Positions 1 to 64,000 are shown, numbered from the stretch's first letter. The stretch is DNA of 64,000 nucleotides from an uncultured Bdellovibrionales bacterium (GCA_903833275.1 CAILEP010000015.1:22490-86489); one strand, 5' to 3'. Notes: generated by a model not told the origin, from the letters alone. Made by a program: numbers and translations.

Positions 1-1
1 C

Positions 2-259
2 GAACTGCCGCCAGCGGTAACTGATAGCTACGAGAACGCCACTGGCTGGACGAGAACATTGCATTCTGGCATAATCGTTTATACTGGACGAAAGGATGGT
101 TACGTTGAAAAGGACGGTGATTTTTCGCCGACTGAAGATTTTGCGAACAACATTGAATACTATTTGTTTCTTCCCGCGATATTAAAGTCAAAAACCCCAA
201 CTGCATTTGAATGGATAAAGGCCAATTTAGGTGATAAAATTTTAATGAGGGCCAAATAA
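2..259 (+). CDS. C-terminal fragment of a hypothetical protein (frame open to the left window edge)
   Basis: The frame of ORF 59..259 has no stop codon back to nt 2, so the gene probably begins outside the window. No recognisable motif. Confidence 0.4.
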   Translation, partial: ELPPAVTDSYENATGWTRTLHSGIIVYTGRKDGYVEKDGDFSPTEDFANNIEYYLFLPAILKSKTPTAFEWIKANLGDKILMRAK

Positions 260-260
260 T

Positions 261-806
261 ATGAAGTGCTTTAGCCTTTTGCTTCTCTTAATCGCCACAA
301 CTAGTTGCGTAAGCCTACCGCCAGGCGCTTCTCATCCGATTACATCTGCCGAACTAGAGCGGCTTAAAATAGGCGTGACGAAAAAAAATGATCTGATCGC
401 ATTATTTGGTTTACCAAAATCTCAAATCTCGAATTCAAATGAGTTGATACTCACGTACGTGGGTGACTCATTGAGCGGCCAGCGTTTGACTGCAGAGTTT
501 GCACAAGGCACAAATGTTTTGCGGTCAATTCTTTGGGTACCCAATGGCACTGAGCCAGAATCACATCTAGATTTTTTGTTGAAACGATATCCAAAACTAT
601 CTCTCGACACGAAATCTAATGATAGCGACAACCCCCATGATCTTGGTCGTACCTCTGTATATCGCGATGAAATCGCCAAACAGGTTGTCCTTTTTGACGT
701 GCGTCGCTCGCGGGTTGAAGCTATAGGTTGGTATGATTGTGACGTGCGCGAACCAGCAACCAATAGTAAAAATTCAACCCGTAAATTCGACATCGGCAAA
801 AAATAA
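261..806 (+). CDS. hypothetical lipoprotein
   Basis: N-terminus MKCFSLLLLLIATTSC looks like a signal peptide plus lipobox Cys. No family recognised. Confidence 0.55.
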   Translation: MKCFSLLLLLIATTSCVSLPPGASHPITSAELERLKIGVTKKNDLIALFGLPKSQISNSNELILTYVGDSLSGQRLTAEFAQGTNVLRSILWVPNGTEPESHLDFLLKRYPKLSLDTKSNDSDNPHDLGRTSVYRDEIAKQVVLFDVRRSRVEAIGWYDCDVREPATNSKNSTRKFDIGKK

Positions 807-939
807 AAAAACTTAGACCTTAAATATTCAATTCACACCCTTCAATGCAAGCGGCTTGCCCCTTTGCAAAATTGAAAATTCTGTTCTTAAAAATGGTAGA
901 CCAAGGAAGCGAGCTTGATCTTTTTTGAAAGCCGCGCCC

Positions 940-3900
940 CTACGAAAACAACGCCTGTAGATCTTCTAATTTTAGGCCGCGAAGAAGACTCTTCTCTTGC
1001 GAGACAATTGAGGCCGCGAGCTGCTTTTTTGAGTTTTGCATTTCGAGAATCTTTTCTTCGACAGTGTCTTTGGCGATAATTTTATAGGCGAAAACTTTTT
1101 TGGTTTGGCCGATACGGTGGGCGCGGTCGATGGCTTGGGCTTCGGCCTGGGGGTTCCACCAAGGGTCGAGAACGAAGACGTAATCGGCGGCGGTTAGATT
1201 GAGGCCCACCCCGCCGGCTTTAAGGCTCAAAAGAAAAACTTTGATTGCAGGGTCACTTTGAAATTTTTCGACCCGTTCGGCGCGATCTTTGGTTTTGCCG
1301 TCGAGATATTCGTAACGAATGCCTTTGGCTTCAAGAGGTCGCGATAGCAAACCCAAGAGCGACGTGAATTGCGAAAAAATTAAAACCTTGTGCCCGTCTT
1401 CAATTATCGTTGAGAGCTGATCAAAAAGTAGATCAAATTTCGCCGACGACTGCGTGGCCAAATCTTTGTCGATAAGACCTTGATGGCAGGCGGCTTGGCG
1501 CAGGCGCAAGAGCGCTTCGAGAATTTTGATCTTTGACCGCGCGAGGCCCTTTTCTTTCAACTGCCCGCTCAGTTGCTCCCAGTAATAATTTTTAAGCTCA
1601 GTGTAGTGACGACGCTCTTTGGGCGTAAGTTCGCAATAGAGAATCTGCTCGGTGCGAGAGGGCAAATCTTTGAGAACCTGATCTTTTGTTCGACGCAAAA
1701 TAAAAGGCCTAAGGGCCCGCGACAGGGTTTGCAATTCTTTTGGCTCAGTCGAGCGACACCAATGGGCAGCCTGCTCGTCGCTGATAAGGCCGGGGTTCAC
1801 CACCGAAAGAATCGAGAAAAGATCAGCGAGCGAATTCTCGACCGGCGTGCCCGAAAGCGATATTTTCTTCGAAGCCGAAACAAGTCGGCAAGCCATAGAC
1901 GCCTGCGCCTCAGGGTTCTTTATAAAATGCGCTTCGTCGAGAATAAAATAATCAAAAGTAATTTTTTGAATTTTTTCGATGTCTCGTCGAAGGGTTTGAT
2001 AGGTCGTCAGAATTATATCGTAGTCGCTGAATTTTTCGACCAACCCATGGCGGTCTGACCCCGTAAAATTTAAGGCTTTAAGGCTCGGCGTAAATTTCTC
2101 GATTTCTTTTTGCCAGTTAAAAATCAAACTTTTTGGCGCGACGATAAGATTGAGTTTCGCCGAACCCCGACTTTGGTCTTTTTCGCCAGCTAAGAGTGCT
2201 AAAATCTGTATAGTTTTACCAAGACCCATATCGTCGGCCAAAATGCCGCCAATGTTATGCTTTGAAATCGTTTGAAGCCAGGCGAGCCCCTGCTTTTGGT
2301 ATTTACGCAATCGACCCTGAAAAGACCTTGTTGGGGTCGCACTTTCGCCCGCATTAAAATCATCGACAATTGTTTTTAACGAAGCAAATTTCTTATCAGC
2401 TTTAAACTTGTCGTTTGGCTCAAGACTTGAACTTAAAAATAGCGCCTGCACGGGGTTCAGTCGAAGGCCCTCTTCAGTGTCGGCGCCCATAATGGCGATG
2501 GGGCCAAATTTTTTCAGCCACTCGAGGGGTAGGACTCCGTATGTCCCGTCGCCCAATTGCACCAGCCTTTGCCCCGATTGTATCGCCGCAATCAATTGCG
2601 GCAGAGTCGACGATTGCCCGTCGAAATTGAAATCAGCGCTCACATCAAACCAATCGACCCCCGAGCTCACTTTGAGGTGAAAGTCATTGGCTCGTCTGAC
2701 GCTTTTTTCATAGGCGACGACTTGCCAGCCGAGCTCAAGCCCTTGCTCAATAAGCGCCAACGCATTGTGTGCGCGCGCGAGGTCTTGAAATTTCTGCGTG
2801 ACCGTGGCTTCAAATTCGAAATTGCGTTTGAGTATTCTTCGCTGTGCCACTTGCACAAGCGCCGGCACCGGCGAATCGGCGCGCACATACTCGCCCAGAT
2901 ATTCGAACTCCAAATAAGATTTTAACTGCGAAGTGCTCTCAACTTGCGAAACCGTCAACCTGACCTTTGGAGTGATCGGCGGCGGTGTTTCAAATTTAAT
3001 ATCATCCGGCAGATTGAGCGCCGTGTTTGCACCCGTGCGGTAAAAATAGGCCAGAAATTCGTCGATTTCTTTTTGGGGGATAACCAGCGATTCACTTTTC
3101 TTAAAAATCTCTAGCCACTCGAGAGAAAGTTCAATAGTTGACGAGGCCATAAACTCGTCGAAAAAAATAAGTCTGCCCGCTCGCGCTATCAGATCTTTTA
3201 TCGGTCGCTTTTGTTCGCCACTCGCCAGCCGACCCGTAAGAAGATAATTTTCGCCAGCTGGGGCGAGATTGAGTTCGATGGCCCACTTTTCAGACTGATA
3301 GGCATAGGGTTTCAGATTCGACTTTTCAACTCGGTAATAAGAATCAAAATCACGACGGCTTGGTGATAGATAAAATCGGCCGGTCGCAGAGATTTGGGTT
3401 AAAATTTCGTCAGCGTGCTCTTTTGCAATGGTCGCACTATTGGGCAATTGGTAGCTATAATGCGATTGCTGAATATGCATTTCAGATTTGCCAAGTAGAG
3501 CCCAAAGAATGGCGGCGTCTTTTTCGTCAGCAAAAGACGAGATATTGATTTGGTTTATATTCGCTGATTTCAGAACACCCAGGCTGCCATTTTTTAAATG
3601 GTCTTGCGTAAAAAAACTAATTTCAATTTTCGACGAACGAATGACATCAGAAAGTTGAATCGCATAGTGCGCAATCTTTTGCGGGCCCACGGTTTTTTTG
3701 TACGGATTTTCAAGCGCACTTTTTTGGCTCTCGACTCTACGTTCAGCGCGCTCGATGCTGACGCGCCAGTCTGGCTTGGGTGGGGCGTGGTCGAGGCGCT
3801 TGGCGTTTGCGGTGGTGTTTATGTCTGCGTTTACACCCGCGTCAGTGGTCGTGCCCGCGATGGCGCCTGAGGCGTCTATGCCGCCTATGCCGTAGCCTTT

Positions 3901-4242
3901 GCGGGCAGCGCTTGAGCTGTGGCGCGACCCGCGCGCTTCGGCACTTCGCACTTCGAATTGTTGAAAGAGCTGACTGTCGCTTGCGAACAATACGGCGGCC
4001 CAGACATGCTTACAGTTCGCTCCGTTTGCAAAGTGCGGGCACGAGCAAGCAAAGCCAAGATTGTTCGCCTCTCGGTGGTACGTGAGTCGAACAACGTAGA
4101 GCTTTGTGCCTTGAACGCGAAATTCTCCAAATGAATCGACCGCGCTGTGGATGACCCAAACGCGATTCGAATCGAATAGGGCCTGGCCTTTTTCTTTGCT
4201 GGCGAATTCAAATTGATCAGCCGCGTATCGCGCAAGTGTCAT
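940..4242 (-). CDS. SNF2-family helicase with N-terminal SWIM zinc finger
   Basis: SWIM motif CSCPHFANGANCKHVW. SNF2 motifs LRKYQKQGLAWL, ILADDMGLGKT and DEAH in ILDEAHFIKN. Helicase-C motifs LIFSQFTSLL and GGVGLNLTAADYVFVLDPWWNP...QAIDRAHRIGQ. Confidence 0.9.
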   Translation of the reverse strand: MTLARYAADQFEFASKEKGQALFDSNRVWVIHSAVDSFGEFRVQGTKLYVVRLTYHREANNLGFACSCPHFANGANCKHVWAAVLFASDSQLFQQFEVRSAEARGSRHSSSAARKGYGIGGIDASGAIAGTTTDAGVNADINTTANAKRLDHAPPKPDWRVSIERAERRVESQKSALENPYKKTVGPQKIAHYAIQLSDVIRSSKIEISFFTQDHLKNGSLGVLKSANINQINISSFADEKDAAILWALLGKSEMHIQQSHYSYQLPNSATIAKEHADEILTQISATGRFYLSPSRRDFDSYYRVEKSNLKPYAYQSEKWAIELNLAPAGENYLLTGRLASGEQKRPIKDLIARAGRLIFFDEFMASSTIELSLEWLEIFKKSESLVIPQKEIDEFLAYFYRTGANTALNLPDDIKFETPPPITPKVRLTVSQVESTSQLKSYLEFEYLGEYVRADSPVPALVQVAQRRILKRNFEFEATVTQKFQDLARAHNALALIEQGLELGWQVVAYEKSVRRANDFHLKVSSGVDWFDVSADFNFDGQSSTLPQLIAAIQSGQRLVQLGDGTYGVLPLEWLKKFGPIAIMGADTEEGLRLNPVQALFLSSSLEPNDKFKADKKFASLKTIVDDFNAGESATPTRSFQGRLRKYQKQGLAWLQTISKHNIGGILADDMGLGKTIQILALLAGEKDQSRGSAKLNLIVAPKSLIFNWQKEIEKFTPSLKALNFTGSDRHGLVEKFSDYDIILTTYQTLRRDIEKIQKITFDYFILDEAHFIKNPEAQASMACRLVSASKKISLSGTPVENSLADLFSILSVVNPGLISDEQAAHWCRSTEPKELQTLSRALRPFILRRTKDQVLKDLPSRTEQILYCELTPKERRHYTELKNYYWEQLSGQLKEKGLARSKIKILEALLRLRQAACHQGLIDKDLATQSSAKFDLLFDQLSTIIEDGHKVLIFSQFTSLLGLLSRPLEAKGIRYEYLDGKTKDRAERVEKFQSDPAIKVFLLSLKAGGVGLNLTAADYVFVLDPWWNPQAEAQAIDRAHRIGQTKKVFAYKIIAKDTVEEKILEMQNSKKQLAASIVSQEKSLLRGLKLEDLQALFS

Positions 4243-4515
4243 CTACCACCTCTGGCAAGGGGTGGCATGATAGTGGCTGGGCGGGTTTTATTCAAGGGTG
4301 GCGGTGTGAATTGGGGGTCGCGTGCCGGGCAACGCCATGAAGCGGCGCTAGGCCGGGTGGGCCCCCGCAAGAGTGGCGGAAGTGCTCGGCTCTAAACTTG
4401 TGAAGAATCAAGTTATTTTTTATTTGGGCGGATGGCCAGGATGAATTCACAGGCGTCCTTCGATGAAATCCGCCAGACTCTAATGGGGGCATCATGGGCG
4501 GCGACCCTAGGCCGA

Positions 4516-4992
4516 TCATAAATCGTGCGTGAAGGGGTTGCGCAACGGGGGCAGCGCAAAACAATGGATTTTAACGCCGTCGCCGAAAACATCATTGAAC
4601 TCACCCCAGTCTACTTGGGCAACTTCACCAGGCCTAAATTCTAATCGCAAAAATGCTTCGCGCGGTCTTAAAAACCGTGCTCGCTCATACTGCACAAGGC
4701 TCTTTAAAATACTGATGCCGCCGGCGTAACCTTGAGCCCGAAGCTGATTTAAAACTGCCGTCGCCGTAATTTTCGGATCTTTGCGAAGTAAATCTCGAAC
4801 TCGCTCTTCATACGGGTCTAATATTGAACGCCGAGGGCCCACCTTTGCTTTTACTTCAACTTTTCGCCGCTCAATTAATCGCCCAACAGTCTTTCGATCA
4901 ACCCCCATCTGGCGCGCGATTGAACGCACCGTACGGCGATCGTTGAAATGTAGATTTAAAATTTCGGCCTGAACTTCGGCTGGCAGTAACAT
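4516..4992 (-). pseudogene. istA: truncated IS21-family transposase IstA (N-terminal ~150 aa only)
   Basis: HTH-like N-terminus (RTVRSIARQMGVDRKTVGRLI), then ...PGEVAQVDWGEF..., typical of IstA. The frame ends after ~158 aa where IstA proteins normally continue for several hundred residues. No istB follows. Confidence 0.7.
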
Positions 4993-5052
4993 TTTCGTGT
5001 CTCCTGAGTGATAAAAATCGCTGGCTCTTCTGCCAAACGATCAAAATAAAAA

Positions 5053-5075
5053 CTGCGGCACCACAAATGCCGCAG
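5053..5075 (-). terminator. intrinsic terminator after the 84-aa Cys-rich ORF
   Basis: Perfect 8-bp stem CTGCGGCA/TGCCGCAG with a 7-nt loop. On the minus strand it is followed by TTTTTATTTT (5052-5043). Confidence 0.55.
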
Positions 5076-5129
5076 CAATTACCCGAAGACACGGGTATCG
5101 CATAACTTCGATTTACTTTTGTAGAGTCA

Positions 5130-5384
5130 TCAGTAACGGTTTTTTTGCCGAAGACGGTACAGCTTTTGCCGCTCCCGTTGGCTTTCGCGACCTGCCTCTG
5201 TCACGCTATAGGCCTTTTGGCTTTGTCGATGGCGCTCTAAACTAGAATCGCGCGCGCAGACATCAGAGCAATATCTTTGATTGCGCCAGCACGAACGACA
5301 TATCGAAACCAATTTCGAACAGCGCTCGCACTTAAACTCAACTGCGGCTCGTGGCTCAACGCTTTGGCTTGACGTAGTATTCAC
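5130..5384 (-). CDS. small Cys-rich (zinc-ribbon-like) basic protein
   Basis: CERC-x7-CRSC-x7-C-x3-C pattern followed by an Arg/Lys/Gln-rich tail. Has its own terminator. No family recognised. Confidence 0.5.
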   Translation of the reverse strand: MNTTSSQSVEPRAAVEFKCERCSKLVSICRSCWRNQRYCSDVCARDSSLERHRQSQKAYSVTEAGRESQRERQKLYRLRQKNRY

Positions 5385-5615
5385 TCTTTAATTTTAAATC
5401 AAAAAACCGTGGCCCCTCAAACTTCGGCGCTCAACACTGGACCATGGGACCGGCAAATCGGCCAAACTGGGCCCTCAGAAAATCGGCGCCTGCAACAAGG
5501 TCATGGTTTTTTGCGCATTTAACAGCCTACCTAGGCCAATGCCAAAAGTTCACCGCCTATATCAAAGCCCAGGTTTTGCGCCAGCCCTTAACCGTTCTCA
5601 ATAAAAAACCGAAAA

Positions 5616-6284
5616 ATGACACGGGTAGATCTGCTGAATGATTGGCGAATCTGCACTAGGGCATCAAGATTGCCGGAGGAATTTTTTGAAATTGTTCGCA
5701 ATTTTATGGCGCCGACAATTCTCTCATTTTTTGTCGGCCAAATATCGGGGATAAGTACTTTGTTTAGGCGTTGGCTTTTAATATTTTTTCTAGCGACCAT
5801 TTCATTCGCGCAGGCGTCGTTCTCGGACGATGCACTCGAGACTGAGCGCCGCGTAAGGTCGGCATTCATTTATCAATTTACTAAGCTTGTTGAGTGGCCA
5901 ACGAAACCCGGCGATTTTATAATTAGCGTTATTGAAGATGACGAGCTTCTCGCAATTCTTACAAATACCGTGGCAGACAAAACCGTTGGCTCTCGCAAAA
6001 TAAAAGTACAATCGGCGAAATGGGCCGAGGTTGTTCTATCGCCCCCAGATATTGTCATATTTCCGAAAGTAGAGAGTTCGTTTCACAAAGCGGTGATAAA
6101 AAAATTGGCCGGTAAACCGTGCCTAGTCGTTTCATACAGTGAAGGGCTCGGAGCCGCTGGCGCGGCCATCAATTTTATTATAATAGATCAGAAAATGAAA
6201 ATTGAGGTTAACATGGGTGCCGCGATGGCAAACTCGCTAACGGTCAATCAAACAATTATAAAATTAGGAAAACGGGTAGATTAA
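5616..6284 (+). CDS. YfiR-family (DUF4154) periplasmic protein; start uncertain
   Basis: Hydrophobic leader LLIFFLATISFAQA. Hallmark FIYQFTKLVEWP. C-terminal GAAGAAINFIIIDQKMKIEVN...LTVNQTIIKLG matches the DUF4154 pattern. The true start may lie downstream of 5616. Confidence 0.7.
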   Translation: MTRVDLLNDWRICTRASRLPEEFFEIVRNFMAPTILSFFVGQISGISTLFRRWLLIFFLATISFAQASFSDDALETERRVRSAFIYQFTKLVEWPTKPGDFIISVIEDDELLAILTNTVADKTVGSRKIKVQSAKWAEVVLSPPDIVIFPKVESSFHKAVIKKLAGKPCLVVSYSEGLGAAGAAINFIIIDQKMKIEVNMGAAMANSLTVNQTIIKLGKRVD

Positions 6285-6371
6285 TTTCTATTTTTTTACA
6301 ACACCGCTGTGCGCCCTAGCCATTGATGACTTAAATTGACTGAAGATTGAGTTCGGAGCGAAAAGTAAACC

Positions 6372-6869
6372 ATGAAATTTGAAAAAACCGCAGAGTTAAA
6401 AAACGCCAACTTAGTTATGAAATTCTCTGGCCTGATTGGCGAGGGTGCTGACTTTGGCAATTATGAGTTCGATAAAATTAATTCGCTGATTATCGACTTT
6501 AGCGACGTAAAGCTTATCAACTCGGTCGGGATTTCAGTTTGGGTGAAATGGTTTTATCTGGCCCAGACTAAAAATGCAAAACTCAATATCCATTTCTTGC
6601 GCTGCCCGAAAGTTTTGGTTGATCAATTTAACAACATCCCGTCGTTCTTACCTAAAAACACTCTGGTCAGATCATTTGCCGTACCGATGTCTTGCGAAAG
6701 CTGCTCAAGCGAGATCGGGCTTACCCTACTTGAGGGCAAAGACTATATTTTAAATAAAACCACTAATGTTTATGACATCAAATTGCCAAATGCGAATTGC
6801 CCAACTTGTGGCGCGCCAATGACAACCGATATAAATGCTAAGCGGTATTTTAGTTTCTTAAAGCCGTAG
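6372..6869 (+). CDS. STAS-like domain protein with C-terminal CxxC...CxxC zinc ribbon
   Basis: LVMKFSGLIGEG...LIIDFSDVKLINSVGISVWV resembles anti-sigma-antagonist/STAS domains. C-terminus has CESC...CPTC. Confidence 0.45.
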   Translation: MKFEKTAELKNANLVMKFSGLIGEGADFGNYEFDKINSLIIDFSDVKLINSVGISVWVKWFYLAQTKNAKLNIHFLRCPKVLVDQFNNIPSFLPKNTLVRSFAVPMSCESCSSEIGLTLLEGKDYILNKTTNVYDIKLPNANCPTCGAPMTTDINAKRYFSFLKP

Positions 6870-6885
6870 TAGCCCCGTTTTGACT

Positions 6886-8046
6886 CTATAATTTGTGTAG
6901 CTGTGCTAAGCCTTCGCGCCAGGGCCAAACCGTAAGGTCTTTATAACCCCTTCGAGTCTTGTCATTTGAAAAAACCCACAACGAATCGGCCTTAATATCT
7001 TTTTTTAAGTTCACCAACGCCCCCATGCGATTGGTGTCGACATTTGAGCTGCTTTTAATTTCAATCAATAGAATCTTTTGGTCGGGGGTTTTGATAACCA
7101 AATCGACCTCGAGATCGTCTTTGGTGCGAATGTAACTTAAGCGAAAGTCTTTTTTAAGATAGGCGTTTATTTTTTGAATTTCTATCATGATAAAATTTTC
7201 GAAGGCCCTGCCGTATTCTGTTGTGGATGGCGAAAGTGAAACATTGAGGGTCTGCGCTAAGGCTCGACAGACCCCTGTATCGAAAAAATAGAACTTGCTG
7301 CGCTGTAACTGCTGCTTTCTGACCGATCGATCATAAGGCGGCAGAAAAAACCCGAGCCAGGTGTCTACTAGAATCTCATAATATCTTTCGACCGCTTTGT
7401 TGTCGACCCCGGCATCGTGCGCGATTTTCGTGTGATTGATTGGCTCTGTATTCATTTGCGCCGCGATTTCGAGAAAATGTAGAAATGGCTCGAGCTTACG
7501 AACAACCTGCTCTTCTTTAATTTCTTGCCGAATATAATTGTTAACATAACCACGTAGGTAATCTTTTTGTGACTCTTTCTCTTGGTCGCCCCAAATGGTC
7601 GGCAACAAACCCATTTCTAGTGCGGCCTGAAGTTTAAAATCTGAACCAAGCTCGGCGTGGCTCAAGGTAAATAGATTGTAGGCGTGCGCTCGACCCCCAA
7701 GCAAATTGGCGGATTCTCTCTTCAGCTTTCGCGCGCTAGAACCCGTTAGCGCAAACTTTAGATTTTTCGATTCGATAAGCCTCTGTACATAATTGAGCAA
7801 CCCTGGCACTTTCTGAACCTCGTCAATTACGACCCAATCGCCCTTTTTTAAGTTTTGGCATAGGGCCTCAAGCTCTTTAGGGTGCAAGAGCAGCCGTCGA
7901 TTTAGCTCTTCGTCTAATAGATCAATCCAAAGCTTGATGTCATTTTTTTTGAAGCTCGTCTTGAGAAGTGTCGATTTGCCGACCCCACGGGGGCCAAATA
8001 AGAAAAAACTGCGTGTGCGTAAGGGGGTCAGCTCTCTTTGATACAT
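6886..8046 (-). CDS. AAA+ ATPase of the DUF4143 type
   Basis: Walker A FGPRGVGKSTLL and Walker B VVIDEVQ. The C-terminal half has the restriction-endonuclease-like EVDLVI...LIEIKSS pattern typical of AAA_14/DUF4143 proteins. Confidence 0.8.
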   Translation of the reverse strand: MYQRELTPLRTRSFFLFGPRGVGKSTLLKTSFKKNDIKLWIDLLDEELNRRLLLHPKELEALCQNLKKGDWVVIDEVQKVPGLLNYVQRLIESKNLKFALTGSSARKLKRESANLLGGRAHAYNLFTLSHAELGSDFKLQAALEMGLLPTIWGDQEKESQKDYLRGYVNNYIRQEIKEEQVVRKLEPFLHFLEIAAQMNTEPINHTKIAHDAGVDNKAVERYYEILVDTWLGFFLPPYDRSVRKQQLQRSKFYFFDTGVCRALAQTLNVSLSPSTTEYGRAFENFIMIEIQKINAYLKKDFRLSYIRTKDDLEVDLVIKTPDQKILLIEIKSSSNVDTNRMGALVNLKKDIKADSLWVFSNDKTRRGYKDLTVWPWREGLAQLHKL

Positions 8047-8075
8047 ATGCCTAATTTATCGGGTAAATTGGGCAT
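8047..8075 (-). promoter_or_regulatory. 12-bp-stem hairpin/palindrome abutting the ATPase start codon
   Basis: ATGCCTAATTTA-tcggg-TAAATTGGGCAT (11 Watson-Crick pairs plus one T/G) ends at the base next to the ATG at 8046. No Shine-Dalgarno is visible. Confidence 0.35.
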
Positions 8076-8145
8076 AAGCGCAAGTCCAATTAAATGTCGG
8101 CTGTTTGTGACCAGCTCAGACCTGGCCGTCGCCCCAGACCCTCGT

Positions 8146-8925
8146 CTAAAACACAAATCCAAAAATAGCTTTTGCAACTGTCGAATTTGCGGCCTCAGAT
8201 AAACCAGCCCCGACGCCTATATTAAGCTCGAAAGGCCCGTGCAGTAAATCATAGGCTGCGAAAAGGTATTGCTCCGCCGAGCTTAAGCCGGTCATTTTGT
8301 CGATGGCGCCTGAGTCAAGATAGTACTCAACGCCCAAACCAAAACCTTTGTTGGTATCAAAAACAGTTTTGAGCGCCGGCTGAAAATCAGGGGTCGCCGA
8401 AGCCCCCTTCGTTAAATCAATATCAACAATTGGATTAAATAGAATCAACCAGCGCCCAAGCGTGTAGCCCACGATCGGGCGAATCTCTGAGCCAAAACGA
8501 TCTTCTTCAAACTCTTTCGGAACACTCGAAATCTCAATGTTCACGGCCAGCTGAAGGGGGTCACCCTCGGCGTGCGGGACAATAAACTTCGAACGAAGCT
8601 TCGCGCCTGCAAATCGATAATCACCGCCTTCTTCGAGCGCCGACTGAAGGTAGGCGCCGAGCTCCCAATATTTATTCATGCCGCGCGCAAACTCGAAAGT
8701 AAGATGGGTCATATGGTTGGGGCTCAACTGCTCGGGGTATTCGCCCTCAGCCTTGCCTGAAATATTTGAATTTAAATGGGTCTCAAGCGAGTACTCGCCA
8801 ATTTTATTGATTTCGCCATCGTAAACTTGATACTCAAAAGCATCGAGCGCATGCGCTGGCTTTGAAAATAACAATTGGGCCGACAATGATAGCATCGCCA
8901 TCACAACTGCCGTCATCGTTGCCAT
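8146..8925 (-). CDS. putative outer-membrane beta-barrel protein; start uncertain (8925 or 8916 rather than 9003)
   Basis: Signal peptide MATMTAVVMAMLSLSAQLLFSKPAHA. Alternating-hydrophobicity strands. C-terminus ...AIFGFVF ends in Phe, as in many OM barrels. The Lys/Asn-rich extension to 9003 looks non-genuine. Confidence 0.5.
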   Translation of the reverse strand: MATMTAVVMAMLSLSAQLLFSKPAHALDAFEYQVYDGEINKIGEYSLETHLNSNISGKAEGEYPEQLSPNHMTHLTFEFARGMNKYWELGAYLQSALEEGGDYRFAGAKLRSKFIVPHAEGDPLQLAVNIEISSVPKEFEEDRFGSEIRPIVGYTLGRWLILFNPIVDIDLTKGASATPDFQPALKTVFDTNKGFGLGVEYYLDSGAIDKMTGLSSAEQYLFAAYDLLHGPFELNIGVGAGLSEAANSTVAKAIFGFVF

Positions 8926-9131
8926 CTCCGAACTTCTGGGCCGTACATTTTTGTGCTTTATATTTTTGCGTGTTATATTTTTGCCAACTTTATTTTTACC
9001 CATGTCTTCACCTGTTTCTTAGATTTTGTGTAAACGGTTTAAATCGAACTGGCGCGCAAAGGCCAGTGTAAACCGCAGGCCCACCTCAATTGAAAACGTA
9101 TTGATGAAAGCTAGATGCGCCCGAGCCGATT

Positions 9132-9860
9132 TTGAGATACTCTCTAGGCGAGATTGAAATGCTCTCGGCTCGAGATCGAAAGAAGGCCTTTATGTATAAA
9201 GCTTTTGGCCCGCAAAGAAATCAGGCGCCCATGGTGCCGACCATTATCACTTTAAATGTCGTTATTTATTTGCTTTGGCTTTTTACTGCCAGCGAAACCG
9301 CAGAGGCCAATTTCATGACCAACAATTTTCTTGTCAGCTGGTCGGCGCTGACCGAAGGGCGTGTCTGGGTGCTTTTGACTGCCGCCTTTTCGCACAATTG
9401 GCTTTGGCACTTGCTACTTAATATGTTTGTTCTCAGCAGCTTTGGCCCCATCGTTGAAATGACCCTCGGCTCGAAACGCTTTTTGCGGTTTTACATTGCG
9501 GCCAGTTTAGTGAGCTCGCTTGGGCACGCCGCAGTATCTGCGTGGTTACTCGGTCAGCCTGAAATGCCTGCTCTCGGGGCGTCGGGCGCAATCTCAGGGG
9601 TCATCTTACTTTTCTCGATGCTTTACCCACGCGAGAAGATTTTAATATTTGGACTAATACCACTGCCCGCCCTTTGGGGCGCCCTTGCCTTTGTGGGCCT
9701 CGACATTTGGGGCCTGGCAAAGCAAGCGGAGGGCGGAGGCCTGCCTATCGGCCACGGAGCCCACCTCGGTGGCGCCCTCGCTGGGGTCCTTTATTACGTC
9801 TATCTACGCAGTGAGCGCAACACCCGCAAACCAAGCCAAGAGGCGAACTCTTTCGAATAG
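9132..9860 (+). CDS. rhomboid-family intramembrane serine protease
   Basis: Multiple TM segments. Catalytic GASGAISGV and HGAHLGGALAG motifs. The start is a TTG; an alternative ATG lies at 9159. Confidence 0.85.
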   Translation: MRYSLGEIEMLSARDRKKAFMYKAFGPQRNQAPMVPTIITLNVVIYLLWLFTASETAEANFMTNNFLVSWSALTEGRVWVLLTAAFSHNWLWHLLLNMFVLSSFGPIVEMTLGSKRFLRFYIAASLVSSLGHAAVSAWLLGQPEMPALGASGAISGVILLFSMLYPREKILIFGLIPLPALWGALAFVGLDIWGLAKQAEGGGLPIGHGAHLGGALAGVLYYVYLRSERNTRKPSQEANSFE

Positions 9861-9949
9861 ACCGCCCCCGCCTGCCTCATTTTGAAACGCTGCTAATTCG
9901 CTTTTGATTCGCACTTAACAAAACCCCGACTAAAGCCGAGAAGTTGGGT

Positions 9950-10684
9950 ATGAAAAAGCGCAATGCTCCCGAGCCAATTGCACCAATTGAGGTCTGCTAC
10001 CTCGACCTCACCAAAGCCTCAGCGGCCATCACAATGCTTTGGCCCTTGCTCTCGGTAACTGAAAAAGAAAAAGCCCTCGCCTATAGATTCGCCAATGATC
10101 GCAATCGCTTTATTTTAGGCCGCGGAGCCATTCGCCGCTGGGTGGGCCAACGACTCAACATCAAGGCTGAAGATTTGCGAATCGTTGAGAATGAATACGG
10201 CAAACCAATGGTGAGCCCCGAGATGAATTTCGCCAAAATTGATTTCAATATTTCACACTCGGGCGACCTTATTGCTCTGGCACTTGGCACTGACCGCCCT
10301 ATCGGCATCGACATCGAACAAATTCGGCCCCTTGAAGAAAGTGACCAACTGACCCAGCAGAGTTTTGATGCCAACGAAAAGCAGCTTTATTTTTCTGCTA
10401 ACCGAAACACAAGAAGTCGTCTTTTTTTAAACACTTTCTCGCAAAAAGAGGCGTGCCTTAAACAAATCGGGGTCGGCCTCTCATTGCCGATGTCTCAGGT
10501 GCACACCGCTTGCCTCGCGATCACGCGCAGCAGAGTGACCGTTGACCTCGCTCCTTTAGGCAAACACGTTACCCTCGAAATTCACCCCTTAGCTTTGCCG
10601 ACAAATTACGTCGGCGCATTGGCCACTGCAAATAGCGAGATATCAATACGCTATGTCGCGCCTCAATTTCTAATAGCCGGGTAA
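9950..10684 (+). CDS. Sfp-type 4'-phosphopantetheinyl transferase
   Basis: GKPMV...FNISHSGDLIALAL, IGIDIE and FSQKEACLKQIG motifs. Confidence 0.8.
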   Translation: MKKRNAPEPIAPIEVCYLDLTKASAAITMLWPLLSVTEKEKALAYRFANDRNRFILGRGAIRRWVGQRLNIKAEDLRIVENEYGKPMVSPEMNFAKIDFNISHSGDLIALALGTDRPIGIDIEQIRPLEESDQLTQQSFDANEKQLYFSANRNTRSRLFLNTFSQKEACLKQIGVGLSLPMSQVHTACLAITRSRVTVDLAPLGKHVTLEIHPLALPTNYVGALATANSEISIRYVAPQFLIAG

Positions 10685-10705
10685 AGTCTCTCAATGCGTC
10701 CCACT

Positions 10706-11296
10706 TCATACCCCGGCCTCGATTGCCATAATCCAGTTGATATAGTTGCGGCCAAGGCGAATCTGATTTCGATATTTGCTGAAGGCGCTTCTATTATGTT
10801 CGCGGTCTCTCATCCAGCGCTTGAGTACACGTAATTTTTCTTCAACATCAAGGTAACGCCCACGAAGTGCATCAATTACGGTTTTCTCGCGGTCAGTAAT
10901 TTGAATTAACCCCCATTTGGTCTTAATTTTAGTAAGGCCCGTTTGATAATTCTTTTTTATTTGTCGCATAGTTTCGACGTCGGGGCGGTTGATCGGCGGG
11001 TATCCTTCGGGTACTAGCACCCATACCTTGTTGCCAATTGCGTTTGTATATCCGTAGTGAATAAGAGCTGTGATCCCGGACATTGCACAAGGCTGAGGTA
11101 TAAGCGCAATAACTTGTTCAGGGGCCGATGACATCGTTTCAAGACCGTAGTAGCCGCGACTGAGGCGATAAATCTTACGTGCGTCGCACCATCGCTTCAA
11201 CTCGACTGGTGATATGCCCATTTTTTTGGCTTGCACGGCCGAGACATGTGGGTGACTCTTTAGGTAAGACAATAGGTAGCCCAGCTTTGTTTTCAT
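10706..11296 (-). CDS. AbiEi-family (type IV TA antitoxin-like) transcriptional regulator, with no adjacent AbiEii
   Basis: N-terminal wHTH-like LLSYLKSHPHVSAVQAKKMGISPVELKRWCDARKIYRLSRGYYGL. Then CAMSGITALIHYGYTN...VWVLVP and DREKTVIDALR, matching the AbiEi pattern. Confidence 0.6.
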   Translation of the reverse strand: MKTKLGYLLSYLKSHPHVSAVQAKKMGISPVELKRWCDARKIYRLSRGYYGLETMSSAPEQVIALIPQPCAMSGITALIHYGYTNAIGNKVWVLVPEGYPPINRPDVETMRQIKKNYQTGLTKIKTKWGLIQITDREKTVIDALRGRYLDVEEKLRVLKRWMRDREHNRSAFSKYRNQIRLGRNYINWIMAIEAGV

Positions 11297-11441
11297 TTCT
11301 CATGTAGTATATTAAAGTATCATATAAAGATCAATAAAGATGTTTTAATATACATCGCGTAAATAATTTCCCAATCGTTACATATACTTGAAAATTGAAA
11401 TTCTTCAGCAGGCGCTCTTGTTGCCTCGTTTTGAGAACCAT

Positions 11442-11489
11442 GTGCTCATAATAGATGTAATTATGAGCACTCAGAGCTCATAATTACAT
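11442..11489. promoter_or_regulatory. interlocked palindromes (three GCTCATAAT half-sites)
   Basis: GTGCTCATAAT-agatgta-ATTATGAGCAC overlaps ATGTAATTATGAGC-actcaga-GCTCATAATTACAT. The site lies in the AT-rich divergent intergenic region between the AbiEi-like gene and the phosphoesterase gene. Confidence 0.35.
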
Positions 11490-11571
11490 TTAGACGTTCG
11501 TCGAGTTCTTACTTCATTAGCTCGCGCTAACTTGTCGCGCCCCACAGATTGGCTAACCTGATTAAACTCAG

Positions 11572-12873
11572 ATGAGGGGGCAAAAGATCATGCCGAATCG
11601 ACGTCTCGCGACCTGCACGCTTCGCACTTCAATTTTTCTGATTCTAATTTCGACACTTGCGACAGCCTCAGCAGTGGCGACCGCCTCGGGCCTGGCGACT
11701 GCCGCGACGCTCGCAACTGCCGCGGCTCGCGCTGCCGCACCAGTCGCCGACGGGGCGTCGGCCAAAGGCGCTGTACCGACAGCCGGCGCGTCGGCCCCAG
11801 ACACGACACCCGAATTTCTGGCGCCACCCTACCTCTTCACCCAGGCCGGCGAAAAAATAAAAATATCTTGGAGCTACGAACCCACTCAAAGACCAATCGA
11901 GCCAGTCTCCGCTATTCTCAACCAGCGTTGGGGCCGGCAAAAATTAAATGTGACCCAAGAAAATGAACTCTACACCGCCGAGCTGCCCATCGCCACCTGC
12001 GGCTTTGACGAAAACCTCACCTACCAAGTGACTGGCATGATGGCGGCTGAAAAAATAAATGCAATCCCGTGCCCGGATGACGATATGTCAGAAGTAAAAT
12101 TCGTTTTTCTCGCCGACACCCAAGCGAACACAAAAGACGGCACGAAGCCGGTGCGCGAATTCGCCGAGCGAGCCGCGCGATTTGGAGCACAAGCTGTGGT
12201 GATTGGCGGCGATTTGGTACAGACCGGCGCTAAATTCAATCTCTGGACTCAATTCTTTCGGGCTATGCAACCGGCCCTTAAACAAACAATGCTTGTGCCG
12301 GTAATGGGCAACCACGAATACCACGGTGATTCGTTCGTGCCCAATTGGGCGCACTTTTTTAAAGTTGAAGCGTCTGAGGCCAGCTACACGACCTATCTCG
12401 GCGAAGTTCAAATTATTGCACTCAATTCGAGCTTCACTGACGACCCCTCGCTCGTTTTGCCGCAAAAGTTATGGCTCGAAAGTCAGCTGATGCTCACACA
12501 ACCTCGCTGGCGCATTGTTGTTTTTCACCACCCGCCCTTTAGTATCGGCCTTGCCAACAGCCCGCTCTACCCGAAAAAAGAATTTAAGACTCTGCAGCAA
12601 GAGTACGTCCCACTTTTTGAAAAATACCATGTCGACCTTGTGCTTAACGGCCACGTACATCTCTTTGAACGCTCAGAAAAAGAACACGTTCAGTATCTTA
12701 TTACGGGGCCGGCGGGTGGCAAAATAGGAGCCTACGGCGGCACCAACCCGCACTCGATCAAAGCCGCACGCATTCGAACCATGATTGAACTCACGGCCTC
12801 ACACAATCAGCTAACCGCTTCGACAATTGACCTTCAGGGCCATGTGGTCGACGAGCTCAAACTCAAAAAATAG
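11572..12873 (+). CDS. exported calcineurin-like metallophosphoesterase (purple-acid-phosphatase-like)
   Basis: Signal peptide, then an Ala-rich linker. Motifs FLADTQ, GGDLVQ, GNHEY, FHHPP and GHVHLFER. Confidence 0.8.
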   Translation: MRGQKIMPNRRLATCTLRTSIFLILISTLATASAVATASGLATAATLATAAARAAAPVADGASAKGAVPTAGASAPDTTPEFLAPPYLFTQAGEKIKISWSYEPTQRPIEPVSAILNQRWGRQKLNVTQENELYTAELPIATCGFDENLTYQVTGMMAAEKINAIPCPDDDMSEVKFVFLADTQANTKDGTKPVREFAERAARFGAQAVVIGGDLVQTGAKFNLWTQFFRAMQPALKQTMLVPVMGNHEYHGDSFVPNWAHFFKVEASEASYTTYLGEVQIIALNSSFTDDPSLVLPQKLWLESQLMLTQPRWRIVVFHHPPFSIGLANSPLYPKKEFKTLQQEYVPLFEKYHVDLVLNGHVHLFERSEKEHVQYLITGPAGGKIGAYGGTNPHSIKAARIRTMIELTASHNQLTASTIDLQGHVVDELKLKK

Positions 12874-13018
12874 ACGAGGCCCTAATAACCAATCCAAAAG
12901 CCAAGATGACCGGCTCGTAACGCGGCTATTTTTTTTGAGCTTTTTGTTTTTTTTGAGCTTTTTGAGCTTTGCGCCTTATCGCGCTTGACCGGCGCCGCCG
13001 CTCATCTTAAAAAATGCC

Positions 13019-15865
13019 ATGGCTGATGAGACGAATAAAACACCCGATGCGAAACCCACGACCAAAGAACCGAAACCCGAATCTCGTTATAAAGATACGG
13101 TTATTTTGCCCAAAACTGACTTTCCGATGAAGGGCAATCTGCCCCAGACCGAACCGCTCACCATCGAAAAATGGAAGGCCTCGGGTCTTTACGAAAAAAT
13201 CATCGCCAAAAATAGCAAAGGCAAAGCTTTCGTCATGCCAGATGGGCCGCCTTATGCGAACGGCAATATCCATATCGGCCACGTGCTCAATAAAGTTTTA
13301 AAAGACATCGTGATTAAATTTCGCAATATGCAGGGTTATCGCGCCGATTTTATCCCGGGTTGGGATTGTCACGGACTGCCAATCGAACTCAAAGTGACTT
13401 CAACTTTGGGCGACAAGAAAAATCAAATGTCGAAAAAAGAGATTCGCAATTTATGCCGCGACGAAGCCACCAAATGGATTGGCAAACAGCGCGATCAATT
13501 TGTACGCCTCGGAGTTCTCGCCGATTGGCCGAACCCCTATCTCACAATGCACCCGCAATATGAAGCCAATGAAATTCGAGTTTTTTCTCGCATCTTTCGC
13601 AATGGCGTTTTGTTTCGCGGCAACAAACCAGTTTACTGGTGCCCCGCTTTACAAACAGCTTTGGCTGCAGCCGAAGTCGAATACCACGATCACAAATCGC
13701 TCTCTGTTTACGTTAAGTTTTATGTCGAAAATCTAACCGGGGCGCTTAATTATTTAAATTCGCAGAAGAAGCCCGTGGCCATTGTGATCTGGACGACAAC
13801 GCCCTGGACACTCCCCGCCAATTTCGGTATCGCGCTGAACGCAAAATTCGAATACGGCGCCTACGACACTGGTAAAGAAATTTTGATCGTCGCCAAAGAC
13901 CTCGCTGAAAATGTCGGTAATGAGATTTCGGCCGCATCGGGCACTGAGTTGAAGCTTGATAAAACCGTTGCGACCTATTTAGGCTCTGAACTTGAACGGC
14001 TGAATGCTCGGCACCCCTTTATGAATCGCGATTCGCTAATTGTTTTAGGTGACCATGTTAGTCTTGAAGCGGGTACCGGAGCGGTGCACACGGCCCCTGG
14101 CCACGGTCTTGAAGATTATCATACGGGTCTTGAATATGGCCTGCCGGTTTTTTCACCTGTCGACCCGGCTGGTAAATACACCGCCGATGTACCGCAATAC
14201 GAAGGCCAGAGTATTTGGAAGGCCAACCCGGTTATCGTCGAAGATCTTCGTAAGTCAGGCCATTTGTTGGCGATGAAAGAGATTGTGCACTCGTACCCGC
14301 ACAACCCGAGATCAAAAACTCCGCTTATTTTTCGCGCCACTCCGCAGTGGTTCGTGCGAATGGACGACGAATTTGGATTACGCAAAAAAACTTTGCAGGC
14401 GATCGAACGTGACATTCAGTACTTTCCGAAATGGGGGCAGGCGCGCTTGCAGGCGATGGTTAGTAATACCCCGGATTGGTGTTTAAGTCGTCAACGCACC
14501 TGGGGCGTGCCGATACCGGTATTTTATTGCTCGAGCTGCGAAGAGCCACTCGCTAAGCCTGAAGTAATGGACCGTGTCGCTGAACAGATGGAGAAAGTCG
14601 GGCCGAACGGAGCCCCCGGCATCGAAGCTTATTTCGATCTGCCAGTTGAGACCTTCACGCAGAATGAAAAATGCGAAAAATGCGGCGGTAAAAATTTTAC
14701 CCGAAGTGAAGACATATTAGATGTTTGGTTTGACTCTGGGGTTTGCCATACCGCCGTCCAACGCGCGCGCTTGAAAAACGAAATCGCCGATATTTATCTT
14801 GAAGGCTCTGACCAACATCGCGGCTGGTTTCAAACAAGTTTAATTTCGTCAATCGCGGCTTACGAACATCCGCCGTTTAAAGCCTTAATCACGCACGGCT
14901 TCGTCAACGATGCTCAAGGCCACAAGATGAGCAAAAGCAAGGGCAACGTAATCGACCCGGCCGAGGTTATTAAAAAATACGGCGCCGAAGTTTTACGCCT
15001 TTGGGTGGCACACGAAGATTACGGTGATGACGTCACGGTCAGTGACGAAATGTTTCAGCGCGTGGCCGAGACCTATCGTCGCATTCGCAATACCATGAGA
15101 TTTTTGCTGGCGAATCTTGGCGACTTTGACCCCGAAAAAGACCGCGTTGATTTTAAAAATATGCCGTCACTCGATCGCTGGGCTCTCGTTCGACTCAACA
15201 ACGTGATTGCAGCCACCACGACCGCTTACGAAGAATACGATTTCTTCAAAGTTTATCACGCCCTTAATCAGTTTTTCACAACTGAACTTTCGGCGACCTA
15301 TCTCGATATTTTGAAAGACCGCCTCTACACCGGCAAACAAAACGGCAATGCTCGGCGCTCATCGCAAACCGTGTTTTTTGAACTCGTGCGCGTGCTCAAC
15401 GGCTTGATGGCCCCCATTTTGTCGTTCTTAAGTGAAGAAGTACAACAACACATGCCAGGCAAAAATAAAGCCGAAAGCGTGTTCTTGACGGCCTTTCCGA
15501 AAGCGAATGCGCAATGGGCTGACTCTGAGCTTGTTCAGCAGTTCGGTGCCTTGACCGAAATTCGCAACGAGTTAGCTAAAAACCTAGAAGAGCTGCGTCG
15601 CCAAAAAATCATCGGCTCGAGTCTCGACGCCGATGCCTTTATCACGGCCAAAGGTGCCAACTTTGCTACCCTTCAGGCCATGAAAGAGCATTTGCGCGAG
15701 TTTTTTATCGTCTCGTCTGTGAAGGTAACCGAAGGCGAGCCCAAAATCGAAGTGCGCCGGGCCGAGGGCGAGAAATGCGAACGCTGCTGGCACCATAGCC
15801 TTCAAATCGGGGCTGACTCACGCTTTCCGGGTGTTTGCCCTAAGTGCGTGAGTGCGCTAAGCTAA
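13019..15865 (+). CDS. ileS: isoleucine--tRNA ligase
   Basis: PPYANGNIHIGHV (HIGH), KMSKSKGN (KMSKS), and a C-terminal CERCWHH...CPKC zinc motif. 948 aa. Confidence 0.97.
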   Translation: MADETNKTPDAKPTTKEPKPESRYKDTVILPKTDFPMKGNLPQTEPLTIEKWKASGLYEKIIAKNSKGKAFVMPDGPPYANGNIHIGHVLNKVLKDIVIKFRNMQGYRADFIPGWDCHGLPIELKVTSTLGDKKNQMSKKEIRNLCRDEATKWIGKQRDQFVRLGVLADWPNPYLTMHPQYEANEIRVFSRIFRNGVLFRGNKPVYWCPALQTALAAAEVEYHDHKSLSVYVKFYVENLTGALNYLNSQKKPVAIVIWTTTPWTLPANFGIALNAKFEYGAYDTGKEILIVAKDLAENVGNEISAASGTELKLDKTVATYLGSELERLNARHPFMNRDSLIVLGDHVSLEAGTGAVHTAPGHGLEDYHTGLEYGLPVFSPVDPAGKYTADVPQYEGQSIWKANPVIVEDLRKSGHLLAMKEIVHSYPHNPRSKTPLIFRATPQWFVRMDDEFGLRKKTLQAIERDIQYFPKWGQARLQAMVSNTPDWCLSRQRTWGVPIPVFYCSSCEEPLAKPEVMDRVAEQMEKVGPNGAPGIEAYFDLPVETFTQNEKCEKCGGKNFTRSEDILDVWFDSGVCHTAVQRARLKNEIADIYLEGSDQHRGWFQTSLISSIAAYEHPPFKALITHGFVNDAQGHKMSKSKGNVIDPAEVIKKYGAEVLRLWVAHEDYGDDVTVSDEMFQRVAETYRRIRNTMRFLLANLGDFDPEKDRVDFKNMPSLDRWALVRLNNVIAATTTAYEEYDFFKVYHALNQFFTTELSATYLDILKDRLYTGKQNGNARRSSQTVFFELVRVLNGLMAPILSFLSEEVQQHMPGKNKAESVFLTAFPKANAQWADSELVQQFGALTEIRNELAKNLEELRRQKIIGSSLDADAFITAKGANFATLQAMKEHLREFFIVSSVKVTEGEPKIEVRRAEGEKCERCWHHSLQIGADSRFPGVCPKCVSALS

Positions 15866-15871
15866 TCCCAT

Positions 15872-16390
15872 ATGATTATTGGCAAAAAATATATGATCTT
15901 GATCGCCGTCACCTTTACTTTGGTGGCGCTTGATCAGTTTACCAAAATGGCGATCCACTCTCGTTTCGAATTAGGTGAACAGATTAAGTTGATCGAAGGC
16001 TTTTTCAATTTAACGTACGTACGAAATCAAGGCGCCGCGTTCGGCATTCTCAACCAAGCGCAGCCGACGTTTCGCGAAATATTTTTTCTTTCAATCCCGC
16101 CCATCGCGGTTTTTATTATCGTGCTCTTTCTTTATAATTTGCCCGAAAGCGAAAAATTAGAAACTTATGCGCTTTCGTTAATCAGCGGCGGCGCCATCGG
16201 AAATTATATTGATCGCCTGCGCTTCGGTTACGTTATCGACTTTCTCGATTTTCATTTAAAAGATTTTTATTCGTGGCCCGTCTTTAATATTGCTGATTCG
16301 GCCATTGTGGTCGGCGTCGGGATTTTATCTCTACTGATGTTTATCAAGAAAAAGAAGACAGATGTGGCCGTTAATTCACCTGTCAATTGA
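15872..16390 (+). CDS. lspA: lipoprotein signal peptidase II
   Basis: VRNQGAAFG and FNIADSAIVVG motifs, four TM segments, and the conserved position after ileS. Confidence 0.9.
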   Translation: MIIGKKYMILIAVTFTLVALDQFTKMAIHSRFELGEQIKLIEGFFNLTYVRNQGAAFGILNQAQPTFREIFFLSIPPIAVFIIVLFLYNLPESEKLETYALSLISGGAIGNYIDRLRFGYVIDFLDFHLKDFYSWPVFNIADSAIVVGVGILSLLMFIKKKKTDVAVNSPVN

Positions 16391-17207
16391 ATCGCCCAGG
16401 TTCTTGGCGTTCGATTTCGCGTTACCAACTTATCTCGTCACCATCAGCCTCACCTACTGTCTCTGCATCGGCTTCGCTTACATTCGCGCAGTAAAACTCG
16501 ATCGACCCGTAACCATGGCACTCGATATTTGTTTAGCCATCATGGTTGGCGGCTTTTTTGGCGCGCGCCTTTTGCATGTTTTTTATGAAGACCCCTCCTA
16601 CTATTTTTCTAACCCCCTCGAGATCTTCAAGGTCTGGAGGGGCGGCTTTGTTTTTTACGGCGGCCTTTTTGGCGCCTGGCTTGCCTCGTGGATATTAATT
16701 CGTAAACGCGGAGAACTATTCGGCCCCTGGGCTGATTTTTTTGCCCCCGTACTTTCTGTTGGCTACGCCCTGGGCCGTATCGCTTGTTTTCTAAACGGCT
16801 GCTGCTACGGAAAGTTTTGTGAATACCCCTGGGCCGTTGATTTTCATCGCCCCGGGATGCCAATCGGCCCCCGCCACCCAACGCAACTCTATGCCTCGGG
16901 GTTCGAATTTCTGGTCTTTGCTCTGCTTTTATTTCTCGAACCAAAATACCGGCGTCTTTCGGCCCAAGGCTCGAAGTGGGCCCGGCCAGCGCACTTCTTC
17001 ACTCTATGGCTCGCGCTACATTCAATCGGCCGCCTTATCATGGAGCACTTTCGCGACGACGACCGCGGCCCTCTAATCGCCGGCCTAAGCCTCGCAACCT
17101 GGATTAGTCTGTTACTACCCGGCCTGTTTTTTGGTGGACGATGCGTTATCGAGCGGATGCAGCCAATAACGCGGCGTCCACCAAAAAACAGGCCGGGTGG
17201 TTCTTAG
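16362..17207 (+). CDS. lgt: prolipoprotein diacylglyceryl transferase
   Basis: FYGGLFGAWLA, GRIACFLNGCCYG and HPTQLY motifs. The 5' end overlaps lspA. The last ~30 codons are encoded by hairpin repeat copy 1. Confidence 0.85.
   Translation: MWPLIHLSIESPRFLAFDFALPTYLVTISLTYCLCIGFAYIRAVKLDRPVTMALDICLAIMVGGFFGARLLHVFYEDPSYYFSNPLEIFKVWRGGFVFYGGLFGAWLASWILIRKRGELFGPWADFFAPVLSVGYALGRIACFLNGCCYGKFCEYPWAVDFHRPGMPIGPRHPTQLYASGFEFLVFALLLFLEPKYRRLSAQGSKWARPAHFFTLWLALHSIGRLIMEHFRDDDRGPLIAGLSLATWISLLLPGLFFGGRCVIERMQPITRRPPKNRPGGS
17116..17202. repeat. 87-bp hairpin (REP/MITE-like) repeat, copy 1
   Basis: 23-bp perfect stem CCCGGCCTGTTTTTTGGTGGACG / CGTCCACCAAAAAACAGGCCGGG (17118-17140 / 17175-17197). 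A second copy lies at 18791-18877. Confidence 0.75.
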
Positions 17208-17593
17208 AAACACAAAAGATTTGCGATTTGTGTCGAACCGGCGATCGTCACTTTCGATAATGACAAGAACATGCGACCGGCGAGGCCACCGGCAGTGACG
17301 ACGGCTGAATAACCACCGTCTCTGACCTGTGGCTCAGAGCAAGTTAGCAAAACGTAAGTGCGATCACAGCACGGCGGAGCTTTCTGTTTAGACGCTACAC
17401 ACTGAAGAGTGGCGAGCTGTTGTACTCCAGCGATCGTGACCTCGTCGACACTGGCGCGACCACCATCAGTCGAAATCGACACTTGATAACCATTGTCTGG
17501 CCCAGCGTCCACTTCTTTGCAGCGCAATGCCGACGCATTTGCCACCGAACCAATCCCAACCATGACCAGAAATAATAAACTGAGAGTTTTCAC
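17204..17593 (-). CDS. small exported Cys-rich protein with an internal duplication
   Basis: GTG start preceded by AAGGAGG. Signal peptide MKTLSLLFLVMVGIGSVANA. Duplicated VTIAG(V/S)xQ(L/I)AxLxC motif. Confidence 0.55.
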   Translation of the reverse strand: MKTLSLLFLVMVGIGSVANASALRCKEVDAGPDNGYQVSISTDGGRASVDEVTIAGVQQLATLQCVASKQKAPPCCDRTYVLLTCSEPQVRDGGYSAVVTAGGLAGRMFLSLSKVTIAGSTQIANLLCF

Positions 17594-17722
17594 AAAAGCC
17601 TCCTTAAAAAGTTAGGCCTTTTTAGCATTAGGCGACTGAGCACTCAAAGTTCGGCGGCTTTATGTATCGGATTGAAAACAATATAGCGAAAAGTAATGGC
17701 GTTACTTTTCGTAATTACCTTG

Positions 17723-18592
17723 TTACTTCTTGGCACCCATATCAAACGCAGATTCGGCCTGCTCGGCAAGAATATTCGATAAGCCCTCAGAATGGGCGTC
17801 GCCAACGATAACCAGAAGGGTCTTTTGCTCGGGGAAGTTACAGAGAACCTGAATGATATTAGAGGCGAACCGACGATTTCTCGCCGATATAAGTGGCATA
17901 TCGGAGCCCTCGACATTGCTGGCCGTGGCCTTAGAGCTCCACCCCTCAATGGCCCCGTATTCAATGCCGATATTGATCGCCGAATTTGAATTAAACATCG
18001 TGCCCTGCCATTCTTTCAGCATAACAAGATGAGAATCGGCGCCATCCAAGTTTTTGCGAATTTTAGCGACGGCCTGAGTGATTGAATCTTGGCTGGGCCC
18101 TTTGGGCGACGGAGCACCGGCGACCATGTTGCCGACGAGAACTCCGTTATAAGAAACTGTCCCATCAGGGCGATAGAAAAAGCCGATGTTACGAGCGTCG
18201 TGAATGGTCGACCCATGAAACCCAACAAGCGGTGCTACCACCTGCAAAGCTTTTGTCGCCGGCACAAGAACCGATGCGATCAGAGGGTTGATATCCGCAG
18301 CCGTCGCCCCTTCGAGCCCGCGCAACTGAAATTCGCTAAGTACTTTTTCGCCAAGCCTTGCGCTATTGCGAGTTTTAAAATGAGTTTCGCCGAAAACGAC
18401 TACGGTTTGAGGAGTATGACAAACATTCAGATCAACAAAATGAACCCAAAACTTACCATTCGCAGCCGCCTCAACAAGAACGCGCTCTTGTCGCGCCGAA
18501 AGCTCGTAGGCCTGAGCCGAATTGAGGCCACAGAGCGATGCCGCGGCCAAACTTACGAAACAAAAAGTCGAGAGCAATTTTGTATTTTTCAT
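17723..18592 (-). CDS. exported hypothetical protein (weak TraB/GumN-like resemblance); N-terminus ambiguous
   Basis: Signal peptide MKNTKLLSTFCFVSLAAASLCGLNSAQA. The VVFGETH...LLVIVGDAH pattern weakly recalls TraB/GumN-type proteins. In-frame ATGs continue upstream through the tandem repeat. Confidence 0.55.
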   Translation of the reverse strand: MKNTKLLSTFCFVSLAAASLCGLNSAQAYELSARQERVLVEAAANGKFWVHFVDLNVCHTPQTVVVFGETHFKTRNSARLGEKVLSEFQLRGLEGATAADINPLIASVLVPATKALQVVAPLVGFHGSTIHDARNIGFFYRPDGTVSYNGVLVGNMVAGAPSPKGPSQDSITQAVAKIRKNLDGADSHLVMLKEWQGTMFNSNSAINIGIEYGAIEGWSSKATASNVEGSDMPLISARNRRFASNIIQVLCNFPEQKTLLVIVGDAHSEGLSNILAEQAESAFDMGAKK

Positions 18593-18660
18593 AGATAGAC
18601 TCATAGATAAAATCATAGATAAACTCATAGATAAACTCATAGATAAACTCATAGATAAAC
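18589..18660. repeat. six tandem copies of a 12-bp unit (TCATAGATAAAC on the plus strand)
   Basis: Direct reading gives units at 18589, 18601, 18613, 18625, 18637 and 18649. The last four are identical and the first two differ by 1 nt each. Each unit carries an ATG on the minus strand in the CDS frame. Confidence 0.9.
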
Positions 18661-18663
18661 AGA

Positions 18664-18681
18664 TGAGCAATTTGCATGCCG
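18664..18681 (-). promoter_or_regulatory. sigma-54 (-24/-12) promoter
   Basis: Minus strand reads CGGCATGcaaaTTGCT against consensus TGGCACG-N4-TTGCW. The GG-to-GC spacing is exact. The predicted start lies inside the 12-bp array. Confidence 0.55.
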
Positions 18682-18790
18682 CAGCCTACTCGCCATTAGC
18701 GCCGTACGACTCGAGCCACGTGGATACTTTTCACAAAGCGGCGCTGATCGGTGTAACTGTTGCCCGACCCACTGCCATAGCGGCCGAAGC

Positions 18791-18877
18791 TACCCGGCCT
18801 GTTTTCTGGTGGACGATGCGTTGTCACCCGAATGCAGCCAATGATGCGGCGTCCACCAGAAAACAGGCCGGGTGGTT
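18791..18877. repeat. 87-bp hairpin (REP/MITE-like) repeat, copy 2
   Basis: About 9 mismatches and no gaps relative to copy 1. Stem 18793-18815 / 18850-18872 carries a compensatory T->C / A->G pair. It sits immediately after the stop of the amidohydrolase gene. Confidence 0.75.
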
Positions 18878-19834
18878 TTAAAGACCGGGGATTTTGAACA
18901 CGGTTTGGGCGTTGTTGTAGAAAACGTCGCGCCAGCGAGCGCGAGGGATGGCGCGTTTCACGGCCCAGATGTAACTTTTCATATCGGTGAGCGGCCAGTC
19001 GGTGCCGTACATTAACTTGTGCGGGTCTTCGACGTATCCATAGGCCCAGCGAATCGGCTTAACCACGTACTCTTCGATATCTTCAGGCGACTTTCTTGTG
19101 AGATCGCCAATCAGAAAAGCCGAAACGTCTGCGTAGACGTTATCGTTTTTGTAAACGATTTCGGCGGCAGTCTGAACCCAAGGGTTACCGAGGTGAGCGA
19201 TAACAAAAGTGACCTTGCGATATTTGACCGCCACTTCGTCAATGGCCATGGGGTCGGCGTACTTCAAAAGCGCGTCAGAATCGTCGGTGTCGCCCGTGTG
19301 AAAAACCACCGGCACGTGATATTTTTCAGCCAATCGATAAGCCGGGTCGTAGCGCTTGTCGTTTGCATATTGTGGCACATAGCCCAGAAAAACTTTGATG
19401 CAACTGTAGCGCTTTTCGCGCAACCCCGCCTCTAGCTTCTTGACATCGACCACGCTGCCAAGAATCGGGCAATAGATCACGTGTTGCGCTTTGAGGTCAT
19501 GCCACTCTTCATTAAATTGCTTGTGGGCCACAGCCCCAACTACGTGATTATCGGCCATCTCTTTGAGAAAGGTCTCGCGACTGTCGACGATCAGACTAAA
19601 GCGGTTGCGCTTGCCGCTAAAGCGCACGTGTACGTGAGCATCGATGATCGGAAAGTCTTCGTCCTCTTTTACGCCTGGTGCGAGGTTGCCCTTGGTTTCA
19701 ACATGCTTCACTTGCGTCGCGCAGCCTGAAAGTGCGACTACAATGACCGCCGATAGGCCTGCCGCGAGTACCAGAGCTCGGGTGAAAAATAAAGCGGCCA
19801 AGATTTGTCGAACGATGAAAACAACGCGCATCAT
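18878..19834 (-). CDS. amidohydrolase-family (TIM-barrel metal hydrolase) lipoprotein
   Basis: Lipobox VVALSGC. Metal-binding IDAHVHV, and later VVFHTGD / IAHLGNPW / YGTDWP motifs typical of the amidohydrolase_2 type. Confidence 0.75.
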   Translation of the reverse strand: MMRVVFIVRQILAALFFTRALVLAAGLSAVIVVALSGCATQVKHVETKGNLAPGVKEDEDFPIIDAHVHVRFSGKRNRFSLIVDSRETFLKEMADNHVVGAVAHKQFNEEWHDLKAQHVIYCPILGSVVDVKKLEAGLREKRYSCIKVFLGYVPQYANDKRYDPAYRLAEKYHVPVVFHTGDTDDSDALLKYADPMAIDEVAVKYRKVTFVIAHLGNPWVQTAAEIVYKNDNVYADVSAFLIGDLTRKSPEDIEEYVVKPIRWAYGYVEDPHKLMYGTDWPLTDMKSYIWAVKRAIPRARWRDVFYNNAQTVFKIPGL

Positions 19835-19888
19835 AAAAGCACTCCTTGAAAGTTGATTTTCTAGAGAAATGCGCGATGCTTAGCAACT

Positions 19889-20620
19889 ATGAAATTCGTG
19901 ATCAGCATTTTAATTTCTCTATCAGCTCTCAGTGCCAGCGCGCGCGAAGGTTTGGTTTTGATTTATTCAGGAGCAGGCAGCTGCACCGACGGTTGCGCAG
20001 AGGCCGCGGCCGAGATCCCGGCGCGAATGGGCTTTCGAATTCAATATGTAAAACCCGAAGAAATTAAACCCGAGCTTTTAAAAACCGCAAAAGTTTGGAT
20101 GCAACCAGGTGGCGATGCCATTGTCGCAGCGAAAGCCATGGGCCCCGAAGGCTTAAGTGCCATTCGAGAATTTGTCAGAGCGGGTGGCGGCTATGTTGGT
20201 TTTTGCGCCGGCGCCTTCTTATCCGACAAAACTGTCGACAATTCTGATGTCACCCCTGGCCTCGGCATTTTACCGATTGGCACCTTTGATTACCCACTCG
20301 ATTCGCACAACGGCGATGGCGCAATGACCTGGATCAACTGGGGCGGCCGACCGCGCCACCTGTTCTTTAACGGTGGCGGTTCGTTTTACCTAAATAAATC
20401 AATTGGCCAGATAAGCCCCGAAGTTAAAGTTCTCGCCACCTTTGTGGCCGACGGATTACCGGCTACCATTGAAACTACCTTCGGCAAAGGCCGCGTCGTG
20501 GTCAGTGGCGCTCACCCCGAAGCCACTTACGCCTGGAAGTCAGAAGGCGGCCTGGTTGACGAAGATGGCCCCGACTTCGATTTAGCCATCGATATGGTTA
20601 GAAAAGCCCTACCTAAATAG
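19889..20620 (+). CDS. exported BPL_N-like / class-I glutamine-amidotransferase-fold protein
   Basis: Signal peptide MKFVISILISLSALSASA. GGGYVGFCAGAF nucleophile-elbow-like motif as in biotin-protein-ligase N-terminal (GATase-1-like) domains. Confidence 0.6.
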   Translation: MKFVISILISLSALSASAREGLVLIYSGAGSCTDGCAEAAAEIPARMGFRIQYVKPEEIKPELLKTAKVWMQPGGDAIVAAKAMGPEGLSAIREFVRAGGGYVGFCAGAFLSDKTVDNSDVTPGLGILPIGTFDYPLDSHNGDGAMTWINWGGRPRHLFFNGGGSFYLNKSIGQISPEVKVLATFVADGLPATIETTFGKGRVVVSGAHPEATYAWKSEGGLVDEDGPDFDLAIDMVRKALPK

Positions 20621-20869
20621 TTCGTCGGGCAACCCCACCGATCGCCCGCCGACTGCCGGCAGATAGCCCGCTGATCATCACCAAACCCGAAGCGTCGGCA
20701 TAAAAAGCCCCAAACCAAGCCTTCAAAGCCTCACTTCGCTATTTCTTTGTAAATTTTTGCTAGCAGATTTTCTTAATTTCCATATAACGCTATGCGTTTA
20801 TTTGGTATATATGCGCCGAATCATTCTCACTAAAACTAACTACTTACGTTAGCAACAAGGTAGGGATTA

Positions 20870-23068
20870 ATGGCAAGTATCAATCTGGCGAAACGCACGG
20901 CTGTCGTATCGACTCTCAGGTCTTCGCTGTTTACTTCATTGGCGTTTTTGCTGCTCTTCGCAAGCATTTCATTCGCCGAACCACTCGCAGACATCCTTAA
21001 AAAAGAATTGGGCGCCAACCCCTCGAAGTCCGAACTGATTCGCGCCCTAAAAAAGCACCGACCGACGGCTGACGAAATAGAATCGCAAGATGTGATGTTA
21101 CCCAAAGAATACACCGAAATTCTCTTCGGCAAAAAACTCGGCAAATTTATAAGCACGGCCCAAGACACCAATCCATTTTTGCACCCCGAGGCTGCTAAAT
21201 ATGGCTTTATGGTTTCAAATGAAGTTGAAGAGCTGGCGGAGTGGCCTTACAGCCCCATCCATGGCCAGGCGTTTTATATTCCGCGCTTTATGATCCCGGC
21301 TGAAAAACTTCAAGTCGGCAACTTTGACGAGCCCAGCGAAATTTCGCCTGAAATTCGCAAACATATATTTGATGGCGAACCAACAGCTCGCAACCAAGAT
21401 ATCAGCTTTTGGATTCACCCTGATGATCTAGACGTTTACGAGAAATTTATTTCGGGTGGGGCAAAGAATACTCCGAAAAAAGGCTACGGCGTTTCATGGA
21501 ATTTTGTTGGCATAGCGCCCAACGGCCCCCGCTCATTGATGATGATCGATATCGATCACCCCGAGCGTGGCGCAATTTGGGTGAAGGTCAATTTGCATAG
21601 AAAGCTTGAAGGTTCGGTGCGCCTGATACCGCCCCATAAGGCGGCACGCTCTGTGATGGCGACCCGCCTGCTTGAAGAAAATGTTTCGACGGCCGACCAA
21701 AAACGCTGGGGCTTTCGGTTTATGCCAGAAGTGGCCGCGTGGTCGTTGCCCTTTTCAGAGCGATCGAACGTTGTTCGCGACTTATCTATATTAGAGAGCC
21801 GCAACGTCGATTACGTTTATGCCTATTCGGCTTTTTCACCGTCAGGTGCTGAGTCGACAAAAGATATTTTGGCGGCAAAATGGCTCGGCCGTAACCCGAC
21901 CAAAGAAAAATTCGAAAAGCTGGCGCGCAAAGTATTTGCTTTGATGGCGCGACCCTTTGCTTACAATGCCCTCGTCACCGGCCTCAATTTTGAATGGCAT
22001 TCGGCCAATTGGGCAATGGCCGTTACTGATAAAGGTCTCGGCGACCATGTGGTCTTGCAAGATATGGAAGCCCTTCGTTACGACTCTCAAATCGGCATCT
22101 GGAATGGCGGCACCGCGCGCTCGATGCAATCATTTACTGAGCCTTGGAATCTCGCCAAATACTCAAACGCACACGGCGGCAGCTGGACTTGGCAAGAAAG
22201 CAAACGCATGAAGGACGGCGGTTATTGGCTCGAAGAACCTGAGTTCTTGGGCGACGAATATCTTTGGCGCGTGCGCGGCCTTAAAGAATCAAAGAGCCCG
22301 AAAGACCAATCGACGATTGATAACCTTTGGGGCTACAGCACGATCGTCGACGTGGTTCGCAATTTCGGTATCGGCGTAATGGGTTTTAAACTCACGAATG
22401 CTGAAGTTGAAAGCTGGATGGACGAAGAAATGGCCACCGCCTTCAATGAGGTTCTGCGCAAAGAACTTAAAATGACAAAAGAGCAAGTGCCTGACGTCAC
22501 CGCCAAGCAAGTGTTGCGCGAAGTGATGCTAATGCGCGATTACGAACAAGTTCACTACGGCGGTTCTAAGCCTGCTGGCGTCGAAAATGTTCGCAAACTC
22601 ATTCACGAAGAAGGCGGCCTGGTGCGCGCGCTTTGGCAAGTGCGTGAAATTCGCAATAACGCCATTACCGAAAAAGACGCCGATGCTTCTCTGCAAAAAC
22701 TGATCGCGGCTGAAGCCGATCGCCTTAATGAGATTCAACGTAACACTCGAAAAGACTGGTACGACCTAACAAAAGACAAAGGTCTCTATTTTATCTTTCA
22801 CGAAGACGCTCGCATTCTAGAAGCACGCGACAAAGAGGGTTGGTTGGGCTTTTTCTCTCTTGAGCCAGACGGCGCTAAAAGCACAAAAGCGTTTTTCGAG
22901 TCTTATAAAAAAATTAAAGGGCGTTACCCAAAAGATGCAACCAAGGCCTCTATGACGGCCTGTCAGAAGCTTCTCGCTTCAGCTGACGTCACTCGCCGGG
23001 GCATGTCGTTCGGCGACCGAGTTGCAAAACCAAAAGGGGCTAAGAAAGGTGTTGGCAGCAATGATTAA
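20870..23068 (+). CDS. exported 732-aa hypothetical protein (possible distant IucA/IucC-like ligase fold)
   Basis: Signal peptide ...LAFLLLFASISFA/EP. First gene of a tightly coupled four-gene set. See the findings for the motif argument. Confidence 0.7.
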   Translation: MASINLAKRTAVVSTLRSSLFTSLAFLLLFASISFAEPLADILKKELGANPSKSELIRALKKHRPTADEIESQDVMLPKEYTEILFGKKLGKFISTAQDTNPFLHPEAAKYGFMVSNEVEELAEWPYSPIHGQAFYIPRFMIPAEKLQVGNFDEPSEISPEIRKHIFDGEPTARNQDISFWIHPDDLDVYEKFISGGAKNTPKKGYGVSWNFVGIAPNGPRSLMMIDIDHPERGAIWVKVNLHRKLEGSVRLIPPHKAARSVMATRLLEENVSTADQKRWGFRFMPEVAAWSLPFSERSNVVRDLSILESRNVDYVYAYSAFSPSGAESTKDILAAKWLGRNPTKEKFEKLARKVFALMARPFAYNALVTGLNFEWHSANWAMAVTDKGLGDHVVLQDMEALRYDSQIGIWNGGTARSMQSFTEPWNLAKYSNAHGGSWTWQESKRMKDGGYWLEEPEFLGDEYLWRVRGLKESKSPKDQSTIDNLWGYSTIVDVVRNFGIGVMGFKLTNAEVESWMDEEMATAFNEVLRKELKMTKEQVPDVTAKQVLREVMLMRDYEQVHYGGSKPAGVENVRKLIHEEGGLVRALWQVREIRNNAITEKDADASLQKLIAAEADRLNEIQRNTRKDWYDLTKDKGLYFIFHEDARILEARDKEGWLGFFSLEPDGAKSTKAFFESYKKIKGRYPKDATKASMTACQKLLASADVTRRGMSFGDRVAKPKGAKKGVGSND

Positions 23069-24248
23069 GCCGCGCAAAGCCTTTATCGCCAGTGCCGCGG
23101 CAGGGCTTTTTGCCCTGTTGACGATCATTTCGACTCTGTCGATTGACCGCGTGTTTGCGGCGCCAACTAAATCAACGCCAACTGCCACTGCAGCGCCAAC
23201 TAAAGCGCCGATCACAGCGGCAATCACTGCGGCAATCACAGAGCAGACGCAAGCGGCCCATCGCGCGGCCGTGCTTTCATATTTTTCTGCCATCGCTCCG
23301 ATCGCCCCGGGTCAACGCTTAACTATGGGTATCGAACTCGAAGGGGTCTTTCCGGGCGCCAGTCGCGAAATGACTTTTCAAAAGCTCGGCGACCTGGTTG
23401 AAACCGAATTTAGAAAACATATTTATACCGGCGCCACTATTCAACGCACGCCTTATAGTTTTCAAACCCGCAGAGGCGAGCCTCGGCAAGCGATAAAACT
23501 AACGGTCTCTTTTGCTGCGCCGTCAAAAAAAGTTGAAGAGTGGCATTTGCGCGATGACGGCTCCATTCGCCCACCATTGGATTTCTACGGGGTTGAATTG
23601 GTAACTCCGATTCTTCGAAAACAAAGTGATGTCGAAAAATTTCGCCGACTTGTGGCTTTTCTATCGGCACAAGGTCTTCGTGCCCAACCTGACTCAGCGG
23701 CCCTTCAGGCCCATGTGGGTTTTACTGAAAACGGCCCGATCGACAAGCAGAGTATTACACCGGCATCGAAAGTGGCCGAGGCTCTTGTTATGATTTTGAC
23801 CTTTTCTAAAATTGAAAAAGAACTTATGCGGCTTTTTGCTGTAAACCCGGCGCGCCAAAAGTTTACCATGCCGACCCCAGAGCCATTGGTGCAAGCCATA
23901 CTCAATGGCGAAATTTCAACGGCGGACACCAAACTTTTTGATGTCGTCGAAAAATACTACGAATATCGCTATTGGGCGCTCAATGTTCATTCGCTTTTTC
24001 AATTCGGCACGGTCGAAGTTCGCTTCGCCAATAGCACAGTTGACCCCTCGACTACCGACGCATTTTTAGACCTAAGCTACAAAATTGTTCGCGCCGTTCG
24101 ATCGAAAGACCCGCGACTTCTTGCGCTACTCAATCAGCACATTGATGAAGAAATACCGTTGATCGAGTTAGCGAGGGCTTTGGATCTTAAAATTATAAAA
24201 TCCATTTATGAACGCGAATGCGCCCAACTTCTTAGAGAGCCATTGTGA
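23061..24248 (+). CDS. exported glutamine-synthetase-fold carboxylate-amine ligase (amidoligase-like)
   Basis: Start ATGATTAA overlaps the upstream stop. Signal peptide MIKPRKAFIASAAAGLFALLTIISTLSIDRVFA. Ordered motifs MGIELEG, WHLRDDGSI...GVELVTPIL, LQAHVGF, YRYWALNV and GTVEVRFANST. Confidence 0.65.
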   Translation: MIKPRKAFIASAAAGLFALLTIISTLSIDRVFAAPTKSTPTATAAPTKAPITAAITAAITEQTQAAHRAAVLSYFSAIAPIAPGQRLTMGIELEGVFPGASREMTFQKLGDLVETEFRKHIYTGATIQRTPYSFQTRRGEPRQAIKLTVSFAAPSKKVEEWHLRDDGSIRPPLDFYGVELVTPILRKQSDVEKFRRLVAFLSAQGLRAQPDSAALQAHVGFTENGPIDKQSITPASKVAEALVMILTFSKIEKELMRLFAVNPARQKFTMPTPEPLVQAILNGEISTADTKLFDVVEKYYEYRYWALNVHSLFQFGTVEVRFANSTVDPSTTDAFLDLSYKIVRAVRSKDPRLLALLNQHIDEEIPLIELARALDLKIIKSIYERECAQLLREPL

Positions 24249-27160
24249 AACTAAAAACCATTGCGCTATCAATTCTAAAGCCGATCGCAGCCCTTTTGGT
24301 ATTTGTGGTCGCGGCGCAGGCCGTCGCGGTTCAAGCCGGCGCGACCCAGGCCGTCGCGGTTCAAGCGATACAGTTCGACGACTATTATTCAGACCCTGTA
24401 GTTCGAACCGCTCTTTCGATGGGCGTGCAATCTGGCGCCTTGACCAAAGCCAACGCTGCGCAGATTTACACGGCGCTTGATTTTGACAAGGCCGATCAGC
24501 GCAAGCCGATCCCGCCCGAATTGGCAGCGACTTGGGCTGAGCTTTTGCGCCTTGCACAGATTCAAACTTTTCTTAGAACCGCAGTGCCGCATTATTTCGC
24601 GGTTGGGGTTGAAATCGAAAGCTCGAGCCCCAAAGAAAATGCCTGGAGCCATTTCGATAACGGCGCTTCAGAAGTTTCGAAACTTATTGCGGCGCGCTTT
24701 GGCCAAAATAGTCTCACCTACAAAGTTGACCCCAACACCGAAGATCGCTTTTTAGAATTTCGCGATGAGCTCAATCGCGAGTGGGCGATGAAACTCGAGT
24801 GGGTGCGCGATGCTGAGGGGGCGCTCTTCCCGAGCGGGTGGGAGACTAATACTCCACCATTTTTTAATCTCGACGATATGGAGCTCTTCAGTTCATTTCT
24901 TTTAAGCCTCGGCAAATCTTCTTACGGCCAGATTGCCGACTTTTGCGGAATACATCAGAACTTTGATATCTTACCGCAAGGCGCGACCGATAGCGAAAAA
25001 GCTGACCAAAAGCTTCAGGCACGCATTGTGGCCAATTTTATTCTACTGCACGAACAATTTCTGCCCACGATTTTAGAGACTTTAAAGATCACGCGGTACG
25101 GCGGCTACGACAATGTCTTTATGCGCCCCTATCTTTTCGATCATCAAGATTTTCTTAAAGAGATTATGGCGACCCCTGCCTCTGCTCTTTCAACCGATTC
25201 GATTCAGAATTTGCAGCAAAAATATTTGCGTCAAGAATTCGAAGCTCAAATTGCAAATCACGTAGACGACCCAGCGGCTCGAGTTAAATACGAAAAGAAC
25301 TGGCAAGAATATAAAATGAACTGGAAGGCCCGTGACGTGCGCATCAAGTGGCATAAAAATACCGCCCGCACGATTCTTGAGAGCCGTTCGATGGACTATA
25401 AGCCCGCTGACCCAAGTGTCGTAATGAAGGGCCACCTCATTATGCAGCTTCTGCTCAATCGCGCCTATGCCCTTGCCAAACACGGCCGACTTCACAAACT
25501 CGACGTGCCCTGGCGCCAAACGGGCGAAAATGTGGCGCAATATTGGTCACGACTTAAAAATGCCCCTTCGACCAATATGTCGGCGATGTTAAAGGGGTTA
25601 GGCGTAAAAGACGAAAATCTCGCAGCCGTTATCGAAGATCGGCCGTTTCATACGACTAAGAAATTTGTGGCTGGCAGCACCTTTAGCTTTGGTTTCGAAG
25701 CTGAATTTATTTCGCCTAAAATTGCGAAGCTTCTTGTGCCGAATCTGCCCGAATTGCGTTCGACTTGGGTTCACCTCAACGAAGAGCAGCGTTTGCGCAT
25801 CTTAAAAGACCTCGGCTTTAATTTTGACGGTGAATACACCTCGCAAAAATATATGATTTTGAGCTCGTTCTTTCGGCTCGATATTGAACACTTTCCGCAA
25901 ATGGAAATTCGCCCCCACCTTGAACAAAGCGGTCGCCTTGAGGTGATGTCAAATGGACGTGGTTTGCAAACAACAGAAGATTTGCGCGCGGCCATGGGCA
26001 AATTGCACAGTGTTTTAACTGAAGACCCCGAGAACAACAAAAATTCGGCAAGAATTAGCTATCACATTCACGAATTTGTGCCCCAAATGTATATCGATCG
26101 CCTGACCGTGACAGAGAAAAAGAAACTCGTGCGGTTGATTGAGCGCCTCAGTCTTTACATGAATCTAGCCGATTACGCTGAACAAGATTCGGCGAAGCCA
26201 AAACATTACATCGACAGCTGGAGTCTTGATCGTTACTCGCCGCGCGATCTCGCTGAAATTGAGGCGCATTTGATTTCAGGCAAGGGCCTTTCTAACACCG
26301 ATCAAAAATACCACAACCTGGGTTTTCGCCCGGTCGATGGTGGCATTGACTTTGAGTTTCGCGCCAATGGTAACGATATCGAATACGGCATCATGCTCAC
26401 CAATGTCTTGCGCAATGCAATTGAGAATCGTGAATTTGAAAACTTCGGCGCGCTCGATCAGCCTCTGTTTTTTATGGAGCCTCAACATTACTCTTCGCCA
26501 AGTGACTATTCGGCCTTTACTCTTTCGGGTGCTTTGAAGTCAGCTGAACGTTCGGCCGCCGCCATGCCACTTACAAAGCAACAGCTTGCCATCGCCCATA
26601 AGCTTCAGTTTGAAATCTATAAACCAAGCCTTTGGGATTATATGTATATGCCTCGCGGCAACTCGATGCACGAAGCACCACCTGAAGATCTCGACATCAC
26701 CCATCTCAGAGCCAACTATGAGAGCAATATTGCATTGCCTCTTCAAGATTGGCAGGCCCAAACATTTCTTTCGGCTGACGAGAAGAAAGCGATTGCGGTC
26801 GCACGACAAAAATATTTGAGTAAAATCGAAGCCCTTATTAAGCGCATTGAGGCAACCCCAGCCGATCAGTTTATTTTAGAGGCAAAAGACTTTTTGAGCC
26901 TCTGCGACTATCTCGAGCGCTCAACGCACTCTTCGAAACCAAATCTCTTGAAGGGCCCCGAGGCCGATCGCCAGCGCGAGGTTCTCGAGAACTTGGTTTA
27001 TGAAATTCGCAGTTACGCCGTCGAATTCGTCAAAGAAACCAAAATTGACGAACTGGTTTTGAGATCGCTGACAAAAAAAACTAGCCAAAGTGATGGCACA
27101 AATTGCAGCGAGCTGTTGAAAGCAACGAGCGAGTCAGGCCACAAGTCATTAGGCCATTAA
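24245..27160 (+). CDS. exported protein with two tandem amidoligase-like domains
   Basis: GTG start overlaps the upstream stop (GTGA). Signal peptide present. Domain 1: VGVEIES, GWETNTPPF, GIHQNFD, TILESRSMD. Domain 2: FGFEAEF, RLEVMSNG, SYHIHEF, GIDFEFRANG. Confidence 0.6.
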   Translation: MKLKTIALSILKPIAALLVFVVAAQAVAVQAGATQAVAVQAIQFDDYYSDPVVRTALSMGVQSGALTKANAAQIYTALDFDKADQRKPIPPELAATWAELLRLAQIQTFLRTAVPHYFAVGVEIESSSPKENAWSHFDNGASEVSKLIAARFGQNSLTYKVDPNTEDRFLEFRDELNREWAMKLEWVRDAEGALFPSGWETNTPPFFNLDDMELFSSFLLSLGKSSYGQIADFCGIHQNFDILPQGATDSEKADQKLQARIVANFILLHEQFLPTILETLKITRYGGYDNVFMRPYLFDHQDFLKEIMATPASALSTDSIQNLQQKYLRQEFEAQIANHVDDPAARVKYEKNWQEYKMNWKARDVRIKWHKNTARTILESRSMDYKPADPSVVMKGHLIMQLLLNRAYALAKHGRLHKLDVPWRQTGENVAQYWSRLKNAPSTNMSAMLKGLGVKDENLAAVIEDRPFHTTKKFVAGSTFSFGFEAEFISPKIAKLLVPNLPELRSTWVHLNEEQRLRILKDLGFNFDGEYTSQKYMILSSFFRLDIEHFPQMEIRPHLEQSGRLEVMSNGRGLQTTEDLRAAMGKLHSVLTEDPENNKNSARISYHIHEFVPQMYIDRLTVTEKKKLVRLIERLSLYMNLADYAEQDSAKPKHYIDSWSLDRYSPRDLAEIEAHLISGKGLSNTDQKYHNLGFRPVDGGIDFEFRANGNDIEYGIMLTNVLRNAIENREFENFGALDQPLFFMEPQHYSSPSDYSAFTLSGALKSAERSAAAMPLTKQQLAIAHKLQFEIYKPSLWDYMYMPRGNSMHEAPPEDLDITHLRANYESNIALPLQDWQAQTFLSADEKKAIAVARQKYLSKIEALIKRIEATPADQFILEAKDFLSLCDYLERSTHSSKPNLLKGPEADRQREVLENLVYEIRSYAVEFVKETKIDELVLRSLTKKTSQSDGTNCSELLKATSESGHKSLGH

Positions 27161-27182
27161 CGCTAAAATGGGGGGCGCCGAT

Positions 27183-28292
27183 ATGAAGAATAATAAATCA
27201 TTTAGAAATATCTTTGCCGCTCTATTTTTATGTGTAGCGACCGCCGTTTTTGTATATGCACCGGTCGATGCGGCGCGAACGGCCGAGCTTTTTATTTGGC
27301 AAAACAGCGAGAGCTCTGCACGCCTGGTGCTTATGCGCACAGGCAAACAAACCTATGAAGAAGCCGCGCGCAAATATCTTAAGGCCTACAACGAAAAAAA
27401 AGACCTTCGAAAAATCGCTGAAGGCCCGTTAAAAATTAAAATCGATTCGGAAAGCTTTCATTCTTTGAGTTCAGAGAGCGCGACGAACAAGCCGCGCTTT
27501 ATCGTTATTGCCGCCGACCCTTATCAAGCCTCTGGGGCGGTCACGGCCAAAAATTGGTATCGTGGTCTTGATACGGCCGGTGCTGATGTTTTCGTGATGC
27601 CGACCGCCGCTGACATTGGCCTCTCGAAAAGTGACTCCAAAACCTATCAAGACCTTATCGCCGAAAACTTTGCCGGAATGCTTTTGCTAGGCGGCAACGA
27701 CATCGACCCCAGCCTGTACGGCGAGAAAAATACCGACTCTGAAGATTTGGCCCCAACTCGGGACGAATCAGAATATGAAATGCTTAAGGCCTATATGAAA
27801 GCTGAAAAGGGCTCGGTTTTTGGTATTTGCCGAGGCCAACAGCTAATCGCCGTGGCGAGCGGCTATAAGTTGATTCAAGATATTCGAAATGACCAGCCCG
27901 ACGTCACAATCAGACACCAAAGCCAAGAGCATCTCGTGCGATTGCTGCCTGTTGCCGGCTCACCCCTCACCCATGCTTTTGAAGATAAAGAGTATCTCAC
28001 CGTGGTTTCGATTCATCACCAAGCTGTCGATATCGACTCGAACAAATCGGGGCCATTAAAGGTTTTGGCTCGCTCCGTTGTTTCGCGAAAATCAGACGCA
28101 AACCCGGCCAAAGACAGCGAGGCTCAAATTGTTGAGGCGATCGCTCTTAAAAATGGTCGCGGTTTTGCCGTGCAGTTTCACCCCGAGATGGTTTACAAAA
28201 CTTTGCTTGGTAGAAAAATATTTTCTGAGATGGTGCGTGTTGCGCGCCTGAAGAGCAAAGTTCGAAAAAGCTGCCTCGCTGAGCTGAAATAG
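27183..28292 (+). CDS. exported peptidase-C26 / class-I glutamine amidotransferase (gamma-glutamyl hydrolase, PuuD-like)
   Basis: Signal peptide MKNNKSFRNIFAALFLCVATAVFVYAPVDA. Catalytic Cys in VFGICRGQQLIAV. His in AVQFHPE. An alternative ATG lies at 27168. Confidence 0.8.
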   Translation: MKNNKSFRNIFAALFLCVATAVFVYAPVDAARTAELFIWQNSESSARLVLMRTGKQTYEEAARKYLKAYNEKKDLRKIAEGPLKIKIDSESFHSLSSESATNKPRFIVIAADPYQASGAVTAKNWYRGLDTAGADVFVMPTAADIGLSKSDSKTYQDLIAENFAGMLLLGGNDIDPSLYGEKNTDSEDLAPTRDESEYEMLKAYMKAEKGSVFGICRGQQLIAVASGYKLIQDIRNDQPDVTIRHQSQEHLVRLLPVAGSPLTHAFEDKEYLTVVSIHHQAVDIDSNKSGPLKVLARSVVSRKSDANPAKDSEAQIVEAIALKNGRGFAVQFHPEMVYKTLLGRKIFSEMVRVARLKSKVRKSCLAELK

Positions 28293-28347
28293 TCAGCGCC
28301 GAGCCTACCCTTAGCCATCGCTTCTTTGTTTACAGTCGAAATCGAAA

Positions 28348-29432
28348 TTACTTTGCGTCGGCACTGCCAGCCGTTGGGGCCTCAACAAACGCTGGTTTCG
28401 CGGTGGCGGGTGGTGAGGTTGCGGCCTCGCCGACTACAGCGGCGTATCGCGGGTCAGAAATATTTTTGCAAACTGTGGCAATAACGGACACCGGTTTTTT
28501 GTCTGAAAGCGCCGTGCAGGATTGTACACCGATTAGTGTGTCTCGCCCGCCGTCTTGGCTGCTCAGCAAAAGTGCCGAACCCGAGTCGCCAGTGTTTGTT
28601 GTCACCGCACTCGCGCCGGTCGTTATACCTTTGAAAATAACTAGGCTTGAATCTCGCAATCGAGTTGGCGCTTCGGGGCCTTGAGCCACGACGACGGGCC
28701 CATGCAAACCGAAATCGTGATGCCCTGGCTCACCCGCCAACGGCTGTGTTTCAGAAGGGTTTTCTGAATGTGAAAAATGCGCTTTGAATAGTTTGCCGTC
28801 AATGGCGCGGGCATCAAGTTTTCGATTGAGCGCATCGCACTCTTCTTGATCTCGCGGCAAGCGTGGGCATCTTACATTGGGCAGTAACTTTACTGGTTCC
28901 TTCAGTTTCACTATCGCCATGTCTTCGTCGTTTACGGACATTAGCTTCGCCTGAAAATCTCTAAATTCTTTATACTCTTTCGAATTGGGGTCGCTGCGCT
29001 TTTTTGAGGCCAGTGGTTCATAGTGAAATATCTTTCGTTGATCTGCGGTTTCTACTTTCGGGCCAGTAAAAACGGCGCTCGCACCCATCGCGAGGTTGAC
29101 GTAGTTAGGCGACTTCTCATTACCAACAGAAATCCGTATCGTTTTGGTCTCGGTTAAATTTTTGGTGTCCTTGATTCTTCCGCTTGAACCATTTGTGATG
29201 TAGTCGAGGCAATGAGATGCCGTTACGAGAGTTTTTTCATCTATCATCATCCCTGAGCATTGGGCCCGGTCAAAATCTTTATTAATATCGTTGTCATTGG
29301 GGCGATCGCCCATATACAGCCGAACTGCACAAGAATTGGGATCTACAACCTCACCTTTTTTTAAAAGTAGGCGGCCTGACTAATCGAATTGGCAGCCAGA
29401 ACAGTCGTTATGATTAAAAACTTTTTGTTCAT
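28348..29432 (-). pseudogene. trypsin-like (S1) serine protease, with signal peptide and catalytic domain in different frames
   Basis: Catalytic ORF 28348..29313 has TASHC, DMAIVKL and GDSGSALL. It stays open upstream to 29379 without an ATG. A separate 23-codon ORF (29432..29364) encodes MNKKFLIITTVLAANSISQAAYF and stops in a T4A7 tract. Confidence 0.6.
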
Positions 29433-29693
29433 ATAAATATTATTTCTCGGGCCTTGCTGGGGGTCAAATCAAGGCGATTTCTCAGGCTTCATGGTTGGTA
29501 AAACTGGAATTTAGTCCACCCCACTCCCGCCCTATAAATTTGTTAAAACCGGTGACCAAAATGGGCACTGTCGAACAATTTACCGAACATATCGCGCCTA
29601 AATAGGCTCAAGACCCCCTCAATTCGAATTAAAAGCCCCCTTGCGGGTGGCACAAAACGTGAAATGGCTAAGCTCAGAACAGGAGTAATTTTT

Positions 29694-30293
29694 ATGAAGA
29701 ACAGCCTTAAATTATTTGCGATGCTCTCGGTTTTAACTGCGGCCCTTTGGGGATGCGGTAAAAGTGATAGCGGCGTAACAGGTGCAAATTGCGCAGCCCA
29801 AGGCTGTTACAATCAGTATGGCGGTTACGGCGGCTACCCAGGCGCCTACAACGGCGTAAGCCCTTCAGCTGTGGTACTTCAAGGTTTTATTAGCCCGGCC
29901 GGCAACAATGCCGCATGGGGTTCGTTTCTGCGCGGCAATCAACTTTGCAACACCATGTTCAACTCGTGCTCGGGCCTTGATGGCGGCGCAGGAGTTACTC
30001 TCATTGTGAATGATGCTAGTTTCTCGGGCCCTCGTGGTGCCTCGACAGGCAATTTGACTATCGAAGCCCAAGCCGGCCAGTTGCCATACAACGTTAATTT
30101 TCTAAAAACGGCTAATGGGTATTCGGCTGGATTGCAAACGGCTCCTTATATTCAGCTGAATTATCACAACACAAATGGCGGCTCGACTTACTTTTTGCAA
30201 GTCGTTGGAGCAGTGAGTGACTCGACGCAAACGGTGCAGTTACTAAATAACGGCGCGGTCGTTGCGCAAGGCACTTTGTCTCGTATACAATAA
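29694..30293 (+). CDS. hypothetical lipoprotein
   Basis: AGGAG lies 9 nt upstream of the ATG at 29694. Leader MKNSLKLFAMLSVLTAALWGC contains a lipobox. A Gly/Tyr-rich stretch follows. Confidence 0.6.
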   Translation: MKNSLKLFAMLSVLTAALWGCGKSDSGVTGANCAAQGCYNQYGGYGGYPGAYNGVSPSAVVLQGFISPAGNNAAWGSFLRGNQLCNTMFNSCSGLDGGAGVTLIVNDASFSGPRGASTGNLTIEAQAGQLPYNVNFLKTANGYSAGLQTAPYIQLNYHNTNGGSTYFLQVVGAVSDSTQTVQLLNNGAVVAQGTLSRIQ

Positions 30294-30300
30294 TCGCCAA

Positions 30301-30606
30301 ATGGCGCCTGATGACCTAAAAAAAAATAATCAAGAAAATGCACAAGCCCCTGCGAAAAAAACAGTGGCTTGCCCGACCTGCCGTAAGCCCGCCGAATATT
30401 CAGCGAGCAACATCTATCGCCCATTTTGTTCAAATCGCTGTCAGCTAATCGACTTGGGCGAGTGGGCCGAAGGCAAATATGCCATTGCGGCCGAGCCGGC
30501 GAGCGGCTCAAACGAAAGCCCTTCTGATTCTGAATCTGATGAAGCGTCGTCTGAAGTGTCAGACGAAACATCAGGCGAGATGTCAGACGAAACATCAGAC
30601 GAATAA
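30301..30606 (+). CDS. yacG: DNA gyrase inhibitor YacG with an acidic C-terminal extension
   Basis: CPTCRKP...YRPFCSNRCQLIDLGEWA is the YacG zinc-finger signature. The C-terminal ~45 aa are Ser/Asp/Glu-rich. Confidence 0.75.
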   Translation: MAPDDLKKNNQENAQAPAKKTVACPTCRKPAEYSASNIYRPFCSNRCQLIDLGEWAEGKYAIAAEPASGSNESPSDSESDEASSEVSDETSGEMSDETSDE

Positions 30607-30634
30607 CCGATGAAAAACCACCACGGAGTACACC

Positions 30635-31627
30635 TTGGCGCAATTTGACCCAAAGAATCTAAAAACCATCGGAGTGTATGCCAGCGGTGGCGACGCCCCC
30701 GGTATGAATGCCGCTATTCGCGCGGTCGTGCGAACTGCCATATCGCAGAATCTAAAAGTGGTCGGCATCGTTCAGGGCTACACCGGCTTTCTTGAAAAGA
30801 AATTTATACCGATGGATCTGCGCTCAGTGGCCAATATCGTACAACGCGGTGGCAGCATTTTGAAAGCCGGGCGCTGTGTTGATTTTCTACAAGCTGAGGT
30901 TCGAAAAACTGCAGTCGAAAATGTTCGCGCGGCGGGTATCGGCGGTTTGGTTTGCATCGGCGGCGACGGTTCGTTCACTGGCGCCAATCTGCTCTGGCAA
31001 GAGCACAAGATGCCGATCGTTGGCGTGCCCGGCACCATCGACAATGATATTTTTGGCACCGATCACACCATTGGCTTCGACACCGCGGTGAACACCGCCC
31101 TTGATGCCATCGATCGCATTCGCGACACGGCCGCGAGCCATGACCGTTTGTTTATCGTTGAAGTGATGGGTCGTGATTCTGGTTTTATCGCCGTAGCGGC
31201 CGGTCTTGCCGGCGGTGCCGAAGATATTTTTATACCCGAGCACCCGTTTCAAATTGAAAAGACTGTTGATTTAATTAAGCGCGGCGTGGCCCGGGGCAAG
31301 ATGTCATCTATTCTGGTCACTGCCGAAGGCCAGAAGCCGGGTCGGGCTTATGATTTGGCTGATTCGATTCGAAAACACTCCGGCTATTTGGCAACCGTTT
31401 GCATTTTGGGTCACATTCAACGTGGCGGGACACCGTCGGCATCCGATCGCTTGCTCGCCAGCCGAATCGGCTCGGGCGCTGTTGAGAAATTGATTCAAGG
31501 CCAGTGCGACATTATGGTCGGCACCTCGGGCGAAAATCTTGTTGCGGTTGAGCTCTCGCAATGCTTAAAACAGAAAAAACACGTCAATCGCAAGCTCATC
31601 GAGCTCGCGCAGATTCTGTCGAATTAA
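30635..31627 (+). CDS. pfkA: ATP-dependent 6-phosphofructokinase
   Basis: SGGDAPGMNAAIR, GGDGS, PGTIDND and VMGRDSG motifs. TTG start preceded by ACGGAG. Confidence 0.9.
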   Translation: MAQFDPKNLKTIGVYASGGDAPGMNAAIRAVVRTAISQNLKVVGIVQGYTGFLEKKFIPMDLRSVANIVQRGGSILKAGRCVDFLQAEVRKTAVENVRAAGIGGLVCIGGDGSFTGANLLWQEHKMPIVGVPGTIDNDIFGTDHTIGFDTAVNTALDAIDRIRDTAASHDRLFIVEVMGRDSGFIAVAAGLAGGAEDIFIPEHPFQIEKTVDLIKRGVARGKMSSILVTAEGQKPGRAYDLADSIRKHSGYLATVCILGHIQRGGTPSASDRLLASRIGSGAVEKLIQGQCDIMVGTSGENLVAVELSQCLKQKKHVNRKLIELAQILSN

Positions 31628-31699
31628 AAAGCAAAGGCGCATCGCTGCGCCCCTACCTTAGTGTATTGTAACTATTTCTACCCAAAAGTGCTTGGCACC

Positions 31700-32995
31700 T
31701 TATGATCTCTTCAGGTTAATAACCTCTTGAAGAAGTTCATCTGTCGTAGTGATGGTCTTTGCGTTCGCCTGAAAACCACGTTGGTTTTGAATCAGGTTCA
31801 CGAACTCAAGAGCCAAATCCACTGTTGATCGCTCAAGAGATTTCGCAAATAACTTACCGCGACCGCCCTTATTGGGTTTACCAATCGAAGGCGAACCTGA
31901 ATCTCGAGCTTCTTTCAATCGGTTGTTACCAACCTTGAATAAAGCTTCAGGGTTTTCAAATTTCGCCAAACCAATCTGCGCCAAATCTTGGGTCGTGCCG
32001 TTTGAATACAGAGCCGTCAAGTTGCCTTCATCGTTGAATGAAAGGTTGACGATTGTACCGGCGGCGGCACCATCTTGACTCCAGCTAATAAGATCTGATT
32101 CTTTACCGTACTGTTTCGTACCGTCAAGGCCGTCACCCTTATCTGTGGTGATCGAGTTACCGAACGAAACTTTAACTTGTTGGTTTTGTAATGCTCCACC
32201 TTTAAAGTTGAACGCTGATTTCGTCACCACCTGGGTGTCGAGTTTACCATCTACGGTAAAGCCAATGTTACCAGTCATAACTTCAGCAAGTTCGCCGGCT
32301 TTACCACCAGTGACTTCGTTACCGTCGGTCATGCCATGGTAGCTCCAAAGTCGATCGGCAGTTTTGTTGAAGAACATCGTCACAAGATGCTTGTTACCTT
32401 GTGAATCGTACATCTCAACGCCCGTCGAATAATCTGACGTGGCAAAGGGTTCTTTGGGGTTAAACGTTTTTAACTTGTCGAGACCGATACGTGAATCAAG
32501 GTTAAGATCAAGTTTGATATTCGCGGTGCCTTTGGCCGGGGTCAATGCACGCGGAAAGCGAATGTCGCCCATTTTGTTAATGATCGTACCTTTGTCATCA
32601 GCCTGAAAACCCTGAACGCGTTGGTTATCGTTTGAAACGAGATAACCTTCACGATCGAAGTGAAAAGAACCGTCACGACTGAAAGATTCGCCGTCTGTCC
32701 CTTTTAAAGTAAAATAACCGTCGCCTGAAATCGCGAGATCTGTCGCTTTCTCTGTGGCGTCAGTTGTACCTTGAATAAGGATCGGGTTTACGGCGCCGAT
32801 CTTTACCCCGCGACCGATCTGGTTACCACCCAAAATGCCTTTTAAGCTTTTCGAAATGATATCTTGAAACTCGGCTCGTGATGCTTTGAAACCTGTGGTA
32901 TTCGCGTTCGCGATGTTGTCACCGATAACGCCTAACGCTTCACCTTGTGCAGTTAAACCGGATACACCGGTATAAAGAGAGGATAACACTCCCAT
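31700..32995 (-). CDS. flgE: flagellar hook protein FlgE
   Basis: GGAGG lies 7 nt upstream of the ATG at 32995. N-terminus MGVLSSLYTGVSGL...IANANTTGFK. Conserved C-terminus ...MIQNQRGFQANAKTITTTDELLQEVINLKR. Confidence 0.9.
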   Translation of the reverse strand: MGVLSSLYTGVSGLTAQGEALGVIGDNIANANTTGFKASRAEFQDIISKSLKGILGGNQIGRGVKIGAVNPILIQGTTDATEKATDLAISGDGYFTLKGTDGESFSRDGSFHFDREGYLVSNDNQRVQGFQADDKGTIINKMGDIRFPRALTPAKGTANIKLDLNLDSRIGLDKLKTFNPKEPFATSDYSTGVEMYDSQGNKHLVTMFFNKTADRLWSYHGMTDGNEVTGGKAGELAEVMTGNIGFTVDGKLDTQVVTKSAFNFKGGALQNQQVKVSFGNSITTDKGDGLDGTKQYGKESDLISWSQDGAAAGTIVNLSFNDEGNLTALYSNGTTQDLAQIGLAKFENPEALFKVGNNRLKEARDSGSPSIGKPNKGGRGKLFAKSLERSTVDLALEFVNLIQNQRGFQANAKTITTTDELLQEVINLKRS

Positions 32996-33150
32996 GATAG
33001 ACCTCCATGTCTTCCGCCTCAATCAATCAGCGGTTTATGTAGGGCCCCCTCTACGAGGACCAGCCCTGTTTAGTTACTTTACTCTCGCAACATCACCATC
33101 CTAGCGATGCTACATTCTTGCCTTATACAATTCGTACCCTGACCTAATCT

Positions 33151-33588
33151 TTACGCGAACACCGTGCTATCGATATTCGTAAACACACTCTGCTTCAGCC
33201 CGGCTTTATCCATGACTGTTACAATCGTGTTGTTCTTCAAACTGACGATCAAAGCATTTTCGTCGCTGATGATCAGCGCTTCTTTGCCGCCTTTTTGATT
33301 GGCCTTACCCGCCGCCTGCTCGATCTTAGTGATCTGCTCAGGGGTGAAAAAGATGCCGCGCGAATTCATTCGCTCAAGCGCATGACTCGAAAACTTCAAA
33401 ATGGGCTTGTCGCCCTTGGCCTCTTCAGCCGCTTTTGTTTTGTCGAGCTCTTGCGTGAGGGCTGCCTTAAAATCCATTTGATCAGCCGCGCTCATGTTCT
33501 TCGTATCATTAGCCTTCTTGTCGTTACCGAGCGGGCCAACCGCTGCGATACTCGCACTAAGGGCCGGGCTAATTTTCATATCTGCCAT
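33151..33588 (-). CDS. flagellar operon protein (TIGR02530-like)
   Basis: Lies between flgD and flgE. The LKFSSHALERMNSRGI motif matches that small family. Confidence 0.55.
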   Translation of the reverse strand: MADMKISPALSASIAAVGPLGNDKKANDTKNMSAADQMDFKAALTQELDKTKAAEEAKGDKPILKFSSHALERMNSRGIFFTPEQITKIEQAAGKANQKGGKEALIISDENALIVSLKNNTIVTVMDKAGLKQSVFTNIDSTVFA

Positions 33589-33597
33589 TGCTCACCT

Positions 33598-34674
33598 CTA
33601 TCTCTTCAGTTTGGGCCCGGGTCTTCCTGGCTTCGAGGCTTCTGCTGGTGCACTTGCCTTGGTTTCAGGTTTTGACGGGCCCGACAAACGTTGACCTGCT
33701 TCTGTGTCGTTTGTTTGACTGGCTTTTGTTGCTTCTTTTTCTATCGTATTAATTAAATCTTGTGACATACCCACTGACTCGAGATTGCCACCCATAGCAG
33801 CCGGGTTCACAAGGTTATGCGCATCTTTACCCACAATCGACTGCGATTCGACTAGTTTGGCTTCTTGCTTGAGGTCGGTGCTGTCGAAAATTCTCTTCAC
33901 GTCTTTCAAGCGAATCGACTGCTTGCCGATCATGAGCACTGGGCCTTCTTGTGTGAAGTTAACGCCAGTGACTTTGCCCGCAAATCTTGTCTCAGCCGCA
34001 AGCTTTTGACCTGCGTTGTTTTTGGCTTCGATGTCGATATTGTACTCGCCCTCAGGCGCTGCTTTGCCGGCCTCGAGCATACCATCCCAAGCGACTTTGT
34101 TTGAACCGGCTTTAAGATTGCGCGCCACAAGTTTTCTAACCTCTTGGCCTGCCGCATTTTTAATCGAAAGCGACATTTCAGAAGCCGGGGCCGCAAGAGT
34201 GAACGTGATCTCATGTTTCGAAGTTTTATCAGACCGCAAAATTTTCGAAGAGTCGCCTGAAACACCACGACCAATAAGCGCCAACGCATCGTAACTCTTA
34301 TTAGGGTCTTGTTGCTTCGCCATGTTGGCGATACCCGTATCAATGTTGCTCAATTTCTCAAGCGAACTGAATTGGGCCAGCTGAGCCGCGAGCTCATGGT
34401 TCTGCATCGGGTTCGTGGGATCCTGGTTTTTTAGCTGCGCTAAAAACAATTTCAAAAAGGCATCTTTATCGAGGTCAGGGTTACCAACTCGACGTGTTTT
34501 TTGCGGATCAATATAGTTGGGGTCGGCGACTTTATTGAGGTACTCGCCAATATTCTCATCACCGAGCATCGACTCGCGCTCGCCCGCACTGAGTGTTTGC
34601 TTGCCATCTGGGCGAGCCGAACTCTGTTGGGCAGCTGGGGTAAAAGCCGGTGTCGAGCGTTTCACATTCATCAT
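33598..34674 (-). CDS. flgD: flagellar hook assembly (capping) protein FlgD
   Basis: DAFLKLFLAQLKNQDPTNPM motif, a FlgD Ig-like C-terminal part, and operon position. Confidence 0.85.
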   Translation of the reverse strand: MMNVKRSTPAFTPAAQQSSARPDGKQTLSAGERESMLGDENIGEYLNKVADPNYIDPQKTRRVGNPDLDKDAFLKLFLAQLKNQDPTNPMQNHELAAQLAQFSSLEKLSNIDTGIANMAKQQDPNKSYDALALIGRGVSGDSSKILRSDKTSKHEITFTLAAPASEMSLSIKNAAGQEVRKLVARNLKAGSNKVAWDGMLEAGKAAPEGEYNIDIEAKNNAGQKLAAETRFAGKVTGVNFTQEGPVLMIGKQSIRLKDVKRIFDSTDLKQEAKLVESQSIVGKDAHNLVNPAAMGGNLESVGMSQDLINTIEKEATKASQTNDTEAGQRLSGPSKPETKASAPAEASKPGRPGPKLKR

Positions 34675-34677
34675 ATT

Positions 34678-36855
34678 TTATGCCACCAGATCAAGGCGAC
34701 GACTTACATCGCGCCGTTTATTTGTCGCATAGGCCTTCGCGTTCGAAGATTCATCATGCCGCTGGCTTGAAGGCACTGCCGGGCCCGGGTATTCAAACAT
34801 TTCTCTACGATTCATGCCGTTGCGATCTTGAAAGTCGCCCAAGAACTTCTGCTGAAAGCCACGCTCTTGCTCTTGTCTCTGCTGAGAAAAATTATTCGAC
34901 GCATCTTTGGGCGTGTCTATGCGAACAGAATCTAAATTCAATTTGTGGCTCGCAAATGCCTGCTTAAGTTCGCCCAAGCCTTTTTCGAGCATGTGTTTTG
35001 CTTCATCACTTGAGGCCACCATTTCAACATTCACTTGGCCATTTTGCATTTTTACTTTTAAGTTCACTTCACCAAGGCCGTCGGGGTTGAGTGAAATCTT
35101 CATTTCACCGCCACCGCGACGAGATAAGAATTGGGCCTGCGATATAAGTTCTTTTACGTTAGCTTGAACTTCTGCTGTCGAAATATTTTTGGGTGCCTCT
35201 ACGTTAAAGGCTTTGCCGGCCTCGCCATTTTTAACTTGAGCCTGCTGATTCTGTTGAAGTTGACCATTATTTAGGTCATCTGATTTTTTAGAGCCATCGC
35301 CATTGGCCCCGGCGCCCGATTGGTCAGATGACTTCGCTTGAACAATCGAATTGCCGGCGGCTGCTGCGGTCGCCGCCGCAGTCGTTGTTTTTACGTCGGC
35401 CGCGCTTGGCGCGGAGACATTGGCTTTATCAACCATCGCGGTTGAAGTGGCCATGGGGCTCGAAGCCGCTTTAATTCCACCGTCAGATAGAAGCTTCTTC
35501 AACACACTCTCGGTGCCGTCATCAGACTCAGCTGCCACCGCATCGCCTGACGCCGCTGCCATCTGTTCATTCTGATTAACAAGGGCCGCAAGCTCAGCCG
35601 GGGTCATTGTCGCTGTCGTTGCAGCTGCGGCTTGTTGAAACTTAGACACATCAATTGTGCCTTTGCCATTATTTGATAAATTCTTTGCAGCTGGATCTAA
35701 TGAATTCTTATCATCTGCCGAGAAGTTCGATAGAGGGTCATTTGCACCGTCATTCTCATTTAACGCAATTTCATTTAATGCATTTTGACTGTTAGCTTGG
35801 GCCGCATATGCCGCCTGCGCATTTGCTGCTTGCGGGGCAAATTGGCCATTCATAAAAAACTTGTCGTCCATTTTGCCAATTGAAGAACGCAGCTCTTTTA
35901 AGTTTGCCTGGGCCTTGTCTTCGACGTGAATCGCGGCCGACTGTCCGTTTTTGGCTAAATATTGTGCCATTCCAGTTGCGGCCATCATTGAAAGCATTTC
36001 GTTGTATAAGCCCAAAGCTTTTTTTGATTGGCTTGGGTCAAGACTCAATTGTTTTATAAAATCAGCTGACGACTCTTCGGGGGCTGACATGAGCTCTTCC
36101 GGCGACAGCTTCGAAAACGCTTCAACCACACGAGCCGGGTCAACACCCAACTCATTTTGCATCTTATCTAAAAAGATTTGCATTGCGGCTTGGCGTGTCG
36201 CCGTCTGAACTTTTGCCATTGCCTGAAGTGTTTGGGTTGGCTTTGGTTCAATACTATTTTTAGAGAACGGCTCGGCCGACTCGAATGGCGCTTGATAGTC
36301 GGTTTGTTGCGGGCGCCCGACTGGGGCGGTGGTGACTCCGCCTGCTGAGTCAGCCGTAATTTCATCTGACTCTGATTGCGTGTCTTGTGGGGCCAGTGAC
36401 AAGGCCGTTGCGCCAAGACCGCCCGTTAAACTCTGCGCTGATTTTTGCGCTTGGAGTGGTGATGACGATTGAGCCGAGGTTTGCGCTGCGGTTTCACTTG
36501 ATGATGATTGCGCCGGTGCTTTCGAGGTCGATGCGGCTGATGTCGATAGAGAATGGGCCGCCGGTTGCTGCTTTGGCGCACTGACCGTCGCAGACTGTAA
36601 TTTCGCAGGTTGCGCAGACTTTGCTTGAGGCATTGATCGAGTTTGTGATGAGGCCTTCGCTTGGGGCTCTGATGTATGCTTCGGCTCTGATTTAAATTGC
36701 GGTTCAGGCTTAGCTTGTGAGCCGGCTTTGGCAGCAGGAGCTGAATCAAGTGCAAATACAGATGGCTTTGAACCTTTCGGTGCAATCGGCGCCGGGGCAT
36801 TTCGTGCGCCCGAGCGAGGATTCATAATAGGTTTAATGCCAAGATCCATTGCCAT
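34678..36855 (-). CDS. fliK: flagellar hook-length control protein FliK
   Basis: Long Ala/Gln/Ser-rich low-complexity N-terminal part. C-terminal Flg_hook domain (ISLNPDGLGEVNLKVKMQNGQVNVEMVASSDEAKHMLE). Operon position. Confidence 0.75.
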   Translation of the reverse strand: MAMDLGIKPIMNPRSGARNAPAPIAPKGSKPSVFALDSAPAAKAGSQAKPEPQFKSEPKHTSEPQAKASSQTRSMPQAKSAQPAKLQSATVSAPKQQPAAHSLSTSAASTSKAPAQSSSSETAAQTSAQSSSPLQAQKSAQSLTGGLGATALSLAPQDTQSESDEITADSAGGVTTAPVGRPQQTDYQAPFESAEPFSKNSIEPKPTQTLQAMAKVQTATRQAAMQIFLDKMQNELGVDPARVVEAFSKLSPEELMSAPEESSADFIKQLSLDPSQSKKALGLYNEMLSMMAATGMAQYLAKNGQSAAIHVEDKAQANLKELRSSIGKMDDKFFMNGQFAPQAANAQAAYAAQANSQNALNEIALNENDGANDPLSNFSADDKNSLDPAAKNLSNNGKGTIDVSKFQQAAAATTATMTPAELAALVNQNEQMAAASGDAVAAESDDGTESVLKKLLSDGGIKAASSPMATSTAMVDKANVSAPSAADVKTTTAAATAAAAGNSIVQAKSSDQSGAGANGDGSKKSDDLNNGQLQQNQQAQVKNGEAGKAFNVEAPKNISTAEVQANVKELISQAQFLSRRGGGEMKISLNPDGLGEVNLKVKMQNGQVNVEMVASSDEAKHMLEKGLGELKQAFASHKLNLDSVRIDTPKDASNNFSQQRQEQERGFQQKFLGDFQDRNGMNRREMFEYPGPAVPSSQRHDESSNAKAYATNKRRDVSRRLDLVA

Positions 36856-36862
36856 ATATTCT

Positions 36863-37723
36863 TTAGTCTCTCTTATATCCTGTGAACTTCTCGCTCAGAA
36901 CGCGCGCCTTCGTGGGGTCAAGAAGATTTAAAATGTCTGCCGCGTTCTTCTTTTTCATCTTACCTAGTACCTCAACCGCCAGATCTTCATTTAACTTCGA
37001 GAAGACGTCGGCAGCCTGTTTGGGTTTCATGTTAGAGTAAAATTCCACTAACGTATTCACCCGTTGCTGGTCGACCTCGACTCGATCTTTCAAAACCGTC
37101 GCCACCTCTTCTCGTATCTGTTCGAGTTTGGCGATTCGAGCTTCGACCTCACTTTTCTGTTTATGCAATTCTTCTTCCAGCGCAGTGAGTTCGCTTTCGC
37201 GCAGGTCGAGTTCTTTCTTACGCTCATTTAATTTATTGAAATGACTCAACTCTTCTTCAGTAAAACCTTTCGTATCGGCGCATTCGGCTTTGCTTTGCCC
37301 TTTAGTCGAATCGGCAGATTTTTCTCCATCGCCGTTCTTAGTCGCGGCAGATTTTTCTCCTGCGGCCCCGCTCTTCGTCTTGTCACCCGGGGTCTCAGAT
37401 GCAGCTGACGCGTCGGTAAAGAACCCAAATGAATACTTCTCAGTCAGCTCATGGACCTTCTCCGGAAAGTAATACCCAGTCCACGTACCGAGAACCCCGA
37501 GAACCACGACCAAAAACGCGGTTAACGGAAAGCCCTGACGCTTTCGCGGCTTCTGCTGGGCCTTCACCCGCAAGGCCTGGCGAAGGTAATCTTCAGCGGT
37601 TTCTTCTTTTTTGCCGGCCTTCGTCGCCTGCCCCGGCTTCTTGGCTCGGGCGGGATCTCGATCGCTGCCACTTTGTTTATTCTCTTTGGCTTTTTTAAAG
37701 AACTGATCGTATCCCTGACTCAT
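36863..37723 (-). CDS. MgtE_N-domain flagellar protein (YlxF/MotE/FlbB-like)
   Basis: One TM segment and a coiled coil. C-terminal MKPKQAADVFSKLNEDLAVEVLGKMKKKNAADIL. Occupies the same position as ylxF in fla/che-type operons. Confidence 0.6.
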   Translation of the reverse strand: MSQGYDQFFKKAKENKQSGSDRDPARAKKPGQATKAGKKEETAEDYLRQALRVKAQQKPRKRQGFPLTAFLVVVLGVLGTWTGYYFPEKVHELTEKYSFGFFTDASAASETPGDKTKSGAAGEKSAATKNGDGEKSADSTKGQSKAECADTKGFTEEELSHFNKLNERKKELDLRESELTALEEELHKQKSEVEARIAKLEQIREEVATVLKDRVEVDQQRVNTLVEFYSNMKPKQAADVFSKLNEDLAVEVLGKMKKKNAADILNLLDPTKARVLSEKFTGYKRD

Positions 37724-38169
37724 CTTTCACCTCGGTGAGCGGTTCGCATAACCGTCATATCATCTAAATCTTTAGCCTGTTTTTTCTTATATTCTTTTTT
37801 AAATTCGAGTTTCTTTTTGTCTTTTAGCTTCTCGAGCACTTTATAGGCTTGCATTTTATCGACAAGAATCTCAAGTTTCTCTTCTGCCACGGCCATCAGC
37901 TCTCGGGCTTTTTCTCTCGCAAGACGAATGCGTATTTTTTGACCATCTATATATTCGTCAATTTGAACAAGACCATCACTTTTTGCACCAGGCGAACTTT
38001 GCTTTTGATCACAAAGTAAGCGCGCATTATCAAGTTCTTCATAAAATCGTTTAATCAAGGCCAGCTGAACTTGAACTTGATTTTGAGCTTCAGCGTAAAT
38101 TCTTTGGGCGGCATCGCGCTCGGCACCTCTTTGACGCATCAATGTTTCGAGCCGAAAGTTGAATTTCAT
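37720..38169 (-). CDS. fliJ: flagellar export chaperone FliJ
   Basis: 149-aa coiled-coil protein directly after fliI, with ATGA overlap to the next gene. Confidence 0.7.
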   Translation of the reverse strand: MKFNFRLETLMRQRGAERDAAQRIYAEAQNQVQVQLALIKRFYEELDNARLLCDQKQSSPGAKSDGLVQIDEYIDGQKIRIRLAREKARELMAVAEEKLEILVDKMQAYKVLEKLKDKKKLEFKKEYKKKQAKDLDDMTVMRTAHRGER

Positions 38170-39497
38170 TAGCTCGCCCTACCCGAAATATTTTGCATAA
38201 GCAGTTCGGTGTCGGCAAACGAGGTTGAGTCGTCAACGTCTTGTCGCAGAAATAAATTAATCTTATCGATCATCTGAATCGCTTTATCAATTCGTGGGCT
38301 CGCACCCGTTTTGTAAGCGCCAATATTAATCAAATCTTCGGCGTCTCGATAAACTGCGAGGTTTTCACGAACCGCTTGCGCCCACTTGGTGTGTTGGGGT
38401 GTTACCACGCTGCGCATGACCCGACTTGTGCTCTGTAAAATGTCTATTGCCGGAAAGTGAGCCCGTTGCGCAATCTTTCGATCAAGCACGATGTGACCAT
38501 CTACGATTGAGCGCACGGCATCGGCGATGGGTTCATCCATGTCATCGCCTTCGACAAGAACAGTGTAAAGACCCGTAATGCTGCCGCCTGTGGTGAAATT
38601 ACCGGCCCGCTCTAGAAGTTTTGGCAAGAGAGAGAAAACACTCGGAGTGTAACCTCTTGACGCCGGCGGCTCGCCGCTACTCAGACCAATTTCTCGTTGT
38701 GCCATCGCAAATCGAGTCACAGAATCCATCATCAAAAGAACACTTTTACCTTGTTGAGCGAAATATTCAGAGATCGCGGTCGCCAAGAAAGCGCCTCGCA
38801 TCCGCACGAGAGGGCTCTGATCTGACGTCACTGCTATAATTACAGAACGGGCAAGACCCTCGTCGCCCAAACTGGACTCAATAAATTCTTTGACCTCTCG
38901 ACCGCGCTCACCAATAAGGGCAATCACATTGACCTGAGCGTTTGTTGAGCGAGCCATCTGCCCGAGAAGCATTGATTTACCTACTCCTGAACCGGCCATG
39001 ATCGCGACGCGCTGGCCTTTGCCGACCGTCAGCAAACCATCGATGGCGCGAACGCCCACACTCAAGGGCTCTCGAATTAATTCGCGCTTCATCGGCGTCT
39101 CGGCCTCAGTGTAGAGCGGCATTTCGTCGATAAGAGTCAACTGCCCCTTGTCATCGATCGGCTCACCTTGGCCGTTGATAATTCGCCCGAGCATGCCCTG
39201 ACCGACGCCAACTGAAGCTTTTGATTTCAACAAGACTACCTTTGAACCGTGGCCAACCCCGTGCATTTGGCCAAGTGCCATCATAAGAACCTCTTGGCCA
39301 CGAAAGCCCACGACTTCAGCACTAAACTGGCGCTGACCGTTGAGTGAGTGCACCTCGCAAATACTGCCCAAGCTGCAGCCCGGTACAAACGCCTTTATCA
39401 AAAGGCCCGTCAGCTCGGTGACCTTGCCAATATCGCGCGTCAGTATTGCATCGTTAATAGCGCGACTGTATTTTTCAAGATTCATTGTAAAATTCAA
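38169..39497 (-). CDS. fliI: flagellum-specific ATPase FliI
   Basis: Walker A AGSGVGKS and Walker B LLMMDSVTR. F1-ATPase-beta-like sequence throughout. Confidence 0.95.
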   Translation of the reverse strand: MNFTMNLEKYSRAINDAILTRDIGKVTELTGLLIKAFVPGCSLGSICEVHSLNGQRQFSAEVVGFRGQEVLMMALGQMHGVGHGSKVVLLKSKASVGVGQGMLGRIINGQGEPIDDKGQLTLIDEMPLYTEAETPMKRELIREPLSVGVRAIDGLLTVGKGQRVAIMAGSGVGKSMLLGQMARSTNAQVNVIALIGERGREVKEFIESSLGDEGLARSVIIAVTSDQSPLVRMRGAFLATAISEYFAQQGKSVLLMMDSVTRFAMAQREIGLSSGEPPASRGYTPSVFSLLPKLLERAGNFTTGGSITGLYTVLVEGDDMDEPIADAVRSIVDGHIVLDRKIAQRAHFPAIDILQSTSRVMRSVVTPQHTKWAQAVRENLAVYRDAEDLINIGAYKTGASPRIDKAIQMIDKINLFLRQDVDDSTSFADTELLMQNISGRAS

Positions 39498-39500
39498 ATC

Positions 39501-40280
39501 TTAAGCTCCGCTGCTTGGGTCATTCGATTTGGTCACGGGTAATTTCGATTCAAGCGCCTTCCAGGCTCGTTCAATACGTTGCTCAATAGTGGCATCAATT
39601 GTGCCGAAATCGGTTTCAATACTACAACCGCCGCTTTGAATTTGTTCATCAACCTCAAACTTCACACGCTCAAAAGCCTCAACGGATTTATCTTTTTTGG
39701 TTCTGAGGTTTTCGATAAAATTCATATCACCTGGGTTAATTCGAACGACAATGTGAACGGCCTCTTGTAAATCGTGTACTGTGCTTTTTAGCATTTCGAT
39801 TATAGGGGCCGGGTCTTGGGCAATAGCCCGGCGAGCGATTTTCTCGGCAATCTCATAGGCCAATTTAACCAAAATCGATTCGTTTTCTTGCGCCGCCAAG
39901 CCCAAATGAGATTCGACGTTCTTGCACAACAAATCAAAACGCTCGAGGCGCATCAGAAAATCTTGTTGCTTCTCTTGAAATGCCTTCTCGGTACCTTCGA
40001 TAAGACCCAAATCATAGGCTTGCTTATAAGCCTGCTCTTGGATTTCTTTGAGTCGCTCGAGCACGGTCTCTTCGGCTTTGTCGTCGAGATTTTTCTGCTT
40101 CATGGCCGCAATGCCGGCCTGTTGAGCCACCACATCGGCGATTTCGAAATCCGAAGATTTGCCTTTCTGCATATTAACAAAAGAGGTCGCCGCCGTTGAC
40201 GGTTGCGAGCGAATGAATTTCGGGCTGTGTCTAAACACAACTTTTTCAGCATCTTCTTTTTTGAGAACTGTGCTCATCAA
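39501..40280 (-). CDS. fliH: flagellar assembly protein FliH
   Basis: Position between fliG and fliI. Glu/Gln-rich helical centre and a FliH-type C-terminal domain. Confidence 0.75.
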   Translation of the reverse strand: MMSTVLKKEDAEKVVFRHSPKFIRSQPSTAATSFVNMQKGKSSDFEIADVVAQQAGIAAMKQKNLDDKAEETVLERLKEIQEQAYKQAYDLGLIEGTEKAFQEKQQDFLMRLERFDLLCKNVESHLGLAAQENESILVKLAYEIAEKIARRAIAQDPAPIIEMLKSTVHDLQEAVHIVVRINPGDMNFIENLRTKKDKSVEAFERVKFEVDEQIQSGGCSIETDFGTIDATIEQRIERAWKALESKLPVTKSNDPSSGA

Positions 40281-40286
40281 ACCACC

Positions 40287-41324
40287 TTAAACAAGTGAGT
40301 CTTCGCTACCGCCACGAGCAATCAATATTTTGCCTTCAGCCTCGAGGCGTCGAGCTATATTGACAATCTCAACCTGCGCACCTTCGACATCAGAAAGGCG
40401 TGCTGGGCCCATGTTGCCCAAGTCGTCTTTAAGAAGATTGGCCGCCCGTTGAGAAATGTTCTTAAATATTTTAGTTTTAATTTCTTCTTGAGCTGTCTTA
40501 AGAGCCAACAACAATTTGTCATTCGGAACTTCTTTAAGAAGCGTTTGAATTCCTTTGTCGTCGATTTTGGTAATATCCTCGAAAACAAACATCAATTTGC
40601 GAATCTCTTCGGCGAGAATGGGGTCCTTTTCTTCAATGCGGGACATAATTGAAGTCTCCGTCCCCTTGTCCATAACGTTCAGCATTTCTGCCACAGGTTG
40701 TACTCCACCAAGTGAAGCTTGTTCGACCGTGCCGAGATTTGCCAACTCTTGCTTTAGTACACGATCGACTTCGGCAATAAGCTCAGGGGCCACATGGTCA
40801 AGATTTGAAAGACGCAAAACCACTTCAGCCTGCAAAGCCTCAGGCAAGCGCTTTAGCACTTCGCCTTTTTTCTCGGGTTCGAGATGGGCCAGAATAACAG
40901 CAATGGTCTGCGGATGTTCGTTAATTAAAAAATTTGAAAGCGACTTCGCGTCGACCACTTCAAGACTCTCAAGAGTTCTTTGTGCCGGGCCGCTCGAAGC
41001 CATGTGACCAAGAATGCCGCGCGCGCGCTCTTCTCCGACCGCGTCGATAACCGTTTCTTTTTGCAACGGTTTTTCTGAGAAAATGTAGTCTTGCGATTCA
41101 CTGATCAGCTCATAAAATTCTTCGAGAACCTTTTTAGTAATATCAACTGAGGCGATTCGAAACTTCTGCATAGTCGCGAGTAACTTGCGAATGTCGCCGT
41201 CGTCGACGTGTTTAAACAAAAGCTTTGCCGCACCTGGCCCGAGATAGTTTAACAGAATTGCAGCTTTCTCAAACCCGCGCAGTTTATCAAACGCGATGTT
41301 CTCTGCTCTTTTAATCGCCGCCAT
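40287..41324 (-). CDS. fliG: flagellar motor switch protein FliG
   Basis: Typical FliG sequence (GFEKAAILL..., ...MFVFEDI..., ...EIVNIARRLEAEGKI). Confidence 0.92.
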   Translation of the reverse strand: MAAIKRAENIAFDKLRGFEKAAILLNYLGPGAAKLLFKHVDDGDIRKLLATMQKFRIASVDITKKVLEEFYELISESQDYIFSEKPLQKETVIDAVGEERARGILGHMASSGPAQRTLESLEVVDAKSLSNFLINEHPQTIAVILAHLEPEKKGEVLKRLPEALQAEVVLRLSNLDHVAPELIAEVDRVLKQELANLGTVEQASLGGVQPVAEMLNVMDKGTETSIMSRIEEKDPILAEEIRKLMFVFEDITKIDDKGIQTLLKEVPNDKLLLALKTAQEEIKTKIFKNISQRAANLLKDDLGNMGPARLSDVEGAQVEIVNIARRLEAEGKILIARGGSEDSLV

Positions 41325-42974
41325 TTAGTTCTCCCTTCTCGAAACCCAGAGGTTGAATGCCGCTGAAGATTTCTCAATATCCTTCTCGATAAGGCCCATA
41401 ATGCGCTCTTTGAGCAATTCGCTTTCGGCTTTATTTGGGTCAATCGATTCTTCGAGCACCGGCAAGGCCCCGGTCATACCAGGCAGGGTGTTGTCGCCGG
41501 CCTGAAGCTCTTCGAGCTCTTCGATCGTTCGCGGCAACATATCTTCAACCGTGTCTTGAAACGAATCTGTAATCCAACGCATAAAGGGTTTCACGACGAT
41601 AAAGAAGAACAGGACGAGCGAGAACCCAAGTAAGGACCACTTGAATAGTGCGCGTAAAATTTTATCGCGATCAAGAGACGTCAAAAGCTTATCCGCCTCA
41701 GCAAAATCTTCGCGCTCAAACTTGATATTCTCGATTCGCACCGAGTCTCCGCGCTTAGCATCAAAACCGACTGCGCTCTTTACGATATTTTCAAATTTTG
41801 CCAATTCTTCGGGGGTGCGCGGCGCCCACTTCTCGGCCATTTTGCCGTCAGCGCCTTTTTCTTCAGTGATGATGCCGTCAACGAGTACGGCTACACTTAC
41901 GCGCTGAAGATCGCCAGCGGCCTGTTGAACCTTACGAGTGGTCTTCGGCACCGTGTAGTTTGTGGTCTTCATTTCTTTTTTCACGTTTTGCTGAAAACCA
42001 ACTTGGCCCTGGTCTTGGGCCCCCGGCAGATTGGCTCGTGAGCCCGGCACACCGGTGGGGTTTGTGCGTTGACCATCGAGCATTTCTTCTTCGGTAACTT
42101 GAGAACGAATCGCCGTCGACTCGGGGTCAACATTCTCTTCGATACTGTCTGTACTTCGGGGGTTTAAAGTGGTGCTTACGCGCGCAATGACTTTGCCGGC
42201 CCCAACGACGCGAGAAAGTATTGATTCGATTTGCTCTTCTAACTGCATCTCTTGATGCTTCTTCATGTCCGCTAATTCTGCAGAAATGCCGGTTTGCGCG
42301 TCATAGTTCTTAGATAAAACTTTACCCTTTTCGTCGACCACCGTTACTTTACCCGCGTCTAGGCCCTCAACTGCACTCGCCACGAGATGTGTAATACCGC
42401 GAACCTGGTCGGGCGAAAGAGTTTTGCCCGGGTGAAGCTCTAAGACGACTGAGGCCGTCGGCTGACCGCCCTCTTCGAGAAACGTTTTTTTATTTGGCAA
42501 AGCTAATAGAACCTTAGACTGCTTGATCGCCGTTAAGGTATTGATCGCGCGCATCAACTCGCCCTGAATCGCTCGCTGATAATTAATTTTCTGTGCATAT
42601 GAGGTCACACCGAAATCTTGCTTTTCAAAAATCTCTAAACCCATTGAGCCGACTTTCGAGCCGCCCATTTCAGCCATAATCGCCATCTGAGTCGCCGGCA
42701 AAAGTTCGCGCGGCACCATAATCGAATGGCCTTCGTCATCCATCTTGAACGGTATATTCTTCTTTCTCAAATTCTCAAGAATGAGAGTGAGTTGATCGGC
42801 CGCAACGTTTTGAAACAGCGGCACATAGTCGGTTCGAGTTAACATCGTCGACACCAAGAAAATGCCGAGGCCTGCTACAACTGTTGAAATTAAAATCGAA
42901 TTACGCTTTAGCGGTGGCAAAGCATTGTAAAACGATCTGAACTGCGCCATCAACGTGGCAATAATTTTAGGCAC
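41325..42974 (-). CDS. fliF: flagellar MS-ring protein FliF
   Basis: N-terminal TM segment, YscJ/FliF ring-building motifs, a second TM segment near the C-terminus. 549 aa. Confidence 0.92.
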   Translation of the reverse strand: MPKIIATLMAQFRSFYNALPPLKRNSILISTVVAGLGIFLVSTMLTRTDYVPLFQNVAADQLTLILENLRKKNIPFKMDDEGHSIMVPRELLPATQMAIMAEMGGSKVGSMGLEIFEKQDFGVTSYAQKINYQRAIQGELMRAINTLTAIKQSKVLLALPNKKTFLEEGGQPTASVVLELHPGKTLSPDQVRGITHLVASAVEGLDAGKVTVVDEKGKVLSKNYDAQTGISAELADMKKHQEMQLEEQIESILSRVVGAGKVIARVSTTLNPRSTDSIEENVDPESTAIRSQVTEEEMLDGQRTNPTGVPGSRANLPGAQDQGQVGFQQNVKKEMKTTNYTVPKTTRKVQQAAGDLQRVSVAVLVDGIITEEKGADGKMAEKWAPRTPEELAKFENIVKSAVGFDAKRGDSVRIENIKFEREDFAEADKLLTSLDRDKILRALFKWSLLGFSLVLFFFIVVKPFMRWITDSFQDTVEDMLPRTIEELEELQAGDNTLPGMTGALPVLEESIDPNKAESELLKERIMGLIEKDIEKSSAAFNLWVSRREN

Positions 42975-42990
42975 CGGTTACCCCCAGCAA

Positions 42991-43326
42991 TTAAACCTGC
43001 ATCTTCATTATTTCTTGGTACGCATCAATAATTTTATTACGCACCTGCGTTAACAACTTAAATGCGACAGTGGCTTTCTCTGTCGCGATCATTACTTCCG
43101 GAATATTCTTTGTTTGCCCAGTCGCCAACTTTTGCATCTGGACGTCGGCTTCAGTCGACAATTCGTTCACTTTATTAACGGCGTCGGAGAGCGTGTCTTT
43201 GAAGCTTTTAATATCCGACTGCGACCCGTCAATCGCGTCGTTATTTATCTGATCGTTGCGAATCTGGCTCGTCGTATGGCCCGAGCGCAATATTGAATCA
43301 GAATTTGAAATGGTGAGGCCGTCCAT
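42991..43326 (-). CDS. fliE: flagellar hook-basal body protein FliE
   Basis: 111 aa. C-terminal ...VMIATEKATVAFKLLTQVRNKIIDAYQEIMKMQV is typical of FliE. Confidence 0.85.
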   Translation of the reverse strand: MDGLTISNSDSILRSGHTTSQIRNDQINNDAIDGSQSDIKSFKDTLSDAVNKVNELSTEADVQMQKLATGQTKNIPEVMIATEKATVAFKLLTQVRNKIIDAYQEIMKMQV

Positions 43327-43411
43327 GGCGCTGCTCCCGTCGTAAAACGTTAAAAACGTTCTACAAAAAGTTTATCAAACACTCTGCTCTTACTCTACCG
43401 AACACTTACTA

Positions 43412-43849
43412 CTACCGACCAATTTCAAGCGACGTTAAAGCCATGTCTTTAGTGGCCTGCATCGCCGAGACGTTAGCCTCGTACGAACGCGTCGCCTGAA
43501 TCATATTTGTCATTTCTTCCATTAAATTTATATTCGGGTAAGCCACAAACCCTTTTTCGTCTGCATTCGGGCTGTCGGGCTCATACTTTAGTAGCGGTGC
43601 GCCCCTATCAACCGTCACATCTGTCACTTGTACACGCTGCAAATTTCGATCCGGTTCGCTAGTGAGAATTTCGCCGAAGTTCTTGGTCTCGGGCATGCTT
43701 TCAAAAACAACGTCTTTGCGCCGGTACGGGCCGCCCTCGGGCGTTTTCGTCGTATTTATATTCGCAATGTTGGCGGCAATCGTATTCATACGCATACGTT
43801 GCGCCGTAAGACCGCTACTTGAAATGTGCATTCCTGTTGCGAAATCCAT
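43412..43849 (-). CDS. flgC: flagellar basal-body rod protein FlgC
   Basis: SGLTAQRMRMNTIAANIANINTT N-terminus and ...SYEANVSAMQATKDMALTSLEIGR C-terminus. Confidence 0.92.
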   Translation of the reverse strand: MDFATGMHISSSGLTAQRMRMNTIAANIANINTTKTPEGGPYRRKDVVFESMPETKNFGEILTSEPDRNLQRVQVTDVTVDRGAPLLKYEPDSPNADEKGFVAYPNINLMEEMTNMIQATRSYEANVSAMQATKDMALTSLEIGR

Positions 43850-44271
43850 TATCGGATACCTCCGCCTTCAGTGGCTGCGTACGCCAAGCCCGCGAGCTTC
43901 TTATTTATCAACTGTATTGTGGCCTTATAGATAATCGTGTTCTCAGAAAGCTCAGACATTTCACGCTCGAGGTCGACCGTGTTCCCATCATTTGTTACGG
44001 TGCCCTCTGGGTTTTCGTAAACATCGGCGCGCACGCTGCCAATCGGGCTACCGCCAACAGTAAATTGATCTGGGCCGTCGGTGGCCATCTGATTGAGGCC
44101 CGATATATCGACAGCTCGTGAAAGCGCCTCTTCGAAATCGAGCTTCTTGGCCTTGTAGTGCGGGGTCTCTGCATTGGCAATATTCGACGACGACACCTCT
44201 TGCTTAAGCTGCCGAAAGTTAATGGACGCGCCGAGCGCGTTTGTGGTTTTATCAAACAGTCCGCTGCTCAT
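43849..44271 (-). CDS. flgB: flagellar basal-body rod protein FlgB
   Basis: AAGGTGG precedes the ATG at 44271. Contains ...VSSSNIANAETPHYKAK... The longer ORF reaching 44304 is less likely. Confidence 0.85.
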   Translation of the reverse strand: MSSGLFDKTTNALGASINFRQLKQEVSSSNIANAETPHYKAKKLDFEEALSRAVDISGLNQMATDGPDQFTVGGSPIGSVRADVYENPEGTVTNDGNTVDLEREMSELSENTIIYKATIQLINKKLAGLAYAATEGGGIR

Positions 44272-45217
44272 ACTCACCACCTTGCAATCGAACTTTGTAT
44301 TCATTTAGCTTATTTCTAAGCGTTCGAATGCTGATACCCAAAAGTTGTGCTGCCTGCGTTCGATTTTGATTTGTATATTCAAGTGTTTTCAAAATAAGAA
44401 GCTTTTCAACTTCGCCAATGGTCATACCAGCTGAAAGCTCAACTTCGTCTGTCTCACTGTTCGGCATTTCGATTGCGACGTCTCGATCTTCGATCACTTG
44501 AGCTCTTGATAAAAGAACCGAACGCTCGATGACATTTTGCAATTCGCGAACATTGCCCGGCCAGCGCCAACTTTTAAGTTTAGATAGTGCCGTTTCGCCG
44601 AGAGTCTTTCTTGCGAGGCCGTTTGTTACACATGAAAGCTCAACAAACGTATGACTAAGAAGCTCTATGTCACGTACCCGCTGACGAAGTGGCGGGATTT
44701 CGATTGGAATGACATTAAGACGGTAATACAAATCTTCGCGAAACTGGCCGAGCTTCACAAGTTCGGCGAGATTGCGATTAGTGGCCGCTACTATTCTCAC
44801 GTCAACTTTAATGGGCTTAAGCGAACCGAGTCGCTCGATTTCGCCTTCTTGAATAACTCGAAGAATTTTGGCCTGCAAATTTAATGGCAGCTCTGAAATC
44901 TCATCGAGCAAAAATGTGCTTTGATGGGCATGTTCGAATTTACCAATTTTTCGTGCATCTGCACCGGTGAAGGCCCCTCTCTCGTACCCAAACAATTCGC
45001 TTTCAAGAAGGCCATCTGGCACCGCTGCGCAGTTAAGCGCCACAAACGTTTTTTGCGAACGATTGCTGCGGGCGTGAATATAATGTGCCAGCAGCTCTTT
45101 GCCTGTGCCGCTTTCGCCGTGCAAAAGAATGGTCGCGCGGCTGGTGGCCACGTTCTCAGCGATCTCAAGTATCTTTTTCATTTTGGCGTCAGCAGTGTGA
45201 ATGATCTTTTCTTGCAT
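44252..45217 (-). CDS. sigma-54-dependent transcriptional activator lacking any N-terminal regulatory domain
   Basis: Begins directly with the AAA+ domain (LLHGESGTGKE, ESELFGYERGAFTGA). Has a C-terminal Fis-type HTH (NRTQAAQLLGISIRTLRNKL). Only 321 aa. Confidence 0.85.
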   Translation of the reverse strand: MQEKIIHTADAKMKKILEIAENVATSRATILLHGESGTGKELLAHYIHARSNRSQKTFVALNCAAVPDGLLESELFGYERGAFTGADARKIGKFEHAHQSTFLLDEISELPLNLQAKILRVIQEGEIERLGSLKPIKVDVRIVAATNRNLAELVKLGQFREDLYYRLNVIPIEIPPLRQRVRDIELLSHTFVELSCVTNGLARKTLGETALSKLKSWRWPGNVRELQNVIERSVLLSRAQVIEDRDVAIEMPNSETDEVELSAGMTIGEVEKLLILKTLEYTNQNRTQAAQLLGISIRTLRNKLNEYKVRLQGGEYEQRTV

Positions 45218-45229
45218 TCTATTCGCCTC

Positions 45230-48178
45230 TCACTTTAGATCTTGGGCCGCGGGTATACGATCAATGTACTTGCGATACGTGTCTTGCCATTCTGCTTGGT
45301 GAATCTTTTCTTGCGCCAGCCGCTTATAAAGCCCACCATTCTTGTCGTCGAGTGCATTCCAAATTTTTTCGGCGCCCTTAAGGTCACCCTCTTCAAATAA
45401 AATCTTACCGGCCTTATAGCGAATTGAACTGAGTGGTCGCGTGTGCTCATAGGCATCAAGAAGCTTTTGATAGGCCTGAACTGCCGCAAGTTTTTGGCCT
45501 TGGCCGAACAAAATATCACCCTGCATTTCAAGAACTAGAGCCCATTGCTCTTCACTCATCGCCTTGGTCTCGTTCATTTTCTCAAGTTTCTTCAGGTGAT
45601 GATCGGCACTGACGAAATCTTTCTCTTTTAGATAGAGTTTCGACAAATGAAGTTCAGGCTGAACCATAAGGCCTGATTTATCCGAGGAGTCTGCGGTTAA
45701 CTTATCTAGGTTTCGAATCGCGGCCTTTATATCGCCCATTTGCTCTGCGACATTGGCCGCAATCTGCACACGCTCGACCTCTTCGCGAGCCACAAGGGGT
45801 TGCTTTATTTTTTCTAAATAGCCAAAGGCCTCGCGATACTGATGTTCACTCGTGGCTGTAGCAGCCAAACGCAGGTTGATTTCATCTTTTGTCGGCAGAT
45901 GCTCATAGACCCGGCGCTCTTTCTCTTCTTTCGTGCCGGCGATTTCAGCGAGGCGATCTTGAATTCTATGATACGTTTTTGCCGCCTCTTCAGGGTCACC
46001 GGCCTGCTCAAACGCGAACGCCTGATAATAGTCGGTGTCGATACGATTGGCATTTTTCAACCAGGTCGTCGCGTATTTACCGTAAAAGTTAAGGGCCTCG
46101 ATATACTTATTGCCATCAACATCTTCTTTCAAGATATCTGAAAGATTTCGTAGAATACGGGCTTTAAAGACATTTAGATTCGCATTCGTCGGATGTTTTT
46201 GAAAGTACGTAAGCAAGCCGTCAAGCGCTGGCTTATACTCGCCCCGTCGAGATAAACCATCGGCTATCACCAGCGTTGTGAATTCTTGCATCTGCGGCAG
46301 AGTCGATTTCTTAGCAATCTCATTAATTTCTTCAATGGCGCGCTTCTTCTCGCGCTCTTTCATCCCCTTAAGGCCTTGACTGAGCATTCGAATTCGCGCC
46401 ACTTCGCTACCCTGACTATTGGGGTAACGAAAGTAGCTTTCAACATAAGCACCGACGACTCGACTTTGTTCAGCCCCCAAAATTTGCAATAGCTCGCCGA
46501 TTCGAGTGAGCGCAAAGCCGCCATGTTCGTGGCTCGGAAACAAACTTACGAAATCGATAAAATCATTTAAGCTTTGCTTGTAGTGACCGATCCAAAATTC
46601 GCTCTCGCTTAGATTGTATTTTGCGTTCGGGTACGTTGACTCAAACTGCGGGTATTTCTTTAAAACCTCTTGGTAACTTGCAATCGCCTTGGCATAGGCC
46701 TTTTCGCCAAAATAGACGTCGCCGATTCGATAGGCCGCTTCGACGCCAAACGACTTCTCGCGTGGATTTTTAGCAATTTCTTCGTATATTTTAATCGCAT
46801 CGCTCGGTCTGTTTAAAAGCACATAAGCTTCGCCCATGGCCATGCGGGCAAAGTCACGCTCTGTGGTGGTCGGAAATTTCTGCAGAAGAACCTCAAGATT
46901 TCTTACGGTTTCTGCGCCGTCGCCACTGGCGAGACTCGCGTAGGCAACAATTTCAAGATTTCTTTCCGTGAGAACTGAATTCGGGTAAGTTCTCGCCAAA
47001 TATTGATTGAGCGAACGAAAGGCCTCAAAATCTTTCGGGTCGGCATCTCGTTGAAACAGTCGATAGTGCGCTTCGGCAGCTAGATTTTTAACTGTCTCAT
47101 CGTAACGAGAATTCGGATGTTTTTTTACAAAGAAGTCATATGTTTTGAAAAATGCACCCCAGCGTGCTTTTTTGTAGAGCGTTAGCAAAAATCGCGCTTC
47201 TTTGTTCTCGTCATTATTCTCTTCGCTTAAATCATAAATGGGCGTATTTTTCATCAGCTCTTCGAAGCGCTTCGACTTCATCGCCAACATCGGATACCGA
47301 ATATAGATGTTCTGTTGACTCGCGATTACAGCTTCTTCTTTAACCTGATAGTCTTTAATTCGAAAACGATTGTAATTGGGGTCACCGCCATCGAAAATAC
47401 CGCGCTCAAATTGCGTATTAACTTCACCAGCCTCTTCGGGGTTTTGACTGAGCACTTGGGCTGGCTTACCGGGGCCAACAGCGGCATCGACTTTTAGAAT
47501 CTCGTCGCTGGCAGGGCTTCTATCTCTCTTTTTATACTCCTCATTGGCAGCAGTTTTTGCCGATTTCTTTGCGGCACCCTTGGCATTTGCTGCCTTGGCT
47601 TTCTTCAATTCTGTTTTATTCGCTTCGCTTGGCGATTTGTCGCCAGCAGCGTCATCTGTCGCCTGCTCCGAATTTTTGTCGGTACTTTTTTCTTTGGCCT
47701 TTGATTTGTAGAAATCAAAAACTAAATAAGACGGGTCGTCCGTTAGATAATCGAACGAATCGACGTCCTTGTCTGCAAGTCTAATAAAAAGCTCGTAGTT
47801 ACCATCTGGCCCGCGGCGATTAACATCGATTTTCTTTATAAGTGGGCAGGCCCATGTTTGAAGCGAAACGACGGTTTTGTCGTCAAATGGCGGCAATACC
47901 ACTCGAATCGTGTCGTTTTCTTTTTTCGGCGAATCGTAGGCCCATTGTTGTCGACCACGAAATTCAAGGTGTGTGGTATCGCCAATCCGTGAGATTAACC
48001 CTGCGATTGGTGCCACCGACGAATTCTGTACCGAATTCTGTATCACTGGCTGCGCCGCCGAGGCCTGCTGGGGCTTCGATTGCGCATTAGCAACGACCGC
48101 CGCCAAAGCGACAACCAGCACGATCAAAGTCATGCTAATGTAGAACCCTATCTGTCGTTCGTCCTGAACTCTTCTCAC
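45230..48178 (-). CDS. large exported/anchored TPR-repeat protein
   Basis: N-terminal hydrophobic segment MTLIVLVVALAAVVANA. Many TPR-like A..Y...L repeats. First gene behind the sigma-54 promoter. GTG start, with an alternative ATG at 48133. Confidence 0.75.
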   Translation of the reverse strand: MRRVQDERQIGFYISMTLIVLVVALAAVVANAQSKPQQASAAQPVIQNSVQNSSVAPIAGLISRIGDTTHLEFRGRQQWAYDSPKKENDTIRVVLPPFDDKTVVSLQTWACPLIKKIDVNRRGPDGNYELFIRLADKDVDSFDYLTDDPSYLVFDFYKSKAKEKSTDKNSEQATDDAAGDKSPSEANKTELKKAKAANAKGAAKKSAKTAANEEYKKRDRSPASDEILKVDAAVGPGKPAQVLSQNPEEAGEVNTQFERGIFDGGDPNYNRFRIKDYQVKEEAVIASQQNIYIRYPMLAMKSKRFEELMKNTPIYDLSEENNDENKEARFLLTLYKKARWGAFFKTYDFFVKKHPNSRYDETVKNLAAEAHYRLFQRDADPKDFEAFRSLNQYLARTYPNSVLTERNLEIVAYASLASGDGAETVRNLEVLLQKFPTTTERDFARMAMGEAYVLLNRPSDAIKIYEEIAKNPREKSFGVEAAYRIGDVYFGEKAYAKAIASYQEVLKKYPQFESTYPNAKYNLSESEFWIGHYKQSLNDFIDFVSLFPSHEHGGFALTRIGELLQILGAEQSRVVGAYVESYFRYPNSQGSEVARIRMLSQGLKGMKEREKKRAIEEINEIAKKSTLPQMQEFTTLVIADGLSRRGEYKPALDGLLTYFQKHPTNANLNVFKARILRNLSDILKEDVDGNKYIEALNFYGKYATTWLKNANRIDTDYYQAFAFEQAGDPEEAAKTYHRIQDRLAEIAGTKEEKERRVYEHLPTKDEINLRLAATATSEHQYREAFGYLEKIKQPLVAREEVERVQIAANVAEQMGDIKAAIRNLDKLTADSSDKSGLMVQPELHLSKLYLKEKDFVSADHHLKKLEKMNETKAMSEEQWALVLEMQGDILFGQGQKLAAVQAYQKLLDAYEHTRPLSSIRYKAGKILFEEGDLKGAEKIWNALDDKNGGLYKRLAQEKIHQAEWQDTYRKYIDRIPAAQDLK

Positions 48179-48226
48179 CCAGACCTCATGTCGAGATGTG
48201 TTACTAGTCTACTCTAACGGTCTAAT

Positions 48227-48244
48227 AAGCAGTTTCGGTGCCAA
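48227..48244 (-). promoter_or_regulatory. sigma-54 (-24/-12) promoter of the TPR-activator-flagellar block
   Basis: Minus strand reads TTGGCACcgaaaCTGCTT with exact GG-to-GC spacing. It lies about 50 nt upstream of the GTG at 48178. Confidence 0.6.
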
Positions 48245-48374
48245 CACCAAACCGGCTTTTTTTGCCTATTCGACCTCGACTTTCTAACTCAACGTCGAGA
48301 ACTTGCGCCGACATCTTGGCACAGGCCTGCCAAACTCATGACGTTTGTAAAACCTGCCGATAATAACAAGACGC

Positions 48375-48896
48375 GTGAAGGCATTAACATCTATGAGTAT
48401 TTCAATTTTTATTTCGAGGCTCGCCAAACTCGCACTCGCCCTTACTTTGGGTGGTTGCGTTTCTCTCAATTTCGGCGGCGCTAAAATTATTAAATCAAAT
48501 GAAGTCAAATTTAAAGAGCCGGTTAAACCATTTCGCGAGGTAAAAACAGCAGCTCAAGATCACACTTGGCGAAATGAACTGAACGGCAATACGATTTCTT
48601 ACCTAAGCGAATGCAATGACCCCTCAGACCCGTCGCTCGAACAAATTGCCACCGGCATCACTGGCGAAATCGACGATGCTCAGAAAATTGAGAGCAGCGA
48701 AGTTGATTTTAATTCAAGGCCCGCACTGCACTCGATTGTCGACGGCAAAGTTGATGGTATTGCGACCCGCTTTGAGCTGATGATCTTAAAAAAGAACAGC
48801 TGCATTTACGTACTGACCTACGCCGCAGTGACGAGTGACTTTGCCGCCAGTCAGAAAGACTTTATCGCATTTGCTAAAGGGTTTCAGGTGCCATGA
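48375..48896 (+). CDS. hypothetical lipoprotein preceding mlaEFD
   Basis: Lipobox LALTLGGC. Stop overlaps the mlaE start (ATGA). Confidence 0.6.
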   Translation: MKALTSMSISIFISRLAKLALALTLGGCVSLNFGGAKIIKSNEVKFKEPVKPFREVKTAAQDHTWRNELNGNTISYLSECNDPSDPSLEQIATGITGEIDDAQKIESSEVDFNSRPALHSIVDGKVDGIATRFELMILKKNSCIYVLTYAAVTSDFAASQKDFIAFAKGFQVP

Positions 48897-49660
48897 ATAC
48901 GAGAACGGCCCGCTTTCTCAATTTTGTCGGCGGTAACGCGATCCTCTCACGAGATATCACGCGCCAGCTTTTCACCCGCCCTTTCTATTTCGACTTGCTA
49001 TCAAGTCAACTTCTAACCATCGGCGTCCGCTCGCTTCCTCTGATTTTTGTAGTCGCGATTAGCGTCGGCATGGTAATGGCCTTGCAATTTGGCATTGGCC
49101 TCGAGAAATTTGGTGGCAAACTTTATATTCCGAAACTTGTTTCAGTTTCGATAACCCGCGAGCTTGGGCCCATCTTCGCAAGCCTTATGTTCGCGGCCCG
49201 CGTAGGCGCCGGCATCACCGCCGAAGTCGCCTCAATGGTTGTCAGTCAGCAAGTCGATGCCCTCCGCGCTCTCGGCACTTCGCCGGTCAAGAAAATCATC
49301 ATCCCGCGTGTACTGGCTTGCCTCATCGCGCTACCAATACTCACAGTTATTGGCAATGCCATTGGCCTGATGGGCGGTCTTTTCGTTGGCGTTCTCGACC
49401 TTAATTTGAATTCGGGTTTTTATCTTCAAAAAATTGAAGCCTCTGTGACCCTCGCCGATTTCTTTTCAGGAGTTGGCAAAACGGTATTTTTCTCTTTGTT
49501 TATTTCGATCCCGGCCTGTTACTACGGGCTGCACGTTCAACGCGGCACTCGCGGGGTTGGCATCGCCACCACTGAAGCCGTGGTCACCGCCTCAATACTG
49601 ATTTTCATTGGCGACTATTTCCTAACCAAATTCTTTTGGATATTTGAGTCATGGAAGTAA
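48893..49660 (+). CDS. mlaE: phospholipid/lipid-asymmetry ABC transporter permease MlaE
   Basis: MlaE-type permease sequence (RELGPIFASLMFAARVGAGITAE...) and operon context. Confidence 0.85.
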   Translation: MNTRTARFLNFVGGNAILSRDITRQLFTRPFYFDLLSSQLLTIGVRSLPLIFVVAISVGMVMALQFGIGLEKFGGKLYIPKLVSVSITRELGPIFASLMFAARVGAGITAEVASMVVSQQVDALRALGTSPVKKIIIPRVLACLIALPILTVIGNAIGLMGGLFVGVLDLNLNSGFYLQKIEASVTLADFFSGVGKTVFFSLFISIPACYYGLHVQRGTRGVGIATTEAVVTASILIFIGDYFLTKFFWIFESWK

Positions 49661-50373
49661 TTAGCGTCAATCACCTCAGAAAAATGTTTGCCAATAAAAC
49701 GATCCATCGTGATGTAAGCTTCAAAGTGAAAGAGGGCGAATGTCTTGGCCTACTTGGCGGCTCTGGCGCTGGCAAGAGTGTCATTTTGCGAAGTCTAATC
49801 GGGCTCGAAAAACCCGATGGCGGCGAAATTAGAATCGATGGAGTTGATATTAGTAAGCTGTCAGAGCCGCAACTCTATGAAATTCGAAAAAAAGTAGCCT
49901 ACGCATTTCAAAACGGGGCCCTGTTTGATTCTCTGACTGTATTTGAAAACGTCGCCTACGCTCTCAAAGAGCACACCACACTCAGTGACAAAGACATCCG
50001 CCTAAAGGTTCACGACCTGCTAAAAGACTTCAACCTCGATGGATGCGAAAACCTCTTTCCGAACGAACTCTCGGGCGGAATGCAAAAGCGAGTGGGCCTG
50101 GCCCGCGCTATAATTCTGGGGCCACGCGCGATTCTTTATGATGAGCCTACGGCCGGCCTAGACCCCGCCAATACGATAACGATTCAAAATTTGATTTTAC
50201 ACCTTAAAGAATCGGGCACTACATCGATATTGGTGACCCACGATATGGATACCGCACTTCGCGTTTGCGATCGAATTTGCTTTCTTGATAAGGGCGAAAT
50301 TGAAGATCTTGGTTCAGTTGAAGAAATTAAAAAAGATCGAACTAGACTCATGAGTCTTTTCGTTCGGGGGTAG
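49651..50373 (+). CDS. mlaF: ABC transporter ATP-binding protein MlaF
   Basis: Walker A GGSGAGKS, signature LSGGMQKRV, Walker B ILYDEP. Confidence 0.9.
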   Translation: MEVISVNHLRKMFANKTIHRDVSFKVKEGECLGLLGGSGAGKSVILRSLIGLEKPDGGEIRIDGVDISKLSEPQLYEIRKKVAYAFQNGALFDSLTVFENVAYALKEHTTLSDKDIRLKVHDLLKDFNLDGCENLFPNELSGGMQKRVGLARAIILGPRAILYDEPTAGLDPANTITIQNLILHLKESGTTSILVTHDMDTALRVCDRICFLDKGEIEDLGSVEEIKKDRTRLMSLFVRG

Positions 50374-50374
50374 A

Positions 50375-51157
50375 ATGACTGAGAAATATACGAATCTAAA
50401 AACCGGCCTCTTTGTTCTCGTCGGCGTTGGGGTTTTTCTTGGCTCCATTCTTATTTTTGGTGGCGCCCGCAACTTTATGCGTAGCTACAACCACTACAAT
50501 GTTAAGTTTCGATCGACCCAAGGCCTTTCTACCGGCAGCGTGGTTTCGCTTTCTGGGATGGAGGCCGGCAATGTCGAAAGCATTAACTTCGGCGACAATT
50601 CTCTAGTCGTTGCTCACTTAAAAATTGATCGGGCCTATGGCCAACTCATCACTGACAAATCACTTGCGACCATCCGCACCCAAGGCGCGCTCGGCGATAA
50701 ATATATTTACATCAATCCAGGCGAGGCCTCAGGCAAAACCATTGCCAACGACGGCGTTATACCAACCGAAACCTCGCCCGATTTAATTGAAATGATAACC
50801 CAAGGCAAGGGCCCCGACTTCTCTCTCGTGCTTGATACACTCCATGAGTTCAATGTGCTTTTAAATAATATAAATGCCAATGGTCGTTCTGCAAATTTGA
50901 TGGATAACCTTGTGGGCGCCTCACACGACGTTTCTCATCTTATGAGCGAGCCTAGCATCCGAGATTCGTTTGCTCGGCTTAAAAGTATTTTAAGCAAAAT
51001 TGACCGTGGCGAAGGCACGCTTGGGGCTCTGGTAAACGATGCGACTCTTTACAATCGCCTTGTGTCCCTGGTTGGCGACGAGCCCCGCAACAAGTATTTG
51101 AAGCCCCTTTTGCGAGAGGCCATTAAGCAGAACGAGAAGAACGAACCGCCGCGATAA
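50375..51157 (+). CDS. mlaD: MCE-domain substrate-binding protein MlaD
   Basis: N-terminal TM anchor followed by an MCE domain (VKFRSTQGLSTGSVVSLSGMEAGNVESI). Confidence 0.8.
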   Translation: MTEKYTNLKTGLFVLVGVGVFLGSILIFGGARNFMRSYNHYNVKFRSTQGLSTGSVVSLSGMEAGNVESINFGDNSLVVAHLKIDRAYGQLITDKSLATIRTQGALGDKYIYINPGEASGKTIANDGVIPTETSPDLIEMITQGKGPDFSLVLDTLHEFNVLLNNINANGRSANLMDNLVGASHDVSHLMSEPSIRDSFARLKSILSKIDRGEGTLGALVNDATLYNRLVSLVGDEPRNKYLKPLLREAIKQNEKNEPPR

Positions 51158-51173
51158 ACGCGAGGGGACTACC

Positions 51174-51554
51174 TTACTTTTCGATAAATGACTTAAATTC
51201 TTCTGAGGTTTCTTCGGGCGCCGGCACATCTTTGCGATCGAGAGTAAATCGAATCGATCGCACCCATCTCTTGCCAATAAAAGTATTAATTTTTTGCATC
51301 AAGGGTCTGACCATAAAAGTCAGCTCTTGCATGCGGGCCGAAGATTTACACCAAACATAAAGAGTGCCCTTGAGATAGCCAACTGGCAGCGAGCTCGCGG
51401 CGATTTCAGCACCCACAAGTTCGGCCCATGAGTTCCAAAGGCGCCAACGCAAAAAAGCATCCGAAAGGCCATTGCTTTGGCCCTTCATAAGATTTTGCAA
51501 AACGGCTGCCGCTGAATCGAGCTGAGAATCACGCTCGTTTTTTTTGTTCGACAT
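51174..51554 (-). CDS. DUF721 (DciA-like) protein
   Basis: WNSWAELVGAEIAASSLPVGYLKGTLYVWCKSSARMQEL matches the DUF721 pattern. Confidence 0.7.
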   Translation of the reverse strand: MSNKKNERDSQLDSAAAVLQNLMKGQSNGLSDAFLRWRLWNSWAELVGAEIAASSLPVGYLKGTLYVWCKSSARMQELTFMVRPLMQKINTFIGKRWVRSIRFTLDRKDVPAPEETSEEFKSFIEK

Positions 51555-51795
51555 TGGCCCCCTTGAGACAAAAGACTATTACCAGGGGTCGCCGATCGGG
51601 ACAATTAAATATTCACCCCCTGTTTCTCGACATAGGCTCGTATATTTTGCTTGGCGAGTGGCTGGCATGAGCTCTGACCGCCCTGAAGTGATTTACCGAG
51701 CCTATTCGACTAAAAAATCCTTGGTTTATACACAAATTAACCATCGCGCCTTGCGAAATCTTGCGGTTCTAGACCGAAGTCGGTAATAAAACGCA

Positions 51796-53193
51796 ATGAC
51801 ACAAGAAAGACCAATTTATGTTGTGGGTGGCGGCCTTGCGGGCTCCGAGTGTGCTTGGCAATTGGCTGAGCGCGGGCACTCGGTAGTTCTAATTGAAATG
51901 CGAGGAGTGCAGTCGACACCAGCGCACACCACTGATCGCCTCGCTGAACTTGTCTGTTCGAACTCGTTTGGCTCACAGACAGATTACTCCGCGCCGGGGC
52001 AATTAAAATGGGAGGCCGAGAAACTCGGATCACTTATTTTAAAAGCGGCGCGCGAATCGACCATACCGGCCGGAATGGCTCTCGGAGTTGATCGTGTTGT
52101 TTTTGCCAACAGCATTACTGAAGCCATCGCTAATCATCCGCGAATTCGAATTGAGCGCCGAGTGGTGCGGGATTTAGCTGATATCCCTCGACCGACGGTC
52201 ATTGCCACCGGGCCCCTCACCGACCAAAGTCTTGCCGAGAGCATTCGCAATCACCTTCGCGATGACGGAGACGCGGCTACGAGCGGCGCTGATGCCGTCG
52301 GTACGGCAACCGCCGGCGCCGAATCTGAGTTTTTGTACTTCTTCGATGCCATTGCGCCCATTATCGATGTTGACACTATCAACATGGACATCGCCTTTAA
52401 GGCCGATCGCTTCGATAACGGCACCAATGACTACATCAATTGCCCCTTTGATAAAGAGCCGTATTTTAAGTTTATAGAGGCAATTAAAAATGCGCGCAAA
52501 ATCGAACCGAAAGAATTTGAAAATGTCCCCTACTTCGAAAGTTGCATGCCCATCGAGGTCATGGTTGATCGCGGGCCATTGACTCCACGCTTTGGGCCAA
52601 TGTCGCCGAACGGAATTCGTCATCCTAAAACTGGCGAGAAGCCCTACGCAGTCGTTCAGTTACGCCAGGAGAATCGCGAAGCCACCTCTTACAATATGGT
52701 CGGCTTTCAAACCAAAATGGCCTACGGTGATCAAAAAGAAGTTTTTCGAATGATCCCCGGCCTCGAGAACGCCGAATTTCTAAAGCTCGGCAGCATCCAC
52801 CGCAATATGTATATTCACTCCCCGCGAAAATTAAGCCCGGTGCTTTCGAGCAAGAAAGATGCAGAGTTATTTTTTGCCGGCCAAATTACTGGCGTCGAAG
52901 GCTATTTCGATTCGACCTGCATCGGCCTACTTGTTGCGCGTTTTTTACACGACCGCTTGAGTGGCCGCGAAGTCGCCATGCCCCCGCGCGAAACCGCTTT
53001 CGGCTCTTTGTTAAATGCGATCACTGAGCCTAAAAAGCACTTTCAACCGACCAATATTAACTTTGGATTATTTCCGGTGCCTGACATGAAAACCCGCAAT
53101 CAGAAAGACCGCGAGCTAAAACGAGAAGTTCAACTTGAAATAGCTAAGGCTGCGATGACAAAGTGGGTTTCTGAAACGACCGGCCTTGGCTAG
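51796..53193 (+). CDS. trmFO: methylenetetrahydrofolate--tRNA-(uracil-5-)-methyltransferase TrmFO
   Basis: FAD motif VVGGGLAGSE. ...ATGPLT..., ...GFQTKM..., ...FAGQITGVEGY... Carries a low-complexity insert (see findings). Confidence 0.92.
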   Translation: MTQERPIYVVGGGLAGSECAWQLAERGHSVVLIEMRGVQSTPAHTTDRLAELVCSNSFGSQTDYSAPGQLKWEAEKLGSLILKAARESTIPAGMALGVDRVVFANSITEAIANHPRIRIERRVVRDLADIPRPTVIATGPLTDQSLAESIRNHLRDDGDAATSGADAVGTATAGAESEFLYFFDAIAPIIDVDTINMDIAFKADRFDNGTNDYINCPFDKEPYFKFIEAIKNARKIEPKEFENVPYFESCMPIEVMVDRGPLTPRFGPMSPNGIRHPKTGEKPYAVVQLRQENREATSYNMVGFQTKMAYGDQKEVFRMIPGLENAEFLKLGSIHRNMYIHSPRKLSPVLSSKKDAELFFAGQITGVEGYFDSTCIGLLVARFLHDRLSGREVAMPPRETAFGSLLNAITEPKKHFQPTNINFGLFPVPDMKTRNQKDRELKREVQLEIAKAAMTKWVSETTGLG

Positions 53194-53227
53194 TGCCTCG
53201 ATGGCCTAGCAAGCGACACAACATCCG

Positions 53228-54043
53228 TCATTTCGCCTGCGACGAAAACCACTTACGAAGTTCATATTTTATTTTTTCCGGCATTTGTATGGGCAACCCG
53301 TGAGCGGCATCGGCGTACTCAACGTACTTCGAGCCCGGCACGGCTGCTGCCAAGGCCATGCCCGAAGCGCACGTCGCAATTTTGTCTTGGGCCGCCGAAA
53401 TCACGAGGGTTGGGATCTCTTTCAATCGCCCTAAATCTTTAAAGCGATCATGCGACTTCAAAGCGTTAAACTGTTTCATAAGCACTGGCGGGGTCACTGC
53501 CAAATCTCGACCCACAATTTTACCCACTTGCGCCGCGAAAGAATTCAATTCAACCCCGCGAAGAAAACTCGAGGTAAACAACATTTCTAAAAATGCTCGA
53601 CGCCGTTTTGCCAAAGAACCGACTCTTGTTCGAAAGAACATCCACAATGACCAGAATGTAAATCGGGCGCCGTCGGCACCGCAGGCAAAGGTGCACATCA
53701 GAGTCAGCGATTTCACTCTCTTGGGTCGGTTTAAGCCCATCTCTTGGGCGATAATACCGCCCAGCGAGTGGCCCACGATATGAGCGCTCTCCCAGCCGAG
53801 GTGATCCATGAGGGCAAAAGCATCCTCGGCCATCTCAGCAACAGTCACCCCGCCGGAGTTAATTTGGCTAAGACCAATACCTCGGTTGTCGAAACTCACA
53901 GTTTCATGATCTCGGCTCAAATCATCGAGCTGAGGGCGCCACCCCTCGCCGGTGACTCCGATACCCTGAATAAAAAGCACCGGCTGCCCCTGGCCGCCGA
54001 CCTGATAGTTAATATTTGCACTGGGTGTTTTTAAAATTGGCAT
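53228..54043 (-). CDS. alpha/beta-fold hydrolase
   Basis: Nucleophile elbow VGHSLGG, an oxyanion-hole-type LFIQG, and a C-terminal His region (DAAHG). Confidence 0.8.
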   Translation of the reverse strand: MPILKTPSANINYQVGGQGQPVLFIQGIGVTGEGWRPQLDDLSRDHETVSFDNRGIGLSQINSGGVTVAEMAEDAFALMDHLGWESAHIVGHSLGGIIAQEMGLNRPKRVKSLTLMCTFACGADGARFTFWSLWMFFRTRVGSLAKRRRAFLEMLFTSSFLRGVELNSFAAQVGKIVGRDLAVTPPVLMKQFNALKSHDRFKDLGRLKEIPTLVISAAQDKIATCASGMALAAAVPGSKYVEYADAAHGLPIQMPEKIKYELRKWFSSQAK

Positions 54044-54056
54044 TTAGTCTTGCCGC

Positions 54057-55904
54057 TTACTCAACCGTCACAGATTTTGCCAAATTTCTGGGTTGATCAA
54101 CATCATGGCCCAATGCCGAAGCCACGTGGTACGCCAGAAGTTGCAAAGGCACCGCTTCAAGCAACGGGTTCACATTCCATTCTGCGCGAGGCAGAGTCAG
54201 ATAGCTTTGGCTGATGCCGCGCAGACGTTCGTTGCCCACTGTACCGAGGGCGATAATCACTCCGCCCCTGGCTTTCGCCTCTTCGAGATTGCTTAAGGTT
54301 TTTTCGTAAAGATTGTCAGATGGGGCCAGCATTACGACGGCCATGCGCTTATCGATCAACGCCAATGGCCCGTGCTTCATTTCGCCAGCGGCATAACCTT
54401 CGGCGTGCATGTAGGCGAGTTCTTTGAGCTTCAGCGCGCCCTCGAGTGCCAACGGATAGCTAACTCCGCGACCCATATAAAGAAAGCCTTTGTAGTTTTT
54501 TAGAACATCGGCAGCGGCCGCGAAAAACTTATCGCAAGCAAGTACGGTCTCCATTTGCGCCGGGGCTGCGAGCAATGCGTTCACGTAGCGCGCCTCATCT
54601 TCAGGCGACAAACGGCCCTTGGCTTTTGCTATTTGGAGTGCAAGTACGTTCATCAGTGCGATCGTCGAGGTAAACGCTTTCGTGCTCGCGACGCCAATCT
54701 CTGTGCCTGAATTCATGTAGAGATGGCCATCGGCCTCGCGATCAATTGTTGAATTCTTTACGTTGCAAACACTTAACGAGGGCACGCCCAAAGTCTTCAG
54801 CTGGCGCAAAACGGCGAGGGTATCAGCGGTCTCTCCGCTTTGAGAAATAACAATAGCGAGGGTATCGGCGCCCATCACCGGTTGGCGATACCGAAATTCG
54901 CTGGCGATATCGGTCTCAACCGGCACTCGTGCCATGATCTCGATTAAATATTTGCCCACCATTCCAGCGTAATTCGAAGTTCCGCAAGCGACGATCAGCA
55001 CGCGCTCAACACGCGCCCATTGGGCATCAGTTATGCCTGTGCCACTCAGCGAAACTGTTTGCTTGGCCACATCGATATGGGGCGCCAAGGCTCGCGCGAC
55101 GGCACGAGGCTGCTCAAATATTTCTTTAAGCATAAAATGCGGGTAGCCCTCTTTTTCAACACGATCGGCACTCCAGTCGATCTCGACCACTGGCTTAACG
55201 ATTGGCTCACCCTTCGAATTATAAATTCGAAATGATTCACCTTTAACGTGCGCAATTTCAAAATCATCAATGTAAACGACTTTATTTGTGTGCGGCAAAA
55301 TTGCTTGCACGTCGCTGGCGACAACAACAGCGCCTTTAGCCTGACCGATAATAAGCGGCGGGCCATTCTTGAACGCGATCATTTCGTCTGGGTGATCTTT
55401 CGACACAACCAAAATTGAAAACGCCCCGTTTAAGCGCGGCAATATCTTCAGAACAGATTCAAGAAGGCCTTTAGTGATTTCAAGTTGGTACGCGATTAAA
55501 TGGGCCACCAACTCGGTGTCGGTTTCAGATTCGAAACGAATAACTTGGCCGCGAGCTTTGGCGTCGCGCGCGAGTTCTTCACGCAGCTCAAGATAATTTT
55601 CGATAATCCCATTGTGAACAATACTAACACCCTTCACTGTGTGCGGGTGCGCATTGCGTTCAACGGGCGCCCCATGGGTCGCCCAGCGCGTGTGCCCGAT
55701 GCCCAAATGACCATCAAAAGGTTCATTGATAAGCTTTTCTTGAAGTATCGAAAGCTTGCCCTCGGCACGAACTCTTTTAAACTCGCCCTTATGAAGGATT
55801 GCAACACCGGCGCTATCGTACCCGCGGTATTCTAGCGATTTCAAACCGCCCATGATTACGTCTTTGGGGTTTTGCGGGCCCGAGTAGCCGACGATACCAC
55901 ACAT
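54057..55904 (-). CDS. glmS: glutamine--fructose-6-phosphate aminotransferase
   Basis: True N-terminus MCGIVGY (the catalytic Cys must follow the initiator Met). Two SIS domains. C-terminus ...NLAKSVTVE. Confidence 0.95.
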   Translation of the reverse strand: MCGIVGYSGPQNPKDVIMGGLKSLEYRGYDSAGVAILHKGEFKRVRAEGKLSILQEKLINEPFDGHLGIGHTRWATHGAPVERNAHPHTVKGVSIVHNGIIENYLELREELARDAKARGQVIRFESETDTELVAHLIAYQLEITKGLLESVLKILPRLNGAFSILVVSKDHPDEMIAFKNGPPLIIGQAKGAVVVASDVQAILPHTNKVVYIDDFEIAHVKGESFRIYNSKGEPIVKPVVEIDWSADRVEKEGYPHFMLKEIFEQPRAVARALAPHIDVAKQTVSLSGTGITDAQWARVERVLIVACGTSNYAGMVGKYLIEIMARVPVETDIASEFRYRQPVMGADTLAIVISQSGETADTLAVLRQLKTLGVPSLSVCNVKNSTIDREADGHLYMNSGTEIGVASTKAFTSTIALMNVLALQIAKAKGRLSPEDEARYVNALLAAPAQMETVLACDKFFAAAADVLKNYKGFLYMGRGVSYPLALEGALKLKELAYMHAEGYAAGEMKHGPLALIDKRMAVVMLAPSDNLYEKTLSNLEEAKARGGVIIALGTVGNERLRGISQSYLTLPRAEWNVNPLLEAVPLQLLAYHVASALGHDVDQPRNLAKSVTVE

Positions 55905-55908
55905 AAGT

Positions 55909-57291
55909 TTATTCCTTTTTAGTTGGCACTTTTTGTGCCGCGAAGTTTTCTTTAATAATCTGTCGACCGCGCGCAACGGCCAGTGCGTTTGCCGGCACGT
56001 TTTTCGTTATAGTTGAACCGCTGCCTATAATCGCACCGTCGCCAATCTCAACGGGGGCAACAAATTGCGTGTCAGAGCCAACAAAAACATTTTTGCCAAT
56101 TTTAGTTTTATATTTCTTGTGGTCGATTGCATAGTTGCAGGTGATCGTACCGCAGCCAATATTAGTGTTTTCGCCAATTTCAGCGTCACCGAGATAAGTC
56201 AAATGACTGGCCTTGGCCCCTGCACCAAATTTGACTTTCTTAAGCTCGACAAAATTTCCGACTTTGGCGTCGACGCCGATATCGGTGTCGGGGCGAATAC
56301 GTGCATAGGGCCCCACAGAGGCTTTTGAGCGAATGGCGCAACCCTCAAGATGCGACCCCAAAAGCACATGAACACTATCCTCAATTACGGCGGTGTTAAT
56401 AAAAACATTTGGTTCAATCACGCAAAACGAACCGATGCGCGTCGCCCCGCGAATAAATACTCCGGGGTAAATCACCGTCGAGGCGCCAATGCTGACCTGC
56501 TCGTCAATGTAGTTGGTCGACGGGTCTATCATGACGACGCCTTCAGCCATCAATTTTTCAGCTTTAATCATATAGGCTTTTTTCGAGGCGCGAGCTAAAT
56601 CGATCTGTGAGTTTACTCCAACCGCCACATGCTTACCAAGGTTCACCGGGCTGATCGCAATTCGATGCTCAATCGCCAAGCGAATTATGTCGGTGAGGTA
56701 AAATTCGCCTTGAGCATTTTCGTTTGAAATTTTTGGCAGAAAATCATTAAGCAACTTGGCATCAAGCATGTAAATGCCCGTATTGATCTCGCGTATTTTC
56801 AGCGTGTCACCCGACGCATCTTTGGCCTCGACGATTGCTTTAACATCGCCATCTTGTCTGACGATTCGGCCAAACGAGCCAGGATTTTTCAAGGTGGCGG
56901 TCACCAGCGATATACCCTTCGGGGCACTAAAAAAATCTTCGCAGACCCGTTTAATATCGGCGACCTCAACCAGAGGGTGGTCCCCGTTCAAAATTAAAAC
57001 CGGGCCTTCAAGATTCTCTGGTCGGGCGGAGCGAACTGCATCGGCCGTACCGCGCTGTTCGTTTTGTTTAAAACAAATTGCGCCAAGCGGCTCGATCACC
57101 TGCCGAACCAAGGCTTCGCCATAACCGAGCACGACGCGCACTTCTTTGGCGCCCGCTAAGCGGGCCTGGTTTACCACCCGCGAAATCATCGGCGAACCGG
57201 CCACGGGGTGTAGGACTTTGGGCAAGCTCGACTTCATACGTACGCCCTTGCCAGCTGCCAATATAATCACAGAAAAAGTTTTTGATTTCAT
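55909..57291 (-). CDS. glmU: bifunctional UDP-N-acetylglucosamine pyrophosphorylase / GlcN-1-P acetyltransferase
   Basis: ILAAGKGVRMKS motif and C-terminal left-handed beta-helix hexapeptide repeats. Its stop lies 4 nt before the glmS start. Confidence 0.93.
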   Translation of the reverse strand: MKSKTFSVIILAAGKGVRMKSSLPKVLHPVAGSPMISRVVNQARLAGAKEVRVVLGYGEALVRQVIEPLGAICFKQNEQRGTADAVRSARPENLEGPVLILNGDHPLVEVADIKRVCEDFFSAPKGISLVTATLKNPGSFGRIVRQDGDVKAIVEAKDASGDTLKIREINTGIYMLDAKLLNDFLPKISNENAQGEFYLTDIIRLAIEHRIAISPVNLGKHVAVGVNSQIDLARASKKAYMIKAEKLMAEGVVMIDPSTNYIDEQVSIGASTVIYPGVFIRGATRIGSFCVIEPNVFINTAVIEDSVHVLLGSHLEGCAIRSKASVGPYARIRPDTDIGVDAKVGNFVELKKVKFGAGAKASHLTYLGDAEIGENTNIGCGTITCNYAIDHKKYKTKIGKNVFVGSDTQFVAPVEIGDGAIIGSGSTITKNVPANALAVARGRQIIKENFAAQKVPTKKE

Positions 57292-57351
57292 GATCAAACA
57301 GAATTACGGCGAGACCCTCGAAAGGTCAAGACAAGCACGGTAAACTCAACT

Positions 57352-58119
57352 ATGCTTTTTGGTATGAGTTCGACAAAAATTGTTGAGATAAAACATTGGG
57401 CCCTGTCGGCAAAAAAACACACAATTTCGCTTACAAAATCGTGCGAAAAGCCCGATCGACCAATCCTGCTAATTGGTGGAGTGCATGGCGACGAACCCGA
57501 GGGCGTCTGGCTTGCCGAAGCCGTTCTCGCGTGGCTTAAAAGTAACAGTGCACAGACCTCGGAGGCTACGCAGTATATTTCGGCTACGCCGCATATTTCG
57601 GCTACGCCGTGGATTGTCATAACCTGCCTCAACCCCGACGGCTACGTTAACTGTGAACGAGTCAACGGCAATAATGTTGACCTCAATCGCAATTACCCCA
57701 GTAAAAGTTGGTCGCCGACTTTTGAAAAAGAGCGCTATAACCCCGGGCCCGCCCCCGGCAGCGAGCCCGAAATTAAGGCCCTCGTACAACTTATTAACGA
57801 AACCCAGCCGCGCCTGATAATTCACTGTCACTCGTGGCACCCTTGCATTATTTGCACCGGCGAACCCGGCATGGCCGCTGCGCAGGCCTTAGCCGATTGT
57901 TCGGGTTATGAACTTAGAGATGAAATTGGCTACCCGACACCCGGCAGCTTAAGCCAGTACGGTTGGCATGATTTGCGAATCCCGATTATTTGTATCGAAG
58001 AGGCTGAGGGCACGATGCAAAAAGAGGTTTGGCCCCATTTTAGTAAAGCCTTTGAAACAATATTTTACGGCCGAGAAAAAGAAAAAGGCTACTCAAGTTA
58101 CAACCCCGATAAGCGCTAA
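57352..58119 (+). CDS. M14-family zinc carboxypeptidase/amidase (MpaA-like)
   Basis: LIGGVHGDEPEG (HxxE), NVDLNRNYP, and a later CHSWH motif. Confidence 0.7.
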   Translation: MLFGMSSTKIVEIKHWALSAKKHTISLTKSCEKPDRPILLIGGVHGDEPEGVWLAEAVLAWLKSNSAQTSEATQYISATPHISATPWIVITCLNPDGYVNCERVNGNNVDLNRNYPSKSWSPTFEKERYNPGPAPGSEPEIKALVQLINETQPRLIIHCHSWHPCIICTGEPGMAAAQALADCSGYELRDEIGYPTPGSLSQYGWHDLRIPIICIEEAEGTMQKEVWPHFSKAFETIFYGREKEKGYSSYNPDKR

Positions 58120-58131
58120 ACACGGAGCTTC

Positions 58132-59883
58132 ATGCAAACGGCGGCCACAACATCAATTCTTAGATTGAAATCTCTCGATGAATTTAACGAAACTCATCAT
58201 GCCGTAATTGTTTTGCCGGTTGAATCGGCGAAAATGAGCCAAGTTCAAACCGTCCTTCGACGCATCGATGAAGAAAACCCGGTTGCGGCGAAAATTCTCG
58301 TTGGTAGTGATTTGACTTTACACCAAGTATGCGAACTGAATAATTTTTCGAAAAATCTATTCTTTGTCTCCGAATTTGAAACCGATGATTTTGACGCCGC
58401 ACTTGTCAGCGCACAAGAATACGTGCGCGGTCGACAGCGCCAGTTTGAAGACGTAAAAAGCCGCGAGCGCACTCAACGGCGCAAACAGAATCTCAACAAG
58501 CGCGTAGACTCACTTCACCGCGCCTTGATTGCCGTGCACAATTCGTCGTCGGTTTCAGAAATCGAGAGCTCGCTCTTCGAGGCCTTAAAAACGAGCCACG
58601 CTCTGTCTTGGGTTCGTATATTTCTTCACACAGGTGATCATCTCGAAGCCCAGCTTAATAGAGTGCAAGGGCAATTTTTATTTAAACACCCGCTTTTTCT
58701 CGGGCCCGTACACCTCGGCAAAATCGTTTTCGCCCGAGTGTCGGCGCAGGCCTTTAGCAAAACCGAAGAAGAAGCCCTTATGCAAATCGGCGGCAGCGTT
58801 GCCCTCGCGCTCGATCGAATCGCCAAAATTGATCAGGCCGCAAATCTCAAGCAACAATGGGAAAGCACCTTCGACGCCATTTCTGAACCCCTCTGTGTCA
58901 CGGACGATAAGTTTATGATTATTCGCACCAATCGGGCCTTCTTGCAGGCCACGGGTCTCAAAAACGCAGCCGCGTTGGGCGCGAACTGTTTTAAGGTTTT
59001 TTGTGATGAACTCGTACCGATTACCGACTCTCTGGTCGTGAAGCGAACTGTGCGTAAAGGCAAAGAGTCGCAAGTGCGCTCGTATGAGGTGACCACTCAG
59101 CATATTCGCTCAACCGACCCCCACGCCACCCCCGATTTAACCCGACCGGGCAGCCAAGACCGCGCGATACTTCTCGTACTTTTTCGCGACGTCACCGAAC
59201 AAAAGCAGATTGAAAATAGAATTCTTGAATCGGCAAAAATGGCTGAGCTTGGCACCGTAGGCTCGAGCATAGCTCACGATATTAATAACCCTTTAGGCGG
59301 TATGCTCTCTTTTCTTCAATTGATTAAAATGGACCTCACTTTAATTGACCCCATTCGCCCTGACATAGAAAAAATGGAGGCCGCCTGCCACCGCTGCAAA
59401 GAGATCGTTGAAAACCTTCTGCTCTTTTCGCGCCGCCAGGACTCAGGGGCCGCTGAGACACTTGACCTTCGTGCAGCGGTTAAACAAGCCTTAAAAATAG
59501 TAGAGCTGCAGACTCGCTCATTGGGTATTGAAATTCAAATTGTCGAGCCCGAAAATGAAGTGAAAATGTTGGGACATTTCAACCTTTTATCGCAAGCGTT
59601 AAGTTATATTTTTCAGTCGGCCTTTGAGTCGGTGGCCGAACGACTAAAGGGCAGCCCGGGCTTTCTTGGCAAGATCGATGTCGAGATTCAAAGCTCAGAA
59701 AACATGACCGTGGTTTTGGTTCGCGACAACGGGGCCCCGATAAGTCATGAACATCAGAACAAAATTTCAGGAATCAGCCAGTCACTCGCCCAACAAATCA
59801 TCGGTGAACACGGCGGCCGAATCGATTTTTTTGCCCAGCCCAACGTGGGGACATCGGCAAAAATTGCTTTCATCAACGTCTAG
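58132..59883 (+). CDS. soluble sensor histidine kinase (PAS + HisKA + HATPase_c)
   Basis: H-box GSSIAHDINNPL, VRDNGAPI and GEHGGRI motifs. No TM segment seen. Confidence 0.85.
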   Translation: MQTAATTSILRLKSLDEFNETHHAVIVLPVESAKMSQVQTVLRRIDEENPVAAKILVGSDLTLHQVCELNNFSKNLFFVSEFETDDFDAALVSAQEYVRGRQRQFEDVKSRERTQRRKQNLNKRVDSLHRALIAVHNSSSVSEIESSLFEALKTSHALSWVRIFLHTGDHLEAQLNRVQGQFLFKHPLFLGPVHLGKIVFARVSAQAFSKTEEEALMQIGGSVALALDRIAKIDQAANLKQQWESTFDAISEPLCVTDDKFMIIRTNRAFLQATGLKNAAALGANCFKVFCDELVPITDSLVVKRTVRKGKESQVRSYEVTTQHIRSTDPHATPDLTRPGSQDRAILLVLFRDVTEQKQIENRILESAKMAELGTVGSSIAHDINNPLGGMLSFLQLIKMDLTLIDPIRPDIEKMEAACHRCKEIVENLLLFSRRQDSGAAETLDLRAAVKQALKIVELQTRSLGIEIQIVEPENEVKMLGHFNLLSQALSYIFQSAFESVAERLKGSPGFLGKIDVEIQSSENMTVVLVRDNGAPISHEHQNKISGISQSLAQQIIGEHGGRIDFFAQPNVGTSAKIAFINV

Positions 59884-59919
59884 ATTTTGCCTCCGAAGCC
59901 AACTCTTTGACGGCAAAAT

Positions 59920-59949
59920 TTGACAGAGCCAAAATATCGACTCTACACT
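59920..59949 (+). promoter_or_regulatory. candidate sigma-70 promoter for the response-regulator gene
   Basis: TTGACA-N18-TACACT about 105 nt upstream of the ATG at 60056. By-eye match only. Confidence 0.3.
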
Positions 59950-60055
59950 TTAACCATAGGGACATGCTGAACAGTCGTGACAAGAGGTTACGATAGAATC
60001 CCATAAATTAAACTTGCTCGTTATGAAATGACGAACGCCCACGGAAGGACGAAAA

Positions 60056-61459
60056 ATGCAGGTTCCCAGAATTCTGATAGTCGACGACGATATCTCTCTA
60101 CGCACGGCTCTCTTCAGAGCTCTCGATCGCAAAGGCTATCAGGTCATCACCGCTGCTTCTAAACAAGAAGGCCTGCAACTCGGGCAGACCGAACGCCCGC
60201 CCGATCTCGTTCTTTGCGACCTTCGTCTTCCTGATGGCGACGGCATTGATTTCATGGGTGAGTTCAAACGCCTCAACCCCGCTTCTCTATTTATCGTCCT
60301 TACTGGTTTCGGAACAATCGAGTCAGCCGTACGCGCCACAAAGAGCGGCGCCGAACATTTCGTTACTAAGCCTTTTGAGCTAGACGAAGTTCTCAATCTG
60401 GTCGACAAAACTTTGTCGCATCGTAACCTTCAGCAAGAGAACGTCAATTTACGCTCTGCGCTCCACAAAAAGTATCGCTTCGACAATATAATCGGCCAAA
60501 GCGAGGCCATCACTCGCGTTCTTGAATTGATCGAGCGCGTGTCCCAATCAGATTCTACCGTATTGATCACTGGCGAAAGCGGCACAGGCAAAGAGCTTGT
60601 CGCAAAAGCCATCCATTACAACTCTGACCGAACCAACAAACCTTTTGTACCAGTCAACTGCGGGGCTATCCCAGGCGAGTTAATGGAGAGCGAGTTATTC
60701 GGTCACATTAAAGGCGCCTTTACGGGCGCCATTAGCAACCGTATCGGTCGCTTTGAAATGGCCGAAGGCGGCACTATGTTTTTCGACGAGATCGGAGACA
60801 TGAAGCCCAACTTGCAGGTTAAACTTTTGCGCGTCTTGCAAGAGCGTAAATATGAGCCCGTTGGCAGTGCGAAGATTTTTGCTTCAAACGTACGTTTAAT
60901 CGCCGCCACCAACGTCAATCTCGAACAAGCGGTTAAAATGGGCGTGTTTCGCGAAGATCTTTACTATCGATTGAATGTGATCCCAATACACATCCCGGCG
61001 TTGCGCGAGCGTCGCGCTGACATCCCATTGCTATTTCATTATTTTATGGAGCTCTTTAATGAGGGCAAAAAAACTAAGCTGGCCGGCATCACCCCAACGG
61101 CCCTCGACCTTTTGACTCAGTACGCTTGGCCGGGCAACATTCGCGAACTTGAGAATCTTGTTGAGCGCCTAACTATACTAAAAAGCGGCGGAGTTGTCGA
61201 CGTGGCCGACCTCCCCGAGCGATACCGCGGGGCCGACGAAGAAAGTTCTTCAGATGCTGACGCCGCACTTTTGGCTGAGATCCCCGAAGACGGTCTTGAT
61301 TTTAACAATGCTGTCGATGCCTTTGAAAATTCGCTTATCGTGCGCGCCCTTGAAAAAACCGGCTGGAACCGCAATCAGGCCGCGCTTCTTCTCAAACTCA
61401 ACCGCACGACTCTGGTTGAGAAAATTAAGAAAAAGGGCTTACGCCAACCCGAAATCTAG
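60056..61459 (+). CDS. NtrC-family sigma-54-dependent response regulator
   Basis: Receiver (ILIVDDD...LVLCDLRLPDGDG), AAA+ (GESGTGKE, GAFTGA) and a C-terminal HTH (NRNQAALLLKLNRTTLVEKIKK). Confidence 0.92.
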   Translation: MQVPRILIVDDDISLRTALFRALDRKGYQVITAASKQEGLQLGQTERPPDLVLCDLRLPDGDGIDFMGEFKRLNPASLFIVLTGFGTIESAVRATKSGAEHFVTKPFELDEVLNLVDKTLSHRNLQQENVNLRSALHKKYRFDNIIGQSEAITRVLELIERVSQSDSTVLITGESGTGKELVAKAIHYNSDRTNKPFVPVNCGAIPGELMESELFGHIKGAFTGAISNRIGRFEMAEGGTMFFDEIGDMKPNLQVKLLRVLQERKYEPVGSAKIFASNVRLIAATNVNLEQAVKMGVFREDLYYRLNVIPIHIPALRERRADIPLLFHYFMELFNEGKKTKLAGITPTALDLLTQYAWPGNIRELENLVERLTILKSGGVVDVADLPERYRGADEESSSDADAALLAEIPEDGLDFNNAVDAFENSLIVRALEKTGWNRNQAALLLKLNRTTLVEKIKKKGLRQPEI

Positions 61460-61483
61460 AAATTGTATAATAGAAATTGTCTA

Positions 61484-62089
61484 TTAGAAATTCCATCGAA
61501 CGCCGACCAGATCTTTTTGCTGATCGGTTGCGGTGACGTGAGAGTACGCCACGGTGGTTTCAGCAATTTTACGCGAAACCTCAAAGCGAATTTCATTCTG
61601 AACGGCTACATACGAAACACTTGATTCGACCGGTAGCTCGCCCTTGTAGCTGATCTCGGCTCGCGCCTCGACTGGTCGCACTCGAAATTGAATCGAATTT
61701 TTCTCGTCGCCGACAGAGCTCTTCATATTGTTGTTCAATTTTTGCGCACTCGCGAGCACCCCGGCATTTCGGTCTTGCCGCCCATCCAGAAGGTTCTGCA
61801 TGGTGTGCTGAATAATTCGCCTGGCCACTCGGTCGCCGCTATCGCTATCGGCAAGACCTTTTAGCGGAACGTAATCTGCCATGTTAAATCGGTAAGGGTC
61901 AGACATTCGGGCGAGCATCGAAAGCGTGCTTAGATCGAGTTCTTGCGTGGCTGGGTTAATCAATTCGGTAGAAGCATAGTAGTCATAGGCCATCACCGGC
62001 ACCATCGCCGCGGCTTGAATTGAAAAAAGCATCACGATCGAAGCCAAAATGGCTCGAAGAATCATCTCAAAATGAGACAGCGATCGCAC
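61484..62089 (-). CDS. exported hypothetical protein, paralogue A (C-terminal ...VRWNF)
   Basis: Signal peptide ILASIVMLFSIQAAA. Clear similarity to 62307..62939 (..Y(V/I)PL(K/N)G(L/I).D..SGDRV..(R/K)I(I/L)Q.T.Q.L(L/I)D.. and a terminal RW(N/S)F). Confidence 0.6.
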   Translation of the reverse strand: MRSLSHFEMILRAILASIVMLFSIQAAAMVPVMAYDYYASTELINPATQELDLSTLSMLARMSDPYRFNMADYVPLKGLADSDSGDRVARRIIQHTMQNLLDGRQDRNAGVLASAQKLNNNMKSSVGDEKNSIQFRVRPVEARAEISYKGELPVESSVSYVAVQNEIRFEVSRKIAETTVAYSHVTATDQQKDLVGVRWNF

Positions 62090-62231
62090 TTTTCACCCAC
62101 ACCTTCGTTAATCTATTCTATCGCACTAGTGACCTTTAAGTTTTTAAAGGCTTAAAACGTCTTAGTTTTCGACACCCCCATAACTTCTCGACACATTGGG
62201 CCGCCCTCCGCGATTTAAAGGTGCCCTTTTT

Positions 62232-62247
62232 CGGCACAACTTCTGCA
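62232..62247 (+). promoter_or_regulatory. sigma-54 (-24/-12) promoter upstream of paralogue B
   Basis: CGGCACaactTCTGCA with GG at 62233-62234 and GC at 62245-62246, which is exact consensus spacing. Confidence 0.55.
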
Positions 62248-62306
62248 GTTAAGAGTGGTAAGTGGGGAGCAAAACTGTCTCGATAAGAGACAGAAAAAAC
62301 AAGAAG

Positions 62307-62939
62307 ATGAAAATCAATTTACTCAAAACGCAAAATCAAAAAAACCAAAATGACCTTTTGAGTTTGACCGCGCGTGGAGCACTCGGTTTTCTTATATTTC
62401 TTGCCTCTATCCCCAGCCTCTCGGCTGTGCCCTATCGCGATGCTTTCGAAGAGATGGACACCATCAATCACCAAACCAACGAACTTAATCTTGATGTGTT
62501 TGCCCGCATGCAAGCTGTGATAGATAAGATGGCCTTTAAGCCTGAGAACTATATCCCGCTTAATGGCATACCTGACCGCTCAAGTGGCGATCGCGTCAGC
62601 GCAAAAATTCTGCAGAAAACAGTTCAAACATTGATTGATTCAAATACCCAAAATAGCGCAGTTCGCGAAGTGCAGAAATACACTTCGAACTATGAACGCT
62701 CGGTCAGCAAAAGCGATTACAAAATGAGCTTTAAAGTCACTAGCACCCGCGCCAAAGCCGAGGTTAGCTACGCAAAATACGTTACGGCTGTTCTTTCTTA
62801 CGACGTCATTGAGCGCGGGAGCGGCATGAACGTAGAAGTGACACACCCTTTAAATAACGACCGAGTTCTCGCTTACACCCACGGCATGGGCACCTTCGGC
62901 ACGGTAGAAGACCGCCTCGGCATCCGCTGGAGTTTTTAA
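62307..62939 (+). CDS. exported hypothetical protein, paralogue B (C-terminal ...IRWSF)
   Basis: The ATG at 62307 lies downstream of the predicted sigma-54 start site. Signal peptide ALGFLIFLASIPSLSA. Paralogous to 61484..62089. Confidence 0.6.
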   Translation: MKINLLKTQNQKNQNDLLSLTARGALGFLIFLASIPSLSAVPYRDAFEEMDTINHQTNELNLDVFARMQAVIDKMAFKPENYIPLNGIPDRSSGDRVSAKILQKTVQTLIDSNTQNSAVREVQKYTSNYERSVSKSDYKMSFKVTSTRAKAEVSYAKYVTAVLSYDVIERGSGMNVEVTHPLNNDRVLAYTHGMGTFGTVEDRLGIRWSF

Positions 62940-63032
62940 AAGGCGCCAAGCACTTTTGGGTAGAATATTTTACAAGTTGCGCGCGCTCACGGAACGAGCA
63001 ACCCTGCGCTTCTTACTAGCGTCCGAATTAAT

Positions 63033-64000
63033 TTAATCTTGGATCTTACCGATGTCATCGCGCCACTGGGCGCCCGGCCAAACAATTTGATTGAGCTGCG
63101 CATAGGCTTGCTTCAGCGCTAGATCCAAATTGGGCGCGCGTGCCACCACGTTCAAAACACGGCCCCCCGCTGTGACAAATTGCCCATCGATTAAGTTCGT
63201 ACCAGCATGAATAATCTGAACTGTTGAAGCTGTGGTAGTTTGAATCGCCGCTGACGCAGCAGCCGTAGCTGTCTGCGAGGGCACAGCCGCCGGTATGGGC
63301 GCTGCCGTCGGCTTAAGCGCTGGTATTGGCACGCCCTTCACGGGATTATCGGGGTACCCCTCAGCCGCCACAACAATGCACGCTGTTGAATCGCTACGCC
63401 ATTTCAATTTAGGCACAGAACCTTCTGCCACAGCCTTCAGTGTCTGCGCCCAATCGCCGTCAAGCAGCGGTAAAATCGCCTGCGTTTCTGGGTCACCAAA
63501 TCGAACATTGTACTCGAGAACTTGCGGCCCGCGAGCCGTTAGCATGACCCCGACAAACACAACTCCGCGATAAAGAAATTTGCGATCTCTCAACCCGCGC
63601 AATGTGGGGTCAATAACCGTTTTACGAATCTGCACATCGAGGGCTTCACCAATATTGATCGGAGCAATTACGCCCATGCCCCCTGTGTTCGGCCCGCGGT
63701 CACCACTTAAAAGACGTTTGTGATCGCGCCCGTAAGGCAAAACTTCGTAGTCGTCACCATTTGTCAAAACCAATACTGAAATCTCGCGCCCTGGTTGAAA
63801 CTCTTCGAGCAACGCGCGACGACCGGCATCGCCCAATTTATGTTTTTCAAAAATATCGCGAGCCGCTTCTGAAAGCTCGGCTATGTTGGAGCAAATGAAA
63901 ACACCTTTACCCGACGCCAAACCGTCAGCCTTCAATACGTAAGGCGCCGCGAAGCCCGAATCCGCGACTGCTTTTAAGGTCGCGGCGACTGATTCGACAA
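63033..64000 (-). CDS. purD: phosphoribosylamine--glycine ligase (partial; N-terminus beyond the window)
   Basis: ATP-grasp motifs KADGLASGKGV and EYNVRFGDPE, then ...HAGT... The frame stays open to the right edge. Confidence 0.9.
   Translation of the reverse strand, partial: VESVAATLKAVADSGFAAPYVLKADGLASGKGVFICSNIAELSEAARDIFEKHKLGDAGRRALLEEFQPGREISVLVLTNGDDYEVLPYGRDHKRLLSGDRGPNTGGMGVIAPINIGEALDVQIRKTVIDPTLRGLRDRKFLYRGVVFVGVMLTARGPQVLEYNVRFGDPETQAILPLLDGDWAQTLKAVAEGSVPKLKWRSDSTACIVVAAEGYPDNPVKGVPIPALKPTAAPIPAAVPSQTATAAASAAIQTTTASTVQIIHAGTNLIDGQFVTAGGRVLNVVARAPNLDLALKQAYAQLNQIVWPGAQWRDDIGKIQD

Follow-up and report, generated by a model that had tools for sequence, protein, structure and literature searches.

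A Bdellovibrionales gene module encoding export-type NIS-synthetase-fold, amidoligase-like and C26 hydrolase proteins

A gene module from an uncultured Bdellovibrionales bacterium combines enzymes of bond-forming and bond-cutting families with export-type N-termini. It is recognized by its gene order and coupling, the families and folds of its products, invariant residues of active-site type, synteny among independent loci, and a narrow distribution. Because all of these proteins carry export signals, the module enzymes probably act outside their own cytoplasm, and such extracytoplasmic action of ATP-type enzymes that form bonds, together with enzymes that cut them, is undescribed for these families. 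With a confidence only a little short of even, we propose that they are secreted enzymes of amide-bond ligation and hydrolysis, powered by prey-derived ATP.

Gene organization and coupling

In the window (the whole 64,000-nucleotide stretch of DNA that was analyzed), four ORFs lie in tandem on the plus strand over positions 20870-28292, next to two further genes. The features are as follows, with signal peptides called by a hydropathy heuristic and reading by eye.

18878..19834, minus strand: Amidohydro_2 gene (Pfam PF04909, 89.4 bits), lipoprotein-type N-terminus (…VVALSG/C)
19889..20620, plus strand: BPL_N-type, class-I-GATase-like Cys hydrolase (Pfam BPL_N, 70.4 bits), predicted signal peptide aa 1-18
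20870-23068, plus strand: gene 1, ORF of 732 aa
20870-20977, plus strand: gene 1 predicted signal peptide, aa 1-36
22961-22963, plus strand: gene 1 tail Cys698
23061-24248, plus strand: gene 2, ORF of 395 aa counted from ATG
23061-23159, plus strand: gene 2 predicted signal peptide, aa 1-33
24219-24221, plus strand: gene 2 tail Cys387
24245-27160, plus strand: gene 3, ORF of 971 aa, GTG start
24245-24322, plus strand: gene 3 predicted signal peptide, aa 1-26
24542-25624, plus strand: gene 3 N-half, amidoligase-related, ~aa 100-460 (E123, E125, E200, H237, E379, R381)
25652-26524, plus strand: gene 3 C-half, ~aa 470-760 (E485, E487, E566, H607, H609, E704, R706)
27104-27106, plus strand: gene 3 tail Cys954
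27183-28292, plus strand: gene 4, ORF of 369 aa, alternative ATG at 27168
28272-28274, plus strand: gene 4 tail Cys364

Direct reading of the sequence gives ATGATTAA at 23061-23068 for the junction of genes 1 and 2, and therefore the start of gene 2 overlaps the stop of gene 1. The junction of genes 2 and 3 is GTGA at 24245-24248. After the stop codon of gene 3 (27158-27160), an ATG follows at 27168 with a gap of 7 nt, and another at 27183, preceded by GGGGGG, with a gap of 22 nt. These two overlaps and the 7- or 22-nt gap uphold the translational coupling of the four genes claimed in the first-pass annotation, and gene callers picked the same starts on the identical public contig. The motifs quoted there are likewise all present: MGIELEG, GVELVTP, QAHVGF and VEVRF in gene 2; FGFEAEF, LEVMSNG, YHIHEF and DFEFR in gene 3, all within the C-half; and GICRGQQ and VQFHPE in gene 4. 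In other contigs the gene order is kept at 43-76% protein identity while the flanks are different; thus, genes 1-4 are real genes.

Extent and distribution of the module

Seven of the eight independent loci, whose flanks are unrelated, contain genes 1-3 as a set, which bears out the expectation that they would co-occur in other genomes. The conserved unit, which had been taken to be the four-gene set, is larger. An Amidohydro_2 gene, of a family of metal-dependent hydrolases or decarboxylases, is located beside or near the module in 6/8 loci, with a lipobox-like Cys in three of the four orthologs whose N-termini were examined. The BPL_N-type gene also adjoins the module in 6/8 loci, on varying sides and in varying orientations. 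Its product contains a conserved C32/C36 pair, the nucleophile elbow GFC106AGAF and H209-P-E211, with C106, H209 and E211 invariant in 5 orthologs. Judged by these neighborhoods, the module is a set of about six genes, in which the Amidohydro_2 lipoprotein and the BPL_N-type hydrolase usually accompany the core.

The arrangement varies. At locus L017 gene 1 stands by itself. Locus L018 lacks the C26 gene, so this gene is not obligatory, and contains two gene 3 paralogs whose N-halves have degenerated. Across 185,579 species genomes, gene 1 was found in only two, both of them Bdellovibrionales metagenome-assembled genomes (MAGs), and MAGs of this order are the only named carriers of the module.

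Export signals and the lone-Cys tail

Basic residues, a hydrophobic core and an A-x-A-like site begin the products of genes 1-4 and of both neighboring genes. A Sec signal was defined by a basic n-region, a hydrophobic core of 10-15 residues, and small residues at -3/-1 or a lipobox Cys. By this heuristic, in which cleavage is predicted, an N-terminal hydrophobic core and a Sec or lipoprotein signal were assigned to 32 of the 33 module proteins taken from six loci, an excess over chance when set beside the 7 of 35 other ORFs of at least 200 aa in the window. The twin-arginine motif is absent from the module N-termini. Among orthologs the export-type N-terminus is kept while its sequence diverges, a pattern that, with the 32/33 count, agrees with the export signals proposed earlier for all four genes.

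Genes 1-4 each end in a tail with a lone Cys, similar to C-x-x-L-L, and the mature module proteins are strikingly Cys-poor. In related loci the same Cys tail is found on other signal-peptide-bearing enzymes of ATP type, namely PI3/PI4-kinase-like and ATP-grasp proteins. A tail shared with such predicted exported enzymes leans towards an ATP-containing compartment as the site of action.

Gene 1 has an NIS-synthetase fold in its predicted model

Gene 1 had been annotated as a 732-aa unknown, a description that can now be replaced by the fold of siderophore (NIS) synthetases. Its AlphaFold2 model (pLDDT 78.6, pTM 0.82) was compared with the PDB by Foldseek, and each of the best 50 matches was an NIS synthetase (probability 1.00, E 4e-7 to 9e-4), including SbnC, AsbB, IucC, IucA, NcdF, AcsD, DfoC, DesD, and AlcC. 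The alignments span 400-580 columns, consistent with the three-domain NIS fold in the predicted model. At the sequence level, Pfam IucA_IucC (PF04183) gave 23.0 bits (E 6.7e-5), below the gathering cutoff of 25 bits, and the match is restricted to model positions 140-210. The same family is matched, below cutoff, by 11 of 12 orthologs, four of which match FhuF as well; a search of PDB sequences with the gene 1 family profile found no NIS synthetase.

NIS synthetases adenylate a carboxylate and then couple it to an amine or alcohol. Their universal ATP/Mg ligands are, in DesD numbering, S275, R277, K291, R303, R370, H440, E442, N443, and D460 (PMC9356276). An hhalign alignment of gene 1 with E. 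coli IucA/IucC runs colinearly for 446 columns, with an E of 0.085 that is not significant alone. In that alignment, R221-S222 of gene 1 pair with the S-S-R-S of the SxRS motif, K239 and R251 with the K and R ligands, the H377/N380 pair with HxxN, and D398 with the D ligand. Conservation scored over 12 orthologs found R221, S222, K239, R251, H377, N380 and D398 to be invariant; E400 is an invariant residue of gene 1 as well. Two ligand positions are substituted, by G219 for Ser and A379 for Glu/Gln, and the ligand alignment, which is an alignment of motifs and not of superposed structures, gives no clear equivalent of R370. In its predicted model, gene 1 has the features of an exported-type NIS-synthetase-fold (IucA/IucC-like) protein in which most ATP/Mg positions are kept; because of that fold and those positions, it may be regarded as a further ATP-type ligase.

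Gene 1 has the overall fold in common with IucA/IucC, AcsD, AsbB, SbnC, and DesD, and by motif alignment it may also share most of the nucleotide/Mg site of SxRS, K, R and HxxN...D. Unlike these enzymes, it has a predicted signal peptide, additional regions at both ends and the Cys tail, scores below the Pfam cutoff, has the two substituted ligand positions, and lies outside any siderophore cluster. At none of the 8 loci is the module accompanied by a conserved gene for a precursor enzyme (decarboxylase, monooxygenase, acyltransferase), an exporter or a receptor, and the neighboring genes do not make up an NIS siderophore biosynthetic cluster. To our knowledge the known NIS synthetases are cytoplasmic, and no example of an exported one was found in the literature searched.

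Genes 2 and 3 and the amidoligases

The amidoligase-type assignment of gene 2 stands: Pfam Amidoligase_2 (PF12224) matches it over model positions 2-239 of 245, scoring 53.5 bits (cutoff 22, E 4e-14), and is also present in all ten close relatives. G90, E92, E94, D166, E179, H218, E319 and R321 are invariant in alignments of 6 and 11 sequences. In 2009, Iyer, Abhiman, Burroughs and Aravind reportedly defined the Amidoligase_2 group of carboxylate-amine ligases with the glutamine synthetase (GS) fold by computational means. Searches of structure sequences found no member among solved structures, and we therefore infer the roles of the amidoligase residues.

The gene 3 protein of the window has no sequence match in Pfam, NCBIfam or the PDB. 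Its AlphaFold2 model (pLDDT 85.5, pTM 0.83), searched as a whole protein against the PDB, gave glutamine synthetases and E. coli GshA as the top Foldseek matches, with probability 0.91-1.00, E of only ~6e-3 and target TM-scores of 0.30-0.35; a 1-naphthylamine GS was among them. In a viral library, the top named matches were phage proteins labeled 'Amidoligase enzyme' (probability 1.0, TM-score up to 0.52). The model is thus GS-like, with matches given for the protein as a unit and not by half. Both halves keep their acidic, His and Arg motif residues unchanged among 19-20 homologs, and these residues fall on predicted strands or at strand ends. A helical C-terminal region extends beyond the C-half.

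The two halves fare differently in profile comparisons. PF12224 is matched by 8 of 20 gene 3 orthologs, always at ~aa 100-220, and ortholog P0018 exceeds the cutoff with 31.7 bits. By hhalign, the N-half aligns with probability 99.9 and E 6e-32 over 317 columns to a mixed alignment of the gene 2 family and distant relatives, several of them positive for Pfam Amidoligase_2. On this sequence evidence, the N-half is best described as a divergent relative of the amidoligases. The C-half gave hhalign E values of 0.13 against gene 2 and 0.09 against the N-half (0.55-0.77 when secondary structure was added), and no Pfam match fell within it in any ortholog. Its motifs, in the order ExE, E, HxH, ExR, are placed relative to predicted strands in the same way as those of the N-half. 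It appears to be a distinct conserved domain with the amidoligase motif order and no profile link to amidoligases, their homology being unproven. The earlier proposal that both halves are amidoligase-like consequently holds for the N-half, with the P0018 match, the hhalign result and the fold behind it; for the C-half, motif order and strand placement fit.

Stand-alone distant relatives of gene 3 have an export-type N-terminus in all 20 complete sequences (2 others are fragments), and some carry fused HhH domains of the ComEA type, typically seen in proteins that bind DNA outside the cytoplasm. As in Amidoligase_2, the motif set GxExE, E, H, ExR is found in gene 2 and the gene 3 N-half. Unlike that family as defined, the proteins here are of exported type, a single operon contains the type three times over along with an NIS-fold enzyme, and the gene 3 C-half forms a domain apart.

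Gene 4 and known ligase and hydrolase pairs

Gene 4 matches Pfam Peptidase_C26 (PF07722) with 97.7 bits (cutoff 20.5) and GATase with 46.7 bits, and its triad of C216, H333 and E335 is invariant in 6 orthologs, in accordance with the earlier C26/GATase-1 assignment. Among PDB sequences it matches Lin1909 (3fij, E 4.6e-11) and PuuD (6vtv); no fold was assigned to its N-terminal extension of ~150 aa. Peptidase_C26 enzymes cleave gamma-glutamyl amides. In PuuA/PuuD-type pairs, a GS-family ligase and a C26 hydrolase perform gamma-glutamylation and deglutamylation in amine catabolism, and ligase-type genes of GS fold are paired with Peptidase_C26 in the module too. The Puu pathways, however, are cytoplasmic and contain enzymes that oxidize the protected amine, whereas the module has no conserved gene for an oxidase or dehydrogenase, and L018 has no C26 gene at all.

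Proposed working of the module

Each module product would leave the cytoplasm via the Sec pathway. Gene 1, from an NIS-synthetase-fold family, would activate a carboxylate by forming an acyl-adenylate; gene 2, from the Amidoligase_2 GS-fold family, would use an acyl-phosphate; and gene 3 would be the two-domain amidoligase-like protein of the coupled core. With ATP, the exported ligases may join carboxylates and amines as amide or isopeptide bonds, and the Cys hydrolases may cleave amides of the gamma-glutamyl type, which would trim or reverse the product or else free ammonia from glutamine. No transporter, regulator or precursor gene that would hint at the substrate is conserved at the module loci. 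Because the periplasm is normally without ATP, the site of action would most likely be an ATP-containing space supplied by prey, either the prey cytoplasm or the invaded prey cell, and the products would be putative predation enzymes. Our literature search found no report of ATP in the relevant compartment.

Lig E, a periplasm-targeted, ATP-dependent ligase with an N-terminal export leader, is the best precedent in print for this paradox. It resembles the module enzymes in combining an export leader with chemistry that needs ATP, but it is a single protein, unrelated in fold and substrate, and holds AMP covalently on a lysine. Because of this covalent AMP, Lig E could in principle be charged before export. 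We know of no covalent enzyme-nucleotide intermediate in NIS- and GS-type ligases.

A broader version of the proposal is rather doubtful: Bdellovibrio-type predators would secrete a whole set of ATP-dependent enzymes, marked by a Sec signal and a basic-Cys-x-x-Leu-Leu tail, to which the module would contribute an NIS-type adenylating ligase, three GS-type ligase domains and the accompanying hydrolases. Inside prey, these enzymes would draw on prey ATP and use prey metabolites or peptides of the cell wall to make or remake amide-linked products. If true, these ligase families would have their first pathway outside the cytoplasm, with the tail as a previously undescribed sorting or tethering signal.

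Export of all products to a space normally without ATP would also suit enzymes that do not use it. Repurposed ligase folds might cut or exchange bonds in the envelope or in prey polymers (peptidoglycan stem peptides, gamma-glutamyl compounds) by amide transfer or hydrolysis with no net ATP; the three hydrolases accompanying the ligase-fold proteins, the two substituted NIS ATP-ligand positions of gene 1 and the persistence of the module at L018 with degenerate N-halves agree with this. We consider it unlikely, for the residues by which the parent families bind metal and nucleotide do not vary in gene 1, gene 2 or either half of gene 3, and no module protein resembles a known transpeptidase. 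Dop is a repurposed member of the PafA/Dop pair of GS-fold enzymes, and because Dop-type enzymes keep such residues too, this invariance is not decisive for or against ATP use. Ligase-fold proteins acting as mere binding proteins are disfavored, because every catalytic-type residue is invariant.

Use of the enzymes on the producer's own envelope is less likely again. Amino-acid or polyamine decorations would be added to and trimmed from its own peptidoglycan, lipopolysaccharide or surface proteins, in its periplasm or at its surface, with leaked or exported nucleotide. MurT/GatD-type pairs of ligase and GATase, which amidate peptidoglycan, offer a loose analogy, and Lig E is an existing periplasm-targeted ATP-dependent ligase; Sec-type signals with a lipoprotein member would be expected, and lone tail cysteines could form disulfides in an oxidizing periplasm. 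However, no ATP supply route is known for it, the same tail occurs on exported kinase-like proteins that likewise require ATP, and the named carriers are MAGs of a predatory order and not Gram-negatives generally.

An ordinary cluster for a siderophore-like or peptide-like metabolite, working in the cytoplasm or at the membrane face with the N-termini as anchors of cytoplasmic catalytic domains, would have ATP at hand and would explain the small-molecule look of an NIS-fold enzyme with amide ligases, but it is very improbable given the lack of conserved precursor-enzyme, exporter and receptor genes, the short hydrophobic cores with A-x-A-like sites whose preceding basic residues place the bulk of the protein outside (positive-inside rule), the lipobox-like Cys sites on the amidohydrolases, the few cysteines of the mature proteins, and the ComEA-like domains on distant relatives.

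Organization of the gene cluster

The cluster found in the window consists of a core of four plus-strand genes and two accessory genes, which are listed below. Genes 1 and 2 share ATGATTAA at 23061-23068, and genes 2 and 3 share GTGA at 24245-24248, as read directly off the sequence. The stop codon of gene 3 ends at 27160. Gene 4 has two candidate ATG codons, at 27168 and 27183, the latter preceded by GGGGGG, a Shine-Dalgarno-like run. Reading frames and junctions were read again in the sequence; the four coupled same-strand genes of the first-pass annotation were recovered, together with all of the motifs that it had quoted. In an identical metagenome contig (96.8 kb, ENA ERZ27313616), the gene callers picked the same starts. 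Base composition is even over the region, and so there is no sign of recent insertion.

Genes of the cluster in the window
18878-19834, minus strand: accessory gene, Amidohydro_2
19889-20620, plus strand: accessory gene, BPL_N-type
20870-23068, plus strand: gene 1, 732 aa, predicted NRPS-independent siderophore (NIS) synthetase fold; tail Cys C698 at 22961-22963
23061-24248, plus strand: gene 2, 395 aa counted from ATG, Amidoligase_2; tail Cys C387 at 24219-24221
24245-27160, plus strand: gene 3, 971 aa, start codon GTG, two-domain amidoligase-like; tail Cys C954 at 27104-27106
27183-28292, plus strand: gene 4, 369 aa, Peptidase_C26; tail Cys C364 at 28272-28274

The finding is real and goes beyond its first description: there is a fourth domain of ligase type, the unit comprises six genes, the exported clade is broader, and a C-terminal tail is shared. 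The parts themselves belong to known superfamilies, genes 2 and 4 as members and the N-terminal half of gene 3 as a divergent member.

Family assignment of genes 1, 2 and 4

Gene 2 is a clear Pfam Amidoligase_2 protein (53.5 bits against a cutoff of 22), as had been proposed, and about 10 close relatives are found. PDB-chain searches with the gene 2 protein and its family profile, and likewise with the gene 1 protein and its family profile, gave nothing useful. The ricin-B lectins that appeared for the gene 2 profile matched only a short W..DGSIRP motif (E 0.05-3) and were judged to be chance. The C26/GATase-1 assignment of gene 4 also holds, with clear Pfam matches to Peptidase_C26/GATase (97.7 and 46.7 bits) and with C216, H333 and E335 invariant in 6 orthologs. 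Lin1909 and PuuD are the closest solved structures by sequence.

Gene 1 had been left as an unknown, which is corrected here by a structural match. Its AlphaFold2 model (pLDDT 78.6, pTM 0.82) retrieved only NIS synthetases in the top 50 places of the PDB structure search, with probability 1.00 and E down to 4e-7; the enzymes matched are SbnC, AsbB, IucC, IucA, NcdF, AcsD, DfoC, DesD and AlcC. The Pfam IucA_IucC match of gene 1 reaches 23 bits, below the 25-bit cutoff. This sub-threshold match is repeated in 11 of 12 orthologs, and FhuF, the C-terminal domain of NIS synthetases, is also touched in 4 of the 12. The phosphate and Mg ligands common to all NIS types are, in DesD numbering, S275, R277, K291, R303, R370, H440, E442, N443 and D460 (PMC9356276). 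With the genuine IucA and IucC of plasmid pAPEC-O2-ColV as reference, the gene 1 family aligned colinearly over 446 columns, a match that is weak by itself (E 0.085). This weak alignment pairs R221-S222 with SSRS, K239 and R251 with the ATP-loop Lys and Arg, H377/N380 with HxxN, and D398 with the Mg-binding Asp. These gene 1 residues do not vary among 12 orthologs. Substitutions at ligand positions are G219 in place of Ser and A379 in place of Glu/Gln, and the alignment gives no clear counterpart of R370. Judging by sequence and model, gene 1 is an NIS-fold protein with a predicted nucleotide site that is largely, not fully, canonical. It lacks two marks of an NIS synthetase, a score above the family sequence threshold and the corresponding genomic context.

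The two halves of gene 3

The gene 3 protein of the window has no match in Pfam, NCBIfam or PDB sequences, and only two relatives besides itself were found in a database of 5.8 billion clusters. An exhaustive search with the family profile, covering 1.84 billion representatives, returned about 20 full-length family members and a tail of distant matches at profile positions of about 100-320, several of which are Pfam Amidoligase_2 proteins. Amidoligase_2 is matched by 8 of 20 gene 3 orthologs, in the N-terminal half every time and once above the cutoff. The profile of this half also matches a mixed alignment of distant relatives and the gene 2 family (E 6e-32, 317 columns). In the PDB, the confident AlphaFold2 model of gene 3 (pLDDT 85.5, pTM 0.83) matches glutamine synthetases (GS) and the gamma-glutamylcysteine synthetase of E. 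coli, with a probability of 0.91-1.00, though with E about 6e-3 and a TM-score of 0.30-0.35. Among viral models it matches phage entries named 'Amidoligase enzyme', with a probability of 1.0 and TM-scores reaching 0.52. On these ortholog, profile and model matches, the N-terminal half is assigned as a divergent amidoligase, and the earlier proposal stands for this half.

No sequence or profile comparison ties the C-terminal half, at most a candidate amidoligase domain, to the N-terminal half, gene 2 or Amidoligase_2. To look for an internal duplication, the profiles of the two halves were compared with each other, and that of the C-terminal half with the gene 2 profile, both with AlphaFold secondary structure and without it; none of these comparisons was significant. 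Invariant E-x-E, E, H-x-H and E-x-R succeed one another in the C-terminal half as they do in the N-terminal half, placed on predicted strands or at strand ends. In most distant relatives of gene 3, too, the amidoligase domain is followed by a domain of this kind (hmmsearch E 1e-9 to 1e-22). It is judged to be a real, constrained domain because it is kept both in these relatives and in the paralogs of locus L018, where the N-terminal halves have decayed. The L018 paralogs are tandem copies (6638-9103 and 9113-11746; 821 and 877 aa) in which the C-terminal half is almost intact, the tail Cys is kept and the N-terminal half is almost unrecognisable; this locus is without a C26 gene.

Conservation and distribution of the six-gene unit

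Loci were fetched through homologs of gene 3 and gene 1. The order 1-2-3-4 is found in the window and in L001, L005/L006, L007, L008 and L009/L010, with unrelated flanks each time; co-occurrence of the gene set in other genomes is thereby supported. In most of these loci the BPL_N-type and Amidohydro_2 proteins adjoin the core, with variable side and orientation. Of the 8 loci, 7 contain genes 1-3 together; gene 4, BPL_N and Amidohydro_2 are each present in 6. Gene 3 is duplicated in the L018 module, and the gene 1 homolog of L017 is solitary. In a scan of 185,579 species, with one genome for each, gene 1 was present in 2, both 'Bdellovibrionales bacterium' MAGs, and a third homolog carries the same label. 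The carriers are without exception uncultured.

The BPL_N protein is probably a further Cys-His-Glu hydrolase, since the GFC(A/S)GAF nucleophile elbow and the HPE motif are kept. Separate from the nucleophile C106, a pair of Cys (C32 and C36; window 19982-19996) sits just past the signal peptide. It reads C-x-x-x-C here and C-x-x-C in orthologs, is invariant in 5 of 5 orthologs, and could form a disulfide or bind a metal.

Predicted export signals and the wider exported-type clade

In every family and locus, the N-termini combine basic residues, a short hydrophobic core and a small-residue site, and a lipobox-like Cys is present in 3 of 4 Amidohydro_2 orthologs examined. The proposal of export-type N-termini was upheld by a simple hydropathy test, which flagged 32 of 33 module proteins against 7 of 35 other large ORFs of the window; the start of the single unflagged protein seems to have been mis-called. 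Between orthologs the sequence of the N-termini is not conserved, as is expected for signal peptides. The module N-termini are without a twin-arginine motif, and the mature proteins are very Cys-poor. In-frame short tandem repeats lie right after the signal peptides of gene 2 (ITAAITAAIT, 23211-23241) and gene 3 (AQAVAVQAGATQAVAVQA, 24308-24366); they are low-complexity linkers, missing from orthologs.

The distant, stand-alone relatives of gene 3 give independent support for export: of the 22, the 20 that are complete all have an N-terminal signal peptide or lipobox, and the GxExE strand comes immediately after it. P0047 and P0055 were viewed in genomic context and stand alone, without NIS or C26 neighbours. 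Clade versions of 1342-2426 aa, from Planctomycetota MAGs where a source is named, have added ComEA-type HhH domains, and others have added HEAT repeats; the largest of these relatives are Planctomycetota proteins with one or the other fusion. Together the gene 3 relatives define a broader clade of amidoligase-like proteins with export-type N-termini, none of them characterised, to which the Planctomycetota versions with fused DNA-binding domains belong.

Exported-type proteins with amidoligase and gene-3-C-half-like domains
P0047-P0068: homologous proteins from the profile search
L013, 6102-8552: clade member
L014, 1437-4367: clade member

The C-terminal Cys tail

The products of genes 1-4, and not those of the two accessory genes, finish with a tail that is flexible and frequently basic. 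Its general form is (basic)-C-x-x-(L/A/V)-(L/A/V)-x(0-30)-end, with a single conserved Cys. The tail Cys is often the sole Cys of the mature protein, as in 11 of 12 gene 1 orthologs. The tail is also found on 12 of 14 complete non-Planctomycetota stand-alone relatives and on 9 of 10 close relatives of gene 2. Moreover, it occurs on unrelated signal-peptide-bearing proteins: two PI3/PI4-kinase-like paralogs (L017), a circularly permuted ATP-grasp protein beside the L007 module, and three unknowns. It thus marks several exported-type enzymes whose families would need ATP. Outside the module, the strict tail is present in 6 of 46 signal-peptide-like ORFs against 2 of 66 others, with a background of 1.3% at internal pseudo-termini.

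Unrelated proteins with the tail
L017, 9515-10477, minus strand
L017, 10474-11427, minus strand
L017, 2218-3483, minus strand
L007, 16398-18065, minus strand
L007, 5542-6912, plus strand
L014, 9857-11338, minus strand

No Pfam or NCBIfam model matches the tail, and a literature search found no paper describing it or a Bdellovibrio C-terminal Cys tag. It could be a lineage-specific sorting signal, tether or disulfide; on unrelated exported-type ATP enzymes, it may represent a new sorting or tethering signal. A CaaX-type prenylation signal has its Cys at the canonical -4 position, with three residues after it; the tail Cys is 4-35 residues away from the end and never takes that position, for which reason this explanation was rejected. 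A staple specific to a four-protein complex is weakened as an explanation by the tails of the stand-alone relatives and unrelated proteins.

Possible function and site of action

NIS synthetases form amides through acyl-adenylates and GS-fold enzymes through acyl-phosphates, and C26 enzymes hydrolyze gamma-glutamyl amides or glutamine. From this family chemistry, the module would act beyond the cytoplasm of the producer, joining carboxylates to amines through amide or isopeptide bonds and also cutting such bonds. A purely binding role, one of the readings offered at first, is unlikely because the catalytic-type residues are invariant.

Both NIS synthetases and GS-fold amidoligases are known as ATP-requiring enzymes of the cytoplasm, and the periplasm is normally without ATP. 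Our leading, still tentative, reading places the site of action in a prey-derived, ATP-containing compartment, because ATP is needed yet normally absent from the periplasm, the named carriers belong only to a predatory order, and other ATP-type enzymes bear the same signal and tail. A Bdellovibrio metabolic-model paper is silent on extracytoplasmic ATP. Less probably, the ligase folds would have been repurposed for transfer or hydrolysis independent of ATP. Somewhat less probable again is a decoration system for the producer's own envelope; export-type N-termini agree with it, and its ligases would have to work where ATP is normally absent. A metabolite cluster facing the cytoplasm, the usual place of such ligases, is very improbable for proteins with export-type N-termini. 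The classic DAP-attaching activity is known from B. bacteriovorus; it was set aside as the module function, the gene 1 species scan having returned two MAG loci and no cultured Bdellovibrio genome.

To our knowledge, the combination of an NIS-fold enzyme with amidoligases is not found in any described system, nor is its export. A literature search found no paper on exported amidoligases or exported NIS enzymes. The module resembles PuuA/PuuD in pairing a GS-type ligase with a C26 hydrolase; however, the intervening oxidative steps of that pathway are absent. The Klebsiella fimbrial-modification enzyme, considered as a parallel, belongs to the ATP-grasp proteins and has no bearing here. Lig E is a case of an ATP-dependent ligase that is targeted to the periplasm; its authors leave the ATP source unsettled.

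An operon with export signals on all of its ligases challenges the assumption that such amide-bond ligation stops at the inner membrane. The prey-modifying chemistry of the order is only partly known, and the module offers testable candidate predation enzymes. If prey ATP is used, it would represent a new class of bacterial effector chemistry; if ATP-free, it would provide new cases of ligase folds turned into transferases or hydrolases.

Non-coding and flanking sequences

Counts in a promoter/terminator consensus scan equalled the shuffled expectation, and the scan is silent on operon boundaries. No riboswitch or leader was found in an Rfam scan of 18600-29700 (E up to 1), which returned only microRNA-like matches. 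A long hairpin at 18782-18886, just beyond the 3' end of the minus-strand Amidohydro_2 gene, draws weak microRNA-family matches on both strands and is probably the terminator of that gene. Leaders upstream of gene 1, aligned from 7 loci, show no conservation (mean identity 29%). A TGTAA(A/T)nTTTTG(C)-like box at about 20742-20758 recurs in 4 of these 7 otherwise unalignable leaders (window, L007, L008 and L009); it is a possible promoter or operator element, or the recurrence could be due to chance where the DNA is AT-rich.

Downstream of the module, an ordinary flagellar cluster (31700-43000, minus strand) contains FlgE (hook), FlgD and hook-length-control Pfam domains, with no evident link to the module. 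Three likely secreted proteins lie beside the module in this genome only.

Likely secreted flanking proteins
17204-17593, minus strand: small Cys-containing protein ending ...LLCF
17723-18670, minus strand: weak TraB/ChaN/Tiki-like matches
28348-29313, minus strand: trypsin-like protease

A perfect-looking 12-bp tandem repeat, TCATAGATAAAC, occupies 18589-18660 in 6 copies (95% match), at the 5' end of the ORF at 17723-18670 or immediately upstream of it. Translated, it reads MSLSMSLS..., and the true start of this ORF is likely MKNTKLL..., downstream of the repeat.
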